Part shown: in pieces, positions 1 to 64,000 of the stretch
Layout: each line of letters opens with the position of its first letter
How positions within the stretch are numbered: the stretch's first letter is position 1
Assembly (NCBI GenBank): GCA_030390025.1
Contig: CM059427.1
Span: 20,150,001 to 20,214,000 of the forward strand
Origin: Squalus acanthias
Lineage: Eukaryota
DNA: 64,000 bases
Direction: 5' to 3'
Position numbers and translations under genes: made by a program
The notes under the pieces: model-generated
What the model saw: only the letters and a program-made list of their open reading frames with translations
What the model was told of the DNA's origin: nothing
The model's database searches: none

Positions 1-138
1 AATACAAAATGATCTCTGACATTTCTTTAGCCAGTCTTTGCGTTCTAAAGTCTGATAGCACAGATGTTGGTGAATACAAGTGTTCAGTCAAAAATGATGT
101 GGGGAGTTGTTCCTGCAGTTCTACAGTCAGTTTGAAAG
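1..138 (+). CDS. TTN: Titin Ig exon 1 (type A; 5'-truncated by window)
   Basis: KYKMISD...DVGEYKCSVKNDVGSCSCSSTVSLK, donor AAAG|gtcag. Confidence 0.93.
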
Positions 139-315
139 GTCAGTTACAATCCAGTTCTAGTAAGTGGTTTCACCTGGATGTTGTGTGGTATCTGTTTCGA
201 TATCATGTTCTTATTAGGTATTATTGAAGTGTTGAAGCATAATATTTTTAATAATTGAACATTGGTTGTATAATTGTAAATTATAACAGGGTATATTCTC
301 TTTACTTTAAACTAG

Positions 316-594
316 AACGACCAACCTTCGTACAAACAATAGAAAATGCAACAGTATTTTCTGGAAATTCTGCTGTATTTCAATGTCTTGTAAGAGGCTC
401 AGTTCCTATAGCTACAAGCTGGAAAAAAGATGGCAAACATGTCAAAGAAGACGATAATGTAAAAATCTCCTTTGAAAACAATATTGCCACATTACAGATT
501 ATTAAGGCTGAAGAAAATCACAGTGGAAATTACATATGTCAGGCAAAGAATGATGCGGGAACTGCAAAATGCTTTGCTACATTGGCCATAATGG
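316..594 (+). CDS. TTN: Titin Ig exon 2 (type B, 279 nt)
   Basis: ctag|AACGA...ATGG|gttag; ERPTFVQ...W...GNYICQAKNDAG. Confidence 0.93.
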
Positions 595-1203
595 GTTAGT
601 AGGAAGTAATAAGCACAAGTATTGTCCACAAATTATTGATCTATGTCTCATAATATTTACTTTTCCACAGTAATATTATTTTAATGTTTTTAAATTAATT
701 CTGTGATCATCAAGGTGAGGAATGTAATAGTTCGCAGTGGGAACATTTTCCATGTCGAGCTGCCATTGTCAGGAACAAACAGTCAGTGTGCCACAGTTAA
801 ATGCAGGATATAGCTCCCTGTACTCTATCCCCAAAATATGCCTCTGGCAAATCCTCAGAAGAGCATTTCCTCTGTATCTGTGTGACATTTTTTCAATTTC
901 CCCCAACATCTATTTTGTGAGGTCCCTGAATTAGATTGTTAACTTAATGCCCAGTTAGGGACGGTTTAGTGCCATTGGGAGCTGGATTGAGACTGCCCAA
1001 ACTCATTTCACACGGAACACTTACAACAAGCATGCAGAAGAGACTTTGATTGCAGCAGTCTTGACTGGATTTGAACTCAAGTCCATGAGGTATCAAACCC
1101 ATTGTGCAGTCTGTTTCCCCCCAAATCTATTATCTTAAAATAGCAATCCGAGCATAAATATTGCATCGTTTTCCTGATGTAAATGATCTAATTTTTCCCA
1201 CAG

Positions 1204-1482
1204 AACCTGCGAATATCATAGAAAAAACTGAGCCACTCACAGTGACTTCAGGAAACCCAGCCATTTTGGAATGTACTGTAGCTGGTACACCAGAATTAAA
1301 AGTTGCATGGTTCAAAAGTGGAAAGCAACTGGAATCAAGTAGAAAATATAAGATGAGTTTTGTGAATAAAGTGGCCAGTCTAAAAATTCTGGCTGTTGGA
1401 ATGGATGACAGTGGTGACTATACTTTTAAGGTCCAGAATGAGTTTGGAGCCAACAGCTGCAATGTTTCTTTGACAGTGTTAG
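1204..1482 (+). CDS. TTN: Titin Ig exon 3 (type C, 279 nt)
   Basis: acag|AACCT...TTAG|gtcag; EPANIIEK...DSGDYTFKVQN. Confidence 0.93.
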
Positions 1483-1617
1483 GTCAGTGATTAATTTGTG
1501 TTGATGGCATCGATTTCATAAAGCATTTCTTTTAAAACCAAAGCTTATCACAAAGTTTAAAATAATTGACACTTTTTTATTGATGTTTTGTGATTTTTTT
1601 CCCTTTATATTGGACAG

Positions 1618-1905
1618 AACAAATAATTGCTCCATTGTTTACAAGAAAACTAAAGGAAATGGGCAGTATTTTAGGATCTGTTGTACGAATGGAATGCAAA
1701 GTTTCTGGTTCTATTCCAATGACCGTTACTTGGTATAAAGCAGACAGTGAAATATCAGCTAGTAACAAATACAAGATGTCATTTCAAGACAACATGCTGT
1801 CTTTAGAGGTCAATGAGTTAGACTTTTCAGATGGTGGAATTTACACTTGCAAAGCAGCAAATTCAGCAGGAAAGGATGAATGCAGTGCTGTCTTAAGTGT
1901 AAAAG
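1618..1905 (+). CDS. TTN: Titin Ig exon 4 (type D, 288 nt)
   Basis: acag|AACAA...AAAG|gtttg; IIAPLFTRKL...DGGIYTCKAANSAG. Confidence 0.93.
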
Positions 1906-2174
1906 GTTTGAGACATTGCTTTGCTACATTTCTTTCTCATCAGTACTATAAGCAAATACTTATTTTCTTCATTTATATTTTTTGTTTGCTACAATAGTGA
2001 AGTAACTAAATAAACCTTTCAACCATCTCTATCTTCTTTTTGTTAAGAGTTCTTAGATTTTTGAAGGATATGTTAGCATGTGTTAATCATAAAGTTGTCT
2101 TTAATCTGATCATGTCTTCCAGTTTGTACATACATCTGAGTTAATTAAATGCTTTTTTCTTGTGTGAATTTTAG

Positions 2175-2453
2175 AGCCCCCAAGCTTTACAGACAAAGTA
2201 ATGTCCCAGGATGTTGTACTTGGTTCTACAGTGCAGTTTAAGAGTGTTGTGAAAGGAAGCACACCACTCTCTACAAAATGGTTCAAAGGGGACAGGGAAT
2301 TGATGCGTGGTGTGGCATATTCTATTTGGAATGAAGGCTCAACATATTTTCTAGAGCTGTTTTCAGCTAAAACATCTGATGCGGGTGCTTACACCTGCCA
2401 AGTCAGCAACGATGTTGGCACAGATGCCTGTTCTGCAGAATTGTTCGTTAAAG
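2175..2453 (+). CDS. TTN: Titin Ig exon 5 (type E, 279 nt)
   Basis: ttag|AGCCC...AAAG|gtgtg; EPPSF...DAGAYTCQVSNDVG. Confidence 0.93.
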
Positions 2454-3095
2454 GTGTGCATTTCTGGATTTTTGCTGCAGTTCTCTTTTATATAAAACTG
2501 TTTTCCCTGCTTTGCTATCTTAAAAGTTTAGAAACATTAACTTGTTTTCTTGATGGTTGGTCAGCTCTAGTGGTAGAACGTTACACTGCCAACCATGGAG
2601 AGGGGCCAATGGTGGTCATCAGGCATTCAAATCTGGGCTGACAGTCAGACGCAATGTTGTTTATTCGGAAACTCTACAGTTTTGCTATGAACTGCTAGGT
2701 GGAGCATCAGGTAATGGTGGGGAATTCTCTCTCAGTTCGAGGAAAACTGGCAAACCCAAGAGTCCTCACTGAAATTGATTTGCATCATCTAATCATAAAA
2801 TGGCAGTGATGGCAACTTTGAGGACGTTCACAGTCTGGAATGCCCTACCGCCAATATTGAGGGAAGAACCATTTTGGTGGAGGCGGCAACCTGATGAAAA
2901 CCATATGAAAAAAGAAATGCTGTTTGCTTTACCATACACAGAGCTCAGTTTGAGTATTAAACTATGTTTTTTTTAAATTTGTAAATTTGGTCTGTAAATG
3001 TTTCGTAGCCAATTATTTATATCTAAATATTAGTTTGAATTGCTTTTGATGATCGTTTAAATTTATATTGAAATTTATAATATTTTGGCTTCTAG

Positions 3096-3377
3096 AACCT
3101 CCTAGCTTCATTAAAAAGCTACATTCTTCAACAATACTAAAGAAAGGAGATTCAGCACGTTTTGAGTGCACTGTAACTGGCACACCTGAAATTAAAGTTA
3201 CTTGGTACAAAAACGGTCATGAAATTATAGCCAGTGGCAGATGTATGATGTCATTTGATGGTTCTGTGGCAATTCTTGAGATGATTGATGTTATTCTGGA
3301 TGACAGTACATGCTACATCTGTGAGGCACGAAATGAAGCTGGCAGTGACAGCTGCAGCACTGAAGTTGGAGTTAAAG
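3096..3377 (+). CDS. TTN: Titin Ig exon 6 (type F, 282 nt)
   Basis: ctag|AACCT...AAAG|gtctg; EPPSFIKKL...FECTVTGTPEIKVTWYK. Confidence 0.93.
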
Positions 3378-3497
3378 GTCTGTAGTAATGTCTTCTTTAG
3401 TCAGTAACAATATATATATGTTAGTTTCTTGAACAGGGATACTATTAGTTCCTGTATTGTGGTTGATTTGGATTTCTTTATTCTGATTACTTTATAG

Positions 3498-3776
3498 AAC
3501 CTCCCAGTTTTAGAAGGAAACTTCAATCTGCTGAAATAGTTACAACCAGTGATTTCACTCTTGAATGTGAGGTGGCTGGTACAGGGCCCTTTGAAGTTAT
3601 GTGGTATAAGGACAATAAACAAATTCGACGCAGCAAAAAATACAAAATGATCTCTGACATTTCTTTAGCCAGTCTTTGCGTTCTAAAGTCTGATAGCACA
3701 GATGTTGGCGAATACAAGTGTTCAGTAAAAAATGAAGTGGGGAGTTGTTCCTGCAGTTCTACAGTCGGTTTGAAAG
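3498..3776 (+). CDS. TTN: Titin Ig exon 7 (type A, 279 nt; mosaic sequence)
   Basis: atag|AACCT...AAAG|gtcag; EPPSFRRKLQ...DVGEYKCSVKN. Confidence 0.93.
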
Positions 3777-3976
3777 GTCAGTTGTAGTATGTTGTCAGAT
3801 ATATTTTCCTTCCGGTGTTTATAGTGCCATTTGAGTTATCTTGTTATCCATTAGAAAATTCAATGCTAAGCTATTTGTGGAAGCATTCTACATTTTACAT
3901 TAAAGCATTTTTAGAACCATAATGAAAAACAGCAAAATATATCCACATATTCATATTACCATTTGTTTTAAACTAG

Positions 3977-4255
3977 AACCCCCAGGATTTATAAAGAAGA
4001 TTGAAAATATAACAACATTGTCAGGGAATTCTATTGTATTCCAATGTCAAGTAAGAGGCTCAAAGCCTATTTATGTAACTTGGATGAAAGATAAAGATGA
4101 TATCCAAGAAGATGGTAATATTACACTGTCTTTTGAGAATAATATTGCTACTCTTCAAATAAATGATGTTGGAGAAAATCATGCTGGGAAATATACGTGC
4201 CAGGTCAAGAATGATGCTGGAACTGAGAAGTGTTTTGGCACATTGTTGGTCGCAG
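3977..4255 (+). CDS. TTN: Titin Ig exon 8 (type B, 279 nt)
   Basis: ctag|AACCC...GCAG|gtcag; EPPGFIKKIEN...HAGKYTCQVKN. Confidence 0.93.
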
Positions 4256-4399
4256 GTCAGTAGGATATTGATTAGTTTAATAGTACCCTCCCCTCCAAAG
4301 TTTATGCTAATTACGAGTGAATTCAGATTCCTTGTCATACATCAACTAAAATGAGACTTATACCAGTAATATATTGAAGAGATTTTTTTTTCCTCGTAG

Positions 4400-4678
4400 A
4401 ACCAGCAAAAATCACAGAACAAGCACAGTCACTCATTGTGACCGCAGGAAATCCCGCAAACCTGGAATGTACTGTAACTGGTACACCAGAACTGAAAGTT
4501 AAATGTTTTAAGGATGGTAATGAAATGGTACCTAGCAGAAAACACAAAATCAACTTTGAGAATAATGTGTTCAGCCTAAAGATTCCTTCTGTTTCTAATG
4601 ATGATACTGCTGAATATACTTTTGAGGTCAAGAATCAGTTTGGAACCAGCAGCTGTAAAGCTTCATTGACAGTATTAG
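4400..4678 (+). CDS. TTN: Titin Ig exon 9 (type C, 279 nt)
   Basis: gtag|AACCA...TTAG|gttag; EPAKITEQ...EYTFEVKNQFG. Confidence 0.92.
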
Positions 4679-5026
4679 GTTAGTGTTTTATTTGCATTTA
4701 GAATTTGACGAATTTAAATATCTAGTGTCATTTGAAAAAAAAATTTGCCCATAAAGAAATCCTGATCACATTGACCAAAACCATATATAAAGGCTTTTAT
4801 TGTTATAATGTTCTTTATGGAGACCAGTAACGATGGGAGTAGACAGATCAGCTGTGTTGGGAGTTTTAAAATAAGTTCTGTTTTGGATGGTCTCAGTAGG
4901 TATATCCTAATAAATATGAAAAATCTTATTGTAAACAATCACAGTGGATTTGATTCATTTAAAGCACTTCCACATTTTTGCTGTTTGAGTTGATTGGCTG
5001 TGCTTTTGTCACTTTATCTTGGACAG

Positions 5027-5314
5027 ATCAACTAATTCCCCCATTGTTTACAAGAAAATTACGAAAAATGGACAGTGTTTTAGGATCTTTCATACATATG
5101 GAATGCAAAGTTTCTGGTTCTCTTCCAATGAGCTTTTCATGGTATAAAGATTACAAAATAATAACAACTAGTGAAAAATACAAAGTGTTATGTCAAGATA
5201 ACACACCAACTTTGGAAGTTAATCAACTAGAGATTTCAGATCATGGAACTTATATTTGCAAAGCAACCAATTCAGTGGGAAGTGATGAATGCAGTGGTAT
5301 CTTAAATATAACAG
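5027..5314 (+). CDS. TTN: Titin Ig exon 10 (type D, 288 nt)
   Basis: acag|ATCAA...ACAG|gtttg; DQLIPPLFTRKL. Confidence 0.93.
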
Positions 5315-5569
5315 GTTTGAAAGATGAACTTGCTTTGTTTCAGTTCCTAATATAGCTTTTGCATATATAAGCACTTGTTCAATTTCTGATTTTTGCTTGT
5401 TGCCCTAAAAAGATAAATATATTTAGTGTTTAAAATTTATTATGCAGTTTATAGTAAGTTCTCATTTTAGCTCTGCTCTGCCATTTTATTTTTGTTGACA
5501 TCTTACCCAATGTGTAAACTAAGTACTATAGGGATCCAATTCTATTATTTTTTTTCACCTGAATTTTAG

Positions 5570-5848
5570 AGCCACCAAGTTTTATAGAAAAACCTGTAGC
5601 CCAGGAAAGTCTACCTGGTTCCGCAGTGCAGTTTAGAAGTGTTGTGAAAGGAACTGCTCCACTATCTATAAAATGGCTGAAGGATGGCAGGGAACTGATG
5701 TCTGGAGCTGATTGTTTCATTTTAAATGAAGGTTCAACAAGTTTACTCGAGTTGTTTTCAGCTAAAGTTTCTGATTTGGGTGACTATACTTGTGAAGTCA
5801 GCAACAAGGTTGGAAGCGCCACTTGTACAACAAGACTATTTATCAAAG
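5570..5848 (+). CDS. TTN: Titin Ig exon 11 (type E, 279 nt)
   Basis: ttag|AGCCA...AAAG|gtgtg; EPPSFIEKP...DLGDYTCEVSN. Confidence 0.93.
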
Positions 5849-6125
5849 GTGTGGAATTTAGGTTCACTTGTTAAACCATTGTGAAACACTGTTAAAAATT
5901 CAGACTTTTTCATTTTGAAAAGTTTACATGTCTGTAAAGTTATTTTTCTTTGGTTTGTTATACACTTTTCTCTCGTTTGTTATTTTTAATGTTGCTATCG
6001 TGCTGTGTGTTATCTTCCTTTATTCCTTTATATGTTGCATGTGTTTCATTGTTCCTTTTTATGTTGTATGGGTTTGTTTCAGACTTTTACATTTATAATT
6101 AAGTTTACTACATTTTTTTCTCTAG

Positions 6126-6407
6126 AACCTCCTTATTTTATTAAGAAGTTAGATCTTACAGCAATATTTAAAAAAGGAGAGACAGCAAGTTTTGAGTGCA
6201 AAGTAACTGGCACACCTGAAATCAAAATCACTTGGTTCAGCAACTATCGTGAAATTAGAGCCAGTGAAAAATACAGAATGTCATTTGTTGATTCAGTGGC
6301 AATATTTGAGATTGCTGACATAAACCTGGATGACAGTGGGAATTATTCCTGTAAAGCACAAAATGAAGCTGGCAGTGAATCTTGTGACATTAAAGTAACA
6401 GTTAAAG
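6126..6407 (+). CDS. TTN: Titin Ig exon 12 (type F, 282 nt)
   Basis: ctag|AACCT...AAAG|gtgtg; EPPYFIKKL...DSGNYSCKAQNEAG. Confidence 0.93.
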
Positions 6408-6651
6408 GTGTGTAAAAATTCCTAGTTACATTTTCCAACACAATTTGATTGTTTTTTTCTGAAAATGTTGCAAGTGCCTTGTGTTTATCAATGGAATATT
6501 TGGGAGCCTTCACTTTAACAGCCTGTTTTTATAACTTCTTTTTTATTGGCCAATAAAAATTATCATTCAATTGCCACTAGCTCCTTAGTTCAAACTGATG
6601 AATGAAATGTAATGTAAACATTTTACTAGAACATTTTAAATTCGACTCCAA

Positions 6652-7134
6652 AGGACCGATTTTAATTACCGGTGGGAAGCTGGCAGATGCAGACCGTGCG
6701 GCAACAAGGTAAGTCCGGGAGTGGGACTTTCCAAGGGTCTCACTGCTGCTTAGGGGAGAAGCCCAGGGCATTGAGGCCCAGACATTCTATGTCGGGCCAG
6801 GAGGAGCTCTCATGCTCCTCCTGGTCCCATTGTAGAAAGATGTTTAATTTGTCTCGAAGACCTCGCTATCTTCCCGACAACTTTACCTGGCATGCAGCCG
6901 TGGCAGGCATCCTGCTCAGAAGAACATTAACGTGCCTTTTTTATCCCATGTGCATCATTGGACCCCAATTTTCATTTATCGGTGAGGTTCCTGCTGTTAT
7001 CCAATGGACATCTCAATCATCGCAAAAACCAGTTGTGTTAAAATGGGGAATAAGCGGGAACAGAGTGAGAATTGGAGATGCTCCATTTTAACTGCTCCCT
7101 CTCTTTGCTGCTGGTTGGGAGATTTAAAGTTCCC
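6652..7134. mobile_element. Degenerate non-autonomous DNA element (MITE-like)
   Basis: GC-richer block in an AT-rich intron, with imperfect inverted ends (GGACCGATTTTAA ... TTAAAGTTCCCC) resembling other MITE termini in the window. Confidence 0.45.
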
Positions 7135-7461
7135 CATTTAATTCTTTTTAAATGCTAAGAGTCATGTGCAACTAGCCAAAATTATTAATGTTCAGGGCTG
7201 ATAATACCATTGAAAATTGTAGATATGTATATAAAAAAATGAAGGGTATTTATTGGAGTATTTTACTAATCTGCATTAAATAATAGCTGTAGGAGAAAAC
7301 ATCTGTGTGTTGGTTTGTCTCCCATGATTAGTTATCACACCTTAAAATAAGAATCACGCAAATATTTTTTCACGTCAATGGTTATTGTTGGGAGTCACTG
7401 TGCAAAACCTGAATTTAGTGGCCTGTGATTTGTAAACCATGTTAATGTGTTTACTCTTTAG

Positions 7462-7740
7462 AACCTCCCACATTTACGAAGAAGCTTGAACCAGTTGAGG
7501 TAGTAAAAACCAGTGATTTCACTCTTGAATGTGAGGTGGCCGGTTCAGGTCCCTTTGAAGTTATGTGGTATAAGGACAATAAACAAATTCGACACAGTAA
7601 AAAATACAAAATGATCTCTGACATTTCTTTATCAAGTCTTTGCGTTCTAAAGTCTGATAGCACAGATGTTGGTGAATACAAGTGTTCAGTCAAAAATGAT
7701 GTGGGGAGTTGTTCCTGCAGTTCTACAGTCAGTTTGAAAG
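7462..7740 (+). CDS. TTN: Titin Ig exon 13 (type A, 279 nt)
   Basis: ttag|AACCT...AAAG|gtcag; paralogue of exon 1. Confidence 0.93.
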
Positions 7741-7918
7741 GTCAGTTACAATCCAGTTCTAGTAAGTGGTTTCACCTGGATGTTGTGTGGTATCTGTTTC
7801 GTTATCATGTTCTTATTAGGTATTATTGAATAACTTGAAGCATAATATTTTTAATAATTGAACATTGGTTGTATAATTGTAAATTATAACAGGGTATATT
7901 CTCTTTACTTTAAACTAG

Positions 7919-8197
7919 AACGACCAACCTTCGTACAAACAATAGAAAATGCAACAGTATTTTCTGGAAATTCTGCTGTATTTCAATGTCTTGTAAGAGG
8001 CTCAGTTCCTATAGCTACAAGCTGGAAAAAAGATGGCAAACATGTCAAAGAAGATGATAATGTAAAAATGTCCTTTGAAAACAATATTGCCACATTACAG
8101 ATTATTAAGGCTGAAGAAAATCACAGTGGAAATTACATATGTCAGGCAAAGAATGATGCGGGAACTGCAAAATGCTTTGCTACATTGGCCATAATGG
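7919..8197 (+). CDS. TTN: Titin Ig exon 14 (type B, 279 nt)
   Basis: Near-identical to exon 2; GT-AG bounded. Confidence 0.93.
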
Positions 8198-8806
8198 GTT
8201 AGTAGGAAGTAATAAGCACAAGTATTGTCCACAAATTATTGATCTATGTCTCATAATATTTACTTTTCCACAGTAAAATTATTTTAATGTTTTTAAATTA
8301 ATTCTGTGATCATCAAGGTGAGGAATGTAATAGCTCGCAGTGGGAACATTTTCCATGTCGAGCTTCCATTGTCAGGAACAAACAGTCAGTGTGCCACAGT
8401 TAAATGCAGGATATAGCTCCCTGTACTCTATCCCCAAAATATGCCTCTGGCAAATCCTCAGAAGAGCATTTCCTCTGTATCTGTGTGACATTTTTTCAAT
8501 TTCCCCCAACATCTATTTTGTGAGGTCCCTGAATTAGATTGTTAACTTAATGCCCAGTTAGGGACAGTTTAGTGCCATTGGGAGCTGGATTGAGACTGCC
8601 CAAACTCATTTCACACGGAACACTTACAACAAGCATGCAGAAGAGACTTTTATTGCAGCAGTCTTGACTGGATTTGAACTCAAGTCCATGAGGTATCAAA
8701 CCCATTGTGCAGTCAGTTTCCCCCCAAATCTATTATCTTAAAATAGCAATCCGAGCATAAATATTGCATCGTTTTCCTGATGTAAATGATCTAATTTTTC
8801 CCACAG

Positions 8807-9085
8807 AACCTGCGAATATCATAGAAAAAACTGAGCCACTCACAGTCACTTCAGGAAACCCAGCCATTTTGGAATGTACTGTAGCTGGTACACCAGAATT
8901 AAAAGTTGCATGGTTCAAAAGTGGAAACCAACTGGAATCAAGTAGAAAATATAAGATGAGTTTTGTGAATAAAGTGGCCAGTCTAAAAATTCTGGCTGTT
9001 GGAATGGATGACAGTGGTGACTATACTTTTAAGGTCCAGAATGAGTTTGGAGCCAACAGCTGCAATGTTTCTTTGACAGTGTTAG
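8807..9085 (+). CDS. TTN: Titin Ig exon 15 (type C, 279 nt)
   Basis: Near-identical to exon 3. Confidence 0.93.
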
Positions 9086-9222
9086 GTCAGTGATTAATTT
9101 GTGTTGATGGCATCGATTTCATAAAGCATTTCTTTTAAAACCAAAGCTTATCACAAAGTTTAAAATAATTGACACTTTTTTTTATTGATGTTTTGTGATT
9201 TTTTTCCCTTTATATTGGACAG

Positions 9223-9510
9223 AACAAATAATTGCTCCATTGTTTACAAGAAAACTAAAGGAAATGGGCAGTATTTTAGGATCTGTTGTACGAATGGAAT
9301 GCAAAGTTTCTGGTTCTATTCCAATGACCGTTACTTGGTATAAAGCAGACAGTGAAATATCAGCTAGTAACAAATACAAGATGTCATTTCAAGACAACAT
9401 GCTGTCTTTAGAGGTCAATGAGTTAGACTTTTCAGATGGTGGAATTTACACTTGCAAAGCAGCAAATTCAGCAGGAAAGGATGAATGCAGTGCTGTCTTA
9501 AGTGTAAAAG
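9223..9510 (+). CDS. TTN: Titin Ig exon 16 (type D, 288 nt)
   Basis: Near-identical to exon 4. Confidence 0.93.
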
Positions 9511-9779
9511 GTTTGAGACATTGCTTTGCTACATTTCTTTCTCATCAGTACTATAAGCAAATACTTATTTTCTTCATTTATATTTTTTGTTTGCTACAAT
9601 AGTGAAGTAACTAAATAAACCTTTCAACCATCTCTATCTTCTTTTTGTTAAGAGTTCTTAGATTTTTGAAGGATATGTTAGCATGTGTTAATCATAAAGT
9701 TGTCTTTAATCTGATCATGTCTTCTAGTTTGTACATACATCTGAGTTAATTAAATGCTTTTTTCTTGTGTGAATTTTAG

Positions 9780-10058
9780 AGCCCCCAAGCTTTACAGACA
9801 AAGTAATGTCCCAGGATGTTGTACTTGGTTCTACAGTGCAGTTTAAGAGTGTTGTGAAAGGAAGCACACCACTCTCTACAAAATGGTTCAAAGGGGACAG
9901 GGAATTGATGCGTGGTGTGGCATATTCTATTTGGAATGAAGGCTCAACATATTTTCTAGAGCTGTTTTCAGCTAAAACATCTGATGCGGGTGCTTACACC
10001 TGCCAAGTCAGCAACGATGTTGGCACAGATGCCTGTTCTGCAGAATTGTTCGTGAAAG
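9780..10058 (+). CDS. TTN: Titin Ig exon 17 (type E, 279 nt)
   Basis: Near-identical to exon 5. Confidence 0.93.
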
Positions 10059-10264
10059 GTGTGCATTTCTGGATTTTTGCTGCAGTTCTCTTTTATATAA
10101 AACTGTTTTCCCTGCTTTGCTATCTTAAAAGTTTAGAAACATTAACTTGTTTTCTTGATGGTTGGTCAACTCTAGTGGTAGAACGTTACACTGCCAACCA
10201 TGGAGAGGGGCCAATGGTGGTCATCAGGCATTCATTCAAATTTGGGCTGACAGTCATACTCAAT

Positions 10265-11086
10265 CGCTGGAATTTTAATTTGAGGCGGGGAGAGAGCAGA
10301 GGGGCTGGAAAGCGGTCTGGAAACCCGAATTTAATGACAGGGCCTGATTAGCGTTTAGAATCCCTGTTTTGCATCTGCAGCCAGCCAGATGGAGAGGCTG
10401 GCTGGCTGGCTGTCACACGGGTAGACCTGCGGCACCAGGCCGCAGAGAGGAGAGCTGGGATGTGGGGGAGTCGGGGGGAATCAGTAGCCAGAGTGTGATC
10501 GGGGACCTGAGGGGGAAGGTTTGAAGGCTGAAGGATTATCAGGGGCCGGAGGCGGGAAGTTGGCAGGTGATTGGAGGCCGGAGGAGGAATTGGAGGCTTG
10601 GGGGTGGGTGGGGGTGCGGTTGGAGGCTGGAGGCGGTCCAAGGTCCATCCAAGGATCGAAAGCCAGAGATTGGATTGAAGTTCGGAGGCCTCAGAGGGGA
10701 GATTGCGGTGAGATCGGAAGGGCCGGGGTGTGTCCGATCGCGGGGCGTTGGCGAAGCAGGAACGCTGGATCCAGTGAGTAAGTGGAAAGGCACTTAACTC
10801 CTGCATCCAGCAGTCCTCGCCCTCCTTTAGCTGGCTGGTTCCCCGAGGCCCGGGAATCCTGCCCGCCCACTGTTAAATTTAAAATGGAGCTACAAAATGA
10901 GGCACGCAGCCTCATTGTAATTTTTAAGTGCAAACCCATCTCCTGCGAGCGGGTTGGCCGCTCGCCCCCGTCTCGCCTCCATTAAAACCGGAAGTGGGCG
11001 GGTTAGGGTTGGGATTCAGATTTTTAACTCTTCAACCTCCCACCTGACCCCAACCCACCCATTTTTGGGGGTTAAAATTACCCTCC
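10265..11086. mobile_element. PIF/Harbinger-like MITE, family 1 (G-rich interior)
   Basis: Absent from the paralogous site at ~2655. Imperfect TIRs (GGAATTTTAA / TTAAAATTACCC). Shares internal motifs (CAGCCAGATxGAGAGGCTGGCTGGCTG, CGCCTCCATTAAAACCG) with 37084-37969. Confidence 0.8.
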
Positions 11087-11528
11087 AAGTTCTTTATTAG
11101 GAAGCTCTACAGTTTTGCCATTAACTGCTAGGTGGAGCAGCATGTCATGGTGGGGAATTCTCTCTCAGTTCAAGGAAGAACTGGCAAACCCAAGAGTCCT
11201 CACTGAAATTGATTTGTATCATCTAATCATTAAAATGACAGTGATGGCAATTTTGAGCAATTTCACAGCCTGGAATGCCCCACCCCCAATATTGAAGGAA
11301 GAACCATTTTGGTGGCGGCAGCAATGAGAGAACTTGATAGCACATGAAAAAGGAAATGCTGTTTGCTTTACCATACACAGAGGTCTAATTGAGTATTGAA
11401 CTTTGATTTTCTTAAAGATGTAAATTTGGTCTGTAAATGTTATGTAGCCAATTATTTATGTCTAATTAGTAATTTGAATTGATTTTGATTATGCTTTAAA
11501 TTAAATGTAGTAATATTTTGGCTTCTAG

Positions 11529-11810
11529 AACCTCCTAGCTTCATTAAAAAGCTACATTCTTCAACAATACTAAAGAAAGGAGATTCAGCACGTTTTGAGT
11601 GCATTGTAACTGGCACACCTGAAATTAAAGTTACTTGGTACAAAAACGGTCATAAAATTATAGCCAGTGGCAGATGTATGATGTCATTTGATGGTTCTGT
11701 GGCAATTCTTGAGATGATTGATGTTATTCTGGATGACAGTACATGCTACATCTGTGAGGCACGAAATGAAGCTGGCAGTGACAGCTGCAGCACTGAAGTT
11801 GGAGTTAAAG
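11529..11810 (+). CDS. TTN: Titin Ig exon 18 (type F, 282 nt)
   Basis: Near-identical to exon 6; GT-AG bounded. Confidence 0.93.
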
Positions 11811-11930
11811 GTCTGTAGTAATGTCTTCTTTAGTCAGTAACAATATATATATGTTAGTTTCTTGAACAGGGATACTATTAGTTTCTGTATTGTGGTTGAT
11901 TTGGATTTCTTTATTCTGATTACTTTATAG

Positions 11931-12209
11931 AACCTCCCAGTTTTAGGAGGAAACTTCAATCTGCGGAAGTAGTCAGAAGCAGTGGTGTCACTCTTGAATG
12001 TGAGGTGGCCGGTACAGGGCCCTTTGACGTTATGTGGTATAAGGACAATAAACAAATTCCGTCTAGTGAAAAATACAAGATGATCTCTAAGAACTTTTTA
12101 ATTAGTCTTCATATTTTGAAGTTGGATATTTCAGTTGTGGGTGACTATAAATGCACAGTAACAAATGATGTGGGAAGCTGCTCCTGCACTTGTGGTGTCA
12201 GTTTAAAAG
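11931..12209 (+). CDS. TTN: Titin Ig exon 19 (type A, 279 nt)
   Basis: atag|AACCT...AAAG|gttag; EPPSFRRKLQ...GDYKCTVTNDVG. Confidence 0.93.
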
Positions 12210-12449
12210 GTTAGTTGCATTGTGATAGGCAAGTACTTTTACTTGTAATGTTGACATAAACAATATGTATTGCTATTTTATTATAATCAGGAAAGAGGAC
12301 AAAGCACAGTTTTAGCAGCTAACATGTAATGTTGACATTTTTAGGGAATAGGCCCCAAAAACAGTATTTATTGCTATTTTATTATAATCATGAAAGCGGA
12401 CAGAGCAAATCACTCATATTTATTTCCGTGCCTGTTTATCTTGAACTAG

Positions 12450-12728
12450 AACCCCCATCATTTATAAGGAAGATTGAAAATGTTACAACCATTGTTGGAA
12501 ATTCTGCTGCGTTTCCATGCCTTGTAAAAGGCTCACAACCTTTATCTATAAGTTGGATGAAAGGTAACGATGATATCAAAGAAGATGATAATATAGCAAT
12601 TTCTTTTGAGAACAATATTGCTATCCTGCAAATTACAGCCGTTGAAGCAAAACATGGTGGGAAATACATTTGTCAAGCCAAAAATGATGCAGGGATTGAG
12701 AAATGTTTTGCTACGTTGATAGTAACAG
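12450..12728 (+). CDS. TTN: Titin Ig exon 20 (type B, 279 nt)
   Basis: ctag|AACCC...ACAG|gttgg. Confidence 0.93.
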
Positions 12729-12885
12729 GTTGGTAGGAAACATTTAGAAATATGATTGGCTAAAATGTAAAAGTCAGTTACTGCTAAGTTCAAATTTATT
12801 TATCATACTAATGTGCAAAAGAAGACCACATTAAAATATTAAACATATTGACAACATTACTCAGCACAGTATTTTTTCTTAACAG

Positions 12886-13164
12886 AATCTGCAAAAATTG
12901 TTGAGAGAGCAATGTCACACAGTGTAACTGTAGGAAATCCAGCAATTTTGGAATGTACTGTAGCTGGTACACCAGACCTAAAAGTTAAGTGGTTTAAAGA
13001 TGGAAAGGAGCTCACATCCACCAGAAAGTGCAAATTGAGCTTTGAGAAAAACATGGCCAGTTTAAAGATTCTGTCGGTAGAGATGTCGAGTAGTGGTGAA
13101 TATACGTTTGAGGTTCAGAATGAATTTGGAGTCGACAGCTGCAAAGCTTCCTTGACAGTATTAG
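12886..13164 (+). CDS. TTN: Titin Ig exon 21 (type C, 279 nt)
   Basis: acag|AATCT...TTAG|gttag. Confidence 0.93.
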
Positions 13165-13291
13165 GTTAGTATTTTAACTGTATTGAGAGATTTGGATGTG
13201 AAAAGGAATGAGGTTAAGGAATGAAAACAAAGTTGGTATTTTAGGCTACTTTTACATCTTAAGCTTACAGGTTGTGCTCTGTGTTGTACAG

Positions 13292-13579
13292 ATCGATTAA
13301 TTGCTCCAACATTTACGAAAAAGTTAAAGGATATGGGTACTACATTGGGGTCTTTCATGACCATGGAGTGCAAAGTATCTGGTTCTCTTCCAATGAAAAT
13401 TCATTGGCATAAAGCTGGGAAGGAGATATCAGATAGTAGCAAATATAAACTATCACAACGAGATAACACTTCATCTTTGGAGATTAATCAACTAGAAATC
13501 GCAGATGGTGGACTTTATACTTGCAGAGTATCAAATGTAGCAGGAAGTGATGAATGCAGTAGCACACTTACTGTGAAAG
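13292..13579 (+). CDS. TTN: Titin Ig exon 22 (type D, 288 nt)
   Basis: acag|ATCGA...AAAG|gtttg; DRLIAPTFTKKL. Confidence 0.93.
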
Positions 13580-13791
13580 GTTTGAAATATTGTCTTTGTG
13601 TTTTCTACTCAATTTCTTAACATGATAGATGTCAGTCGGATTATATTTTAACCTCACCAGAATTTCTTGAAAGTTTGAAATAATTACTCTGAATTTATTA
13701 AAGAGTTATATAGTTTATAACACAAAAGTTGATGAATCTTTATACGTGCTCTTTATCGCAACAAATATATTTTTTCTTCAATGAATTTTAG

Positions 13792-14070
13792 AACCACCAA
13801 GATTTATAGTAAAGCCAGTGTCACAGGAGGTCCCCCCCTGTTCTGCAGTTCAGTTCAAGAGTGATGTGAAAGGAACACCTCCCCTGTCTTTCAAATGGTT
13901 TAAGGATGACAAGGAACTAAGTTCTGATGCTACATGTTGCATTGTGATGGAAGGTTCATCCAGTTTTGTACAACTGTATTCAGTAAAACATTCTAATACA
14001 GGATACTATACTTGCCACGTCACCAATGATGTTGGCACAGATACTTGTACAGCAAAATTGTTTGTGACAG
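13792..14070 (+). CDS. TTN: Titin Ig exon 23 (type E, 279 nt)
   Basis: ttag|AACCA...ACAG|gtgtg. Confidence 0.93.
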
Positions 14071-14535
14071 GTGTGGATATTTTGTGTTGTGTTGGTATAT
14101 TTTATCAGTGTCTTGTTTGTGTTTTACTTGTCAATGTCTTTAAGTTGCTGAGTATTCTCAGTACATACAAATCTTCTTTCTTGTCTGTGTTCTATGTTAG
14201 CATCTTGTGTTCTTCTTGACATCAATTGTGTGTACCCATCTTATACTCTTTATCACATCAATTCTATATTAGCTTCTTATACTCTTCTTGATCTCGAGAA
14301 TATATTATCACCTTGTACTCTTAATTAAAGCAATTCTATTGTATGATTCTTATATATAACACTAAAAAAATTATATTTGATTTATATATGTCTTTTTAAA
14401 AGAATTTGTAACATTCTCTTATGCGATTTGTATTCAGTATTCCACTTCTTTCCACATATTTCACAATTCCAATTATTCCAAAACGTAACATTCTTGTAAC
14501 TCTGGCACTAAATATATTCTATTTTGGTTTCCCAG

Positions 14536-14817
14536 AGCCCCCAACTTTCACACAGAAGCTGGAACCATCCAAAGTACTGAAGAAGGGTGAATCAGCACAT
14601 TTTGAGTGCAAAGTGACTGGCACGCCTGAAATCAAGGTTTCATGGTTCAAGAATGATGTTGAAATTAGTGCTGGTAACAAATACAAAATGCATTTTGATA
14701 ATTCTGTAGCAGTTCTTGAAATCATTGATGCTGATTTGGAAGATAGCGGTGATTACATTTGTGACGCTCAAAATGAAGCTGGCAGTGTCAGTTGCAGTGT
14801 AGCTGTTACAGTCAAAG
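14536..14817 (+). CDS. TTN: Titin Ig exon 24 (type F, 282 nt; start of ten-domain module)
   Basis: ccag|AGCCC...AAAG|gtagg; EPPTFTQKLEPSKVLKKGE. Confidence 0.93.
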
Positions 14818-14923
14818 GTAGGTAGCTTTTTTCAGGTGCATATGAAAATGTTTCTCCAAGTTATAATGCAAGTATCTTTTCTTCATGAATGCATAAATGA
14901 GACAAATTATGATCTTCTTACAG

Positions 14924-15202
14924 AACCTCCTGTTTTCAGTAAAACACTTGAGGCAGTTGATGTACTAAAAGGCTCTGATATAATACTGCAGTGTGAATTC
15001 AGTGGTACATCTCCTTTTGAAGTTACCTGGTACAAAGACAAACGGCAAATCCGAGCAAGTAAAAAGTATAAAATAACTTATGAAAACCATGTAGCAAGTC
15101 TTCATATTCTTAAAGTAGAGACTCCAGACATAGGGGAATACATGTGCACGGCCAAGAATGATGTGGGAAGTGACAATTGCACTGGCACATTAAATCTAAA
15201 AG
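14924..15202 (+). CDS. TTN: Titin Ig exon 25 (type A, 279 nt)
   Basis: acag|AACCT...AAAG|gttgg. Confidence 0.93.
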
Positions 15203-15314
15203 GTTGGTAAATTTTCCAAATTGTACATTTAAATGTTACTACTGTTACAATTTTAGGAACACATTTCTTTAAGTTTATGTTTCACATGTAAGGAATATTT
15301 CTTCAATTCTTCAG

Positions 15315-15593
15315 AGCCAGCAGTATTTGTGAAGAAACTTTCAAACATTTCTTCTGTGCTTGGAGAGTCTGTAACCTTACAAGCTACCATTAAAGGCTCA
15401 GAACCAATTAATGTAACATGGATGAAGGAAAAGGAAGAAGTGAAAGATAATGAGTACATGACTATTACCTATGAACAAAACATTGTTACGTTACATATTG
15501 CAAAAATGGAGCTAGTTCACGCTGGAAAGTATGCTTGCCAAATCAAAAATGATGCTGGAATGCAAGAGTGCCCTGCTACAGTATCACTCCTGG
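15315..15593 (+). CDS. TTN: Titin Ig exon 26 (type B, 279 nt)
   Basis: tcag|AGCCA...CTGG|gtcag. Confidence 0.93.
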
Positions 15594-15723
15594 GTCAGTA
15601 ACCTAATGTCAATATATTAGATGTTTCTAGAATTTAATTCATTTTTGAAAGGATTACCAACTATTATTCTATTTGCCAATGTATATCAAGAATATTTTGT
15701 AAAAAGAAGTTTTCTTCTTCTAG

Positions 15724-16002
15724 AACCTGCCACAATAGTGGAAAAAGCAGAATCTGTCAGTGTAACCATAGGAGATCCAGCAACTTTGGAATGCATTGTT
15801 AGAGGCACACCAGAACTAATAGCAAAATGGTTGAAAGATGGTCAAGTGTTGGCATCTGGTAGAAAATATAAGATCAGTTTTCGAAATGAGATTGCCAGCC
15901 TAAAGATTCTGTCTGCAGAGAAGGCAGACAGTGGTGAATATACTTTTGAAGTCCAGAATAACGTCGGTAGCAGCAGCTGCAAAGCATCAGTCAGCATTCT
16001 AG
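15724..16002 (+). CDS. TTN: Titin Ig exon 27 (type C, 279 nt)
   Basis: ctag|AACCT...CTAG|gtttg; EPATIVEKAES. Confidence 0.93.
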
Positions 16003-16107
16003 GTTTGGTTCACTACTTTTTCTTATTCATACTGTTTTCTTTAGGATTTCTTAAATATTTTTTTTAAATCCCTTTATAATCATGGTTTATTGGTGTAACT
16101 TAAACAG

Positions 16108-16395
16108 ATCGAATTATTCCACCAACATTTACAAGAAAATTAAAGAAAGTGGACGGTATCTTGGCTTCTCCCATCCAAATGGAGTGCAAGGTGTCTGGAT
16201 CACTGCCCATTGCTATGTCTTGGTTCAAAGACGGGCAGGAGATTGTACATGGAGAAAAATATCATCTTGCATTTGGAGATAATACATGTGATTTGAAAGT
16301 AAATTCATTGGAAATGTCAGACGCTGGCAATTATACATGTAAAGCAACAAATTCTGCAGGAAGTGATGAATGCAGTGGTGTCTTGACCGTGAAAG
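16108..16395 (+). CDS. TTN: Titin Ig exon 28 (type D, 288 nt)
   Basis: acag|ATCGA...AAAG|gtcag; DRIIPPTFTRKL. Confidence 0.93.
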
Positions 16396-17001
16396 GTCAG
16401 TTTATTTCTTAATGAAGATTCCAGTATTTTCCTTACCCCTTGTATATAAATTCTGTTTATCATTTGTATTCTAAATGATTTTTGTTTGGTACTCCACTGG
16501 TCTATAAGTGTGTAAATGTCACCATGTGACATGACACTGAGCCTTGTCGAGCAAGAAGGTCGCAAGTCAGTGGTCGGAGACATTATAATTGGCCTCCGTG
16601 CCCTGAGATAGAAAATGGGGGGAAAAAAATCAACCAGCAGTCCTGTCGTCACTTTCTTGGGACTCCAGCTTGAAAGTGCACTGATGTGGGTGTTGGGTCA
16701 GGACAGAATCGGGCTCAGCTATGATCATTTTCATGGTCAAATGGCCTGCTGATGCCGACCTTCCAGACTTAGCCATGAAGAATGGTCAGTTGGGTGAGGT
16801 ACTGGAAGGCTGCTATTACCTGTGGATTAGCAGGAGTCACTGCCATCAGGAAAGAGGGTAACAAAGGGGTAATAATTGTGAAAAAAGTAGAAAAACTGAT
16901 TTTGTTTTTATTCATAACAAAAAATTAAGATCTTAAATTTAAATCTCTGGTAAATTTATAACTTAATGTTACATTACACTATTTTGCTTTGACCCCTTTA
17001 G

Positions 17002-17280
17002 AACCGCCCTCATTTGTGAGCAAACCTGATCCTCAGGAAGTTTTACCTGGTTCGACAATGAGATTTGTAAGCGTTGTTACTGGAACAGTTCCACTGAAAG
17101 TGAAATGGTTTAAAGGTAGCACTGAACTGGTACCAGGAAGGAAATATCAAATTTCTTTAAGTGACTCAACAGCAGTACTAGAGCTACTAAACGTAGATCC
17201 TTCCCAAAGTGGAGACTATATCTGCCAAGTCAGTAATGAAGCTGGCAAAGATTCTTGTACAACAAAATTATTTGTGAAAG
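17002..17280 (+). CDS. TTN: Titin Ig exon 29 (type E, 279 nt)
   Basis: ttag|AACCG...AAAG|gtttg; EPPSFVSKPDP. Confidence 0.93.
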
Positions 17281-17368
17281 GTTTGTAAAGTACAGATTTA
17301 AAGAAAGAACATTTTGCTTGAGTTGCTAGGATTTTTTTGACAACTGTTTTCATATGTATCTTTACCAG

Positions 17369-17647
17369 AACCAGCAGTATTCCAGAAGAAATTGAAGGAT
17401 TCTAGTGTTGTACTGGGAAAGTCAGTTTGTCTAGATTGCACATACTCTGGTACCCCAGAAATCAAAGTCATCTGGAAGAAGAATGGATCAGATATATTCC
17501 AGTCTGAAAATCATATTATAACTACTACTGAAACATCTTGTATTTTGGAGATTCTCAACAGTGTTAGAGACGATGGAGCAAAATACACTTGTGAGGTAGA
17601 AAATGATGCTGGAAGGGACACCTGTCATGCTGAAGTGAAAATACTAG
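17369..17647 (+). CDS. TTN: Titin Ig exon 30 (279 nt)
   Basis: ccag|AACCA...CTAG|gtttg; CTYSGTPEIKVIW. Confidence 0.93.
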
Positions 17648-17825
17648 GTTTGTTCCTAATCATGCATCAACATTTTGTTTCTTTGGCTTTCTTTTTTTAT
17701 ATGTATAATATGCCTCCTGGGAAGATGGCACGGGGCGGGATGGGTACCCGTCCCCAGATTCTGCCCTTTTCCCGGCGGTCCCGCCTCCAAACCCACCTCC
17801 CCAGGGCTGGCAAATTCGCCCCCAA

Positions 17826-18712
17826 AGAGTCTGCAAAGGGATATAGATAGGTTAAGTGAGTGGGCAAAAATTTGGCAGATGGAGTATAATGTGGGAAAAT
17901 GTGAGGTTATCCACTTTGGTAGGAAGAATAAAAAGCAAATTATTATTTAAATGGAGAGAGACTACAAAATGCGGCGGTACAGAGGGATCTGGGGGTCCTC
18001 GTACATGAAACACAAAAAGTTAGCGTGCAGGTGCAGCAAGTAATTAGGAAGGCAAATGGAATGTTGGCCTTTATTGCAAGGGAGGTGGAGTATAAAAGCA
18101 GGGAAGTCCTGTTACAACTGTACAAGGCGCTGGTGAGACCACACCTAGAGTACTGCGTGCAGTTTTGGTCTCCTTATTTAAGGAGGGATATACTTGCATT
18201 GGAGGCAGTTCAGAGAAGGTTCACTAGGTTGATTCCTGAGATGAAGGGGTTGTCTTATGAAGAAAGGTTGAGCAGGTTGGGCCTATACTCATTGGAGTTT
18301 AGAAGAATGAGAGGTGATCTTATTGAATCATGTAAGATTCTGAGGGCTTGACGGGGTAGATGCAGAGAGGATGTTTCCCCTCGTGGGGGAATCTAGAACT
18401 AGGGGGCATAGTTTCAGAATAAGGGGTCACCCATTTAAAACGGAGAGGAGGAGGAATTTCTTCTCTCAGAGGGTCGTGAATCTTTGGAATTCTCTACCCC
18501 AGAGAGCTGTGGAGGCGGAGTCATTGAATATATTCAAGGCAGAGATAGACAGATATTTGAGCTACAGGGGAGTCAAGGGTTATGGGGAGCGGGCGGGAAA
18601 GTGGATTTGAGGCCAAGATCAGATCAGCCATGATCTTATTGAATGGTGGGGCAGACTCGAGGGGCCAAATGGCCTACTCCTGCTCCTATTTCTTATGTTC
18701 TTATGTTCTTAT
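17826..18712 (+). mobile_element. CR1-clade LINE (HER1-like), 5'-truncated; RT C-terminus and 3' tail
   Basis: LQRDIDRLSEWAKIWQMEYNVGKC and LVRPHLEYCVQFWSP motifs with frameshifts; ends in (TTCTTATG)n tail. Confidence 0.92.
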
Positions 18713-18760
18713 ATTCTTTAATTGTTGATCTATATTGATTATACCTTGATTATACCTTAG

Positions 18761-19039
18761 AACCACCAACATTTGTCCAACATTTAGAGCCTCTGGAAAT
18801 AACAGTAGGAGACTCAGGATCTTTTGAATGCACACTTACTGGAACACCTGAAATCAATGTGGCTTGGTACAAAGGAGACACGAAACTGAGAGCCACCCCT
18901 AATTGCAAAATGGAGTTTGTGAACAATGTTGCAAAAATGGAACTGAAGAAAGCAACTTTGAGTGACTGTGGGGAATTTATATGCAAAGCTGAAAATAAAA
19001 TAGGGGCCTGTTCATCAAAGGCCATGCTCACTGTACAAG
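18761..19039 (+). CDS. TTN: Titin Ig exon 31 (279 nt)
   Basis: ttag|AACCA...CAAG|gtgat; EPPTFVQHLEP. Confidence 0.92.
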
Positions 19040-19178
19040 GTGATATTGCTTGACAGATTGGCATAAGTCTGCATGCCATACATTTCTCTGTTTTAATCTT
19101 TTCATTGTGGTTCAAAAAAATCATTTCCTGAATAATCACAGTTTTGATGAACTCATTCTGTAACTGTTTATTTTACAG

Positions 19179-19466
19179 AACTTAAAACTGCGCCTTCTTT
19201 CACAAGAAAAATTCAGAATATGGAAGGCACTCTTCATCTTCCAGTGACATTTGAGTGTCGTATTTCTGGTTCAGCTCCTATTGAAACTTCTTGGTTTAAA
19301 GATGGAGTAAAATTGGCCAGTGCAGAAAACTTAATTATATCTTTCATAGAGAACACAGCATCTCTTACAATTCTTAACACTGAAATGGATCATGCTGGTG
19401 AATACACTTGCAAAGCTTCCAACATGGTTGGAGATGCTTCATGTAGTTCCAAACTAACTCTGAAAG
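19179..19466 (+). CDS. TTN: Titin Ig exon 32 (288 nt)
   Basis: acag|AACTT...AAAG|gtttg; APSFTRK...PVTFECRISGS. Confidence 0.93.
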
Positions 19467-19645
19467 GTTTGTTGGTTAAAATATTTACTAAATATCTTCA
19501 GCTTTTTGTCTTTATTATCCTTTACCTTAATTTTGTAGTATTTACACTTTAATATCTGCTTCTTTTACCTGTCATTCCTAGATGTTATTGCTTTACTATT
19601 GATAGTATTATGACAGAAAATAATTATTTCTTGTTATATTTTTAG

Positions 19646-19933
19646 AACCTAGAGTTGCCCCTGTATTTGACAAAAAACTAGAACCAGTAGAAGTTACCAC
19701 TGGGCAAAGTGTAGAGCTTGAATGCCATTTAATTGGCTCTCGCCCAATTAAAGTTATTTGGCTGAAGGGTGACAAAGAGATTCGATCAGGTGGCAATTAC
19801 AAGATAACCTGTGCGGAAAATACACCTCATCTGACAATTCTAAAAGCAGACAAGGGAGACTCTTGCCAGTACATTTGTGAGGCCAGCAATGATATTGGAA
19901 ATGACTCATGCAAAACGCAAGTGACTGTAAAAG
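19646..19933 (+). CDS. TTN: Titin Ig exon 33 (288 nt; end of ten-domain module)
   Basis: ttag|AACCT...AAAG|gtatt; EIRSGGNYKITCAENTPHL. Confidence 0.92.
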
Positions 19934-20074
19934 GTATTGCTCAATATCAGTTATTATTCTTTTCCCCCTGGTACAGTATTCCAGGCTAAACTTTATTCAT
20001 TTGGAACAAGAATGTTGCTACTTGTTAGTTTTACTTCTTCATTATGATTATTTTCCAGTTACTTGTTCAGTTTT

Positions 20075-21940
20075 ACATAGAAACATAGAAGATAGGAGCA
20101 GGAGTAGGCCATTCAGCCCCTCGAGCCTGCTCCGCCATTCAATGAGATCATGGCTGATCATCCAAATTCAGTACCCCATCCCTGCCTTCTCCCCATATCC
20201 CTTGATCCCTTTAGCTTTAAGAAATATATCTAACTCCTTCTTGAATATATTTAATGAGTTGGCCTCTACTGCCTTCTGTGGCAGAGAATTCCACAGGTTC
20301 ACCACTCTCTGGGTGAAGAAATTCCTCCTCATCTCAGTCCCAAATGGCTTACCCCTTATCCTTAGACTGTGACCCCTGGTTCTGGACTCCCCGGCCATTG
20401 GGAACATCCTTCCTGCATCTAGTCTGTCTAGTCCTGTTAGAATTTTATAAGTTTCAATGAGATCCCCTCTCATTCTTCTAAACTCCAGCGAGTATAAGCC
20501 CAATCGACCCAATCTCTCCTCATACGTCATTCCTGCCATCCCAGGTATCAGCCTGGTAAATCTTCGCTGCACTCCCTCCATGGCAAGAACATTCTTCCTC
20601 AGATAAGGCGACCAAAACTGCACACAATACTCAAGATGTGGTCTCACCAAGGCCCTGTACAACTGCAGCAAGACATCCTTGTTCCTGTACTCGAACCCTT
20701 TCGCTACGAAGGCCAACATACCATTTGCCTTCTTAACCGCCTGCTGCACCTGCATGCTTACCTTCAGCGACTGGTGCACAAGGACACCCAGGTCTCGTTG
20801 CACTTCCCCTTCTCCCAATCTATTGCCATTCAGATAATAATCTGCCTTCCTGTTTTTGACACCAAAGTGGATAACCTCGCATTTATCCACATTATATTGC
20901 ATCTGCCATGCTTCTGCCCAATCACCCAACCTGTCCAAATCATACTGGAGTTTCTCGGCATCCTCCTCACGGCACACACTCACACCCAGCTTTGTGTCGT
21001 CTGCAAACTTGGAGATATTACATCTAGTTCCCTCGTCTAGATCATTAATATATATTGTGAATAGCTGGGGTCCTAGGACCAATCCCTGCGGTACCCCACT
21101 AGTCACTGCCTGCCACTCGGAAAAAGACCCATTTATTCCAACTCATTGCTTTCTGTCTGCCAACCAGTTCTCTATCCAAGTCAATACCTTGCCACCAATC
21201 CCATGTGCCTTAACATTACACGCTAATCTCTTATGCGGGACCTTATCGAAAGCCTTCTGAAAGTCCAAATACACCACATCCACTGGTTCTCCCTTATCTA
21301 TTTTACCAGTTACATCCTCAAAAAATTCCAGTAGATTAGTCAAGCACGATTTACCTTTTGTAAATCCATGTTGACTTTGTCCGATCCTGTCACTGTTTTC
21401 CAAGTGCTCTGCTATTACATCTTTTATAATGGACTCTAGCATTTTCCCCACTACCGATGTCAGGCTTACCGGTCTAGTAATTCCCCGTTTTCTCTCTACC
21501 ACCTTTTTTGAATAGTGGGGTAACATTAGCTACCCTCCAAACCATGGGTACTGTTCCAGAGTCTATAGAATTTTGGAAGATGACCAGCAATGCATCTACT
21601 ATTTCTAGGGCCACTTCCTTAAGTACCCTAGGATGTAGATTATCAGGCCCTGGGGATTTATCGGCCTTCAATCCCGTCAATTTCCCTAACACTATTTCCC
21701 TACAAATACTGATTTCTTTCAGTTCCTCCCTCTCATTAGACCCTATGTTCCCCGACATCTCTGGGAGGTTATTTGTGTCCTCCTTTGTGAAGACAGAACC
21801 AAAGTATGTATTTAATTGATCTGCCATTTCTTTGTTCCCCATTATAAATTCCCCTGATTCTGACTGCAAGGGACCTACGCTTGACTTCACCAATCTTTTT
21901 CTCTTCACATATCTATAAAAGCTTTTACAGTCAGTTTTTT
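20075..21940 (-). mobile_element. CR1-clade LINE (HER1-like), 5'-truncated; RT domain
   Basis: Minus-strand ORFs with YLDFQKAFDKVPH, GVPQG, KFADDTK; tail reads (ACATAGAA)n on + strand. Confidence 0.95.
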
Positions 21941-22243
21941 GTTATGTTATCCATGTGGAGCTCTTCTTTTGCCAGTAAGACATTCGGGAAAGGCAATTAC
22001 TTAAAAACAAATTTATACTGTGAAAAGTAACATCAAAAGTGGTGAAAATCTTTTTAATCCTCATCAATAACTCATAATTTTACTCACCCACCACCATCCA
22101 TTTCTTCAGGCATATTTACAGGTCTTCACTTTTTAAAAGATTTCTCACGTGGAAACGTAACATCACTGAAGAAATGTAAAATATATCTATATCTTTTGGA
22201 TATTTGTAATACTAATTCATGTTGCTATACCTGTCTGTTACAG

Positions 22244-22534
22244 ATCGTATAATTCCACCAAGCTTTACTAAAAAACCTCTTGAAACAATACAGGATACAG
22301 AAGGAATATCTATAAAACTTGAAGCTCGTGTTGCTGGTTCACAACCAATGTCTGTAACCTGGTTCAGAGATGAACAAGAGATCTTGCAAACTGAAAATTA
22401 TGAATTGTCATTTAAAAATAATGTAGTAATGTTGAACATTAAGAAAGCACATCTTACTGATTCTGCTGTTTATACATGTGAAGCAGCCAATGAAGCAGGC
22501 ACTGCAAGGTTTAATGTGTCTGTACTAATCAAAG
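22244..22534 (+). CDS. TTN: Titin Ig exon 34 (291 nt; I78-like)
   Basis: acag|ATCGT...AAAG|gttag; IPPSFTKK...TEG.S.KLEARVAGSQP. Confidence 0.93.
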
Positions 22535-23116
22535 GTTAGTGATGAAGACTATTATTTTATCACTCTTGGTTCCTGATAATAGTGGATGGGGAATCTAATG
22601 CTTGCAAATTCTACTATTGCTTATTTAGACAAATATATTGGTAATTTTTTTTAAAGATTTTACTTGATATCCTTTATTATTCTTCTGTCTAATAGGCATT
22701 CTAAACTCTTTGCCTGTTGTCAGCTGTTATCATCAACATTTCATTTAGATCTTATCTTTCAACCAATGCCTACTACAGAAAATATGTATAAGCTGTTCAA
22801 TGTCAACGGGAAATATGGATACTAATTGCTATGGAAGGTTTTTACATTCTTCTAGGTTCTGAGACAGCAAGTTCTTTTTTTATTACGATTTGTATTTTTT
22901 CCTGCCTGCTACTATAATAATGTTGAACTCTAACTAAAGTGGTATGAGTTCAAATCTTACTTGACAGTAATTCAGACTTATTTTTTTAATCTTTGGACAA
23001 GTTTTACCATTTCCTGGACAGGTGACTGGCTGAAACACTGTGTAGCGGGAGGGTGCGAAACACCGCTAGAAAAAGTATTGCCCAGCAAAAATGCACATTT
23101 TGTTAGCAAGTTATGG

Positions 23117-23572
23117 AGAAAGAAAGAATTGCATTTATACAGCGCCTTTCACGACCTCAGGACGTCCCAAAGCACTTTACAGCCAATGAAGTACTTTTGA
23201 AATGTAGTCACTGTTGTAATGTAGAAAATGCAGCAGCCAATTGCACACAGCAAGCTCACACATGCGATAATGACCAGATAATCTGTTTTAGTGATGTTGA
23301 TTGAGGGATAATTACTGGCCAGGACACTGGAGATAACTCTCCTGCTCTTCTTCGAAATAGTGCCCTGGGATCTTTTACGTCTACCTGAGAGAGCAGACAG
23401 GGGCCTCGGCTTAACGTCTCATCTGAAAGACGACACCTCTGACAGTGCAGCACTCCCTCAGCACTGCACTGGAGTGTCAGCCTAGTTTTTTGTGCTCAAG
23501 TCTCTGGAGTAGGACTTGAACCCACAGCGTTCTGACTCCGAGGCGAGACTGCTGCCAACTGAGCCATGGCTG
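23117..23572 (-). mobile_element. tRNA-derived SINE, SacSINE1/DeuSINE-like, near full length
   Basis: Minus-strand head with A box TGGCTCAGTTGG and B box GGTTCAAGTCC; tail GCTGTATAAATGCAA plus (TTTC)n. Confidence 0.8.
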
Positions 23573-23801
23573 TCGTGCCATTAATGATGGCTGTGAAGTA
23601 GTCTGCAGCACACACCGCTAAACTCTCCTGGATGAAAGAGGAAATGTGATGATGGGAAACAGCAATGGGTAAACTCAAAGCGGGGGGGGGGGGGGTGCGG
23701 GGTACGGACTGGGTAAAATAAATAATTTAAAGAAGATCTTATGTTTGATTATTACAGATTTTCCATTTTACATACTGACATTTATTTTGTTGTTGTTTTA
23801 G

Positions 23802-24089
23802 AGCTTAGAAAGCCTCCTGTCTGTGACATACCACTTAAACCAATGACAATAACCGAAGGAGAGTTATTGCAACTTAGCTGTCATTTACATGGGTCTGAGC
23901 CAATTAAGATGCAATGGTTTAAAGACAGGAAAGAAATAAAACCATCTGAAAAATTGAACATAACCTTCATGGATGGTACAGCTGCCCTAGAAATTAAAGC
24001 ATCTACCAAAACAGACAGTGGTGACTACCTATGTAAAGCCACAAATGATGCTGGAAGTGACTCTTGCAAAGCCAAAATAACAATCCAAG
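23802..24089 (+). CDS. TTN: Titin Ig exon 35 (288 nt; I79-like)
   Basis: ttag|AGCTT...CAAG|gtatg; KPPV...QLSCH..GSEPI. Confidence 0.93.
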
Positions 24090-24410
24090 GTATGGGGTAG
24101 ATGTGAAATAGATTGTCATTGTTATGTGAATAATATAAGGATGCTAAAAGCTTTTACTAATTATGTTTTATTAAGCTTGTCCAACTTCTTTAGTCTTACT
24201 GCATTAAGGGAAAAATCAGTGCTGGATCGAGATCTTTTACTTGAAGTATTGAAAGACCGAGGAGGTCCCCGCAGCCATATAGGTGACACTGGATGGTTGG
24301 AGCAACCACTAGCCAATGGCTAGGTTTACCATTAGCAGTGCCCAAGCCAGGTTCTGTCATTGGTCAAATATGCCTCAAGCTGCCAATAGTAATTTTTTGT
24401 GAGTCAAATT

Positions 24411-25291
24411 GAGGGAAAAATTCAGTTGGTTGCGCCTCCCGTTAGCACCTTAAGAGGGCGCTAATGGGGCGCAAAGCAACTAGCGCCCGGGCGCGGCGAT
24501 GTTTGGCGAAATTAACTAGACATTTTGTGGTGGCGCTAAACACTACCGCCACGATCTCCTGCGCCGGCAGATCGTGACGTCAGTCGAGTGCGCAACGCCC
24601 CGGTAGCGCCCTGGAGCGGATATTGAGTGGCGCCCCCTGCCTTACCGCCTGCCGCTAGCAACGACAGGTTGAGGGGAGCGTTTTGCAGTCAGGAAGGGAC
24701 TGGGGGAGCGCTATTTAAAGGCGACCGCTTCCTGCCTTTTTTTGTTGGTGACATTTTTGAACCACGCATTCTGAGAGAGAGAGAGAGAGACTTCTGGAGA
24801 GATTCAACACTGTGTGAAGGAGTTTTGGGTACTGAGCAGCACTTTGCAGGTTCATTTTGATTTGCCCTTGTATCGATTTAGAAGAGACTGTGGGGGCTGC
24901 ACTCTGAGCTCTTTCCCTGGGCCTCTCCATTTTTCTTTCCAGCAGATTTGATGTACAGGTCTCTCCAGGCCAAGATTCAAGGCTGCAATGAGCAGGATGT
25001 GGCTGGAAAGCAAGATTAACCATCCCCTTTAAGAACTGGCCGGCACCAGTGTGTCTGTGTTCCATTGCTGACTGACATCACATGAGCTTCACCAGCGCTC
25101 TGAGGTAGAGCCTCGCTCCTCGGCCTTTGCGCCTTAAGACAGGTGTGAAGCGCCTGATTTAGCGCTCCAATCACCTCCAGGGGCGATAAAAGTCAAGTTT
25201 GCAGTCGGAGGCGATAATTAGCGCCAGGCGCTAATCTTTGCGCCCGGCCGATAATTGCGCCCCAAATGGGGCGATACTGAATTTCTCCCCC
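24411..25291. mobile_element. PIF/Harbinger-like MITE, family 2, copy 1
   Basis: TIR GGGAAAAATTCAGT / ACTGAATTTCTCCCCC; highly similar to 32394-33283 and 43329-44258. Confidence 0.88.
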
Positions 25292-27149
25292 AAAAATTCT
25301 AAAGGTGTTCTCACAGATCATGCAACCGATCAAGACCCTCTTGCTGAGCTAGACGTGATGCTTTTTTTATTAAAGAAGAGAACGTTGCTTCTTACTTTTG
25401 AATTCTTAAACAAAGAATTAAACAAAATGTATAATTCTGGTTCTGATTTTAAATCACAGATTTGTTTCTTGCAGTTAGACAGCTTCTGTTGTTTAAAACT
25501 GAAATAACTGCATTTCATATCTCACAGACTGAATAGAAAAGAAATGTCAGATTTATATTTAATTCTAGCTCTGTTCATTACAGTGCTCTGTACCATCACC
25601 TCTGTGTTTCCAATGCTGCCAAAAGTTCTTCATTTTGAAATTTTATGCCAGGTGTCTTTGGCCACAATACTAAATACATTTATGTACTGTTTTTGTTTTG
25701 TAAATATGGTACAGTAGTTAAATTGTTTTTAAACTGATGATGTTGCAATATTGTTAATTGAGGTGTAATTTGGAGAGTGAAGATGCATCATGTGCATAAG
25801 GGCTTTTATAGTTTGTTCTTAGTACCAAAACTGCATCTTTGTCTGTAATTGTTTTTGTTCCATCTTGTTAAATGATCTGTACAGGGAAGTGGTGTTTATG
25901 CACACATTTCAAAATACAATTTATAATATAATCATAATAATTGGAGGGTAGGAGCATATTATCTTAGGTTTGTAAAACATGAAGGCAGCTCTGGCCAATA
26001 CTTTCTTCTTCCAATGAATGCAATGGTATTGCATGGGGAGCTTGCACTTGCACAAGCACAAGGGGCCAAATGGCCTACTGTACGGGAATTTCTATGATTC
26101 TAGGTGCATACGCAAAAGTCACCATACACTGAAAACAGGCACTTTCCATCCATTGCTCAGTGGTAGCAAATGTATGGGTGTGTTACAGTACAGTTTTCTT
26201 TATTGCCAAAGAAATAATAACAGCATCCTCTCTGAATTATTAATAATTGCTATGCATATTTGTCACTATGTCCTGGAAAGTTTTATTAAAAAAACGCTCA
26301 TAGGTGAGATATTACAAGTGAATCCACGTCAGTTCTAGAAAGACACAAAGAGGAATACTGGAATTGTAAATATATAATAAAAAGAAGATATTCAGCATAA
26401 ATTTGACATCAGTAGACTTGCTAGCATGCTTTGTAAATATTGTAGCATATTGGAGATTGCAATACAAGGTGTATTTCGGCTTTTTCACAGATTTATTATT
26501 TATAATCTACATTTTTTTGGCGTGGTTGGAACCAGGCTTCAGATATCTAAATTGATGCAGTAATATCCATTTTCAACCCTGTACAAAAGAAATTTTACTC
26601 TGCTTCCCAAGCAAACACATACACTGACATAAATATTTGGAGGAATCAGTTACTCTTGGAAAGGGAGAAGTCAGTGAGTGTGAATGTACTACCTCACCTC
26701 TTCCAAATGGTGCCTGCCAGAGGACCGACCAATCAAACAATTCAGGGACTTTACTAAGCACACCTCAAAATTCCCATTGGCAGGCAAGAGACCACAAATG
26801 CATTTCAGACATCTACAGGCTCCCAAGCCTCATATTACTTCTCAACAACCCAACCTTAAGAAACCATGTCCTGCGACACTGTCACCCCACAATACCCACA
26901 GCTGAATAAAGAGATGAAAGCTTCTTGTACATTGTCAATACATAGGTGCTATTGGAGCTTTTTCACGGATTTATTATTTATAATTCATCCATTTTGTATG
27001 GTTGGAGGCAGGCTTCAGATATCTAAATTGATGCATTAATATCCACTTTCAACTCCCCAGCACCAAATGTAGATTGCCTTTCATAGACCCTTAGAAGAGA
27101 CTAAAGGAACCTCCATAGTTGTTCTAATGTTATCAGCTGGTGAAAAGCA

Positions 27150-27720
27150 TATATCTTGCTGACAATATCCCACAATCACTATGAGTAGATTCAAAACCTG
27201 GCAGAAGAAAGGCATCACAAGGCTAGACCATGTTTTCCACAAGGGTCAGATCATAAATGTTGAGTTAGCTGAAAAGTTACACTTTGTTTCATTAAACTTG
27301 TTCCAATGCTTTCATATCTGGCATTTTCTCAAAGATGCAATGACACCATACAGACTCAACTACTGATGTAGAGCTGCAGCTGCTCAACATCATGTACTTC
27401 AGTTATCTCTATGCGAACAGACAAAATAAAAAGCATATCCTGCCAGACCTACTAGCACAGAACACAGCATCACTTACCCATTTAAAAAAAAACTAATATT
27501 TATGTGGCTTTTTCCAAAAGCAGCTAGAATCTTTGGGCTTGGCTTCAATTACAACTAATGTGGCTTAGGCCATCCACTAACTGAAGAGAAATGGGATGGA
27601 ATATAAATTCAAACCCCCTACAACCTCCACCTATAGCAAACTTGCAGGAGGATCAACTCAAAATCATACACCAAATATATCGCACTCTACACAAACTTTA
27701 CCCCAACCTGATTGTTGAAT
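27150..27720 (+). mobile_element. Highly degenerate L1/Tx1-clade LINE ORF2 C-terminal remnant
   Basis: FKTWQKKGITRLDHVF...FQCFHIWHFL resembles the post-RT region of fish L1/Tx1 elements; boundaries approximate. Confidence 0.5.
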
Positions 27721-28218
27721 TCAAGATCATCATTTGGGGTAAGGAAGAACTGCATTAAGCCACAAAGTATCATCTGCAATTCTCTGTTCAAACATTGCTG
27801 CTTTTTGATATTGGTGGCTTTGATACAACGTAGGTTCATGCAGCCTAAATTCAGACTCAGGATCTGACCTGAGTACAGAGCTAAGTGGAAGGAAACTTTC
27901 TGGAGGATGGAGTCTCGCTGCTCCTCTGTAGAGTGAGGTCAGACCCTATATCCAGATTTACATCACAGAATGGAAACTACATTGAGGCGAGGTCAAATTT
28001 GTAGTGTAAATGCACCCTGAAATGCTTTGCCAGAATATTAAATCTTCATTGTGATTTTTGTTGCTTTTAATGTTGTCAAAAAAATTAATTACTGATGTTT
28101 CATTTTATGTACAGACTGTTCAATCATTGGTACGTTCAGCTTGTTTACTTGTGAGAAATTTGACAATGAAATACTAAAATTATGACATTTGAAATTCTTT
28201 TAACTTGTTCTGGTTTAG

Positions 28219-28308
28219 AAAAAGCTGTAGCAAAGAAAGTGGTTTCTCCACCAAAGCTGGACAACATCTTCTTCATTGAGAAACCAAAGAGTGTGAAAGT
28301 AGCAGAAA
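28219..28308 (+). CDS. TTN: Titin N2A exon: linker and start of I80 (90 nt)
   Basis: ttag|AAAAA...GAAA|gtaag; KLDNIFFIEKPKSVKVAE. Confidence 0.9.
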
Positions 28309-28736
28309 GTAAGTGCACTGTGGAATATTTCCTCTCACGTGTAATGTTTGTTAAAAAGAAACATTTCTGAAAGATGCAAAATATTTCAAAGCAAAAATGG
28401 CCAAATAATTACAATACTACACCATCGACTGTCAGCTAGAGGGTGTTAGTTTGAATTTTAGACTGAAAGAAGATTCACACTCAAGCTTCTTGAGAAAAAT
28501 AGTTTAATCACCTTTGTTGGGTCTTCAGGAAGGAAGATAACACTTTAACAGGGTTCCGTTACTGTGTTGTTTAAGCAGATCACCTAGTGTGCTAACTAAA
28601 GAGTGGGAGCCATATCCCATTTCCCAATTAAAGAGGGCAGCAAAGAGTTAGGGCATAGATCTTTGGTGGGAGAAAATAGAGAGAGTAAAAGTTTTAAAGA
28701 AGTTATCATTGATCTTGATTATATTTTACATTCCAG

Positions 28737-29019
28737 AGGGTATAGCAACATTTATTGCAAAGGTTGGTGGTGACCCAATTCCAAATGTTAAATGGATGAA
28801 AGGCAAATGGAGACAGTTGAACCATGGTGGCCGAATTATTGTACAACAAAAGGGACAAGAGGCCAAACTGGAAATCAAAGAAGTGGCAAAAACTGACTCT
28901 GGACCGTACAGATGTGTAGCATCTAACAAATTTGGTGAAATTGAAAGCAGTGCAAGCTTAGATATTGTGGAGAAGAAAGAAATTATTGTTGAAACAGACT
29001 TCAGAGCTAAACTGAAGAA
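28737..29019 (+). CDS. TTN: Titin N2A exon: I80 and start of UN2A (283 nt, phase 1 to 2)
   Basis: ATFIAKVGGDPIPNVKWMKGKWRQLNHGGR; donor AA|gtaagt. Confidence 0.95.
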
Positions 29020-29397
29020 GTAAGTATTTAAGATTAGGTAAGATTGATAAAGTTTTGATTTGTAATATGAGTGAACAGATGATATTTAAAAGTAGTGTTT
29101 TTCATTTTATAATTATTTCACCTGTTTACCAGAAAAATTAGTGAATGTTTATAAAGCTTAATGTAACTGAATCTTTTTCTTTAGTTTGGCAGCTTTGTTC
29201 TTGATTATTTATTCTATTTCATGTAGTGGGTGGAACAAAGTAATTAATTTTACAGTAATGCGCCGTATTGATTTTAGTTTTGGCCCATCAATTTATACAT
29301 TTTATTTAATGTACATTTTATTTTAAATGCAGTAATAATGCATTAATATTTAATGCATTATTTATTATTAATTGATATTTGCCATTTATTTTAAAAG

Positions 29398-29581
29398 AAC
29401 ACCTTCCAAGCAAAAGGAAGAAGAAGTAGACAAGGATATTGACATTGTAGAACTTCTAAGGAATGTTGATCCTAAGGAATATGAAAAGTATGCCCGTATG
29501 TATGGAATTACTGATTTCCGTGGTCTTCTTCAAGCCATTGAACTACTGAAAGCCAGCAGAGGAGATGAAACTCACAGAGTG
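29398..29581 (+). CDS. TTN: Titin N2A unique sequence (UN2A) exon (184 nt)
   Basis: DIVELLRNVDPKEYEKYARMYGITDFRGLLQA; donor GTG|gtgagt. Confidence 0.95.
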
Positions 29582-29718
29582 GTGAGTTACTTTATGATCA
29601 TTTCTATGTATACTAGAACCGTAGAACATACTATAGTTTTTATGCAGAATAAAAATCTTTCATGATTATTATACTATTTTTTTTGTCACTGCCTTTAACT
29701 CTTTGGTGCTTTGTTAAG

Positions 29719-29805
29719 GAGTTGGAAGAGCATGAGCGAGGTGCTGAAGAAGATGAGTTTAATGAATTAGTCCAGTATATCCAACAAAGAATAGAAAAGG
29801 TTGAG
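29719..29805 (+). CDS. TTN: Titin UN2A C-terminal exon (87 nt, phase 0)
   Basis: taag|GAGTTG...GAG|gtaag; EDEFNELVQYIQQRIEKVE. Confidence 0.88.
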
Positions 29806-29918
29806 GTAAGATCTGCACTATAATAAAATAATAGTGAACTCAAGTTGTATTCCAGTCTAGTGTTTCACAGTGTTTTGTTTGAAATGAATATTTACAAAAA
29901 CATTTATCCTCTCTGCAG

Positions 29919-30186
29919 CCTATTGAATTAATCAAGGATATTGAAGACCAAATTGTACGTACAAATGTAGATGCAGTGTTTGAATGTGTGATAAAGATAA
30001 ACTATCCTGAAATCAAACTTTCCTGGTATAAAGGAACTGAAAAGTTGGAATCAAATAGCAAGTATGAAATTAGCATTGATGGTGATATTCATCGCCTAAA
30101 GATCAAAGACTGTGCACTGCAAGATCAAGGCAACTTCCGCATTGTCTGTGGCCCACATATCTCTAGTGCTAAACTGACTGTTGTCG
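29919..30186 (+). CDS. TTN: Titin I81 exon (268 nt)
   Basis: PIELIKDIEDQ...KINYPEIKLSWYKGTEKLE...VCGPHISSAKLTV. Confidence 0.95.
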
Positions 30187-30274
30187 GTAAGTAGTATTTG
30201 CATTTTTAATTCTGAATGTTGTTTCCATTTTTATTAACTCATCTAACTTATTTGCATTTGTTTGTGTTCTCCAG

Positions 30275-30535
30275 AACCCATCGTTGAACAGCACCTTGAA
30301 AATCTTTCCGGTAAGGAAGGTCATATTTGTATCATGGTTTGCCAGTTTTCCTTACCAAACCTGAAAACTGAGTGGTTTAAAAATGGCAGCAGGATCGAGG
30401 GACGAGGCAGATATTCCATCGATGTTGTGGATAAGTTGCAGAAAGTCACTATTAATGACTTAAAACCAGAGGATCGAGGCCGATTTACTTGCAAGTATGA
30501 AGATCTTGAAACATCTGCTGATCTAATTGTTGAAG
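30275..30535 (+). CDS. TTN: Titin I82 exon (261 nt)
   Basis: CQFSLPN...EWF.NG...TCKYEDLETSA. Confidence 0.95.
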
Positions 30536-30629
30536 GTTTGTAGTTCTATCAAAAAGTCTTAACCTAGTTGTACTTTGCTGATTCGGTTTTGTATAAGTAT
30601 TGTATTGTCTCTGCTCTTGTATGTTACAG

Positions 30630-30839
30630 CTCAACCAATTGAATTCACAAAGACAATCCAGGATATTGTGGTGAATGAACATGAGTCAGCTATATTTGAA
30701 TGTGAAGTGTCCTTTGATGATGCCATTGTAACCTGGTTTAAAGATACAGTGGTGCTGAAAGAAAGTCCAAAGTACAGCTTCAGAAGAGATGGGCGCCGAC
30801 ATTTTATGACTATCCATAATGTCACAACAGACGATGAAG
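30630..30839 (+). CDS. TTN: Titin I83 exon, part 1 (210 nt)
   Basis: PIEFTK...FECEVSFDDAIVTW...MTIHNVTTDDE; donor G|gtgtg. Confidence 0.93.
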
Positions 30840-30911
30840 GTGTGTTTAGTGTAGCCATTAAACGTGTTCTTTTTATTACAGTAGTTATCTATCTATCTTA
30901 GTTATCTATCT

Positions 30912-31557
30912 GCAAACAAGACACAGGAGTTAATTTCTAGGGGAATAGAATTCAAAAGCAGAGAAGTTATGTTAAACTTATATAGAACCTTGATTAGACC
31001 ACACTTAGAGTACTGTGCTTATTTCTGGTCTTCATATTACAAAGAGAATATAGAGGCACTGGAGAAGGTACAAAAAAGATTTACAAAAATGATACAAGAA
31101 CTGAGAGGTTATAACTATAAGGAAAGGTTGAATAGTCTGGGGCTCTTTTCTCTGGAAAAGAGAAGGCTGAAAGGCAACCTGATAGAAGTCTTCAAAAATA
31201 TGAAGGGATTCGATAGAATAGATGCAGAAAAGATGTTCCACTTGTGGGGAAGTCCAAATATAGGGGCCATAAATATAAGATAGTCACTAATAAATCCAAT
31301 AAGGAATTCAGGAGAAACATCTTCTCAGAGAGTAGCTAGAATATGGAACTTGCTACCACATGGAGTAGTTGAGGCGAACAGCATAGACGTATTTAAGGGG
31401 AAGCTAAATAAGTACATGAGGGAGATAGGAATAGAAGGATATGTTGCTAGGGTTAGATGAAGTATGGTGGGAGGAGGCTCGTGTGGAGCATAAACACCGG
31501 CATAGACCTGTTGGACCGAATGGCCTTTTTCTGTGTTGTAAATGCTATGTAATGCTA
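30912..31557 (+). mobile_element. CR1-clade LINE 3' fragment (second subfamily)
   Basis: LYRTLIRPHLEYC...LFSLEKRRLKG; 3' UTR GGGAGGAGGCTCGTGTGGAGCATAAA. Confidence 0.88.
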
Positions 31558-31616
31558 TAACACTAATTTCAAATAAAATTAAGGTAATTAGAGGAGTACA
31601 ACATTGTATTTTTCAG

Positions 31617-31694
31617 GGGTTTATTCAGTTATTGCTCAACTTGAGCCAAGAGGTGAAGCTAAAAGTACTGCAGAACTTTATGTATCAGGCCAAG
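31617..31694 (+). CDS. TTN: Titin I83 exon, part 2 (78 nt)
   Basis: tcag|GGGTT...CAAG|gtagg; GVYSVIAQLEPRGEAKSTAELY. Confidence 0.92.
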
Positions 31695-31793
31695 GTAGGT
31701 TCATTAGAATTAATGCACCTTTTTAATGAAACTAAAACATTCCCTTTATTATTTTATTGAATTTTCACTAATGCTAAAATCTGTTCTTTACAG

Positions 31794-31820
31794 AAATCAT
31801 CTTACAGCCCAGGAAACCTG
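31794..31820 (+). CDS. TTN: Titin micro-exon (27 nt) at N2A/PEVK junction
   Basis: ttacag|AAATC...CCTG|gtgtg; EIILQPRKP; phase 1-1. Confidence 0.75.
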
Positions 31821-32284
31821 GTGTGTAATCTGTTAAAAATCTCATATTCCAGTTCTTAAATTTTCATTAATATTACAATAAAATATAAGCAGAACTAACT
31901 GTTTTCATCTCTTTTATTTAAAATATCAGAACTTTGTTGAGCAATAGTAAACAATGGCTGTATTAAATAACTTTTATTACAAATATTTTTTAAATAAGCT
32001 GGTATTTGTTTTTCCTTTATTTTAACTTTAAAACAGTAAGCATGCACAAAATATGGTGGTGATCAATAATTTAAAAGCTGCCTCTAACATGACTGTTTGT
32101 CATTGATGTTAATATTCTTATTTACATTTTCTCAAAATGTAGGTCAGATTTTAAAATCTAAAATACTAGTTAGAAATGTAATTTCATTTCTTGCATTAAA
32201 TTGTTCAATAAAATTGTGATAAAATGGACCCGCAGGAAGAATGAAAGAACCAAAAATAATTATCACTCCTTTTATATTCTTTAG

Positions 32285-32329
32285 ATGTTCCTGATATTGG
32301 AATTCCAGTTGAAAAAATATCATTTACAG
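32285..32329 (+). CDS. TTN: Titin micro-exon (45 nt)
   Basis: ctttag|ATGTT...ACAG|gtaaa; VPDIGIPVEKISFT. Confidence 0.75.
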
Positions 32330-32393
32330 GTAAAAGAGCAGTTAGCTTTGGAATGTATTATCAAAGGGGTATTGGTTTAAGTGGAGAATCTAT

Positions 32394-33283
32394 GGGGGGA
32401 AAATTCAGTTGGTTGCACCTCCCGTTAGCGCCTTAAGAGGGCGCTAATGGGGCGCAAAGAACTAGCGCCCGGGCGCGGCGATGTTTGCGCCGCTCGCGAA
32501 ATTAACTAGACATTTTGTGGCGGTGCTAAACACTACCGCCACGATCTCCTGCGCCGGCAGATCGTGACGTCAGTCAAGTGCGCAACGCACCGGTAGCGCC
32601 CCGAAGCGGATATTGAGTGGCGCCCCCTGCCTTACCGCCTGCCGCTAGCAATGACAGGTTGAGGGGAGCGTTTTGTAGTCAGGAAGAGACTGGGGGAGCG
32701 CTATTTAAAGGTGACCGCTTCCTGCCTTTTTTTGTTGGTGACATTTTTGAACCACGCATTCTGAGAGAGAGAGAGAGACTTCTGGAGAGATTCAACGCTG
32801 TGTGAAGGAGTTTTGGGTACTGAGCAGCACTTTGCAGGTTCATTTTGATTTGCCCTTCCTTGTATCGATTTAGAAGAGACTGTGGGGGTTGCACTCTGAG
32901 CTCTTTCCCTGGTACTCTCTATTGTTCTTTCCAGCAGATTTGATGTACAGGTCTCTCCAGGCCGAGATTCAAGGCTGCAATGAGCAGGATGTGGATGGAA
33001 AGCAAGATCAACCCTCCCCTTTAAGAACTGGCCCGTGCCATTGTGTCTGTGTTCCATTGCTGACTGACATCACATGAGCTTCGCCAGCACTCTAAGTTAG
33101 AGCCTCGCTCCTCGGCCTTTGCGCCTTAAGACAGATGTGTAGCGCCTGATTTAGCGCTCCAATCACCTCCAGGGGCGATAAAAGTAAAGTTTGCAGTCGG
33201 AGGCGATAATTAGCGCCAGCCGCTAATCTTTGCGCCCGGCCGATAATTGCCCCCCAAATGGGGCGATACTGAATTTTTCCCCC
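32394..33283. mobile_element. PIF/Harbinger-like MITE, family 2, copy 2
   Basis: TIRs GGGGGGAAAATTCAGT / ACTGAATTTTTCCCCC; 3-bp TSD TAT. Confidence 0.9.
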
Positions 33284-33501
33284 TATGGATTTTATGTATT
33301 TTCCAAAACCAAAATTTTAATTAAGTATTGTTTATTTGTCAAAACTACATTTTGGATTCATGTACACATCTTTTAGCTGAATTTTTGAAGTTCCTTCGTG
33401 TCCTATATCTCTCTTCATGATAAGCTGTATAAATGCATCTTCCTTGAATTTGCTGGAATTATTTGTTATTTACATATTTTTTCCTCATCTCTATGTTATA
33501 G

Positions 33502-33525
33502 AAGAAGAATGGACAGAAGAAATAG
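33502..33525 (+). CDS. TTN: Candidate titin micro-exon (24 nt, E-rich)
   Basis: Pyrimidine tract, atag|AAGAA...ATAG|gtaac; EEWTEEI; phase 1-1. Confidence 0.65.
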   Translation, partial: KKNGQKK

Positions 33526-33855
33526 GTAACCTGTTTATATCCTTTCTGTTTTAATAAGCTAATGGAGATGATTAAATCCTAAATATTCCAGCATTCTAAA
33601 ACAGCATAATTAAAACATACTTTGGCTATGTAATTTCTTCATGTTATGCCAGTACCATGAAAACAAATTTAGATTTGCTGAAATTGTCTAGTCAACTGCA
33701 CCTGAAAAGTTTCACAAGTGTCATTAAGAAGCATGGTTTTCCTCTATCAAAATGTGTATTAATGTTTATAGCATAATGTTTTTATAAACAGCATGTTTGC
33801 ATAATATGTGTGCCTTTTATAGAAATATTTATTATGTCTATACTTGTATTCAGAA

Positions 33856-34606
33856 GTAATTTTTACTTTTGTGGGTGATGGAAAACTGGAGGTACTGGAT
33901 CAGCTGCCCATTATGCACCCCACACTATTTTCCTTTCCATTGACTTTAGTGGAAAGGAAAACCAGGTGGGTGTATAAAAAGTGACCAATCTGCTACTGCT
34001 GCTATTCCACCACCACCAAAATATTAAAATCAGCCTCTTAGATTGCAAGCAGGTGTTGGGAAAATTCTAGTTTTCCTGGGTTGTTTTCAGCGTATATTGC
34101 ACAGTGACACTGAAACAAACATTAGGCATTAAAGCTACTCAAATGTCAAGAGTAGCCTTATTTGCAACTAAAATAAACATTTAAAATACAAGTTTAAATA
34201 TGGTTTCAACATGACACCTTGTCTGTCCTTTTTGTCTTCTGGATTTTTCTTTTATCCTATCTTTGTTCTCGCTTCTTTTTAATTATTTAAATTATCTGTA
34301 CATCTATCCAAGATCGCACTGTTTTCTGACCTTTTTTCTTAAACAAGAATTACTTTTTTCTTGCGTCTCACGTGTCCAAAGCCAGTTTTTTGAGCCAGTT
34401 GATGCCAAACAGAAATTAGTCTTTTGCCCAAAACAGGTACAAAGTGGGCGCTGTGCCTGCAATGCGAGCCTGAAGATGAAGGCCCGAGGCTCACCAGAAT
34501 TTAGACTTCGGGCTTCATCTACATAAAACCGGTGAGCTGCAGATGCCAATCGAGCATCCTAATGCAGCCCTGGAAAATTCAGCAGGCTCCAATGTGAATC
34601 TGGCCC
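33856..34606. mobile_element. Cluster of degenerate MITE-like elements
   Basis: Hairpin TTCCTTTCCA-TTGACTTTAG-TGGAAAGGAA (~33930-33959) and MITE-like ends TTAAAATCAGCC and GTGAATCTGGCCC. Confidence 0.45.
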
Positions 34607-34708
34607 TCATGTAAGCAAACTGACTTTGAAGAGTCATTGAATGTGACAGTGTAAGAGAGCTAAATTAGTTGAAATGAAAAGGTGTCTGAGTAAGCTTGGA
34701 TTAATGAC

Positions 34709-34738
34709 TGTATCTGTATCTGTATCTGTATCAGTATC
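34709..34738. repeat. (TGTATC)n microsatellite
   Basis: About five tandem hexamers. Confidence 0.8.
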
Positions 34739-35008
34739 ACTCAATATTAATTTAGTTCTCTTTCACTGTCAAGCTCCCTGAAGTCTGTTTCCCCATTATG
34801 AAATCAGCGCTCACTGTTACAACAAATATATTGTCAAAAAATCAACACAAATAGAAAAATTGAACAAAATGGCGTTTTCATTGAAATTATTTTAATAAAT
34901 TTAGAAATGTGTTTTATTTTGTAAAAGTATACTGTCTTGTCTCAAGTGTTATGTATGAAATATACTCTGTTGCTGAGTGTAAACTAATGTAAGATAAATC
35001 TTTTAAAG

Positions 35009-35083
35009 TCTCTGAAGTGCGCAAGATAAGTGAAGACATTACTTACACAATTTTGGAGGAAGAGGAAATCAGTCATTGGAAAG
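35009..35083 (+). CDS. TTN: Titin PEVK exon P1 (75 nt)
   Basis: ttttaaag|TCTCT...AAAG|gtaca; VSEVRKISEDITYTILEEEEISHWK. Confidence 0.8.
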
Positions 35084-35385
35084 GTACAGACGAAATTATG
35101 TTACCTTGATTAAATACCTAGCTGCTACTTATTGCCTAGGCTTACATAAGAAGAATGAATATTTGGGTGAGATGTCAAAAAGCTGCTGGTGATCATGGAA
35201 TTGTATCCAACATTATCCAGCACTTTTAGGAGAAGACATACATTTATGCCCACTTCAGTGCTTTTTAAATGGTCAAATTTCACTGAAATAGGATCAGGAC
35301 GTTGTAGGCTTTCATTCAGATTTCTTAAATGCACTCTTTTTTTTAACTGAAGCAATAGTGGTGTAAAACAAAAATGTTTTTAAAG

Positions 35386-35451
35386 TTTCTGAGGTTCCCA
35401 AGAAGATTACTGAACGTGTTCCTGTTGAAGAGGAAGTTTATAAAAGAAAAG
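35386..35451 (+). CDS. TTN: Titin PEVK exon P2 (66 nt)
   Basis: tttaaag|TTTCT...AAAG|gtaca; VSEVPKKITERVPVEEEVYKRK. Confidence 0.85.
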
Positions 35452-36503
35452 GTACAAAAGTGAACAGAGCCTTGTGTTTTTTAATGAGTGTGATTTTTGT
35501 GGCCTGTCCTATTATCATTTTATTCTTTAAGAATGTTTTCTTTAAATAATCCCTCCCTTGTAATTGTTCTTTCTCTTTTAAAAATGCTAATGATATATTT
35601 CACCGTCTTTTTGTTTCTTGGTTTTCTCTTAACTGTTGTGTAAATTCAGGTCTCTTTGCATGTGTTTGTTTGTGTTGGTCCCCATCTTTTAGAAAAAGTT
35701 TATGTTTAATTGTGGAAGTCTGATTATAATCAATTAATTTGTACTTGATTGTTTTGTAATTAGTGTAAAAATTCAAGAAAATCTGCAATAGGTTACCTGA
35801 AAGAAAAACAAATTGCCCTTAAGATTTTCATAAAGAATTTAAAATTGAATATATTTAAATTAGTTTAATATTTTATGTATTGAAACTAATTACTCTGCTT
35901 CTGAGACCTTTGGTAAGCATGTGGATTTTCGAAACTCAAGCTAAGTTGTCTAATTTTCTGTAGCACTTGTACGTATGTTTAGCATTTGTTGCCATTTGGC
36001 ACTTCATTTGAATGTCTTTCGTTAGTAATTGTTTGTTGTGCTCCCAGATCATGATCAAGATTTTTTCTATATATTGCATAGTTTTTCCTGTATTTTCTTT
36101 GAACCTTTTCTTATACTTTTTTCCAAACGTAAAAATGTACAAGAAAAATATGGAAACATCAACAGTACTATGGTAGTTTTTAAAATATTAACTACATTTC
36201 AACTACTAAGTGTATCCCAAACACTTAATAAACCTGTGATGTTATTGGACTTTAGCAAGCAATTTACTGCATACTTTTAAAATCTGGAAACATGAGGAAC
36301 CATTTGAAATTGGTAAGAACTCAAAAGGACATTTGTTTGATAGTTTTCTTGCTGTCTTTCCAATATCCAACCCATTTTCTTGTAAAATACAGGAAACTCT
36401 GTCGATGTGAGAGCACAGAATGCTTGTTAATATATTTTGTTAAACGTGTATAAATGTCTTCTGTTAATTGGTGTGGTCTACAATAACAATAATATCTTTA
36501 AAG

Positions 36504-36599
36504 TGTCTGGAGTTGCCAGGGTAGCTGTACCTGAAAAAGTACCTGAACAAGCTGCTCCCCCTCAGATTCCTATTGTACAGGAGGCAGTTCCACAAAAAG
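36504..36599 (+). CDS. TTN: Titin PEVK exon P3 (96 nt)
   Basis: VSGVARVAVPEKVPEQAAPPQIPIVQEAVPQK; tttaaag acceptor, gtaca donor. Confidence 0.88.
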
Positions 36600-36987
36600 G
36601 TACAAAGAGCTTGCAGTTTGTTTGCGACAAACTCCATGTATGTTCTGTGTTTCTTGTTAGTCTTCATTTTGGTTTGCTCACAACAAATGCCAGCTTGTTG
36701 TATTTACCTTAGCTTATTCTTTATTTCTGTAGGGTTCTTTGAGATTTTATATTCTCGATCAGTTATGTTTCAAAGCTGGTTTGTTCTCATAATTGCTACT
36801 GTCTGTGTACACAACTGTTACTGATATTTTTAATGTTCTGTGTAAAAGGTTTAAAATTGTAAAACCTTTGTTTTCTTATACTTTTTTGATCTAATTTAGA
36901 ATTGTGTGTCTTTTAAAAATAATCCACATTGTACATGTGTCTAAACAAGTTTGGATCTGATCTCAGTCAGGAGCAATAATCTTTACG

Positions 36988-37075
36988 TGGCATAAATTGG
37001 CAAGAAAGTATCACCTCAAAAAGTTGTGTCACTAACTATTCCAAAAAATTCAGAAGTGCTTTGTGGGGAAAAAAG
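36988..37075 (+). pseudogene. Putative dead PEVK pseudo-exon
   Basis: aataatctttacg in place of ...tttaaag; reads VA*IGKKVSPQKVVSLTIPKNSEV; no GT donor; MITE 8 nt downstream. Confidence 0.55.
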
Positions 37076-37083
37076 CAATCAAT

Positions 37084-37969
37084 GGCCGTAATTTTCTTAA
37101 GGTAGTGGGTTGGGGGCGGGGGGCCTCCGAGGCGGGTGGGAAACCTGGGAGGCCGGATTTCCTGCAGGCCCTGCCGACTTTAAAGGCAGGGCCTGATTTG
37201 CATGTGAGGCTTCTGATTCCCGCCCGCAGCCAGCCAGATTGAGAGGCTGGCTGGCTGCTGTGGGGGTAGGCTTCAGTTGCGGAGAGGAACTGAGGGGTTG
37301 GTTGGGTCAGGGATCAGCGGGGTGGTCGGGGAACGGCAGAGGAGGATTGGGGATCGCGGGGGGAGGATTGGGGATTGGCGGGGGCGATCAGGGATGGGGT
37401 GTCGAGGATTGGCGGGGGGGTCGTGGATGGGGGGGGGGGTCGGGGATTGGGGGTCAGCCAGAGGATCGGGGATGGGGGTGGTGTTGGGGATTGGCAGGGG
37501 GTGATTGGAAGGTCGGGGAGTCGGCCGGGGATCAGGGATCGGCAGGGGGAGAGAGAGGATTGGGGCCGGCCACCGGATGATTGTGGCCGGCCTCAGCATC
37601 ATCGTGGGGGGGTGGGGGTGGGGTCTCCGATCACGGGGGGTGGGCTAGGTAGGGACCCTGGATCCAGGAGGTAAGTATAAAGCTACTTACCTCCTCAGTT
37701 TAACTGTCAGGTTTCACGAATTGTGTGAAACCCGTCCACATGCAGTTAAATTCAAAATGGAGGTTAAAAAAGAGGCTTCCAGCCTCATTACAATATTTAA
37801 ATTGATGTACAGCCCCTGGGAGCGGGTTAGTCATCTGCCCCCTACCCGCCTCCATTAAAACCGAAAGAGGGCGAGTTGGAGATGGGATCAGGTCGGGAAT
37901 CCAATTTTTAACATTTTAACTGCCCCCACGCTCCAAACCCACCCGCTTTTTTAGGGGAAAATTCCGGCC
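37084..37969. mobile_element. PIF/Harbinger-like MITE, family 1
   Basis: TIRs GGCCGTAATTTTC / GAAAATTCCGGCC; TSD AAT; G-rich interior. Confidence 0.88.
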
Positions 37970-38124
37970 AATGTTAGCATGCAGTGTGGCCTTCATGGGA
38001 AATTATTGTGTTTATCTGCTTATGTCAGAAACCATACTTGTTTCATGGTGTTGTTTTTGTGTATTCTTTTATCGCTCTTCTATATGTCAGTGGATTGGCA
38101 AAAAGAAAGTAGGGTTCTTATGAG

Positions 38125-39110
38125 CTGTTATAATCTCATCTGCACCTTCTTCAGAGCCTCAATGTCCTTCAGCATATGCGGGTACCAAAGCCTGACACAA
38201 TAGTCCAAGTACAGACCTAACAAGGCCTTGTATAGCATAAATAAACTGCTCTTTGTTTTATCTTCGATGTTCCTTGCAATACACACTAAAACTCTATTTA
38301 CCTTCACTGTAGCCACCTCACACCGCTTGTACACTTTTAACAAGTTGTCAACTGTTAACCCCAGATATCTCCCTTGAACATGCCTGGACACTTCACTTAT
38401 CCACAATAAAGAACATCTGCCACTTATGGGCCCATTCCCCCAATTTATGTAAATCAGCCAGCAGCCTATTAATTTAGTTTCCTGTGAGTGTACAAATGGT
38501 TCCATTAATGCCTTCATCCAAATCATTAATGAACATGATGAAAAGCAATAGTTCTAACATGGAACCTTGTGGAAGTCCACTTGTGACCAGCTCCCGTTCA
38601 GATACACTTCTATTAATGGCAATGTTATGCTGATGAGATTTCAGCCAGTTCCCTGTCCAGCATTATACCTGTCCTGTCCTATGTTCCTATATGACTTTTT
38701 TTTTTCTAGTAGTTTTCTATGTGGCACTTTGTCACAAGCTTTTTGGAGAACTAGATATATAACATCAACAGGATTGTTATCATCCACTATTTTGGAGACT
38801 TCCTCAGAGAACTCAGTCAGTTTACTGAGGTAGAAACTGTTTCCTGAAGCCATGCTGGGAATCTCAAATAACCACTAATCTCCCTAAGTGATCATAAGTG
38901 ACATCCATGCAATACCTTTCAACAATTTCCTTACAAATAATGTCAAACTGACGAGTCTATAATTCCCAGAGTCAAATTTCTTCTCCTAATTAATAGGGTC
39001 ACCTAATTATGCTTCTAATCCATTGGAGCCAGCCCAGACCTCAAGAGCTATTGAATATATGAATCAGTGACTCACATATAATCTCCCCCATTTCCATAAG
39101 CACTCTAGGG
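38125..39110 (-). mobile_element. Old degenerate CR1-clade LINE fragment
   Basis: Minus-strand VDVIYLVLQKACDKVPHRKL and LYKALL...LDYCVRLWYP...DIEALKKVQ. Confidence 0.8.
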
Positions 39111-39635
39111 CAAATGAATCAGTTTCAGCAGCGTGATCATCTAAGACCATGCCTGCAGTTATTTCTATTGCATCATCTCTAGCTGCACATCGATCTAATG
39201 CTACCAGGACTGTAGCATCATCATTAGTTTTGAAAAACAAAGTACTGATACAATCTTTATATTTGATTCCCTGTGATTATATTTTAGCAGCAACTATCTA
39301 CAATAGTGGGTTTGATGCGACTCCAACAAAATTGAGTGCAGTGTTGCTGTTTTCATGTTTCATCCCCCACACATTTTGATTTAAAGTTTAGCTATCAATT
39401 GTAGATTTTTGAACATACATTTTTGTATTAGAGTTCCCACTAATAAAAACATTGCTATAAGATTCATGATTATTGGTATACATTTACCACTTATAATCTT
39501 GACATCACGTGGCTGTGCTTTGTAGTCTAATTGTTTTTTAATGTATACTGTTGTTCCATATCTTTTGTTTCATCTTCCAAGTAATGTTCATTTTCTTCAA
39601 TGAATTTTATCTAAAAATGAAAATGTTCTTTAAAG

Positions 39636-39710
39636 TGCCGAAGAAGCCTGTTGCTGAGGAGGTTAAACCAGTTACTGTTTCGAGAAAGGAAATCGTTCCT
39701 CCAACAAAAG
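39636..39710 (+). CDS. TTN: Titin PEVK exon P4 (75 nt)
   Basis: VPKKPVAEEVKPVTVSRKEIVPPTK. Confidence 0.92.
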
Positions 39711-40128
39711 GTATGGAAATATGCATACAATACTTCTAAAATGATTCTGTAAAAAGAAATCACATGATCTAGTTGGCTATGCCGTGTGTGTGCATGTGTG
39801 TTTGTGCATTCATGTTGTTTCCTGCTGTTTTTGTATATTGTAGTTTATAGTTTTGCTTACTTATCCATTAAATTGGGGGACTTATTGAATTAAAAACACT
39901 GGTTTGGGGGACTTATTTATAAATGTTAATATATTACAATGCTAGAAATTAGTGTATTCTCCTTTTGGTCATTTTACTAATAATTAATTAGTGTTATTGC
40001 AACTAAAGTCATTTAAATTCATGTCTAATATGATGTAAAAATCTTAACTTACAACATTTTTGGAGGGAAAGATGAATTATAATAAGCAACTAAGTTCTCA
40101 GCTTGCTTGGTTGATTTATATTTATGTT

Positions 40129-42186
40129 ACATAAGAACATAAGAACATAAGAAGTAGGAGCAGGAGTAGGCCATACGACCCTTTGGGCCTGCTCCGCCAT
40201 TCAATAGGATCATGGCTGATCCGAACCTAGACTCACGTCCACTTCCCTGCCCGCTCCCCATAACCCTTAATTCCCTTATCAGCTAGGAAACTGTCTATCT
40301 CCGTTTTAAATTTATTTAATGTCGCAGCTTCCACAGCTCTCTGAGGTAGCAAATTCCATAGATTTACTACCCTCTGAGTGAAGAAGTTTCTTCTCATCTC
40401 AGTTTTGAAACAGCAGCCCCTTATTCTAAGATTATGCCCCCTAGTTCTAGTCTCACCCATCAGTGGAAACATCCTCCCCGCCTCCACCCGATCAAGCCCC
40501 CTCACAATCTTATATGTTTCGATAAGATCGCCTCTCATTCTTCTGAATTCCAATGAGTAGAGGCCCAACCTACTCAACCTTTCCTCATAAGTCAACCCCC
40601 TCATCTCCGGAATCAACCGAGTGAACCTTCTCTGAACTGCCTCTAGAGCAAGTATATCTTTTCTTAAATATGGAAACCAAAACTGTACGCAGTATTCCAG
40701 GTGTGGCCTCACTGAAGCAAGACTTCCCTGCTTTTATACTCCATCCCCCTTGCAATAAAAGCCAAGATTCCATTGGCCTTCCTGATCACCTGCTGCACCT
40801 GCATACTAACCCTCTGTGTTTCATGCACCAGGACCCCCAGATCCCTTTGTACTGTAGCACTTTGCAGTTTCTTTCCATTTAGATAATAACTTGCTCTTTG
40901 ATTTTTTCTGCCAAAGTGCATAACCTCACACTTTCCAACATTATATTCCATCTGCCAAATTTCTGCCCACTCACTTAGCCTGTCTATGTCCTTTTGCAGG
41001 TTTTTTATGTCCTCCTCACTCACTGCTTTCCCTCCCATCTTTGTATCGTCTGCAAACTTGGATACGTTGCACTTGGTCCCCTCCTCCAAATCGTTAATAT
41101 AGATTGTAAAGAGTTGGGGTCCCAGCACTGACCCCTGCGGAACACCACTAGTCACTGATTGCCAACCCGAGAATGAACCATTTATCCCAACTCTCTGTTT
41201 TCTGTTAGATAGCCAATCTTCCACCCATGCCAGTATATTACCCCCAATCCCGTGATTTTTTATCTTGTGCAGTAATCTTTTGTGTGGTACCTTGTCAAAT
41301 GCCTTTTGGAAGTCCAAATACACCACATCCACTGATTCCCCTTTATCCAGCTTGTTTGTTATGTCCTCAAAGAATTCGAGCAAATTTGTCAAGCATGATT
41401 TCCCTTCATAAAACCATGCTGACTCTGTCCGATTAAGTTATGCTTATCCAAATGTCCTGTTACTGCTTCCTTAATAATGGACTCCAACATTTTACCAACT
41501 ACAGATGTTCGGCTAACTGGTCTATAGTTTCCAGCCTTTTGTCTACCTCCCTTTTTAAATAAGGGTGTTACATTAGCAGTTTTCCAATCTGCTGGGACCT
41601 TTCCTGAATCCAGGGAGTTTTGGAAAATTACCACCAATGCGTCCGCAATCCCTACCCCAACTTCTCTCAAGACCCTAGGATGTAAGCCATCAGGTCCAGG
41701 GGATTTATCCGCCTTAAGTCCCATTATCTTACCGAGTACCATCTCCTTAGTGATTTTAATCGTGTTTAGCTCCTCCCCCCCTATAGCCCCTTGTTTGTCC
41801 AGTGTTGGGATATTTTTAGTGTCCTCTACTGTAAAGACTGATACAAAATATTTGTTCAGCGTATTTGCCATCTCCATGTTCCCCACTACTAATTTCCCGG
41901 TCTCGTCCTCTAAGGGACCAACATTCACTTTAGCCACCCTTTTTCTTTTTATATAACTAGAAACTCTTGCTATCTGTTTTTATATTTTTTGCTAGTTTAC
42001 TTTCATAATCTATCTTCCCTTTCTTAATTAATCTTTTAGTTATTCTTTGCTGGTTTTTAAATGCTTCCCAATCTTCTATCCTCCCACTAGATTTGGCTAC
42101 TTTATAAGCCCTTGTTTTTAGTCGGATACTATCCTTTATTACTTTAGTTAGCCACGGATGGCTGTCTTTTCTTTTACGCCCCTTTT
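40129..42186 (-). mobile_element. CR1-clade LINE (HER1-like), 5'-truncated; RT domain
   Basis: Minus-strand ORFs with KSPGPDG, YLDFQKAFDKVPH, GVPQGSVLGP, KFADDTK; tail (ACATAAGA)n on + strand. Confidence 0.95.
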
Positions 42187-42999
42187 TACAGTTACAGTTA
42201 CTTATCAGTAAATATTAGCGAAACATGTATGCATACATACATGAGAACATACAGATGTGATAGTAGGTGAACCAGAAATTAGTGAATGACATTGGTTTTT
42301 TGATTAGCTCTTTGCTTTCTGAAACTGCCAACAGGAAATCTTCAGAGGTTGCAAATTCACCTACTGGAGATCAAGGCTGAGAATACCTATCACCATGCTA
42401 CACATTATATTTGGAACTAAACTTTTAATACTGTAGAATTATCTACATGCACCTTCATTTTGAAAAGAGATTTGAAATGTTGTTGAACAGACATATCTTT
42501 CTGCTTCCCAATATGGCAGTTTAGTTGTCACTAAAATGTTGTCATAAACATGCTGTTCCAATAGCATGGAACTGCTACAAGCCAGCTTGTTTGGAAAGTA
42601 ATTCTGGGGACAACACCAGAGGCTGTATATGGGGGATGGAGCTCTGTCCATGAAAAATCATATTCGCTGTGCTACCGGAAGTGATAGAAAGTATGGAGAT
42701 TTGCAACAAAAATCATTTCTGCTAGTTGAGAACTAAACCTTAAAATATCCAAAGGATTCGTGTGTAATTGCTCATAGCTGCTGGATTAATTCACTAGGTT
42801 GCATAAGGCAATAATAAGTTTATGTATACCAGAACCATGATGCAAAATGAGAGATTATTGTGTGATTGGCACAAGATGGTAGACTGTGTAATGTATCAGT
42901 TGCTTCTTTTGTGTTTAATGTTATGTGCACTTCTGTGTTAAAATGTTCGAAGTGCAGGTCTTTGATATTTTTTTTGTCCAAAACTTAAATTCCTTAAAG

Positions 43000-43074
43000 T
43001 GCCAGAGGTTCATGAGTTTGTTCCTGAAGAAGTGAAACCAGTTATACGAAAAGAAAAGGTTTCTCCAATAAAAG
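43000..43074 (+). CDS. TTN: Titin PEVK exon P5 (75 nt)
   Basis: VPEVHEFVPEEVKPVIRKEKVSPIK. Confidence 0.9.
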
Positions 43075-43328
43075 GTACAAAAGAAGCCATGTGTTTCATA
43101 CTAGCATTGTTCTTTTGATAAATGTGTATTCATCTTGTAATTATCTTGGAAAGTAGTTCTGTTTTAGAGGCTTCAAATTGCCAATGCTCTGCTACTTGTT
43201 CATCTTATTTTACGATATGTGTTGTTTTAATTGTTTGCTTGTGAATTTGTGCCATTCTATTACTGCATTGTGTTGTTCTTGTACTTATTGATACTGTCAT
43301 TATGCTTAGTTAGGTATTAAAACACATA

Positions 43329-44258
43329 GGGGGAAAAATTCGGTTGGTTTGCGCCTCCCGTTAGCGCCTTAAGAGGGCGCTAATGAGGCCCAAAGCAACT
43401 AGCGCCCGGGCGCGGCGATGTTTGCGCCGCTCGCGAAATTGACCAGACATTTTGCGGCGGCGCTAAACACTACCGCCACGATCTCCTGCGCCCGCAGATC
43501 ATGACGTCAGTCGAGTGTGCAACGCCCCAGTAGCGCCCCGGACCGGATTTTGAGTGGCGCCCCCTGCCTTTACCGCCTGCCACTAGCAACGACAGGTTGA
43601 GGGGAGCGTTTTGCAGTCGGGAAGGGACTGGGGGAGCGCTATTTAAAGGCAATTATCAGCCGGGCGCAAAGTTTAGCACATGGCTGCCTCCGACTACAAA
43701 CCTTTTTTTGTCGCTGACATTTTTGCACCACGCATTCTGAGTGAGAGAGAGAGACTTCTGGAGATATTCAACGCTGTGTTGAGGAGTTTTGGGTACTGAG
43801 CAACACTTTGCAGTTTCATTTTGATTTGATCTTCCTTGCATCGATTTAGAAGAGACTCTGGGGCTGCACTCTGAGCTCTTTCCCTGGGCCTCTCCATTGT
43901 TCTTTCCAGCAGATTTGATGTACTGGTCTCTCCAGGCCGAGATTCAAGGCTGCAACGAGCAGGGTTTGGATGGAGAGCAAGATCGACCCTCCCCTTTAAG
44001 AACTGGCCGGCATCAGTGTGTCTGTATTCCATTGCTGACTGACATCACCTGAGCTTCGCCAGCGCTCTGAGGTAGTGCCTCGCTCCTCGGCGTTAGCGCC
44101 TTAAGAGAGGTGTGCAGCGCCTGATTTAGCGCTCCAATTACCTCCAGGGGCGATAGAAGCCAAGTTTGTAGTCGGAGGCAATAATTAGCGCCATGTGCTA
44201 AACTTTGCGCCCGGCTGATAATTGCGCCCCAAACGGGGCAATACCGAATTTCTCCCCC
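43329..44258. mobile_element. PIF/Harbinger-like MITE, family 2, copy 3
   Basis: TIRs GGGGGAAAAATTCGGT / ACCGAATTTCTCCCCC; TSD ATA. Confidence 0.9.
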
Positions 44259-45315
44259 ATAATATTTTAATATCGCCAATATTAAATAAATTTGAATTTT
44301 GCATTGAATTTCTTAACCAATAGCTTGCCTTGAAAACTTACCTGGACTTGTTGGGAACCCCATGATAAAGCTGGTGAAACAACTGTTTGCTTTGATGAAT
44401 TATAAATGCATGGCTCTTTGGGATTTTTTTCTTTTTGCCTCAATGAAGGTGAAGATATAGCATATCAATACAAGCATCCAGTTGCCGTATGATACTGTAC
44501 AAATGCAATCGAGATCATAATTACTATCTTTTGGTACTTATATTTGAGGAGCAACAGCGCAATGATGGACTGCCACACCCACAAGGGAAGATTAGGAGCA
44601 TGACTGTATTTCTTTTTTGACCCAGATTATGAAGCTCATCAAATATAAGGAGGGAGCAGAGGAGTCCACTTTTGTCATTTGAATTTGAAAACTATCTTTT
44701 AAACTTTTACTTTTTAATCTTTTAGTTTATCTTACTACAGCTTAAGCAGGAGTTTATAACAATCCTGCTACATCTTACTCCTCTAACATGCTGGCTACTA
44801 ACAGCACCTTACAAGTATGGAGCTTGGCTGTTGTGGCTGGGCTCAAAGCAGGTGGTTGGAAAATCAGAGTGTGCATCTTTAAATCCTCCTGCCCTTCAGG
44901 CTGGACTTCTGGTTCACCGCAGGCCACTATTAGTTGTTCATGTACCACTCTCAGCAAGTGATAATGTCAGAGTTTTGTCATTGGTAATGGCCTATCTGCA
45001 CACTCAGTGCCACTTCCTCTCGACCAACCAGTCTTGGTTGTAATTTTGAGTTATCCACGAGCTGTTACTGGCACGAGATTTTTCCTTCCAGAAAAAAGTT
45101 ATCCAGGGGACTGTTTCCCTGGCTGAGTTTTTTTTAAATTGATGTAGTATTGGCCTTAAGGAAAGCATAATTTCATTTACATTTTTTACCGCTAGAAAAA
45201 AATCTCTAATTTTAAAACTAACAGATTTTTTAAAATTGTGTGAAAGACCTTAATTTAGAAAATCCACTGATCTCAACTGCAAAATCGTGTACAAAAGTAA
45301 TTGCTATTGTGATCT

Positions 45316-46298
45316 AACAACAACTTGCACATTTATATAGCATGATTAATGTAGTAAAACATCCCAAAGCGTTTCATAGAAGTGTTATCAGACAAAATTT
45401 GACACCAAGCCAATACGGAGATATTAGCACAGGTGACCAAAAGCTTGGTCAAAGAGTTGGGTTTTAAGGAGCGTCTTAAAGGAGGAGAGAGAGGTTTAGG
45501 AGGGAATTCCAGAGCTTAGGGGCTAGACAGCTGAAGGCACAGCTGCCAATGGTGAGGTGAAGGAAATTGGGGATGTACAAGGGGCCAGAATTGGATGAAA
45601 GCAAAGTACTCGGAGGGTTGTAGGGCTGGAGGAGGTTACAGAGATAGAGAGCGGCAAGGCCATGAAGGGATTTGAACAAAAGGATCAGATTTTTATATTC
45701 GAGGAGTTGCTGGACCAGGAGCCAATGTAGGTCAGCGAGAACACGGTTATGGGTGAATGGGACTTGGTGTGAGTTAGGTTAAGGGCAACAAAGTTTTGGA
45801 TGAGCTCAAGTTTACGAAGGGTGGAAGATGGGAGGCCAGCCAGGCGAGCGTTGTAATAGTCAAGGCTGTAGGTAACAAAAGCACGGATAGGCCGAGACAG
45901 TTGCAGAGACAGGCGATATTATGGAGGTGGAAGTAGGTGGTCTTGGTGATGGAAAGGATATGGGGCCGGAAGTTCAGCTCAAGGTCAAATAGGACGCCGA
46001 GGTTGCGAACAGTCTGGTTCAGCCTCAGACAGTGGCCAGGGAGGGGGATGGAATCAGTGACTAGGGAACTAAGCTTGTGGCTGGGGCCGAAGACAACTGA
46101 TTCGGTCTATCCAATATTTAATTGGAGGAAATTTCTGCTCAGCCAATACTAGATGTCGGACAAGCAGCGTGACAAATCAGATGCATTGGAAGAGTTGAGT
46201 AATGTGGTGGTGAAGCAGCCTAGGTCTCGTCAGCGTATATGTGGAATCTAACGTTGTGTTTTCGAATGATGTCGCCGAGGGGCAGCATGTAAATGAGA
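45316..46298 (-). mobile_element. L2-clade LINE 3' fragment
   Basis: Minus-strand FKSLHGLA..YL..LL.PY.P...L.S...IG..AFS..AP.LWNSL (L2 ORF2 C-terminus); tail GCTATATAAATG..CAAG(TTG)n. Confidence 0.85.
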
Positions 46299-46445
46299 TT
46301 TTTGAGTTATGTGTTGGAAGGGAAAATATGATTAGGATGCTACCATTGTCTGTTACCTGTTTTGTGTGATTTTCATTGGATGTTTGAATAAATGTCATTT
46401 CTGTTTTTGATAAGTTTTGGCTAAATATAAAAATATTCTTTGAAG

Positions 46446-46523
46446 TGCCAGAAGTTGCTGTGAAACCTACTCCTGAAGAACCAGTTCCTGTTCAAAGGAA
46501 AGAGGAAATCACCCCAGTAAAAG
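46446..46523 (+). CDS. TTN: Titin PEVK exon P6 (78 nt)
   Basis: VPEVAVKPTPEEPVPVQRKEEITPVK. Confidence 0.92.
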
Positions 46524-47187
46524 GTACAAAAATTACAAGATTTTATACAAATATTTTCCCAAGTGATATGGTAGTTTATTGTTGCCATTGAGGTGACAAT
46601 GTTGTCTTGTTTTTATGATAATCTCTCAAATCAAAGTTAGAACTCTTCTGACTGCTTATTGTACAAGAATACTCATATTCTCAATGTCTGTCGTGAACTT
46701 GTTACAATGTTATGATCATTGTTCATAGCGTGCATAGATATATATATATATGTATATAGATTATGAATATTGTGATAGCATTAACATCGCTTAATATTTT
46801 GGCAATACATCAATTAAATTGGACTAAAGCCATTTTTTGCAAAATTATGAATTCATTTTTCTCACTGATGAAATTCTGATCATGCTATTGGAAAAATGTG
46901 CATAACAATACTCAGTGAAACATTTAATTTGTTAGCAAAAAGAGTAAAAAGCCTTTTGTATTTTATTTTAGCAAATATATTATATCAAAGTAAAAATATT
47001 CCATCAATTCTAGTTACTGAAGTTCCCAATGGCAGTGCATTACTTATTGTAGTTGATGGAGCTTTACAGTTGTTATTGTTACAAGAGAAATTGTCTGTCA
47101 TGTGTTGTCCTGTTTGGTGTTGAGATACATTCTGTATATTTTCTTTAATGATTCTAGTCTTTAAAAAAGATAAATGTTCTTTTAAAG

Positions 47188-47271
47188 TGCAAGAGATTCC
47201 TAAAAAAGCAGTTGCTGAAGAAGTGAAACCAATTATTATTTCAAGAAAAAAGGAGGTTTCTCCACTAGAAG
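47188..47271 (+). CDS. TTN: Titin PEVK exon P7 (84 nt)
   Basis: VQEIPKKAVAEEVKPIIISRKKEVSPLE. Confidence 0.9.
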
Positions 47272-48850
47272 GTATAATATACATAGAAGGATTTCATACA
47301 AACTTCATTCCTATATAATCTAATATCACCTTCATCAGATCAGAATGCAAGCATGGTTTTTTTTCATGATCATCTCATAAGTTCTAACCAGAACCCTGCT
47401 GTTGATGATGCTCATAGTGTCATTTATGTTCTTCATACGTATTGCTGGTTGTATGTTATATTGTTTTGTCCTGTTGTGATGTAGAGTAATCATTTATGTA
47501 TCTCATTTGTGTGTATTGTTCATGCTTTTTTGTAGCATTTAGGTAATTGTTTTGCTTTAATAGGTGGGGATTTGATCTGGAACATTTGAATCAGCAGAGG
47601 GTTGATTGTATGTAGTTTGTTATAACACCAATTATGAAAATAATTCAGGGGTTTAATTTTTATAACTTCCAGTGGTTCTCAGTTGAAATTGTTCGATTGC
47701 CAGAGCAGGATTTTAGGATTTGTTAAATATTTGTCAGTTATTTAAAGAAAGCAGTCCATCATTTTGTAAGCAAACAATCAGTAGTTTAATTTGAGTGTTT
47801 ACTGTTTCCCACAGCAAGAGTTGTTTTTATTTATTCATTTGTAACCTAAGTTGTCAGTTTAATCATTTGGATAAGGAATATCTTCCACCAGCAAATAAAA
47901 TTCCAGGAGCCAAGTTCAAACAAAATGGTGACTCCTCATGGTTCAGTGAGTAAGTGGGATTGAGTTGTGCTGATCGGAATGGCCCAACTTCAGCCCCAGG
48001 ATTAGTTAGATGATTTAGTGGCAGTGGAGCTAAACAATGCCACAATTCTTCTTAGCATCCCCAGTTTAGGGAAGAGGAGGAAACTCCTGATTATCTTCTG
48101 GAATCAGGTTTGACTCTAATGGCCCCGAGACCAAGCCGCCACCTGAGGGAAAAGGCCCAAGCATGATTGTTGGTTGAGAATAGGAATTTCTCTGCTGCTG
48201 CTTGGCTGGATAAGAGCAAGTGATACTGCATTGTCATCAGGATTTTCATTGTCAGTCCATCAGGCACTAGTAACCAAATCTTCTGATTGACCTAGGGTTA
48301 AAATATAGCTGTGAAGGCAACCACTAGCAAATAACTGGTAGTGCAATGCAACGCCAGGTTGTCAGGTTCAAGAGGTTAGGGAGTGCATGACTGAAAGCGT
48401 TAGGTAGAAGGAGAAGAGGAAGGGAAGATGCCAACAAACCATGCTATGCCAGGCCATCAGCCTTGCCATCTCCGATGCTGTCTGCTGTGCGTCTTCATAT
48501 GATGTTGATGGCGGCTTCTTCCAAAGAGGTGACTGATGGTCCTACCAGGCTACTTGTATCCCTCCTGTTGTGAGCCAAATTCTGCTGCAAGAAGAGTGGA
48601 AGTGAGCTAATATGTGCTCTGAGTCAGCTGACCATCATGTGCATGATGGCAGGAAGAAGTGGCAAGCATGGTCAAGGAGGAGAAGTAGTTGTGAGGGCAG
48701 CAGCATGATTTTCCAGGTGTGAGTGTCGCAGAAAGGAGGTGAAGTAAAGTCTTCCCTGCTGACTTATGGACAGCCATGGCAAGTGGAGAAGGGAAGGATA
48801 GAGTCCTACAGAACCGTGCAGAAAGTATTTGATGTGAAGTGGAGTCTTAC

Positions 48851-49006
48851 CTTGGCAATCTGAGTGAGATGATTAAATTTACTTCTGCTTTGCAACCAGG
48901 TCCTAGCAATAATGCTTCGTGCACTCATATATTGTACCACCTCTCACCATGCCCGTTCACCAATTTGCCTTGGCACCAGCCAACCATTAAAGGGGAAGAG
49001 GGCCTC
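48851..49006 (-). mobile_element. Decayed Harbinger transposon Myb/SANT-like ORF exon remnant
   Basis: Minus strand EALFPFNGWLVPRQIGERAW*EVVQYMSARSIIARTWLQSRSKFNHLTQIAK|gtaaga. Confidence 0.7.
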
Positions 49007-49447
49007 CTTTCAATTTTGAACGCTTCTTGTCCACAGACATCTTCTTGCAGCTCCACAGTGTTGCTTCCTTGCTTTGGTCAAAAAAAATGCACCTCCCCAG
49101 TAAGCCTTTAAGAACCTGCAGCAGCACCTGATTGCCCACCTTCTAATCAACAAGCTGCCTATGGTGAGCGCATTTCATGCTAGCGTTTAAATCACTCATG
49201 CAACTTAAGGATGATCTGGAAATTGGGAGGGATTCCCCCACTAACTCGTCCAGATGGCTGTGGCTTTCACCGCACGCACCTCCTGATGAGAGACCAAAAT
49301 CGACTCCAATGTCTCTAGTAGTTGAGTGCAGTTAAGCAGCTATCATAATGCAGTTTCATTATCTCTCTGATCCTTGGTTGAATGATAAATCAGACAGTGA
49401 TGTACATTTTTGAAGTACATATTTTAAAACCATGCTGTTTTTTAAAG

Positions 49448-49531
49448 TGCCAGAGGTTCCAAAGAAGCCAATTGTTGAAGAAGTAAAAACAGCTATTGTG
49501 CCAAGAAAAGAAAAGGTTGCTCCAACAAAAG
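49448..49531 (+). CDS. TTN: Titin PEVK exon P8 (84 nt)
   Basis: VPEVPKKPIVEEVKTAIVPRKEKVAPTK. Confidence 0.93.
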
Positions 49532-50467
49532 GTACAAGATTACTCAGAGACTCTTATACCAACATTATCTTTACATAATGCAACATTTTGTTGTTTCCAT
49601 TACAATGAAAATAATAGTTACTTTTCATGCTTGACTCTTCAGTCTGAATCAAAACCTCTTTTTGAGGTTTATACCAGTGTAATTTCTTTTTCTGTATTTA
49701 TTCATGGATTTGTACTGTTCCGTCGCAATGTAGTGAAGTTATAGCGTATATGTTGCTTTTGTTGTTTAGGTTACTCATGCTCTTTGATTTAAACAAATTG
49801 CAATTTAATATTTTTATTAGCATGCTTAGATGGAAACATTATTTTGAACATTTGGATGTATGCAGAAGTTAATATTATCTATTTGAAAACAGGTCCACTT
49901 TTTAAAACAATTTTAAAATCAATTATTATATTGCAGCTTGGATCATTTGATTTGAAAAATATAAATAAACAGTGAAATGAAATTGTTTAATTTATAAAGA
50001 TAGTAAATAATTATTTTAATATTATTGCATCAATGCAATTGGATCTCCATTATTACCAGTCATGTTATTTTAACCCTACTGTTAGGTCCCTGTCACATTT
50101 CAGGATTTTTTGGCCATTTTTCCACAAAAGGTTTTTAGAAAAAAAAAGCTGCGTTTAATGTTAGGCTTGTAAAAATAAATAATGTATTCAGGCAATTTTT
50201 TTTTAAAGGCTGGAATAAAAGATAGTTACGATGCTAATGAGCTAGTTTAGGTATTGTTTCCCCATATACTGCAAATAATAAAGTTATCGCTTCATATCTG
50301 TCCTTGTCTCGCCAAGTGTTTGTTTGGTCCACCTTTGGAGAGATTGAAACAGTATACATGCAAAAGTTATCTTGTTGATTTAGTGTTTATTTGTCGTTAC
50401 AAGAGAAAAGTCAGCATTGTCCATTGTGTGTTTCATGTCATAATTTGTTGCTTAAATTTCTTCAAAG

Positions 50468-50548
50468 TGCCAGAGGTCCCTAAGAAACCTATTCCTGAGG
50501 AAGTTAAAACAATTACTGTGCCAAGAGAAGAGATTGTTCCAGCTAAAG
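50468..50548 (+). CDS. TTN: Titin PEVK exon P9 (81 nt)
   Basis: VPEVPKKPIPEEVKTITVPREEIVPAK. Confidence 0.93.
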
Positions 50549-50720
50549 GTAAAAATGAATACACAGAAGATTTTATAACAACATTCTTCATACATTGTGT
50601 GGTCTCTTGTGCTCACTATTGTGGCCATTTTCAAATCTTGCTTCTTATTCAAATGCTACTTGCATTCTCCATGCTTGTGTCTTTATGCTGTTCAGTTACA
50701 CTGTTGCAACCTCATATATT

Positions 50721-51476
50721 GGCCCAAATCTTGCTAGAGCGGGGCATCTTGCGGCATGCGGCATGAGTTAGATTTTTTCCTACACTCATCAGCTCAAAAT
50801 TATTTTGCTCTAGAAGTTGCTGGAAGAGCTGATAATGGTGTGATACGGGCAATGGGGCATCTGGGACTTTAGTGAACAATGGGAACAACAGTCTGTCTCC
50901 TTAACCAATGAGATTTAAGGAATGAGAAAGAAACAGAGGAACAAGGGAGAAGGAGGGTGAATTAGAGTGGGTGAATTGGAATCAAATCAGGTACCGAAAG
51001 AGAAATAAAGAGAGAGAAAGAATGATTGGATTAAGAGAGGGATAAAAGAGACAGAAAGGAAAAGTAAGAAAAATATTTTAAAATTAAAAATGTTTTAAAT
51101 CTCTAAGAAGAATTTACTACATGCAGGAATGAGACTCAACAGTTTAAATTGTTCCCTTTCTGGGCTGGAGAGGTTGATTGGTATTGCATTAACAATTATC
51201 ACATCATTAAAAGGGTACTTACGCTGTTAAGTACCAGCCCTAACTTTCTGTGCTGAGTTTAATTCGAGTTTAATGTGCAAATTCAGCAAGTTCTTAAGAA
51301 TATCAAGGAGGCTGAGGCATGATGCCATTTACGCGAGCAACATAAAATAACCAGCAAGTTATGGCAATTCGTAACTCACGTCATATCTATTTTTCGTCTG
51401 AACTTGCTAGCTGATTTCGCATTAATAACAGCATTCGTCATGAACTAACAGTTATTTTTCCAGGAAGATTTGAGGC
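50721..51476. mobile_element. Degenerate Harbinger-like MITE (family 4)
   Basis: Imperfect TIRs GGCCCAAATCTTGC / GGAAGATTTGAGGC; flanks ATT/AAT. Confidence 0.65.
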
Positions 51477-51615
51477 AATACGCTTTGAACTTTTCTGTAT
51501 TGTTCATACTGTCATAGCAGTAGCTATACATGTTGAAAATATCTAAATACCTTTATGATAATATGTCAAATAATGTGAATTTGATCATGAACCTTCACAT
51601 TTATACAGATATTTA

Positions 51616-52049
51616 ATAGAAATAGAAACATAGACATAGAAACATAGAATCTAGGAGCAGGAGTAGACCATTCGGCCCGTCGAGCCTGCTCCACCATTCA
51701 ATACGATCATGGCTGATCATCCAAATCCAGTACCCTGTCCCTGCTTTAATCCCCACAGTACACATATCCCACCCTACCCCCGTAACCCCACGTATTTAAT
51801 TCCCCCTAACATATCCCATCCTATCCCCATAACCCCACATATTTAATCCCCCCCTAACACTAAGGGTCAATTTATCATAGCCAAATCAACCTAACCCGCA
51901 CATTTTTGGACTGTGGGAGGAAACTGGAGCACCCGGAGGAAACCCACGCAGACACGGGGAGAATGTGCAAACTCCACACAGACAGATTCGAACCCGGGTC
52001 CCTGGCGCTGTGAGACACCAGTGCTAACCACTATGCCACCGTGTTGCCC
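51616..52049 (-). mobile_element. HE1-like V-SINE with CR1-derived 3' tail
   Basis: Minus-strand tRNA head (GTGGCATAGTGGTTAGCAC...GGTTCGAATC), V-domain (GTGTGGAGTTTGCACATTCTCCCCGTGTCTGCGTGGGTTTCC), tail matching the LINE at 20075. Confidence 0.88.
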
Positions 52050-52246
52050 ACAAATGCTATCTAGTTGAATATAAAAACCAATAGAAATACCATGATTCTT
52101 AAAACAACCTATTTAGAATCTCATTTATGTTAGTTACTTTTGTTATGTATGTTTCATGTTATCTATTTTTGTTTTAAACATCTTCAAAGCTATGTAAATA
52201 TTCTTGGCTGAAGCGTGATGGTAAAAAATAATAATATTCTTTCAAG

Positions 52247-52330
52247 TTCTGGAAATCCCTAAGAAGCCAATTGCTGAAGAAGTGAAACCAATTACCGTCA
52301 AAAGAAAAGAAGAGGTCATTCCAACTCCAG
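52247..52330 (+). CDS. TTN: Titin PEVK exon P10 (84 nt)
   Basis: VLEIPKKPIAEEVKPITVKRKEEVIPTP. Confidence 0.9.
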
Positions 52331-53596
52331 GTATAAAAACACAGAAGGTGTCAACTAAATTTATTCTTATATAGGGAGCATCCTATTCTTTCCATTAAGG
52401 TGGAAATGATACCTACCTTTTATGGTCATCACTATAAAGCCTTTCCCAGACCCTGCTTTTGCTGCTGCTTATTAAAATAGTATTTATCTTCTCGGTTTAA
52501 ATTAAATTCTGGTGTTCTGTCATATGTTCATGGTGTCCTAACTGATGTTCTAAAATGCAGGAAAACATAATCTTTATGTGATAACATGTTAACAAATAAA
52601 TGGGTACTTGATTTTGAATATTCACATTTACAAAATACTGAGGTTCCTGCTGTTTAATTCATACTACTAAAAATAATATGAATAATTTATCAGTGATTAT
52701 ATGCTGACTTGTGTCATTGCATTTGGACAAGTGTGAAGAAAATTAATTTTAATGAAAAACTTACTTAGTTTGTAAAGACCATCATGCTTTTTTCAAAAAA
52801 AATATTGGCACACATATTTTATTGTAAAATATTCCATCAAGTTACTAACTTAGAAGTTGCTAATATATTTAAACATTTTAATCTGACATGGTAAAGATTT
52901 AGTAGAGGAGTGAATGAAAAACATATGGGTAATTATCTGCAGAAAGATAAAAATGAAACCTATGGGTCCAGATCTAAGTATGTTGTGTTATGAATGAGAC
53001 CTCAACAATCACCTGAGCAAAAAAAAAATTCAAAAATACACAGATTAGAAGTAACCAACTAAAAAATATAATATAGAATTCTGACTTGTAAGCAAATGAG
53101 TCCTTCTACTCTGCCCAATAATGCTTCTTAGCTTTAACCTCAGATGAGCATCTTCCATTACTTACACCAGCAATCCAGTCCTGGATTAAGATTGACAATT
53201 TAATGCAAAATTAGAGGCATTTTTATGCTTTGAGCCCATATCCACTATGAACTGCATTAAGACTTTTTCAATTGATTTCGCATATCCTTTACAACCAGCA
53301 ACATCCCATTAGTCTACACTGGATTTCAACTCAGATCCCAAAGATCAAAGGACTGTATCTAACACACTGCACCATTTGGTCATGAACTCTAAACATATGC
53401 TTTTATTTTGCATACACATCCATACCTACCTCTTTAGTGTGTTATTATGGAAGTATTTTATTTCTGTATCTTATACATCTCATGTTGTCTTAATTTGTCT
53501 CTTGCAAGTTCCATGTTATCTTGATCTGTTTAAATATTATCCAAGTTATGTGTATATTCTTGAATGAATCTCATCTTAAATTAATGTTCTTTAAAG

Positions 53597-53677
53597 TGCC
53601 AGAAATCATTAAGAAGACCATTCCTGAAGAAGATAAACCAGTTACTGTTCCAAAAAAAGATATTATACCAACTAAAG
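53597..53677 (+). CDS. TTN: Titin PEVK exon P11 (81 nt)
   Basis: VPEIIKKTIPEEDKPVTVPKKDIIPTK. Confidence 0.92.
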
Positions 53678-54390
53678 GTATAAAAAGCTTTTTTTTAAAT
53701 CATCTAACTCTTGTATAACTATTGTGTCCTGTCTTCAGTTATGATCATTGTTACCTTTCATTGTCATCTGCTAAGTTATAATCCGTGTTTTCTTCTGGTG
53801 CTTCTTGTTATTTAAATGCAAATTGGCTTCTTTATATTTGTCAATATGTGTTATTCTGTTAAAGTACTGTGCCACCATGGTTTTTGTTTAAAATCTGTGT
53901 GAATTTGTCATAAACAGTAGCTCTAACAGATATAAAATATTTGTGTAATGTGGACTTTGGACTGTGATCTTGAAAATTCAGATTTTTACTGAACTTAAAC
54001 ATAAAACCAATAGAAATAAATATGAATTTTAATGTGTTATTATTGCATGATAATTTGGATCACATCTTTTGGGAAAAATAAATAAGATGAAAACTTGGCT
54101 TTAATTATGATGTCGGTAAGGAATTTAAATGTTTCTTGTTATTATGGTGCCAAATATATTCTGTCAACAAACCCATTGCTACCAGATACTATTTAATTGA
54201 TTAATGACAGTAATACACAAGTGACAGTAATTTTGATTTCATAATTGTCTTTTGATTAGAAGAGAAAATGTCTTGTGTTAGTTTCATCTGTGACATATGT
54301 TTCATGCCTTAAGTTGTTTTTAAGTATCTTCATTGTCATGTATTATACATTCTTGAATGAATCTGATCTTAAACAATATTCCCTTTAAAG

Positions 54391-54480
54391 TACCAGAGAT
54401 TCGTAAGAAGCCAGTTGTTGAAGAAGTGAAACCAAAACCAGGCACTATTCCAGAAAAGGAAGAGATTACTCCAGCTAGAG
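54391..54480 (+). CDS. TTN: Titin PEVK exon P12 (90 nt)
   Basis: VPEIRKKPVVEEVKPKPGTIPEKEEITPAR. Confidence 0.92.
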
Positions 54481-54758
54481 GTAGAAATATACACAGGATA
54501 TTTTGTACTTGCTTTATTCTTATATGACATGACAACATGTTGCCATTATAATGAAAACAATTTCTGCTTTTCATGGTCATCTCTTGAACCTCAGGCTTGC
54601 TTTGGTGCTGCTTGTTCTCTAGATATAGTCTGTCTACTTTCTGTTTTTATATGAGTGTGTGATGTTCTGTTGAAGTGTTGTATATTCATGCTTTGTGTTA
54701 TATATCAACCATGTTGAGAAAATTTTTTGAATGACTTAAAAGGAAATTTAAACTTAAA

Positions 54759-54857
54759 TACAAAAGCAAAATACTGCGGATGCTGGAAATCTGAAATAAA
54801 AACAGAAAATGCTGGAAATACTCAGCAGGTCAGGCAGCATCTGTGGAGAGAGAAACT
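54759..54857. mobile_element. Fragment of an abundant elasmobranch interspersed repeat (possibly Penelope-associated)
   Basis: AAAAGCAAAATACTGCGGATGCTGGAAATCTGAAATAAAAACAGAAAATGCTGG... recognised from memory as a common shark repeat; class uncertain. Confidence 0.55.
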
Positions 54858-55402
54858 TTTCAGAAGTCAGAACAAATAAACTTGAATATTTGCATTTATG
54901 CAGAAACTAATATTTATACTGAATGCTAATTCAGTTAGTGATATATGCCAATTTAGAGTATTTATTTTGAAAATTTAAATAAAATTATTGGCGAATAAAA
55001 ATAATTAATTTGTGAGCCTATAACACATCCTTTAATTTTATTTTGTTGACTAAAATAATATTGAAGCATATTTTTCTCTGTTTGTAATGTTAAAGAAAAC
55101 TATATAAAGTGATGACAGTTTAGTACAGGATTTTTTTTAACTATACAGAGGAAACTAGGTCCAATTATATCAATGCAAAACTTCTTCATCATCAGTTAAT
55201 GTCCAGTTGCTTCAATAGAGCACATGTTTATACAAGTCATTCTTTTTCTGATTTAAAAATCATGCATTGGCAAATGTAAATGCAATCCGATATTAATATC
55301 TCTTGTCATATGTGTTTTATGTTGTCTATTTTTTAAACGCCTTTAGAGTTATGTACATTTCATTGAGTTAATTTGCTCTTAATACCTCAATGTTCTTTAA
55401 AG

Positions 55403-55495
55403 TGCCAAAGGTTCCTAAGAAGCCTCTGGCTGAAGAAGTGAAACCAGTCCCTCTTTCAAGAAAAGAGGCAGTCACGCCAGTCACGCCAGTCAAAG
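55403..55495 (+). CDS. TTN: Titin PEVK exon P13 (93 nt)
   Basis: VPKVPKKPLAEEVKPVPLSRKEAVTPVTPVK. Confidence 0.92.
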
Positions 55496-56090
55496 GTATA
55501 AAATAAACACAATATCCAGTGTTAAATGTTATATGTTATATTTGTCTGATTTTTTTGCCATTATCTTTTGTGTATTTGTCTGTTTTTCATCATAAAGTCT
55601 TTTTTGATATTAAAGCAAAACAAGGGTTTAAAATTAATTTATAACAGCATGAGAACTAAATGGCAGTTTGACCTTAAACACATAAAGTTGTGCAGATGTT
55701 AGTGCTATTTAATTTGGCCCAATCTGAGTATTTGTTAGACCAGTGATTTCATGTAGAATTGGATAAACTTAATTGGGAAGTATGATTGAAAATATTTAAA
55801 CTAATTTGTAAAGTTGAAAATAATTAAATTAATTTGTAAAGATAATTATTTAAAAAAAATTATGTTAGCAAAGATGCCAGTCTAGCATTACATAAATAAT
55901 CCTATTATTACCAATTATAGATCAAATGCAACTAATTATGTATCTAAGCACTCTGTCTAATTTAATAGTTGCATTGCTCATTCATATCTTCATCCTATTG
56001 TTTCAATCTGTTATGTTGGTTCATCTGGTCTCAATTAATGTAATATCATTAAAGTTATTTGAGTTAATAAAACAATAATGTTCTTTGAAG

Positions 56091-56174
56091 TGCCCGAGGT
56101 TTCTAAGAAGGCGTCTGCTGAAGAAATTAAACTAGTTACTGTTCCAAGAAAAGAGGAAGCCCCTCCAGCTAAAG
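56091..56174 (+). CDS. TTN: Titin PEVK exon P14 (84 nt)
   Basis: VPEVSKKASAEEIKLVTVPRKEEAPPAK. Confidence 0.92.
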
Positions 56175-56900
56175 GTACAAATACAATAGAAAGATTTATG
56201 ATAGCTTAATTTGCAAATAATGTGGCATTATCTTCACATTATTAGAATAAAAACAGCTTCTACTTTTCATGGTCATCTCTCAAACCCTTTCAAACCCTAT
56301 CCAGAATATGGAATTGATCATCTCTATGTTTATTTGTCAATCTATTTGCTTTGTTACAACATAGTTACCTGTATGTATTGTTCATGTAGTACTAGCTCTA
56401 ACATGTAGGGAAACCAATTTCTTTTTTTTGCTAATTTGAAGTCAATTAAATTGGAAAATGATCCTAGACATTTCAATTTGTGCAGACAGTATTAAGGAAG
56501 ATTTCCACCATTTGCGTATCAAGAGCATATTTTCAATTAATGTAAAAACCTTCCCTCGATGTTTAAGTTAATTCAAAGCCAGTAGCAATTGTATGTATTG
56601 ATTAGTTATTACAAGGTAAATTGGATCATTATATTTGGAAAAGTTTGAACAAAATTGCTTTATTTTTGTAAAGACAGTAGAATGTGTTAAATAAATGGGT
56701 AAATATATATTCTATCAGTGCATAAAGATCATTTTCCTCTTGAGATATTTGTTATGTTTATTCACAGAAAAATATCATCTTGAGCTAGTTTGTCTGCCAT
56801 ATTTGTTTCATGTTTTCTTGACCTCTTATTTATATGTCTTCAAATTTTTATATATGTTCTTTGAGTGAATTTTATCTTAAAAGAATTATGTCATTTAAAG

Positions 56901-56984
56901 TGCCAGAGGTTCCTAAGACGCTGGTAAAACCAGAAGAAAAGCCATCCATTGTTCCAAGAAGAGATGAAGTTGCACCCACTAAAG
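56901..56984 (+). CDS. TTN: Titin PEVK exon P15 (84 nt)
   Basis: VPEVPKTLVKPEEKPSIVPRRDEVAPTK. Confidence 0.92.
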
Positions 56985-57213
56985 GTACAAAAATGCAAAG
57001 ATACTCCTAGCGACGTGTTTACACCATTAGAATGAAAACAGTTATTACTTTTCCTGGGCACATACTATTCTTATTCAGAACTCTGTTTCTGCTCCTTCTT
57101 GTTATTCTAATGGAATTCATTGACTCCTTATCAATTTATCAACACATCTGTTACAATGTTGTGATACTGTAGTTTATGTTTTATATCTGTGTGTGTTGTA
57201 GTCGTTGTAATGT

Positions 57214-57633
57214 ACATAAAACAGGCCAATCAGTCCAACATGTCAATGGCGGTTTTTATGCTCCACACGAGCCTCCTCCCACCTTACTTCATCTCACCTT
57301 ATCAACATATCCTTCTATTCCTTTCTCCCTCATGTACTTATCTAGCATCTGCTTAATAGCATCTATGCTAATCACCTCAGCTATTCCATGCAGTAGCGAG
57401 TTCTACATTCTCATCACTCTCTGAGTAAAGAAGTTCCTTCTGAATTCCTTATTGGATTTATTAGTGACTATCTTATATTTATGGTCCCTAGTTTTAGGGC
57501 TCCCCCACAAGTGAAAACATCTTCTCTACGTCTACCCTGTCAAACCCCTTCATAATTTAAAGACCTTGATCAGGTCACCTCTCAGTCTTCTATTGTCTGG
57601 AGAAAAGAGCCCCAGCCTGTTCAGTCTTTCCTG
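57214..57633 (-). mobile_element. CR1 LINE 3' fragment (same subfamily as 30912-31557)
   Basis: Reverse complement of the GGGAGGAGGCTCGTGTGGAGCATAAA 3' UTR and the LFS..RRL coding end. Confidence 0.82.
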
Positions 57634-57939
57634 CATATAGTTTTACATTTTTATAATACAAACAATTAAATCATAATATTATTTTGAAGATTTGATTTTA
57701 TACAGAAGTGCAATGTCTCAGTGAGTACCAACTCACAATAAATAACATTTTAATCAATTATATTAATCATTATATTTGGAAAAAGTCTGGTAAATTATTA
57801 TTGGAAAAAAGCATTCTATTTCCAAAGTTTGTCTGCCATATTTGTTTCATGTTTTCTTGACCTCTTATTTATATGTCTTCAAATTTTTATATATGTTCTT
57901 TGAGTGAATCGTATCTTAAAAGAATTATGTCATTTAAAG

Positions 57940-58023
57940 TGCCAGAGGTTCCTAAGAAGCTAGTAAAACCAGAAGAAAAGCCATCCATTGTTCCAAAAAG
58001 AGATGAAGTTGCACCCGCTAAAG
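57940..58023 (+). CDS. TTN: Titin PEVK exon P16 (84 nt)
   Basis: VPEVPKKLVKPEEKPSIVPKRDEVAPAK. Confidence 0.92.
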
Positions 58024-58252
58024 GTACAAAAATGCAAAGATACTCCTAGCGACGTGTTTACACCATTAGAATGAAAACAGTTATTACTTTTCCTGGGCAC
58101 ATACTATTCTTATTCAGAACTCTGTTTCTGCTCCTTCTTGTTATTCTAATGGAATTCATTGACTCCTTATCAATTTATCCACGCATCTGTTACAATGTTG
58201 TGATACTGTAGTTTACGTTTTATATCTGTGTGTGTTGTAGTCGTTGTAACGT

Positions 58253-58672
58253 ACATAAAACAGGCCAATCAGTCCAACATATCAATGGCGGTTTTTATGC
58301 TCCGCACGAGCCTCCTCCCACCTTACTTCATCTCACCTTATCAACATATCCTTCTATTCCTTTCTCCCTCATGTACTTATCTAGCATCTGCTTAATAGCA
58401 TCTATGCTAATCACCTCAGCTATTCCATGCAGTAGCGAGTTCTACATTCTCATCACTCTCTGAGTAAAGAAGTTCCTTCTGAATTCCTTATTGGATTTAT
58501 TAGTGACTATCTTATATTTATGGTCCCTAGTTTTAGGGCTCCCCCACAAGTGAAAACATCTTCTCTACTTCTACTCTGTCAAACCCCTTCATAATTTAAA
58601 GACCTTGATCAGGTCACCTCTCAGTCTTCTATTGTCTGGAGAAAAGAGCCCCAGCCTGTTCAGTCTTTCCTG
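58253..58672 (-). mobile_element. CR1 LINE 3' fragment (duplicate of 57214-57633)
   Basis: Same boundaries and flanks within the tandem duplication. Confidence 0.82.
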
Positions 58673-59148
58673 CATATAGTTTTACATTTTTATAATACAA
58701 AATTAAATCATAATATTATTTTGAAGATTTGATTTTATACAGAAGTGCAATGTCTCGATGAGTACCAACCCACAATAAATAACATTTTAATCAATTATAT
58801 TAATCAATATATTTGGAAAAAGTCTGGTAAATTATTATTGGAAAAAAGCATTTTATTTCCAAAGGCATTGAAATTTTTAAAAGTTACATTGGCAAATTCA
58901 TATTCTATTAGTTCATAGAGATGCTTGTTATTGGCAATCACTGAGCAAATGAATAGTGACAGTAGAGTATCTTAACACATAATTGTCCTTTTCGATTAAT
59001 GTCTGTGTGTTCCTATGAGATAAATATCCTTTTGAGTTAGTTTTGTTGTGACGTGTATTTCATGTAGTGTTAACGTATTATTTAAATATCTTCAATAAAG
59101 TACATTTTCTTGGATTGATTTCATCTTAAAAAACAATGTTCATTAAAG

Positions 59149-59235
59149 TGCCAGAGGTTCCCAAGAAGCCAGAAATACCAGAAGACGTTAAGCCAGTTGC
59201 CATTACAAGAAAAAAGGAAGTCATCTCAACAAAAG
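59149..59235 (+). CDS. TTN: Titin PEVK exon P17 (87 nt)
   Basis: VPEVPKKPEIPEDVKPVAITRKKEVISTK. Confidence 0.92.
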
Positions 59236-59536
59236 GTACACATGTATACAGAAACATTGCATACACTCTTATTTCTACATTTTATAGCTGTCTTGTTATA
59301 CTATTATATGAAATTAGTGTCTGTCTGTCATGTCTTCTCCTTTACCAAAGCCAAAACACTTATTTTGGCTAATTTCCGTTAGATTACTGGAGTTTGTCTT
59401 GCCTTTTATTTGTGAATTTGTTTTCACGGTCTTCATGTAAATCATACCTACACTATGCTTGTGGTGCTAGTTTTTCATGTGTAATTTGGCTTCCCAAATT
59501 TCATTTATGAATTTGTGTTCTGTTACAGGTAACATT

Positions 59537-60256
59537 GGCCCGGAATTTGCAGTTGTAATGGCGGCAAAACTGTCAGTGTTATCCGTCATTACAACTGTGA
59601 ATCTGACAGCAACTTCTGGAGTACGCACACGCGCAGTTAAACGCGGAAATCCAGAAGTTGCTGTCAGTCATTCCCCCACAACCGGCAATCAGTTGAAATC
59701 ACTGAACTGACAAGAACTTAAGCATATACGCTGGAATATCTCTCTTAAAACCCTTGTATAAGTTAAGCCTTGTTGAATGAGGTGTAACTGGGTTTTTGAT
59801 GGCGTACTGAGTCATAATTACCGCTTTACACTGTTCTGGCCCTGAAAAACTAATTTTATATTTGTGGAATGTCAAACTTTTCCATCGTGATAAAAAATAC
59901 CATATTTTTTTATTTTTTTTCCATGTCTATTTATGATATTTCAGCTTTTACCTTAATCCCATGTGTATGTCCCAATCTTTATTTCACTGTCTGTAAAATT
60001 ATTAAAAAGTGAAGGAAAATCAGTACATTTTACTTCCTGGTTTGCTAATATGATTTCAATGTGATTGGCTGCTTAGCCAGCTTGATGACATCACTGTTAC
60101 TGGACTCTGGAGATCCCCTAGACTTGGTGTCAAATACAAATTAATGTTGGGAGATATGAAATCGACGCCACAGAGATTGCTAGATCTTTGTGGGCAGCTT
60201 TTTTCGAGGATAGCGGCGAGCACCATCACTTCGCCGCTGACCGCAAAATCCGGGCC
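59537..60256. mobile_element. PIF/Harbinger-like MITE, family 3
   Basis: TIRs GGCCCGGAATTTGC / GCAAAATCCGGGCC; TSD ATT; internal hairpin GACAGCAACTTCTGGA...TCCAGAAGTTGCTGTC. Confidence 0.88.
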
Positions 60257-60891
60257 ATTATAGTTTATCCGTGCTGTTTGTACTGTCAGAAGAGGAGGTT
60301 TAACATGTAGTAAAATAATTACTTACTCATTTTTTAAATTTAGAAATATATGTTAAATGACAAATTCTATAATGCAGGACACGATCATGGCTGAAGAGAG
60401 TAGGAGATAATATGCAAATGTATTGTTTTTATTGATATTACAGAACTAAATAGTTGAATAACATAATATTGATTATTTACTAATATTTGATCTTAAACAG
60501 TTGATTTGAATGTATATTACAAATATACAATTTCTGTAGAAATAATCAGTTTTTAAAAATATGATTTGGAAAAAGTATGAATAAAATAATTTATTAACAA
60601 ACAGAACAACATCTTAATTATGAGGATGGTAGATATTGTTTTTGGTATTTAGAGTATAATAAACTACTGATGCAGAAAGATCCTTATCATCGATCATTGC
60701 TTCAGTGACAGTGGATTATGGACATACATTTGAATATAATAGCTATGTTATTCTTAGAATAGAGATTAATATTATGCGTTAGATTTGTCAGTCCTGTGTG
60801 TTTCATGTTGTATTTTCTTTTAAAAATCTCTTCAAAATTATGCATACCATCTTCAATAAATCTCATTCTTAAACAATAATGTTCTTTAAAG

Positions 60892-60975
60892 TCTCGGAGA
60901 TTCCTAAGAAGCCAGTTGTTGCTGAAGCTCAACCAGTCACTGTACTAAGAAAAGAAGAGGTCATCACAGTAACAG
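60892..60975 (+). CDS. TTN: Titin PEVK exon P18 (84 nt)
   Basis: VSEIPKKPVVAEAQPVTVLRKEEVITVT. Confidence 0.9.
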
Positions 60976-61465
60976 GTATAAAAATACATGGAAATATCAT
61001 TGTTATAAAGCATTGAATTTTTTCTACTATTCATGGTCTTCTTGTAAATAATACTAGTATTAGTTATTCATGTACCATTTGGCTTCTCAAATATTCATTC
61101 ATGAATTTGTGTTGTTCTGCAACATTGTAGATTATGTTTTAAGTCTGTGCTGTCTGTACTGTCATAATAGGAGGTTTAACTTGTATAAAAATAATTAATC
61201 ATTTTTTGAAATTGAGATATGTATGTTAAGTGCCAAATTATATAATGCAGGACACCATGATGGTTGAAAAGTAGGAGATGTGATGAGATAAATCAAAAAA
61301 TAGTGATTCAGTGAATCCAAGCTTGGATTTAACATGTGTAAATTGTAGGAGAAAGAGAGGACTGAGTAAAGACTATTTACATAATACAAATTAAATATGA
61401 ATTTAGACTTGGGGACATTTAGTTTATACAAATATAAAATAAGCAATTGAATTGCAAAACGACTA

Positions 61466-61760
61466 AGAAAGAACATGCATTTATATAGCGCCTTCCACTT
61501 CCTTGGGACATCCCAAAGGGCTTCACAGCCAGTGAATTACTTTTGAAGTGTAGTCACTTGTAATGTAGGCAAATGTGGCAGCTAATTTGCACACAGCAAA
61601 GTCCCACAAACAGCTGTGAGATAAATGACCAGTTAATCTTTTTTGTTGTTGTTGTTGGTTGCGGGATAAATGTTGGCCACGACACTGGGAAAAGTGCCCT
61701 GCTCTTTTTCGAATAGTGCCATGCGATCTTTTACACCCACCTGAGAGGGCAGACAAAGCC
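61466..61760 (-). mobile_element. SacSINE1/DeuSINE-like SINE, 3' half
   Basis: Similar to 23117-23410. Confidence 0.78.
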
Positions 61761-61930
61761 GAGCAATACTATTATTTTTATTATTAATTGACTTGGATAC
61801 TTTATTTAATGTTATTTAGTCTTGTGTTTGTTCTATTTGTCATATGTGCCTCATATTATTCTGAATTGTTAAATATTTTGATTGTGTTTTTTAAATGAAT
61901 CTCATCTTAAAACAATGACGTCTTTTAAAG

Positions 61931-62014
61931 TGCCAGAAATGACTAAGAAGCCAGTTGCTGAAGAATTTAAACCAGTTACTGTTCTGAGAAAAGAAGAGGT
62001 CATTACAATGAAAG
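61931..62014 (+). CDS. TTN: Titin PEVK exon P19 (84 nt)
   Basis: VPEMTKKPVAEEFKPVTVLRKEEVITMK. Confidence 0.92.
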
Positions 62015-63183
62015 GTACAGAAATGAAAGGAAGACTTTCATACAAACTTTATCCAACTTAGTACGTTATCGTGTGAACAATTTCTACTTTTCATGATGGC
62101 CTTTTAAATCATAACCAGAACCCTGCTTCTTGATCTTTAAGTGCCATATGCTTTCTTCATGTGTATCCGCTAACGCATGCTGTTCTGTTGCACTGTGGTG
62201 TTACTGTTTTATATCTGGGTGCATTGTTTGTACTGTCATGGGGGACATGCAGGGCAAATTAATTAAAATTTTTCACATCAGTATTTTAGATTTTCATTAA
62301 CATGGAAGTTGAGATGGAACAGTTGAAGTTTTATTAGCTAATAATATTTAATTGAATACCAAGAAGCTAGAAATTATGATATTTTAACAAATCATTATAT
62401 GCTAACAAAAATTATTATATTTGTAAAAGTGAAATGGAAATACCAATTAGAAGAAAAATAATTTAATTATAAAAACGGTAGGAAATATATTATTAAATCT
62501 GCAGCTGTTCTGACGAACTCCCACTGTAACTAGAACAGGCAGAACGTAAGCTGGGTCCTGACCTAGAAGTTAACTTTTTGGATGGCCTTGTGGGGACAGA
62601 GCATCTGCCCACCTGTTACAAGGTCATAGTCATAAGGAAACGAAGCATGGGAGGGGAAATTTGGTGTATCGTCAGCACAAGAATGCCTGGTGGGACCAGG
62701 AGACCAGGTATACTGGCTGACCCAACGGTGGATATGAGATCGTGGCCTGTACCTTGTAAAAGTTACCACCAATTTTTTGTTTTTAATTTTTAAAGTGTCC
62801 ACCTTTGTAATGGGTCTATAAGAGGGGGGCAGTTAAAATTTCCTTCCAGGATGGAGGTCCAATACCTTTATGCTCGACTTTACAGCGAACATTTTAGATG
62901 CAGTCCACCATTTTCCAGCAAATTAGAGAAATTCCCCCAATTTGATAGGTTTTAAGTTTGCCAGTGACAGATGTTCTCACTGGGGGCTGTCCCCATAAAA
63001 GAACTGGGATCACTGGCCCATAGATTTTCAGGTTCTATATCTTTTTAAAATGGAATGTCATTTTATGTTAGTTGATATCGTTATGTGTTTCATGTGCCTT
63101 GGTTTTGCTTGTTTTAAATAGTTTCAAAAATCCTTAGATTTTCTTGAATTAATTGCATCTTAAAACAATCATATTCTTCAAAG

Positions 63184-63267
63184 TGAATGAAGTTTATAAG
63201 AAGACTATTGCTGAAGAATTCCAACAAGAAGTTGTTCAAAGAAGAGAGGTAGTTGCTCCAGTAAAAG
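63184..63267 (+). CDS. TTN: Titin PEVK exon P20 (84 nt)
   Basis: VNEVYKKTIAEEFQQEVVQRREVVAPVK. Confidence 0.88.
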
Positions 63268-63899
63268 GTACAAAATACACTCAGGATTTCTTACAAGCCT
63301 TCATACAATATTACGAAAGTAATTTCTAATTTTCATGGCCATCTTTCAAATCCTATCCTAAGTTTTTTGTTTTTTCTTATTAGTCAAAAGTAATTTGTCT
63401 TGGCCATATTTATACATATTTATCATCAATGTGTGCTGTTCTGTTTAACTGTTGTGTCAAAGAATGTATTTTACATCTGTTTGTATTGTATGTGCTGTCA
63501 TAACAGTAGCTCTAACTTTAAGGAAATGTTGTTTATTTGTAGTCAGTGCTATCAATTAAATGTATTTTTGAGTATTTGAGTTTCTGCTGAAGTTACTATG
63601 ACCTCGTAAATTACAAAACCACCAGGAATATAACTTTTTTGAAAGAAATCTGAAATTACCTGGATCATTGTATTTGTGAAACAAAAAGAAAATGCTTTAT
63701 GGCAAAATAATGTTAATTCTTTAATTTTAGAATTTAACAATGAATAAAGGTTCTTTATCTTTTAATTATTATGTCAAAGGTATTATTCTAGCAATACAAA
63801 ATGATCCTTATAACTATTGACTCCTCAAATGCCCAAAAAGTAGTTAAGATTTAATAATTATGTTGTTTTACAAGAGAATTGTGACCTTATGTTAATTGT

Positions 63900-64000
63900 G
63901 TCTGTTATGTCTGTTTCATGTTATCTTAATTTGTATACATCTCTTCAGTATTGTGTATATAATTGCTCAATGAATCTTATATTAAACAATTATATTCTTT
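63900..64000 (+). promoter_or_regulatory. Upstream intronic cassette and partial acceptor of a further PEVK exon just beyond the window
   Basis: TGTTTCATGTT ... TGAATCTTATATTAAACAATTATATTCTTT matches the motif that precedes other PEVK exons. Confidence 0.7.

Follow-up and report, generated by a model that had tools for sequence, protein, structure and literature searches.

A tandem repeat of twelve Ig exons in the titin gene of Squalus acanthias, probably old and kept near-identical by gene conversion

The titin gene of Squalus acanthias contains a tandem repeat whose unit is 12 immunoglobulin (Ig) exons, i.e., two 6-Ig super-repeats, and about 7.76 kb long. Probably, the repeat arose by old unequal crossing-over and its near-identity has been kept by recurrent gene conversion. 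In the assembly, three copies, all in frame, stand in tandem; they begin about 11.6 kb upstream of the window (the whole analysed stretch of 64,000 nt) and reach position 11965. The assembly has ten 6-Ig super-repeats; a two-copy state would give eight.

According to exon layout and sequence matches, the gene is a shark-type titin and the array lies in its middle-Ig 6-Ig super-repeats, which agrees with the titin tandem-Ig super-repeats proposed in an earlier note on this DNA. One I-set Ig domain is coded by each symmetric phase-1 exon of about 279–288 nt. In super-repeats SR1–SR10, 60 of 60 exons are open with AG/GT ends, with two E-class 5' ends not placed exactly. Protein identity follows a six-class periodicity (61% at lag 6, 30–34% at lags 1–5) and rises to 98–100% at lag 12, while adjacent domains inside the repeat are on average 30% and at most 40% identical. 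The array is followed by one 10-Ig super-repeat, two further Ig, and N2A and PEVK exons. Titin structures 3B43, 2RJM, and 2RIK were the best PDB matches. Elasmobranch fragments with 84–95% identity confirmed the order and type of the super-repeats. Protein searches for the junction in other elasmobranchs retained 3 candidates out of 37 and 8 out of 58, and none of the five fragments examined (P0001–P0003, P0007, and P0008) spans a junction. No extra Ig exon was found in the 5.7-kb gap between SR2F and SR3A. The array is arranged as follows, relative to the window:

start about 11570 bases upstream of the window: copy 1 of the 12-Ig unit
1..3976, +: 3' part of copy 2 of the unit, with its start about 3800 bases upstream of the window (copies at shift 7764 are 99.2% identical over 10.5 kb)
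1..138, +: Ig exon SR7B, 3' part; the exon starts 140 bases upstream
316..594, +: Ig exon SR7C (I>M vs SR9C)
1204..1482, +: Ig exon SR7D (K>N vs SR9D and SR5D)
1618..1905, +: Ig exon SR7E (0/288 differences vs SR9E)
2175..2453, +: Ig exon SR7F
2656..3095, +: unconverted intron stretch, insertion-free type (copies 1 vs 2 0/435; vs copy 3 55/429)
3096..3377, +: Ig exon SR8A, with few differences from SR10A (T>I, E>K)
3498..3776, +: Ig exon SR8B, a hybrid located at the junction of the duplication; by site-by-site comparison the first ~90 nt are mostly SR10B-like and the remainder is SR4B/SR5B-like
3777..3976, +: junction intron of 200 nt, from the SR4B–4C intron (24/170 different), confined to the duplicated state of the unit
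3960..11965, +: copy 3 of the unit, its homogenised overhang running through SR10A into the beginning of SR10B
3977..4255, 4400..4678, and 5027..5314, +: Ig exons SR8C, SR8D, and SR8E
5570..5848 and 6126..6407, +: Ig exons SR8F and SR9A
6408..7461, +: intron that in copy 3 lacks 156 bp at 6699/6700, with 3.6–5.8% divergence around the deletion
7462..7740, 7919..8197, and 8807..9085, +: Ig exons SR9B, SR9C, and SR9D
9223..9510 and 9780..10058, +: Ig exons SR9E and SR9F
10265..11088, +: 824-bp GC-rich high-copy insertion, copy 3 only
11089..11528, +: unconverted intron stretch, type behind the insertion
11529..14070, +: super-repeat SR10 (A 11529–11810, B 11931–12209, C–F 12450–14070), unique from ~11966
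14536..19933, +: single 10-Ig super-repeat, next after SR10, a layout as in the consulted part of PMC12241362

The earlier note had described a near-identical six-Ig module at 1..~3532 and 7603..~11965, with a different module at 3498–6407 between the copies. Self-BLAST bears out the near-identity (98.9% for 1–2655 vs 7603–10264, 88.9% for 2656–3784 vs 11089–12217), but the extent was incomplete: the unit has 12 Ig exons, not six, and three copies; 3498–6407 belongs to it, and 3960–6699 recurs 7764 and 15527 bases upstream with 98–99% identity. The coding changes A>S, I>M, K>N, T>I, and E>K from the same note are all five present. The limit between copy and non-copy sequence lies about 35 nt into exon 3498/11931, with 2/35 differences before and 55/244 after it, and a hybrid B exon stands at every copy junction in the assembly. 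A multi-exon, in-frame block is repeated at about 99% identity, a trait also of the copy-number-variable sarcomeric segmental duplications of the nebulin (NEB) triplicate and TTN PEVK type.

Divergence between the copies is patchy. The six exons differ, copy vs copy, at 0–2 of their 279–288 nt and the short introns by 0–2.3%, while 43 of 396 sites (10.9%) differ in the F–A intron after the insertion. This intron, 11–13% diverged, stands behind the 824-bp insertion and beside identical tracts of 1.5 kb that include introns. Between copies 2 and 3, there are only 2 substitutions in 2432 sites over 3958–6400; the introns are included, with 1 substitution within 4000–6199. Copies 1 and 2 differ at 31 of 6898 sites (0.45%), and a stretch of 1770 aligned sites, among them those of the unconverted intron, is free of differences. 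Copy 3 differs from the other copies at 8–9 of 2811 exon sites (0.3%) and by 2.9–3.4% in introns overall. The longest identical runs are 1542 bases (copies 2/3) and 1546 bases (copies 1/3); after shuffling, the longest runs averaged 289 and 257 bases and went up to 722 and 740, and the observed length was reached in 0 of 5000 shuffles. The middle copy resembles copy 3 at its 5' end and copy 1 farther on. Diverged islands alternating with identical tracts, in non-coding DNA as well, are the pattern of concerted evolution. As introns are homogenised too, selection on the protein alone is an insufficient explanation, and the copies were likely homogenised by gene conversion.

The divergence is concentrated beside the 824-bp insertion and the 156-bp deletion, and homogenisation ends at the insertion. 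Its summed contig depth in public runs is in the thousands, i.e., it is a high-copy element. The repeat finder gave no clear terminal repeats and no target-site duplication for it, and the Rfam scan of 1–20000 gave 0 matches.

Contigs of public runs from two further samples of S. acanthias (S1 and S2) and three related organisms (B, C, and D), 2–4% distant, were compared. The runs examined were X2, X3, X6, X7, and X9, five of 23 listed; X3 is represented by about 55 in 100 of its run, and holes in it carry no meaning. In contig depth, which is no copy number and spans ratios of 1.55–3.3 by choice of the flank baseline contig, S1 and S2 have unit/flank ratios of 1.61 and 2.09, i.e., about two copies vs three in the assembly. 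A two-copy state agrees with all five runs and a three-copy state (expected ratio 2.8–2.9) with none of them, which speaks against a third copy being typical; the third copy is thus either a copy-number variation or a false duplication. Contigs of the junction-type intron are present in both S. acanthias samples at single-copy depth (10.7 and 14.1 vs ~16). In organisms B, C, and D, the unit is found as single unbranched contigs of 1.3–3.8 kb at about twice the flank depth, with ratios of 1.91 in B and 1.94 in D, and 9–11 vs 4.4–4.8 in the flank in C. Their depths fit two near-identical copies in a 31-mer model (1.8–1.9); near-identity in these organisms is deduced from contig collapse and depth.

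Organisms B and C both have a contig of the junction intron (3754–3987), which is gapless and departs from the S. acanthias sequence at 10 letters. Organism B has both types of the F–A intron, each about 4% from its S. acanthias counterpart (19 other letters in the contig over 2621–3109, 16 in that over 11054–11542). The left border of the 824-bp insertion was found in organism B and the right one in B and D, and the 156 letters absent from copy 3 are present in B and C. Because the junction intron occurs in two relatives and both intron variants in one, the duplication is, as far as these contigs tell, older than the splits between S. acanthias and organisms B–D, and not recent. Divergence between S. 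acanthias and organisms B and D is 1.7–3.0%. Over 8868–10225, the S. acanthias copies differ at 1–4 of 1356 sites, compared with 34 of 1340 for organism D and 27 for B; over 3080–3530, the copies differ at 4 of 451 sites, B at 15, and C at 12. Paralogs within a species are thus closer than orthologs, directly in S. acanthias and via contig collapse and depth in organisms B–D. Of the two options in the earlier note, active homogenisation fits, whereas recent expansion does not hold for the basic duplication, which is common to the relatives and contains an intron 11–13% diverged.

From the unconverted intron, with 43/396 to 55/429 differences (11.7–14.1% corrected), the relative age would be about 4–5 times the distance to organisms B and D, or more. 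An absolute date was tried with a pedigree mutation rate of 7e-10 per generation (PMC10587355, consulted in part); it gave ~90 million generations for 13% and was dropped as implausibly old, as the elephant shark has six repeats.

A mechanism in three steps is proposed. The same-class B exons SR4B and SR10B, two super-repeats apart, would have mispaired with a crossover in or near them; SR4C to SR10A would thereby have been duplicated and the hybrid exon made, with six 6-Ig super-repeats becoming eight. As all exons are of symmetric phase 1, the reading frame holds through the duplication. The 7.7-kb copies would then pair out of register and conversion go on, with large indels acting as conversion barriers, so that old diverged islands remain as a record of the true age. 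The same mispairing could lead to unequal exchanges, and the mosaic of the middle copy is as expected from a recent expansion from two copies to three. We lean slightly towards the third copy being real. That a group of sharks has a recombination-active 12-Ig cassette, homogenised through several speciations and still expanding and contracting, with individuals of one species differing by whole blocks (eight vs ten super-repeats), is put forward tentatively, at a little less than an even chance; copy-number variation at the array is possible.

The middle copy could also be an assembly error, with two haplotypes joined in tandem register and only the two-copy state real and old; we hold this to be plausible, if just short of even. 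Both further S. acanthias samples fit two copies, the junction intron contigs are at single-copy depth, and the 0.45% between copies 1 and 2 is near the 0.1–0.4% between samples in the unique flank. A false tandem duplication of four exons in the consulted part of PMC8081667 is a precedent. On the other hand, no N letters or gap were found near the array in the 264 kb read, nor a second contig with this region among the best candidate matches. Moreover, copies 1 and 2 are identical over 1770 sites, where haplotypes would more likely differ (X2 and X3 each have 3 other letters in 355 of the unconverted intron). Samples S1 and S2 carry alleles in no assembly copy, so they are probably no test of the assembled individual. 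In the allele comparison (30 chosen rows of the best-supported 80), allele 6397A, a point in favour of homogenisation, is in 3/3 assembly copies and in contigs of 0/4 runs there, where contigs drop rare variants.

A false duplication of the whole repeat, or polishing that made the copies look alike, would suit the long zero-difference tracts, and cross-polishing could account for 6397A in all three copies. This is extremely improbable, as independent contigs from other samples and species hold both types of the intron and sequence specific to the junction, and they collapse at roughly twice the depth; for the two-copy state it is refuted, as judged from the junction contigs in organisms B and C. 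These contigs likewise dispose of the falsely duplicated haplotypes considered in the earlier note for the two-copy state, the third copy not being covered by them. An entirely recent, lineage-specific duplication, with near-identity reflecting young age, would suit the few exon differences of copy 3 (8–9/2811), but is largely refuted and very improbable: an 11–14% diverged intron lies inside the unit, the divergence is clustered far beyond chance, and the junction, insertion borders, and doubled depth are common to organisms 2–4% away. Purifying selection on identical Ig sequences in old copies, instead of conversion, is improbable as well. Exons of copy 3 are indeed more alike than introns (0.3% vs 2.9–3.4%), and the conversion tracts resume near exons, but several whole introns are identical, and orthologous positions drift 2–4% between species while paralogs stay together. 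Older 6-Ig paralogs have only ~61% protein identity, so titin has no need for identical domains.

The contour length per Ig domain is 4–4.5 nm. With every unit, skeletal-muscle isoforms would gain 12 folded Ig domains and thus roughly 50 nm of contour, and a longer, softer I-band spring is predicted per added unit if, as presumed, the repeated exons are spliced in. By the rule in the consulted part of PMC4660218, identical Ig domains must not stand side by side; the 12-domain period separates identical domains, with neighbours at ~30%, so the misfolding penalty would be avoided. Unequal exchange between same-class exons is a likely mechanism of Ig-spring growth in vertebrate titin, caught here in progress. 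Conversion would keep the block recombination-prone for long, and near-identical blocks need not be young. Short-read or collapsed assemblies may understate the number of Ig domains. A third copy, if real, would be a natural experiment on how passive tension and slack sarcomere length depend on tandem-Ig number, and would put the rule on identical neighbours in PMC4660218 to the test. If the copy-number polymorphism is true, heritable variation in I-band spring length would tune the passive stiffness of skeletal muscle.

Expansion of the 6-Ig super-repeats in connectin/titin of cartilaginous fish has already been published by Hanashima et al. 2025 (PMC12241362, consulted in part), with six super-repeats in elephant shark, eight in whale shark, and three in human and zebrafish, and with block duplication argued to avoid similar neighbours. 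The layout of N-terminal Ig, 6-Ig super-repeats, one 10-Ig super-repeat, and two C-terminal Ig, with one Ig per exon, is alike. The difference is that six-domain blocks at protein level are described there; the consulted part of that paper has nothing on near-identical copies, on a unit of 12 Ig, on homogenised introns, or on copy number within a species. In S. acanthias, the unit is 12 Ig, and the assembly counts ten super-repeats, the two-copy state eight. No published description of conversion or near-identical Ig blocks in titin was found in a search mostly without subscription journals. The human nebulin triplicate region (PMC9109913, PMC9142044, and PMC7754682, in the parts consulted) concerns a thin-filament ruler, not a spring, and is of another gene and domain type. 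Also close is the human TTN segmental duplication of exons 172–198, likewise a multi-exon block present three times in the titin spring, with recurrent copy-number variation in healthy people and patients (PMC9142044, in part) and an age of ~1–3 million years (PMC12241362). The human block encodes disordered PEVK, whereas that of S. acanthias encodes folded Ig domains and, judging by the relatives compared, predates several species splits.

The best matches of the exon at 14536-14817 among solved structures are titin chains, and the gene carrying the repeat is, judged by sequence, titin. Compared with fragments from Mobula, Mustelus, and Heptranchias, the repeat exons show 84-95% identity; for elephant shark the value is about 65%. 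The source organism would accordingly be an elasmobranch. The exon scan covered the window, 120 kb upstream (negative positions) and 80 kb downstream, with no N. It revealed an unbroken series of 60 open Ig exons between -28886 and 14070, corresponding to ten 6-Ig super-repeats (designated SR1 to SR10, with exon classes A to F), followed by one 10-Ig super-repeat and then two more Ig. For comparison, the number of 6-Ig super-repeats given in PMC12241362 is six for elephant shark, eight for whale shark, and three for both human and zebrafish.

In self-BLAST, 1-2655 recurs at 7603-10264 (98.9%) and 2656-3784 at 11089-12217 (88.9%), as an earlier note had described, and all five amino-acid changes named there were found. 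The same note took the unit as six Ig, with a different module at 3498-6407 between the copies. The near-identical unit has in fact twelve exons, and this module is its first half. Between the stretches matched in self-BLAST, exons differ by 0-2 nt, short introns by 0-2.3%, and the stretch behind an insertion by 10.9%; the likeness of the exon pair 3498/11931 stops about 35 nt in. The segment -11567 to -1060 is 99.2% identical to -3803 to 6699, and -903 to 2655 is 98.2% identical to 6700 to 10264. The 12-exon repeat is a real feature, assembled as three tandem copies, with copy 1 farthest upstream and copy 3 at 3960-11965. Ten super-repeats minus two units are six, as in elephant shark, and one extra unit gives eight. 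In SR8D (4400-4678) and its two upstream copies, the C-strand tryptophan, the usual core residue of I-set domains, is replaced by cysteine (VKCFKDG). Fragments P0007 and P0008, from Mobula and Heptranchias, share this change. This domain, now multiplied, may be mechanically weaker or redox-sensitive.

The exons SR6B and SR8B are identical to each other and both are hybrid. Their first 31 nt have one difference from SR10B and 6-8 from SR4B/SR5B, nt 32-62 fit both poorly, and from about nt 125 they resemble SR4B/SR5B, with 8-13 differences per 31 nt from SR10B. The intron 5' of the hybrid exon is the SR10A-B intron (1/120 different), and the 3' intron comes from the SR4B-C intron (24/170 different). 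Such an anatomy would be expected if two B exons at a distance of two super-repeats had undergone unequal crossing-over. SR4B (-12000 to -11722) differs from SR5B/7B/9B (SR9B at 7462-7740) at only 16-19 of 279 nt, with flanking introns about 27-32% apart; other B exon pairs differ by 57-84 nt, and 3498-3776 was also compared. This likeness suggests that conversion confined to exons also takes place in the 6-Ig register.

Copies 2 and 3 differ by 123 substitutions at 6717 sites; one of them falls within 4000-6199, 16 within 6400-6599, a small number within 7400-10199, and 55 within 11089-11528. Their longest identical run (1542) is above all 5000 shuffles (maximum 722), as is that of copies 1 and 3 (1546; maximum 740). 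Copies 1 and 2 have 31 differences over 6898 sites. The diverged islands flank two indels of copy 3, a deletion of 156 bp and a high-copy insertion of 824 bp, and such indels may therefore block gene conversion between copies. At the K>N site (1325, 8928, and -6438 upstream), N is present in copies 1 and 3 and absent from copy 2; the K allele was seen in contigs of all four runs examined there.

Of the 23 runs that the search listed, 20 contain part of the stretch, and contigs of five were compared: X2 and X3 from further samples of the source organism, and X6, X7, and X9 from related organisms B, C, and D. In organisms B and C, a contig spans 3754-3987 without gap and with 10 differing letters. 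It represents the junction intron (3777-3976), present only where the unit is duplicated, because it is 29 nt longer than the SR4B-C intron. Both F-A intron types (2656-3095 without the insertion, 11089-11528 behind it) occur in organism B, 19 and 16 letters from their source-organism counterparts; in the source organism the two types differ at 55 of 429 positions. Borders of the insertion were seen in organisms B and D. The unit/flank contig depth ratio is 1.61 in X2, 2.09 in X3, 1.91 in X6, and 1.94 in X9, and X7 has 9-11 on the unit vs. 4.4-4.8 on the flank; contig depth is no copy number and its ranges are wide, so that a depth of about 2x is supporting, not decisive. The ratio expected from a 31-mer model is 1.8-1.9 with two near-identical copies and 2.8-2.9 with three. 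In converted tracts, copies within the source organism differ at 1-4 of 1356 sites, organism B differs from the source at 27 and D at 34. Unconverted intron divergence is 11.7-14.1%, vs. 1.7-3.0% between the source organism and B and D. The junction contig, both intron types, the depth, and paralogs closer than orthologs together argue for an old duplication under concerted evolution. On these comparisons, the duplication predates the source organism and its relatives B-D and, by unconverted intron, would be at least 4-5 times older than the split of these species, each lineage apparently keeping its own copies alike (those of B-D are known from merged contigs).

The third copy is slightly more likely to be real than artificial. 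The locus has no gap, no second contig holds the region, and copies 1 and 2 are identical at 1770 sites, intron included, where X2 and X3 each differ at 3 of 355 intron letters. A false duplication by haplotype join in the assembly would fit as well: copies 1 and 2 differ by 0.45%, near the allelic level, false tandem exon duplications are documented in the passages seen of PMC8081667, and three copies fit no examined run (n = 5). X2 and X3 are probably no test of the assembled animal, because their alleles include some absent from every assembly copy. The middle copy is copy-3-like at its 5' end and copy-1-like farther on, a mosaic that would result from a genuine unequal exchange as well as from joined haplotypes.

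As the exons are symmetric, the frame is kept when a unit is added, and each unit would put 12 folded Ig domains in series into isoforms with the middle-Ig segment. With a contour of 4-4.5 nm per Ig domain, the gain would be about 50 nm per unit, and the I-band is predicted to be longer and more compliant. In elephant shark this segment is mostly spliced out in heart and mostly retained in skeletal muscle, according to passages of PMC12241362. Misfolding lasts longer for identical neighbour domains than for natural neighbours, as an excerpt of PMC4660218 states. Adjacent domains here have a mean identity of 30% (maximum 40%) and domains 12 apart 98-100%, and the 12-Ig block would escape this constraint because neighbours stay dissimilar.

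Other repeats are also present in the titin region. A second tandem duplication of 1039 bp (56787-57827 and 57826-58864; 98.0% in self-BLAST) lies in the PEVK region, each copy containing a stretch resembling the PEVK exon near 49448. A tandem repeat at -54993 to -51725, with a period of about 610-640 bp and 83-94% identity, is flanked by two Ig-like stretches in the N2B/Novex region. Two families of interspersed intron repeats, with 71-94% identity among copies, were recognized in self-BLAST:
24410-25291, 32393-33283, and 43323-44270, family one
17831-18712, 20075-21939, and 40131-41981, family two

Neither a 12-Ig unit with homogenisation that extends into introns and spans several species nor a titin with ten 6-Ig super-repeats was found in the literature searched. 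That cartilaginous fish have expanded their 6-Ig super-repeats is already known from PMC12241362, and the copy-number-variable multi-exon triplications of human TTN PEVK and NEB are known from PMC9142044, PMC9109913, and PMC7754682.

Follow-up and report, generated by a model that had tools for sequence, protein, structure and literature searches.

Divergent intron sequence around a MITE insertion suggests that gene conversion conceals the age of tandem titin Ig units in Squalus acanthias

Introduction

How old is a tandem duplication within a titin gene if its copies are about 99% identical over most of their length and clearly less alike in a stretch of intron that holds a transposon in one copy? 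The question is raised by the first part of the window, by which we mean the whole 64,000-nucleotide stretch of Squalus acanthias DNA analysed here (GenBank assembly GCA_030390025.1, contig CM059427.1, positions 20,150,001 to 20,214,000, forward strand). The initial annotation of this DNA had read the divergent stretch as a place where a MITE blocks gene conversion between otherwise homogenised titin Ig modules. We examined the copies, the insert, and the same locus in sequencing runs of related organisms.

Results

Tandem titin Ig units

The exons encode titin I-band Ig domains according to PDB matches, with one Ig per exon, and are 74-91% identical to titin-like records of rays, sharks and chimaeras. 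The exon series has a six-domain period and lies between three N-terminal Ig domains and a 10-Ig repeat. With 60 kb of upstream DNA added to the window, the layout resolves into a repeat unit of ~7.7 kb and 12 exons, which form two 6-Ig super-repeats (Y1-Y6 and X1-X6). Where two copies had been described, the assembly has three tandem units, U0, U1 and U2, in a ~24-kb array at G000:C3:~20138000-20161930, which extends in the window up to 11930.

1 to 3496, plus strand: titin Ig exons from a partial X1 through X6, and their introns; this is the 3' portion of the middle unit U1, whose start lies upstream (G000:C3:~20145734)
2175 to 2453, plus strand: copy A's Ig exon X5, which differs once from that of copy B; best PDB match titin 3b43
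3096 to 3377, plus strand: Ig exon X6, copy A; the homogenised ~450 bp on the island's right begin here
3497 to 11929, plus strand: last unit U2, 12 Ig exons, Y1-Y6 and X1-X6, from the exon series and unit alignment
3497 to 3778, plus strand: mosaic first exon of U2; 5' end like the Z1 exon (11930), 3' half like X1 and the upstream Y1
9780 to 10058, plus strand: Ig exon X5, copy B, from the exon series
11529 to 11810, plus strand: Ig exon X6, copy B, from the alignment and exon series

The middle unit is chimeric: it is U2-like in Y1-Y4 and U0-like from the Y6 intron on, with an exact run of 4176 bp, a pattern that may reflect an unequal crossover or a false join between haplotypes. The informative paralogue comparison is U0/U1 with U2. 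In two samples of organism A, the closest of the organisms compared, contigs of the two island types described below (A-type and B-type) have depths of 11.2 and 14.1, and of 14.1 and 13, with shared blocks at 24-33. These depths fit two units, so the third would be either a private allele or an assembly error.

The exon at 3497-3778 is likely a junction exon, judged from its two-sided resemblance. A mosaic make-up is seen in the exons that open the Y and X modules (3497-3778, 7461-7742, 11930-12211 and G000:C3:~20137999-20138280); their 3' halves differ from one another at 4-9 of 132 sites and from the Z1 exon at 37-40, while other Y/X pairs differ by ~20-25%. This suggests exchange at the 6-Ig register too. 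Several smaller features of the locus were recorded alongside. In X6 (3096-3377 and 11529-11810) the residues DSTCY replace the usual D-x-G-x-Y Ig motif in all copies, with similar residues at this site in shark, ray and chimaera records and the usual motif in adjoining exons. At 4735-4751 a cluster of seven substitutions turns a T-rich tract (U0, and contigs of runs X5, X20 and X11) into an A9 tract (U1 and U2); the cluster sits in a small inverted repeat and looks like template switching. A separate tandem duplication of 1039 bp, with 19 differences, occupies 56787-58864, each copy holding a single PEVK exon of 78 bp together with part of a repeat, and repeats with a ~630-bp period and 80-87% identity lie within a very large upstream titin exon (G000:C3:~20094970-20098320).

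The island and its flanks

The window at 1-4700 was aligned globally with 7603-13200 and differences were counted per segment, copy A being 1-3530 and copy B 7603-11963 for the island counts.

2623 to 3077, no strand: MITE-free (A-type) island, identical in the upstream unit U0; U0 and U1 both carry it
2653 to 2655, plus strand: empty target site AAT in copy A, matching the insertion point in copy B
10229 to 10264, no strand: B-type island left of the MITE, from the global alignment and segment counts
10265 to 11088, no strand: 824-bp insert, a non-autonomous Harbinger-like MITE of a dispersed family, with imperfect ~14-bp TIRs and a decayed 3-bp target duplication
11089 to 11510, no strand: B-type island right of the MITE, from the alignment and from contigs in organisms G, H, I and D

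Left of the island, 17 of 2618 columns distinguish the copies, and right of it 3 of 430, which bears out the ~99% identity first noted up to ~2620 and again from ~3085. Divergence is not uniform after alignment: 48 of 451 island columns differ (10.6%) against 20 of 3048 in both flanks together (0.7%; Fisher p=1.5e-28). Identity in the island is therefore 89% of aligned columns by count, higher than the ~85% estimated by eye. The island substitutions, 20 transitions and 28 transversions, give a K2P distance of 11.5%; 3 of the 48 are CpG-type, and 8 indel events accompany them. The outermost A/B differences are at 2623/10229 and 3077/11510. The island is asymmetric, its divergence climbing with distance from the insert (7.2, 11.1 and 17.7%; heterogeneity p=0.056), so that it is highest farthest from the MITE, which counts against a role for the MITE.

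The first 164 bp of the same X5-X6 intron are homogenised, with a single difference. On the other side the island ends 17 bp before the X6 acceptor and covers the likely branch-point region. From the start of the X6 exon onward there follows a homogenised block of ~450 bp, the outermost part of the homology, which fades from about 11947-11965, inside the exon after X6.

The 824-bp MITE

The insert first given as ~820 bp long is present in copy B alone, as had been reported, and measures 824 bp. It had been placed exactly at the island; it lies at the island's left edge, with 32 bp of divergent sequence on its left and 422 bp on its right. A first look gave 7281 candidate copies of the family, the best of them 71-85% identical among 40 scored, and contigs of the family number in the thousands across the runs of related organisms. 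Among 13 copies with both ends (the island copy and 12 of 29 loci), the 3-bp flanks match exactly in 4 and in at least two of three positions in 10. A 3-bp target site duplication is described as usual for PIF/Harbinger elements (PMC9179366); the recognisable TIR is ~14 bp long, compared with 25-50 bp in PIF/Harbinger, whose autonomous partners carry a DDE transposase and a Myb-like ORF, and on this evidence the insert would be Harbinger-like only. Elsewhere in the window, an element of ~900 bp has three copies (24405-25302, 32393-33283 and 43323-44270) at 87-94% identity, and a distant relative of the island MITE lies at 37174-37963. Further intronic repeats, at 17831-21939 and 40131-41981, are putative LINE-like fragments, their family being taken from translation.

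The island MITE differs from the consensus of 29 copies by 9.4-10.4% over a conserved 350 bp and from the nearest sampled copy by at least 11%. At 9-10% from the consensus it is old enough to precede the island, which has diverged by 5.7% per lineage (about 4-7%). The MITE is far older than the 0.7% divergence of the flanks, with an age about equal to, or somewhat above, that of the island. The gap between the two may come from a mixed consensus (29 of 7281 candidates) or from insertion before the duplication. Indeed, the MITE may have been inserted before the duplication and lost cleanly from copy A later, since Harbinger-type excision is reported to be usually precise (PMC2836001). Contigs across the MITE junctions occur in organisms G, H and I, and across the left junction alone in E; the run from organism E (X13), with coverage in 5 of 30 bins, matches copy B almost exactly and so provides no outgroup.

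Both island types in related organisms

Eight of 20 sequencing runs were compared as Logan contigs, in part through the best-supported rows alone; organisms B, C and F, which have small shares, were left out. Organism H has an A-type contig spanning 2621-3109 (depth 16.3, 19 of 483 positions different) and a B-type contig spanning 11054-11542, including the MITE end (depth 14.4, 16 of 480), while its shared blocks are single contigs at depth 25-28. Organism I has an A-type contig at depth 12.1 (27 of 521 different), contigs for both MITE junctions at 15.4 and 15.3, and a depth of 23-25 in the shared blocks; both island types recur in another sample of this organism. In organism G the B-type contig has a depth of 37 and the shared blocks 58-70, the A type lying inside a longer contig. 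In organism D the shared contig stops at 2656, the insertion point, and two contigs follow, one with 82 of 566 differences (B-type, depth 5, MITE junction not covered) and one with 20 of 275 (depth 14.7). Thus the duplication is not absent from close relatives: both types occur in G, H, I and D at about single depth, and the proposal that it is older than 99% identity implies holds.

Shared blocks differ from the Squalus acanthias genome by 2.0-3.8% in G, H and I and by 5.7-6.3% in D; between the paralogues here the figure is 0.3-0.9%. Over Y2-Y6 the paralogues differ at 11 of 2465 positions and the orthologues at 71 of 2298 (G), 76 of 2749 (H), 78 of 2451 (I) and 132 of 2214 (D); in the X6 block the paralogues differ at 3 of 318 and the orthologue in D at 20 of 316 (p=2e-4). 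Paralogue divergence is below orthologue divergence at p<0.05 in 10 of 11 comparisons (nine at p<=0.012, one at p=0.047), the X6 block in G being the one without a significant difference (p=0.18). Since both island types are found in G, H, I and D and paralogues are closer than orthologues, the duplication predates the splits and the copies were homogenised afterwards. The claim that the copies are kept alike is upheld to that extent, conversion itself being the proposed cause. Logan contigs drop rare variants, and a single double-depth contig does not prove that the copies of a relative are identical; the argument for homogenisation after speciation is independent of whether they are.

The island behaves in the opposite way. 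In G, H and I the A-type and B-type contigs each lie 3.3-5.2% from their own type here, with 2-3% in adjoining blocks, against 10.6% between A and B. The predicted clustering of paralogues within species except at the island is seen in these distances: shared blocks are closer within this genome and island types group by copy. Among the sites listed, there are eight A/B differences at which the A type of relatives carries the B letter, which makes them recent changes of copy A here that were not passed on to B.

Island edges

Edge positions allow for ~30 bp of contig overlap, as inferred from 31-letter words. The left edge is at ~2621 in organisms A and I, ~2651 in H and 2656 in D, that is, 0-35 bp from the insertion site; the right edge is at ~3078-3084 in A, G, H and I and at ~3206, inside X6, in D. 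The proposed role of the MITE as a blocker agrees with the left side of the island, where the edge keeps close to the insertion in the organisms in which it can be read; it does not account for the 422 bp that the island runs to the right, or for other islands that have no copy-specific MITE.

Other islands in the unit

Identity had been said to drop only around the MITE. Two more islands were found, with 29-bp and 156-bp indels:

3779 to 3975, no strand: second island, in the Y1-Y2 intron at the unit's left edge; 24 of 167 sites differ from U0 (G000:C3:20138281-20138448), K 16%, with a 29-bp indel
6435 to 7373, no strand: third island, in the Y6-X1 intron; 43 of 935 sites differ from U0/U1, K 4.8%, with a 156-bp deletion at 6699/6700

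The largest indels of the unit (824, 156 and 29 bp) fall in these three divergent introns; three islands are too few to test indel size against divergence. Between U0 and U2 the Y1 exon, at the unit's left end, differs by 8.9%, and the remaining exons and introns by 0-2.3%. The 156-bp deletion falls in a repeat common to all copies of the Y6-X1 intron. A repeat in the X2-X3 intron, likewise common to all copies, is homogenised like its neighbours (1.0-1.7%), so that heterology, and not the presence of a repeat, marks the islands. In the Y6-X1 intron, organisms G and H have one double-depth contig with the 156-bp and 15-bp segments, whereas organism A has both forms; the Y6-X1 island has probably been overwritten in G and H, judging by these contigs.

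Discussion

What might explain copies that are nearly identical almost throughout and keep two distinct versions of one intron across several organisms? We have considerable confidence that the tandem 12-exon copies are older than the split from the four organisms G, H, I and D, and that they have been homogenised by short-tract conversion from which the island escaped through the MITE together with the ~880 bp of homology to its right. Repeated short-tract gene conversion between tandem units would keep the copies alike. The 824-bp heterology would halt tracts coming from the long left block, which makes the MITE the initial barrier. Right of the MITE ~880 bp of homology would be left, in which the X6 exon and the next 170 bp would be similar enough to convert; purifying selection on X6 probably keeps the exon similar enough for conversion to continue, and this could explain why the right edge falls at the splice acceptor. 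The 422 bp between the MITE and X6 would then have escaped, and the divergence accumulated there would now prevent pairing. Conversion is described as going on until substitutions, TE insertions or other large indels disrupt pairing (PMC3924837). Arrest of conversion by insertions is an established mechanism, and the titin case would be a new instance of it. The MITE is likely a cause of the island, probably jointly with the nearby end of homology; two of the three islands are near unit ends, and the effect of the edge is confounded with that of the MITE.

Could the MITE instead be a passenger? Concerted evolution would then be real, introns near the unit ends would escape through short homology, and the MITE would persist because it landed, or was left, in an intron already sheltered. 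Islands at both unit ends (Y1-Y2 at 16%, X5-X6 at 11.5%), a divergence peak at the exon-proximal end, and a right edge set by the X6 acceptor in organisms A, G, H and I (inside X6 in D) agree with this. It fits poorly with the homogenised first 164 bp of the very same intron (1 of 164), a left edge at or near the insertion site (2656 in D, ~2651 in H, ~2621 in A and I), the homogenised outermost 450 bp, and an internal island that likewise holds a large indel. We regard a passenger role as unlikely.

Cycles of unequal crossing-over, from two to three to two copies, could also homogenise the units and leave end islands that were never crossed. The three assembled units, with a chimeric middle one and its 4176-bp exact run, would be expected from such exchange, but the third copy may be an assembly error, and neither the 450-bp X6 block beyond the island nor the internal 4.8% island between homogenised blocks, with patchy informative sites, is easily explained in this way. 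Because the X6 block is homogenised although it lies between the island and unique sequence, conversion is preferred over unequal crossing-over alone, which we hold to be improbable. The homogenising process is likely gene conversion, which the enclosed 450-bp block and the patchy informative sites would favour.

Selection holding two intron versions apart, for example for differential splicing of near-identical pairs of super-repeats, is more improbable still. [quoted passage not shown] A recent duplication with hypermutation beside the MITE, a patch from elsewhere or an assembly chimera is scarcely credible: the 0.7% difference over most of the unit, the 4176-bp exact repeat and the uncertain copy number might suggest one of these, but both island types occur in organisms 2-6% away and at ~1:1 depth in two samples of organism A, the B type evolves no faster than the A type between species (p=0.73, from 16 of 480 and 19 of 483 differences in H, and p=0.75), and only 3 of 48 changes are CpG-type. 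Searches of the genome itself gave no donor for the island outside the array (4 of 4 matches were local; these searches skip common words).

If conversion with local arrest is accepted, what does the island date? It had been thought to expose the true age of the duplication. It dates the local end of conversion, and the Y1-Y2 intron, short and noisy as its estimate of 16% is, has diverged at least as much. At 11.5%, the divergence of the island is ~1.6-2 times that from organism D and sets a lower bound on the age of the duplication, which may be much older. For orientation, a per-generation rate of 7e-10 is given for another shark (PMC10587355).

The number of 6-Ig repeats offers a wider frame. 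In the register of PMC12241362 it comes to six here if one unit is counted, to eight if there are two, and to ten in the assembly; the same source gives six for the elephant shark and eight for the whale shark. Two devil-ray records, on contigs of equal length, contain X3-X6 twice (81, 88, 86 and 68% identity), and their copies are about as far from each other as each is from the sharks. A protein tree of X3-X6 did not place the duplication relative to the split of rays and sharks; site patterns of 10:5:5 lean to grouping of the ray copies, which would fit copies that converted early and later escaped, or a duplication that arose independently. We put forward, tentatively and at somewhat less than even chance, that the 12-Ig duplication is the early-elasmobranch step from six super-repeats, as in the chimaera, to eight, as in sharks and rays, kept at ~99% here by conversion while the devil ray copies drifted (68-88% at the amino acid level), that the island is only a late local arrest, and that copy number may still change, as in a three-unit allele.

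The pattern is reminiscent of the cases of Fawcett and Innan 2011 (PMC3924837), in which paralogues are closer than orthologues and divergence is local to a TE or large indel. Unlike those described there, the copies here are tandem multi-exon blocks within one gene for a structural protein, the edges of the island vary by species, and one island is apparently erased in two. The primate red and green opsins, reviewed in the same article, are also old tandem duplicates with conversion and a sharp local divergence peak; that peak is exonic and selected, whereas the titin island is intronic, evolves at about the surrounding rate or faster, and lies against an insertion. Hanashima et al. 2025 (PMC12241362) describe the same region of connectin/titin in cartilaginous fishes, with three Ig, 6-Ig repeats and one 10-Ig repeat, and propose transposons as triggers of duplication; the terms 'conversion' and 'concerted' have no occurrence in its main text by term search. 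Unlike in that proposal, the transposon here is more likely a sign of the point at which homogenisation ends, and the unit of expansion is 12 Ig instead of 6. The triplication in the human TTN PEVK region (PMC12241362) likewise involves near-identical multi-exon tandem blocks of the I-band with a transposon at the locus; that event is described as 1-3 million years old, whereas here identity misleads and the block is Ig-coding. A literature search, with most subscription journals outside its scope, found no paper on gene conversion or concerted evolution in titin, and no useful primary study of insertions as barriers.

At this locus, data from several species show that a duplication within a gene can be far older than its 99% identity suggests, and a single place allows barriers to conversion of 824, 156 and 29 bp to be set side by side in different lineages. 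The finding is relevant to the lengthening of the titin spring in cartilaginous fishes, and dates and copy numbers taken from single assemblies for near-identical multi-exon repeats, in titin or similar ones, may be wrong.
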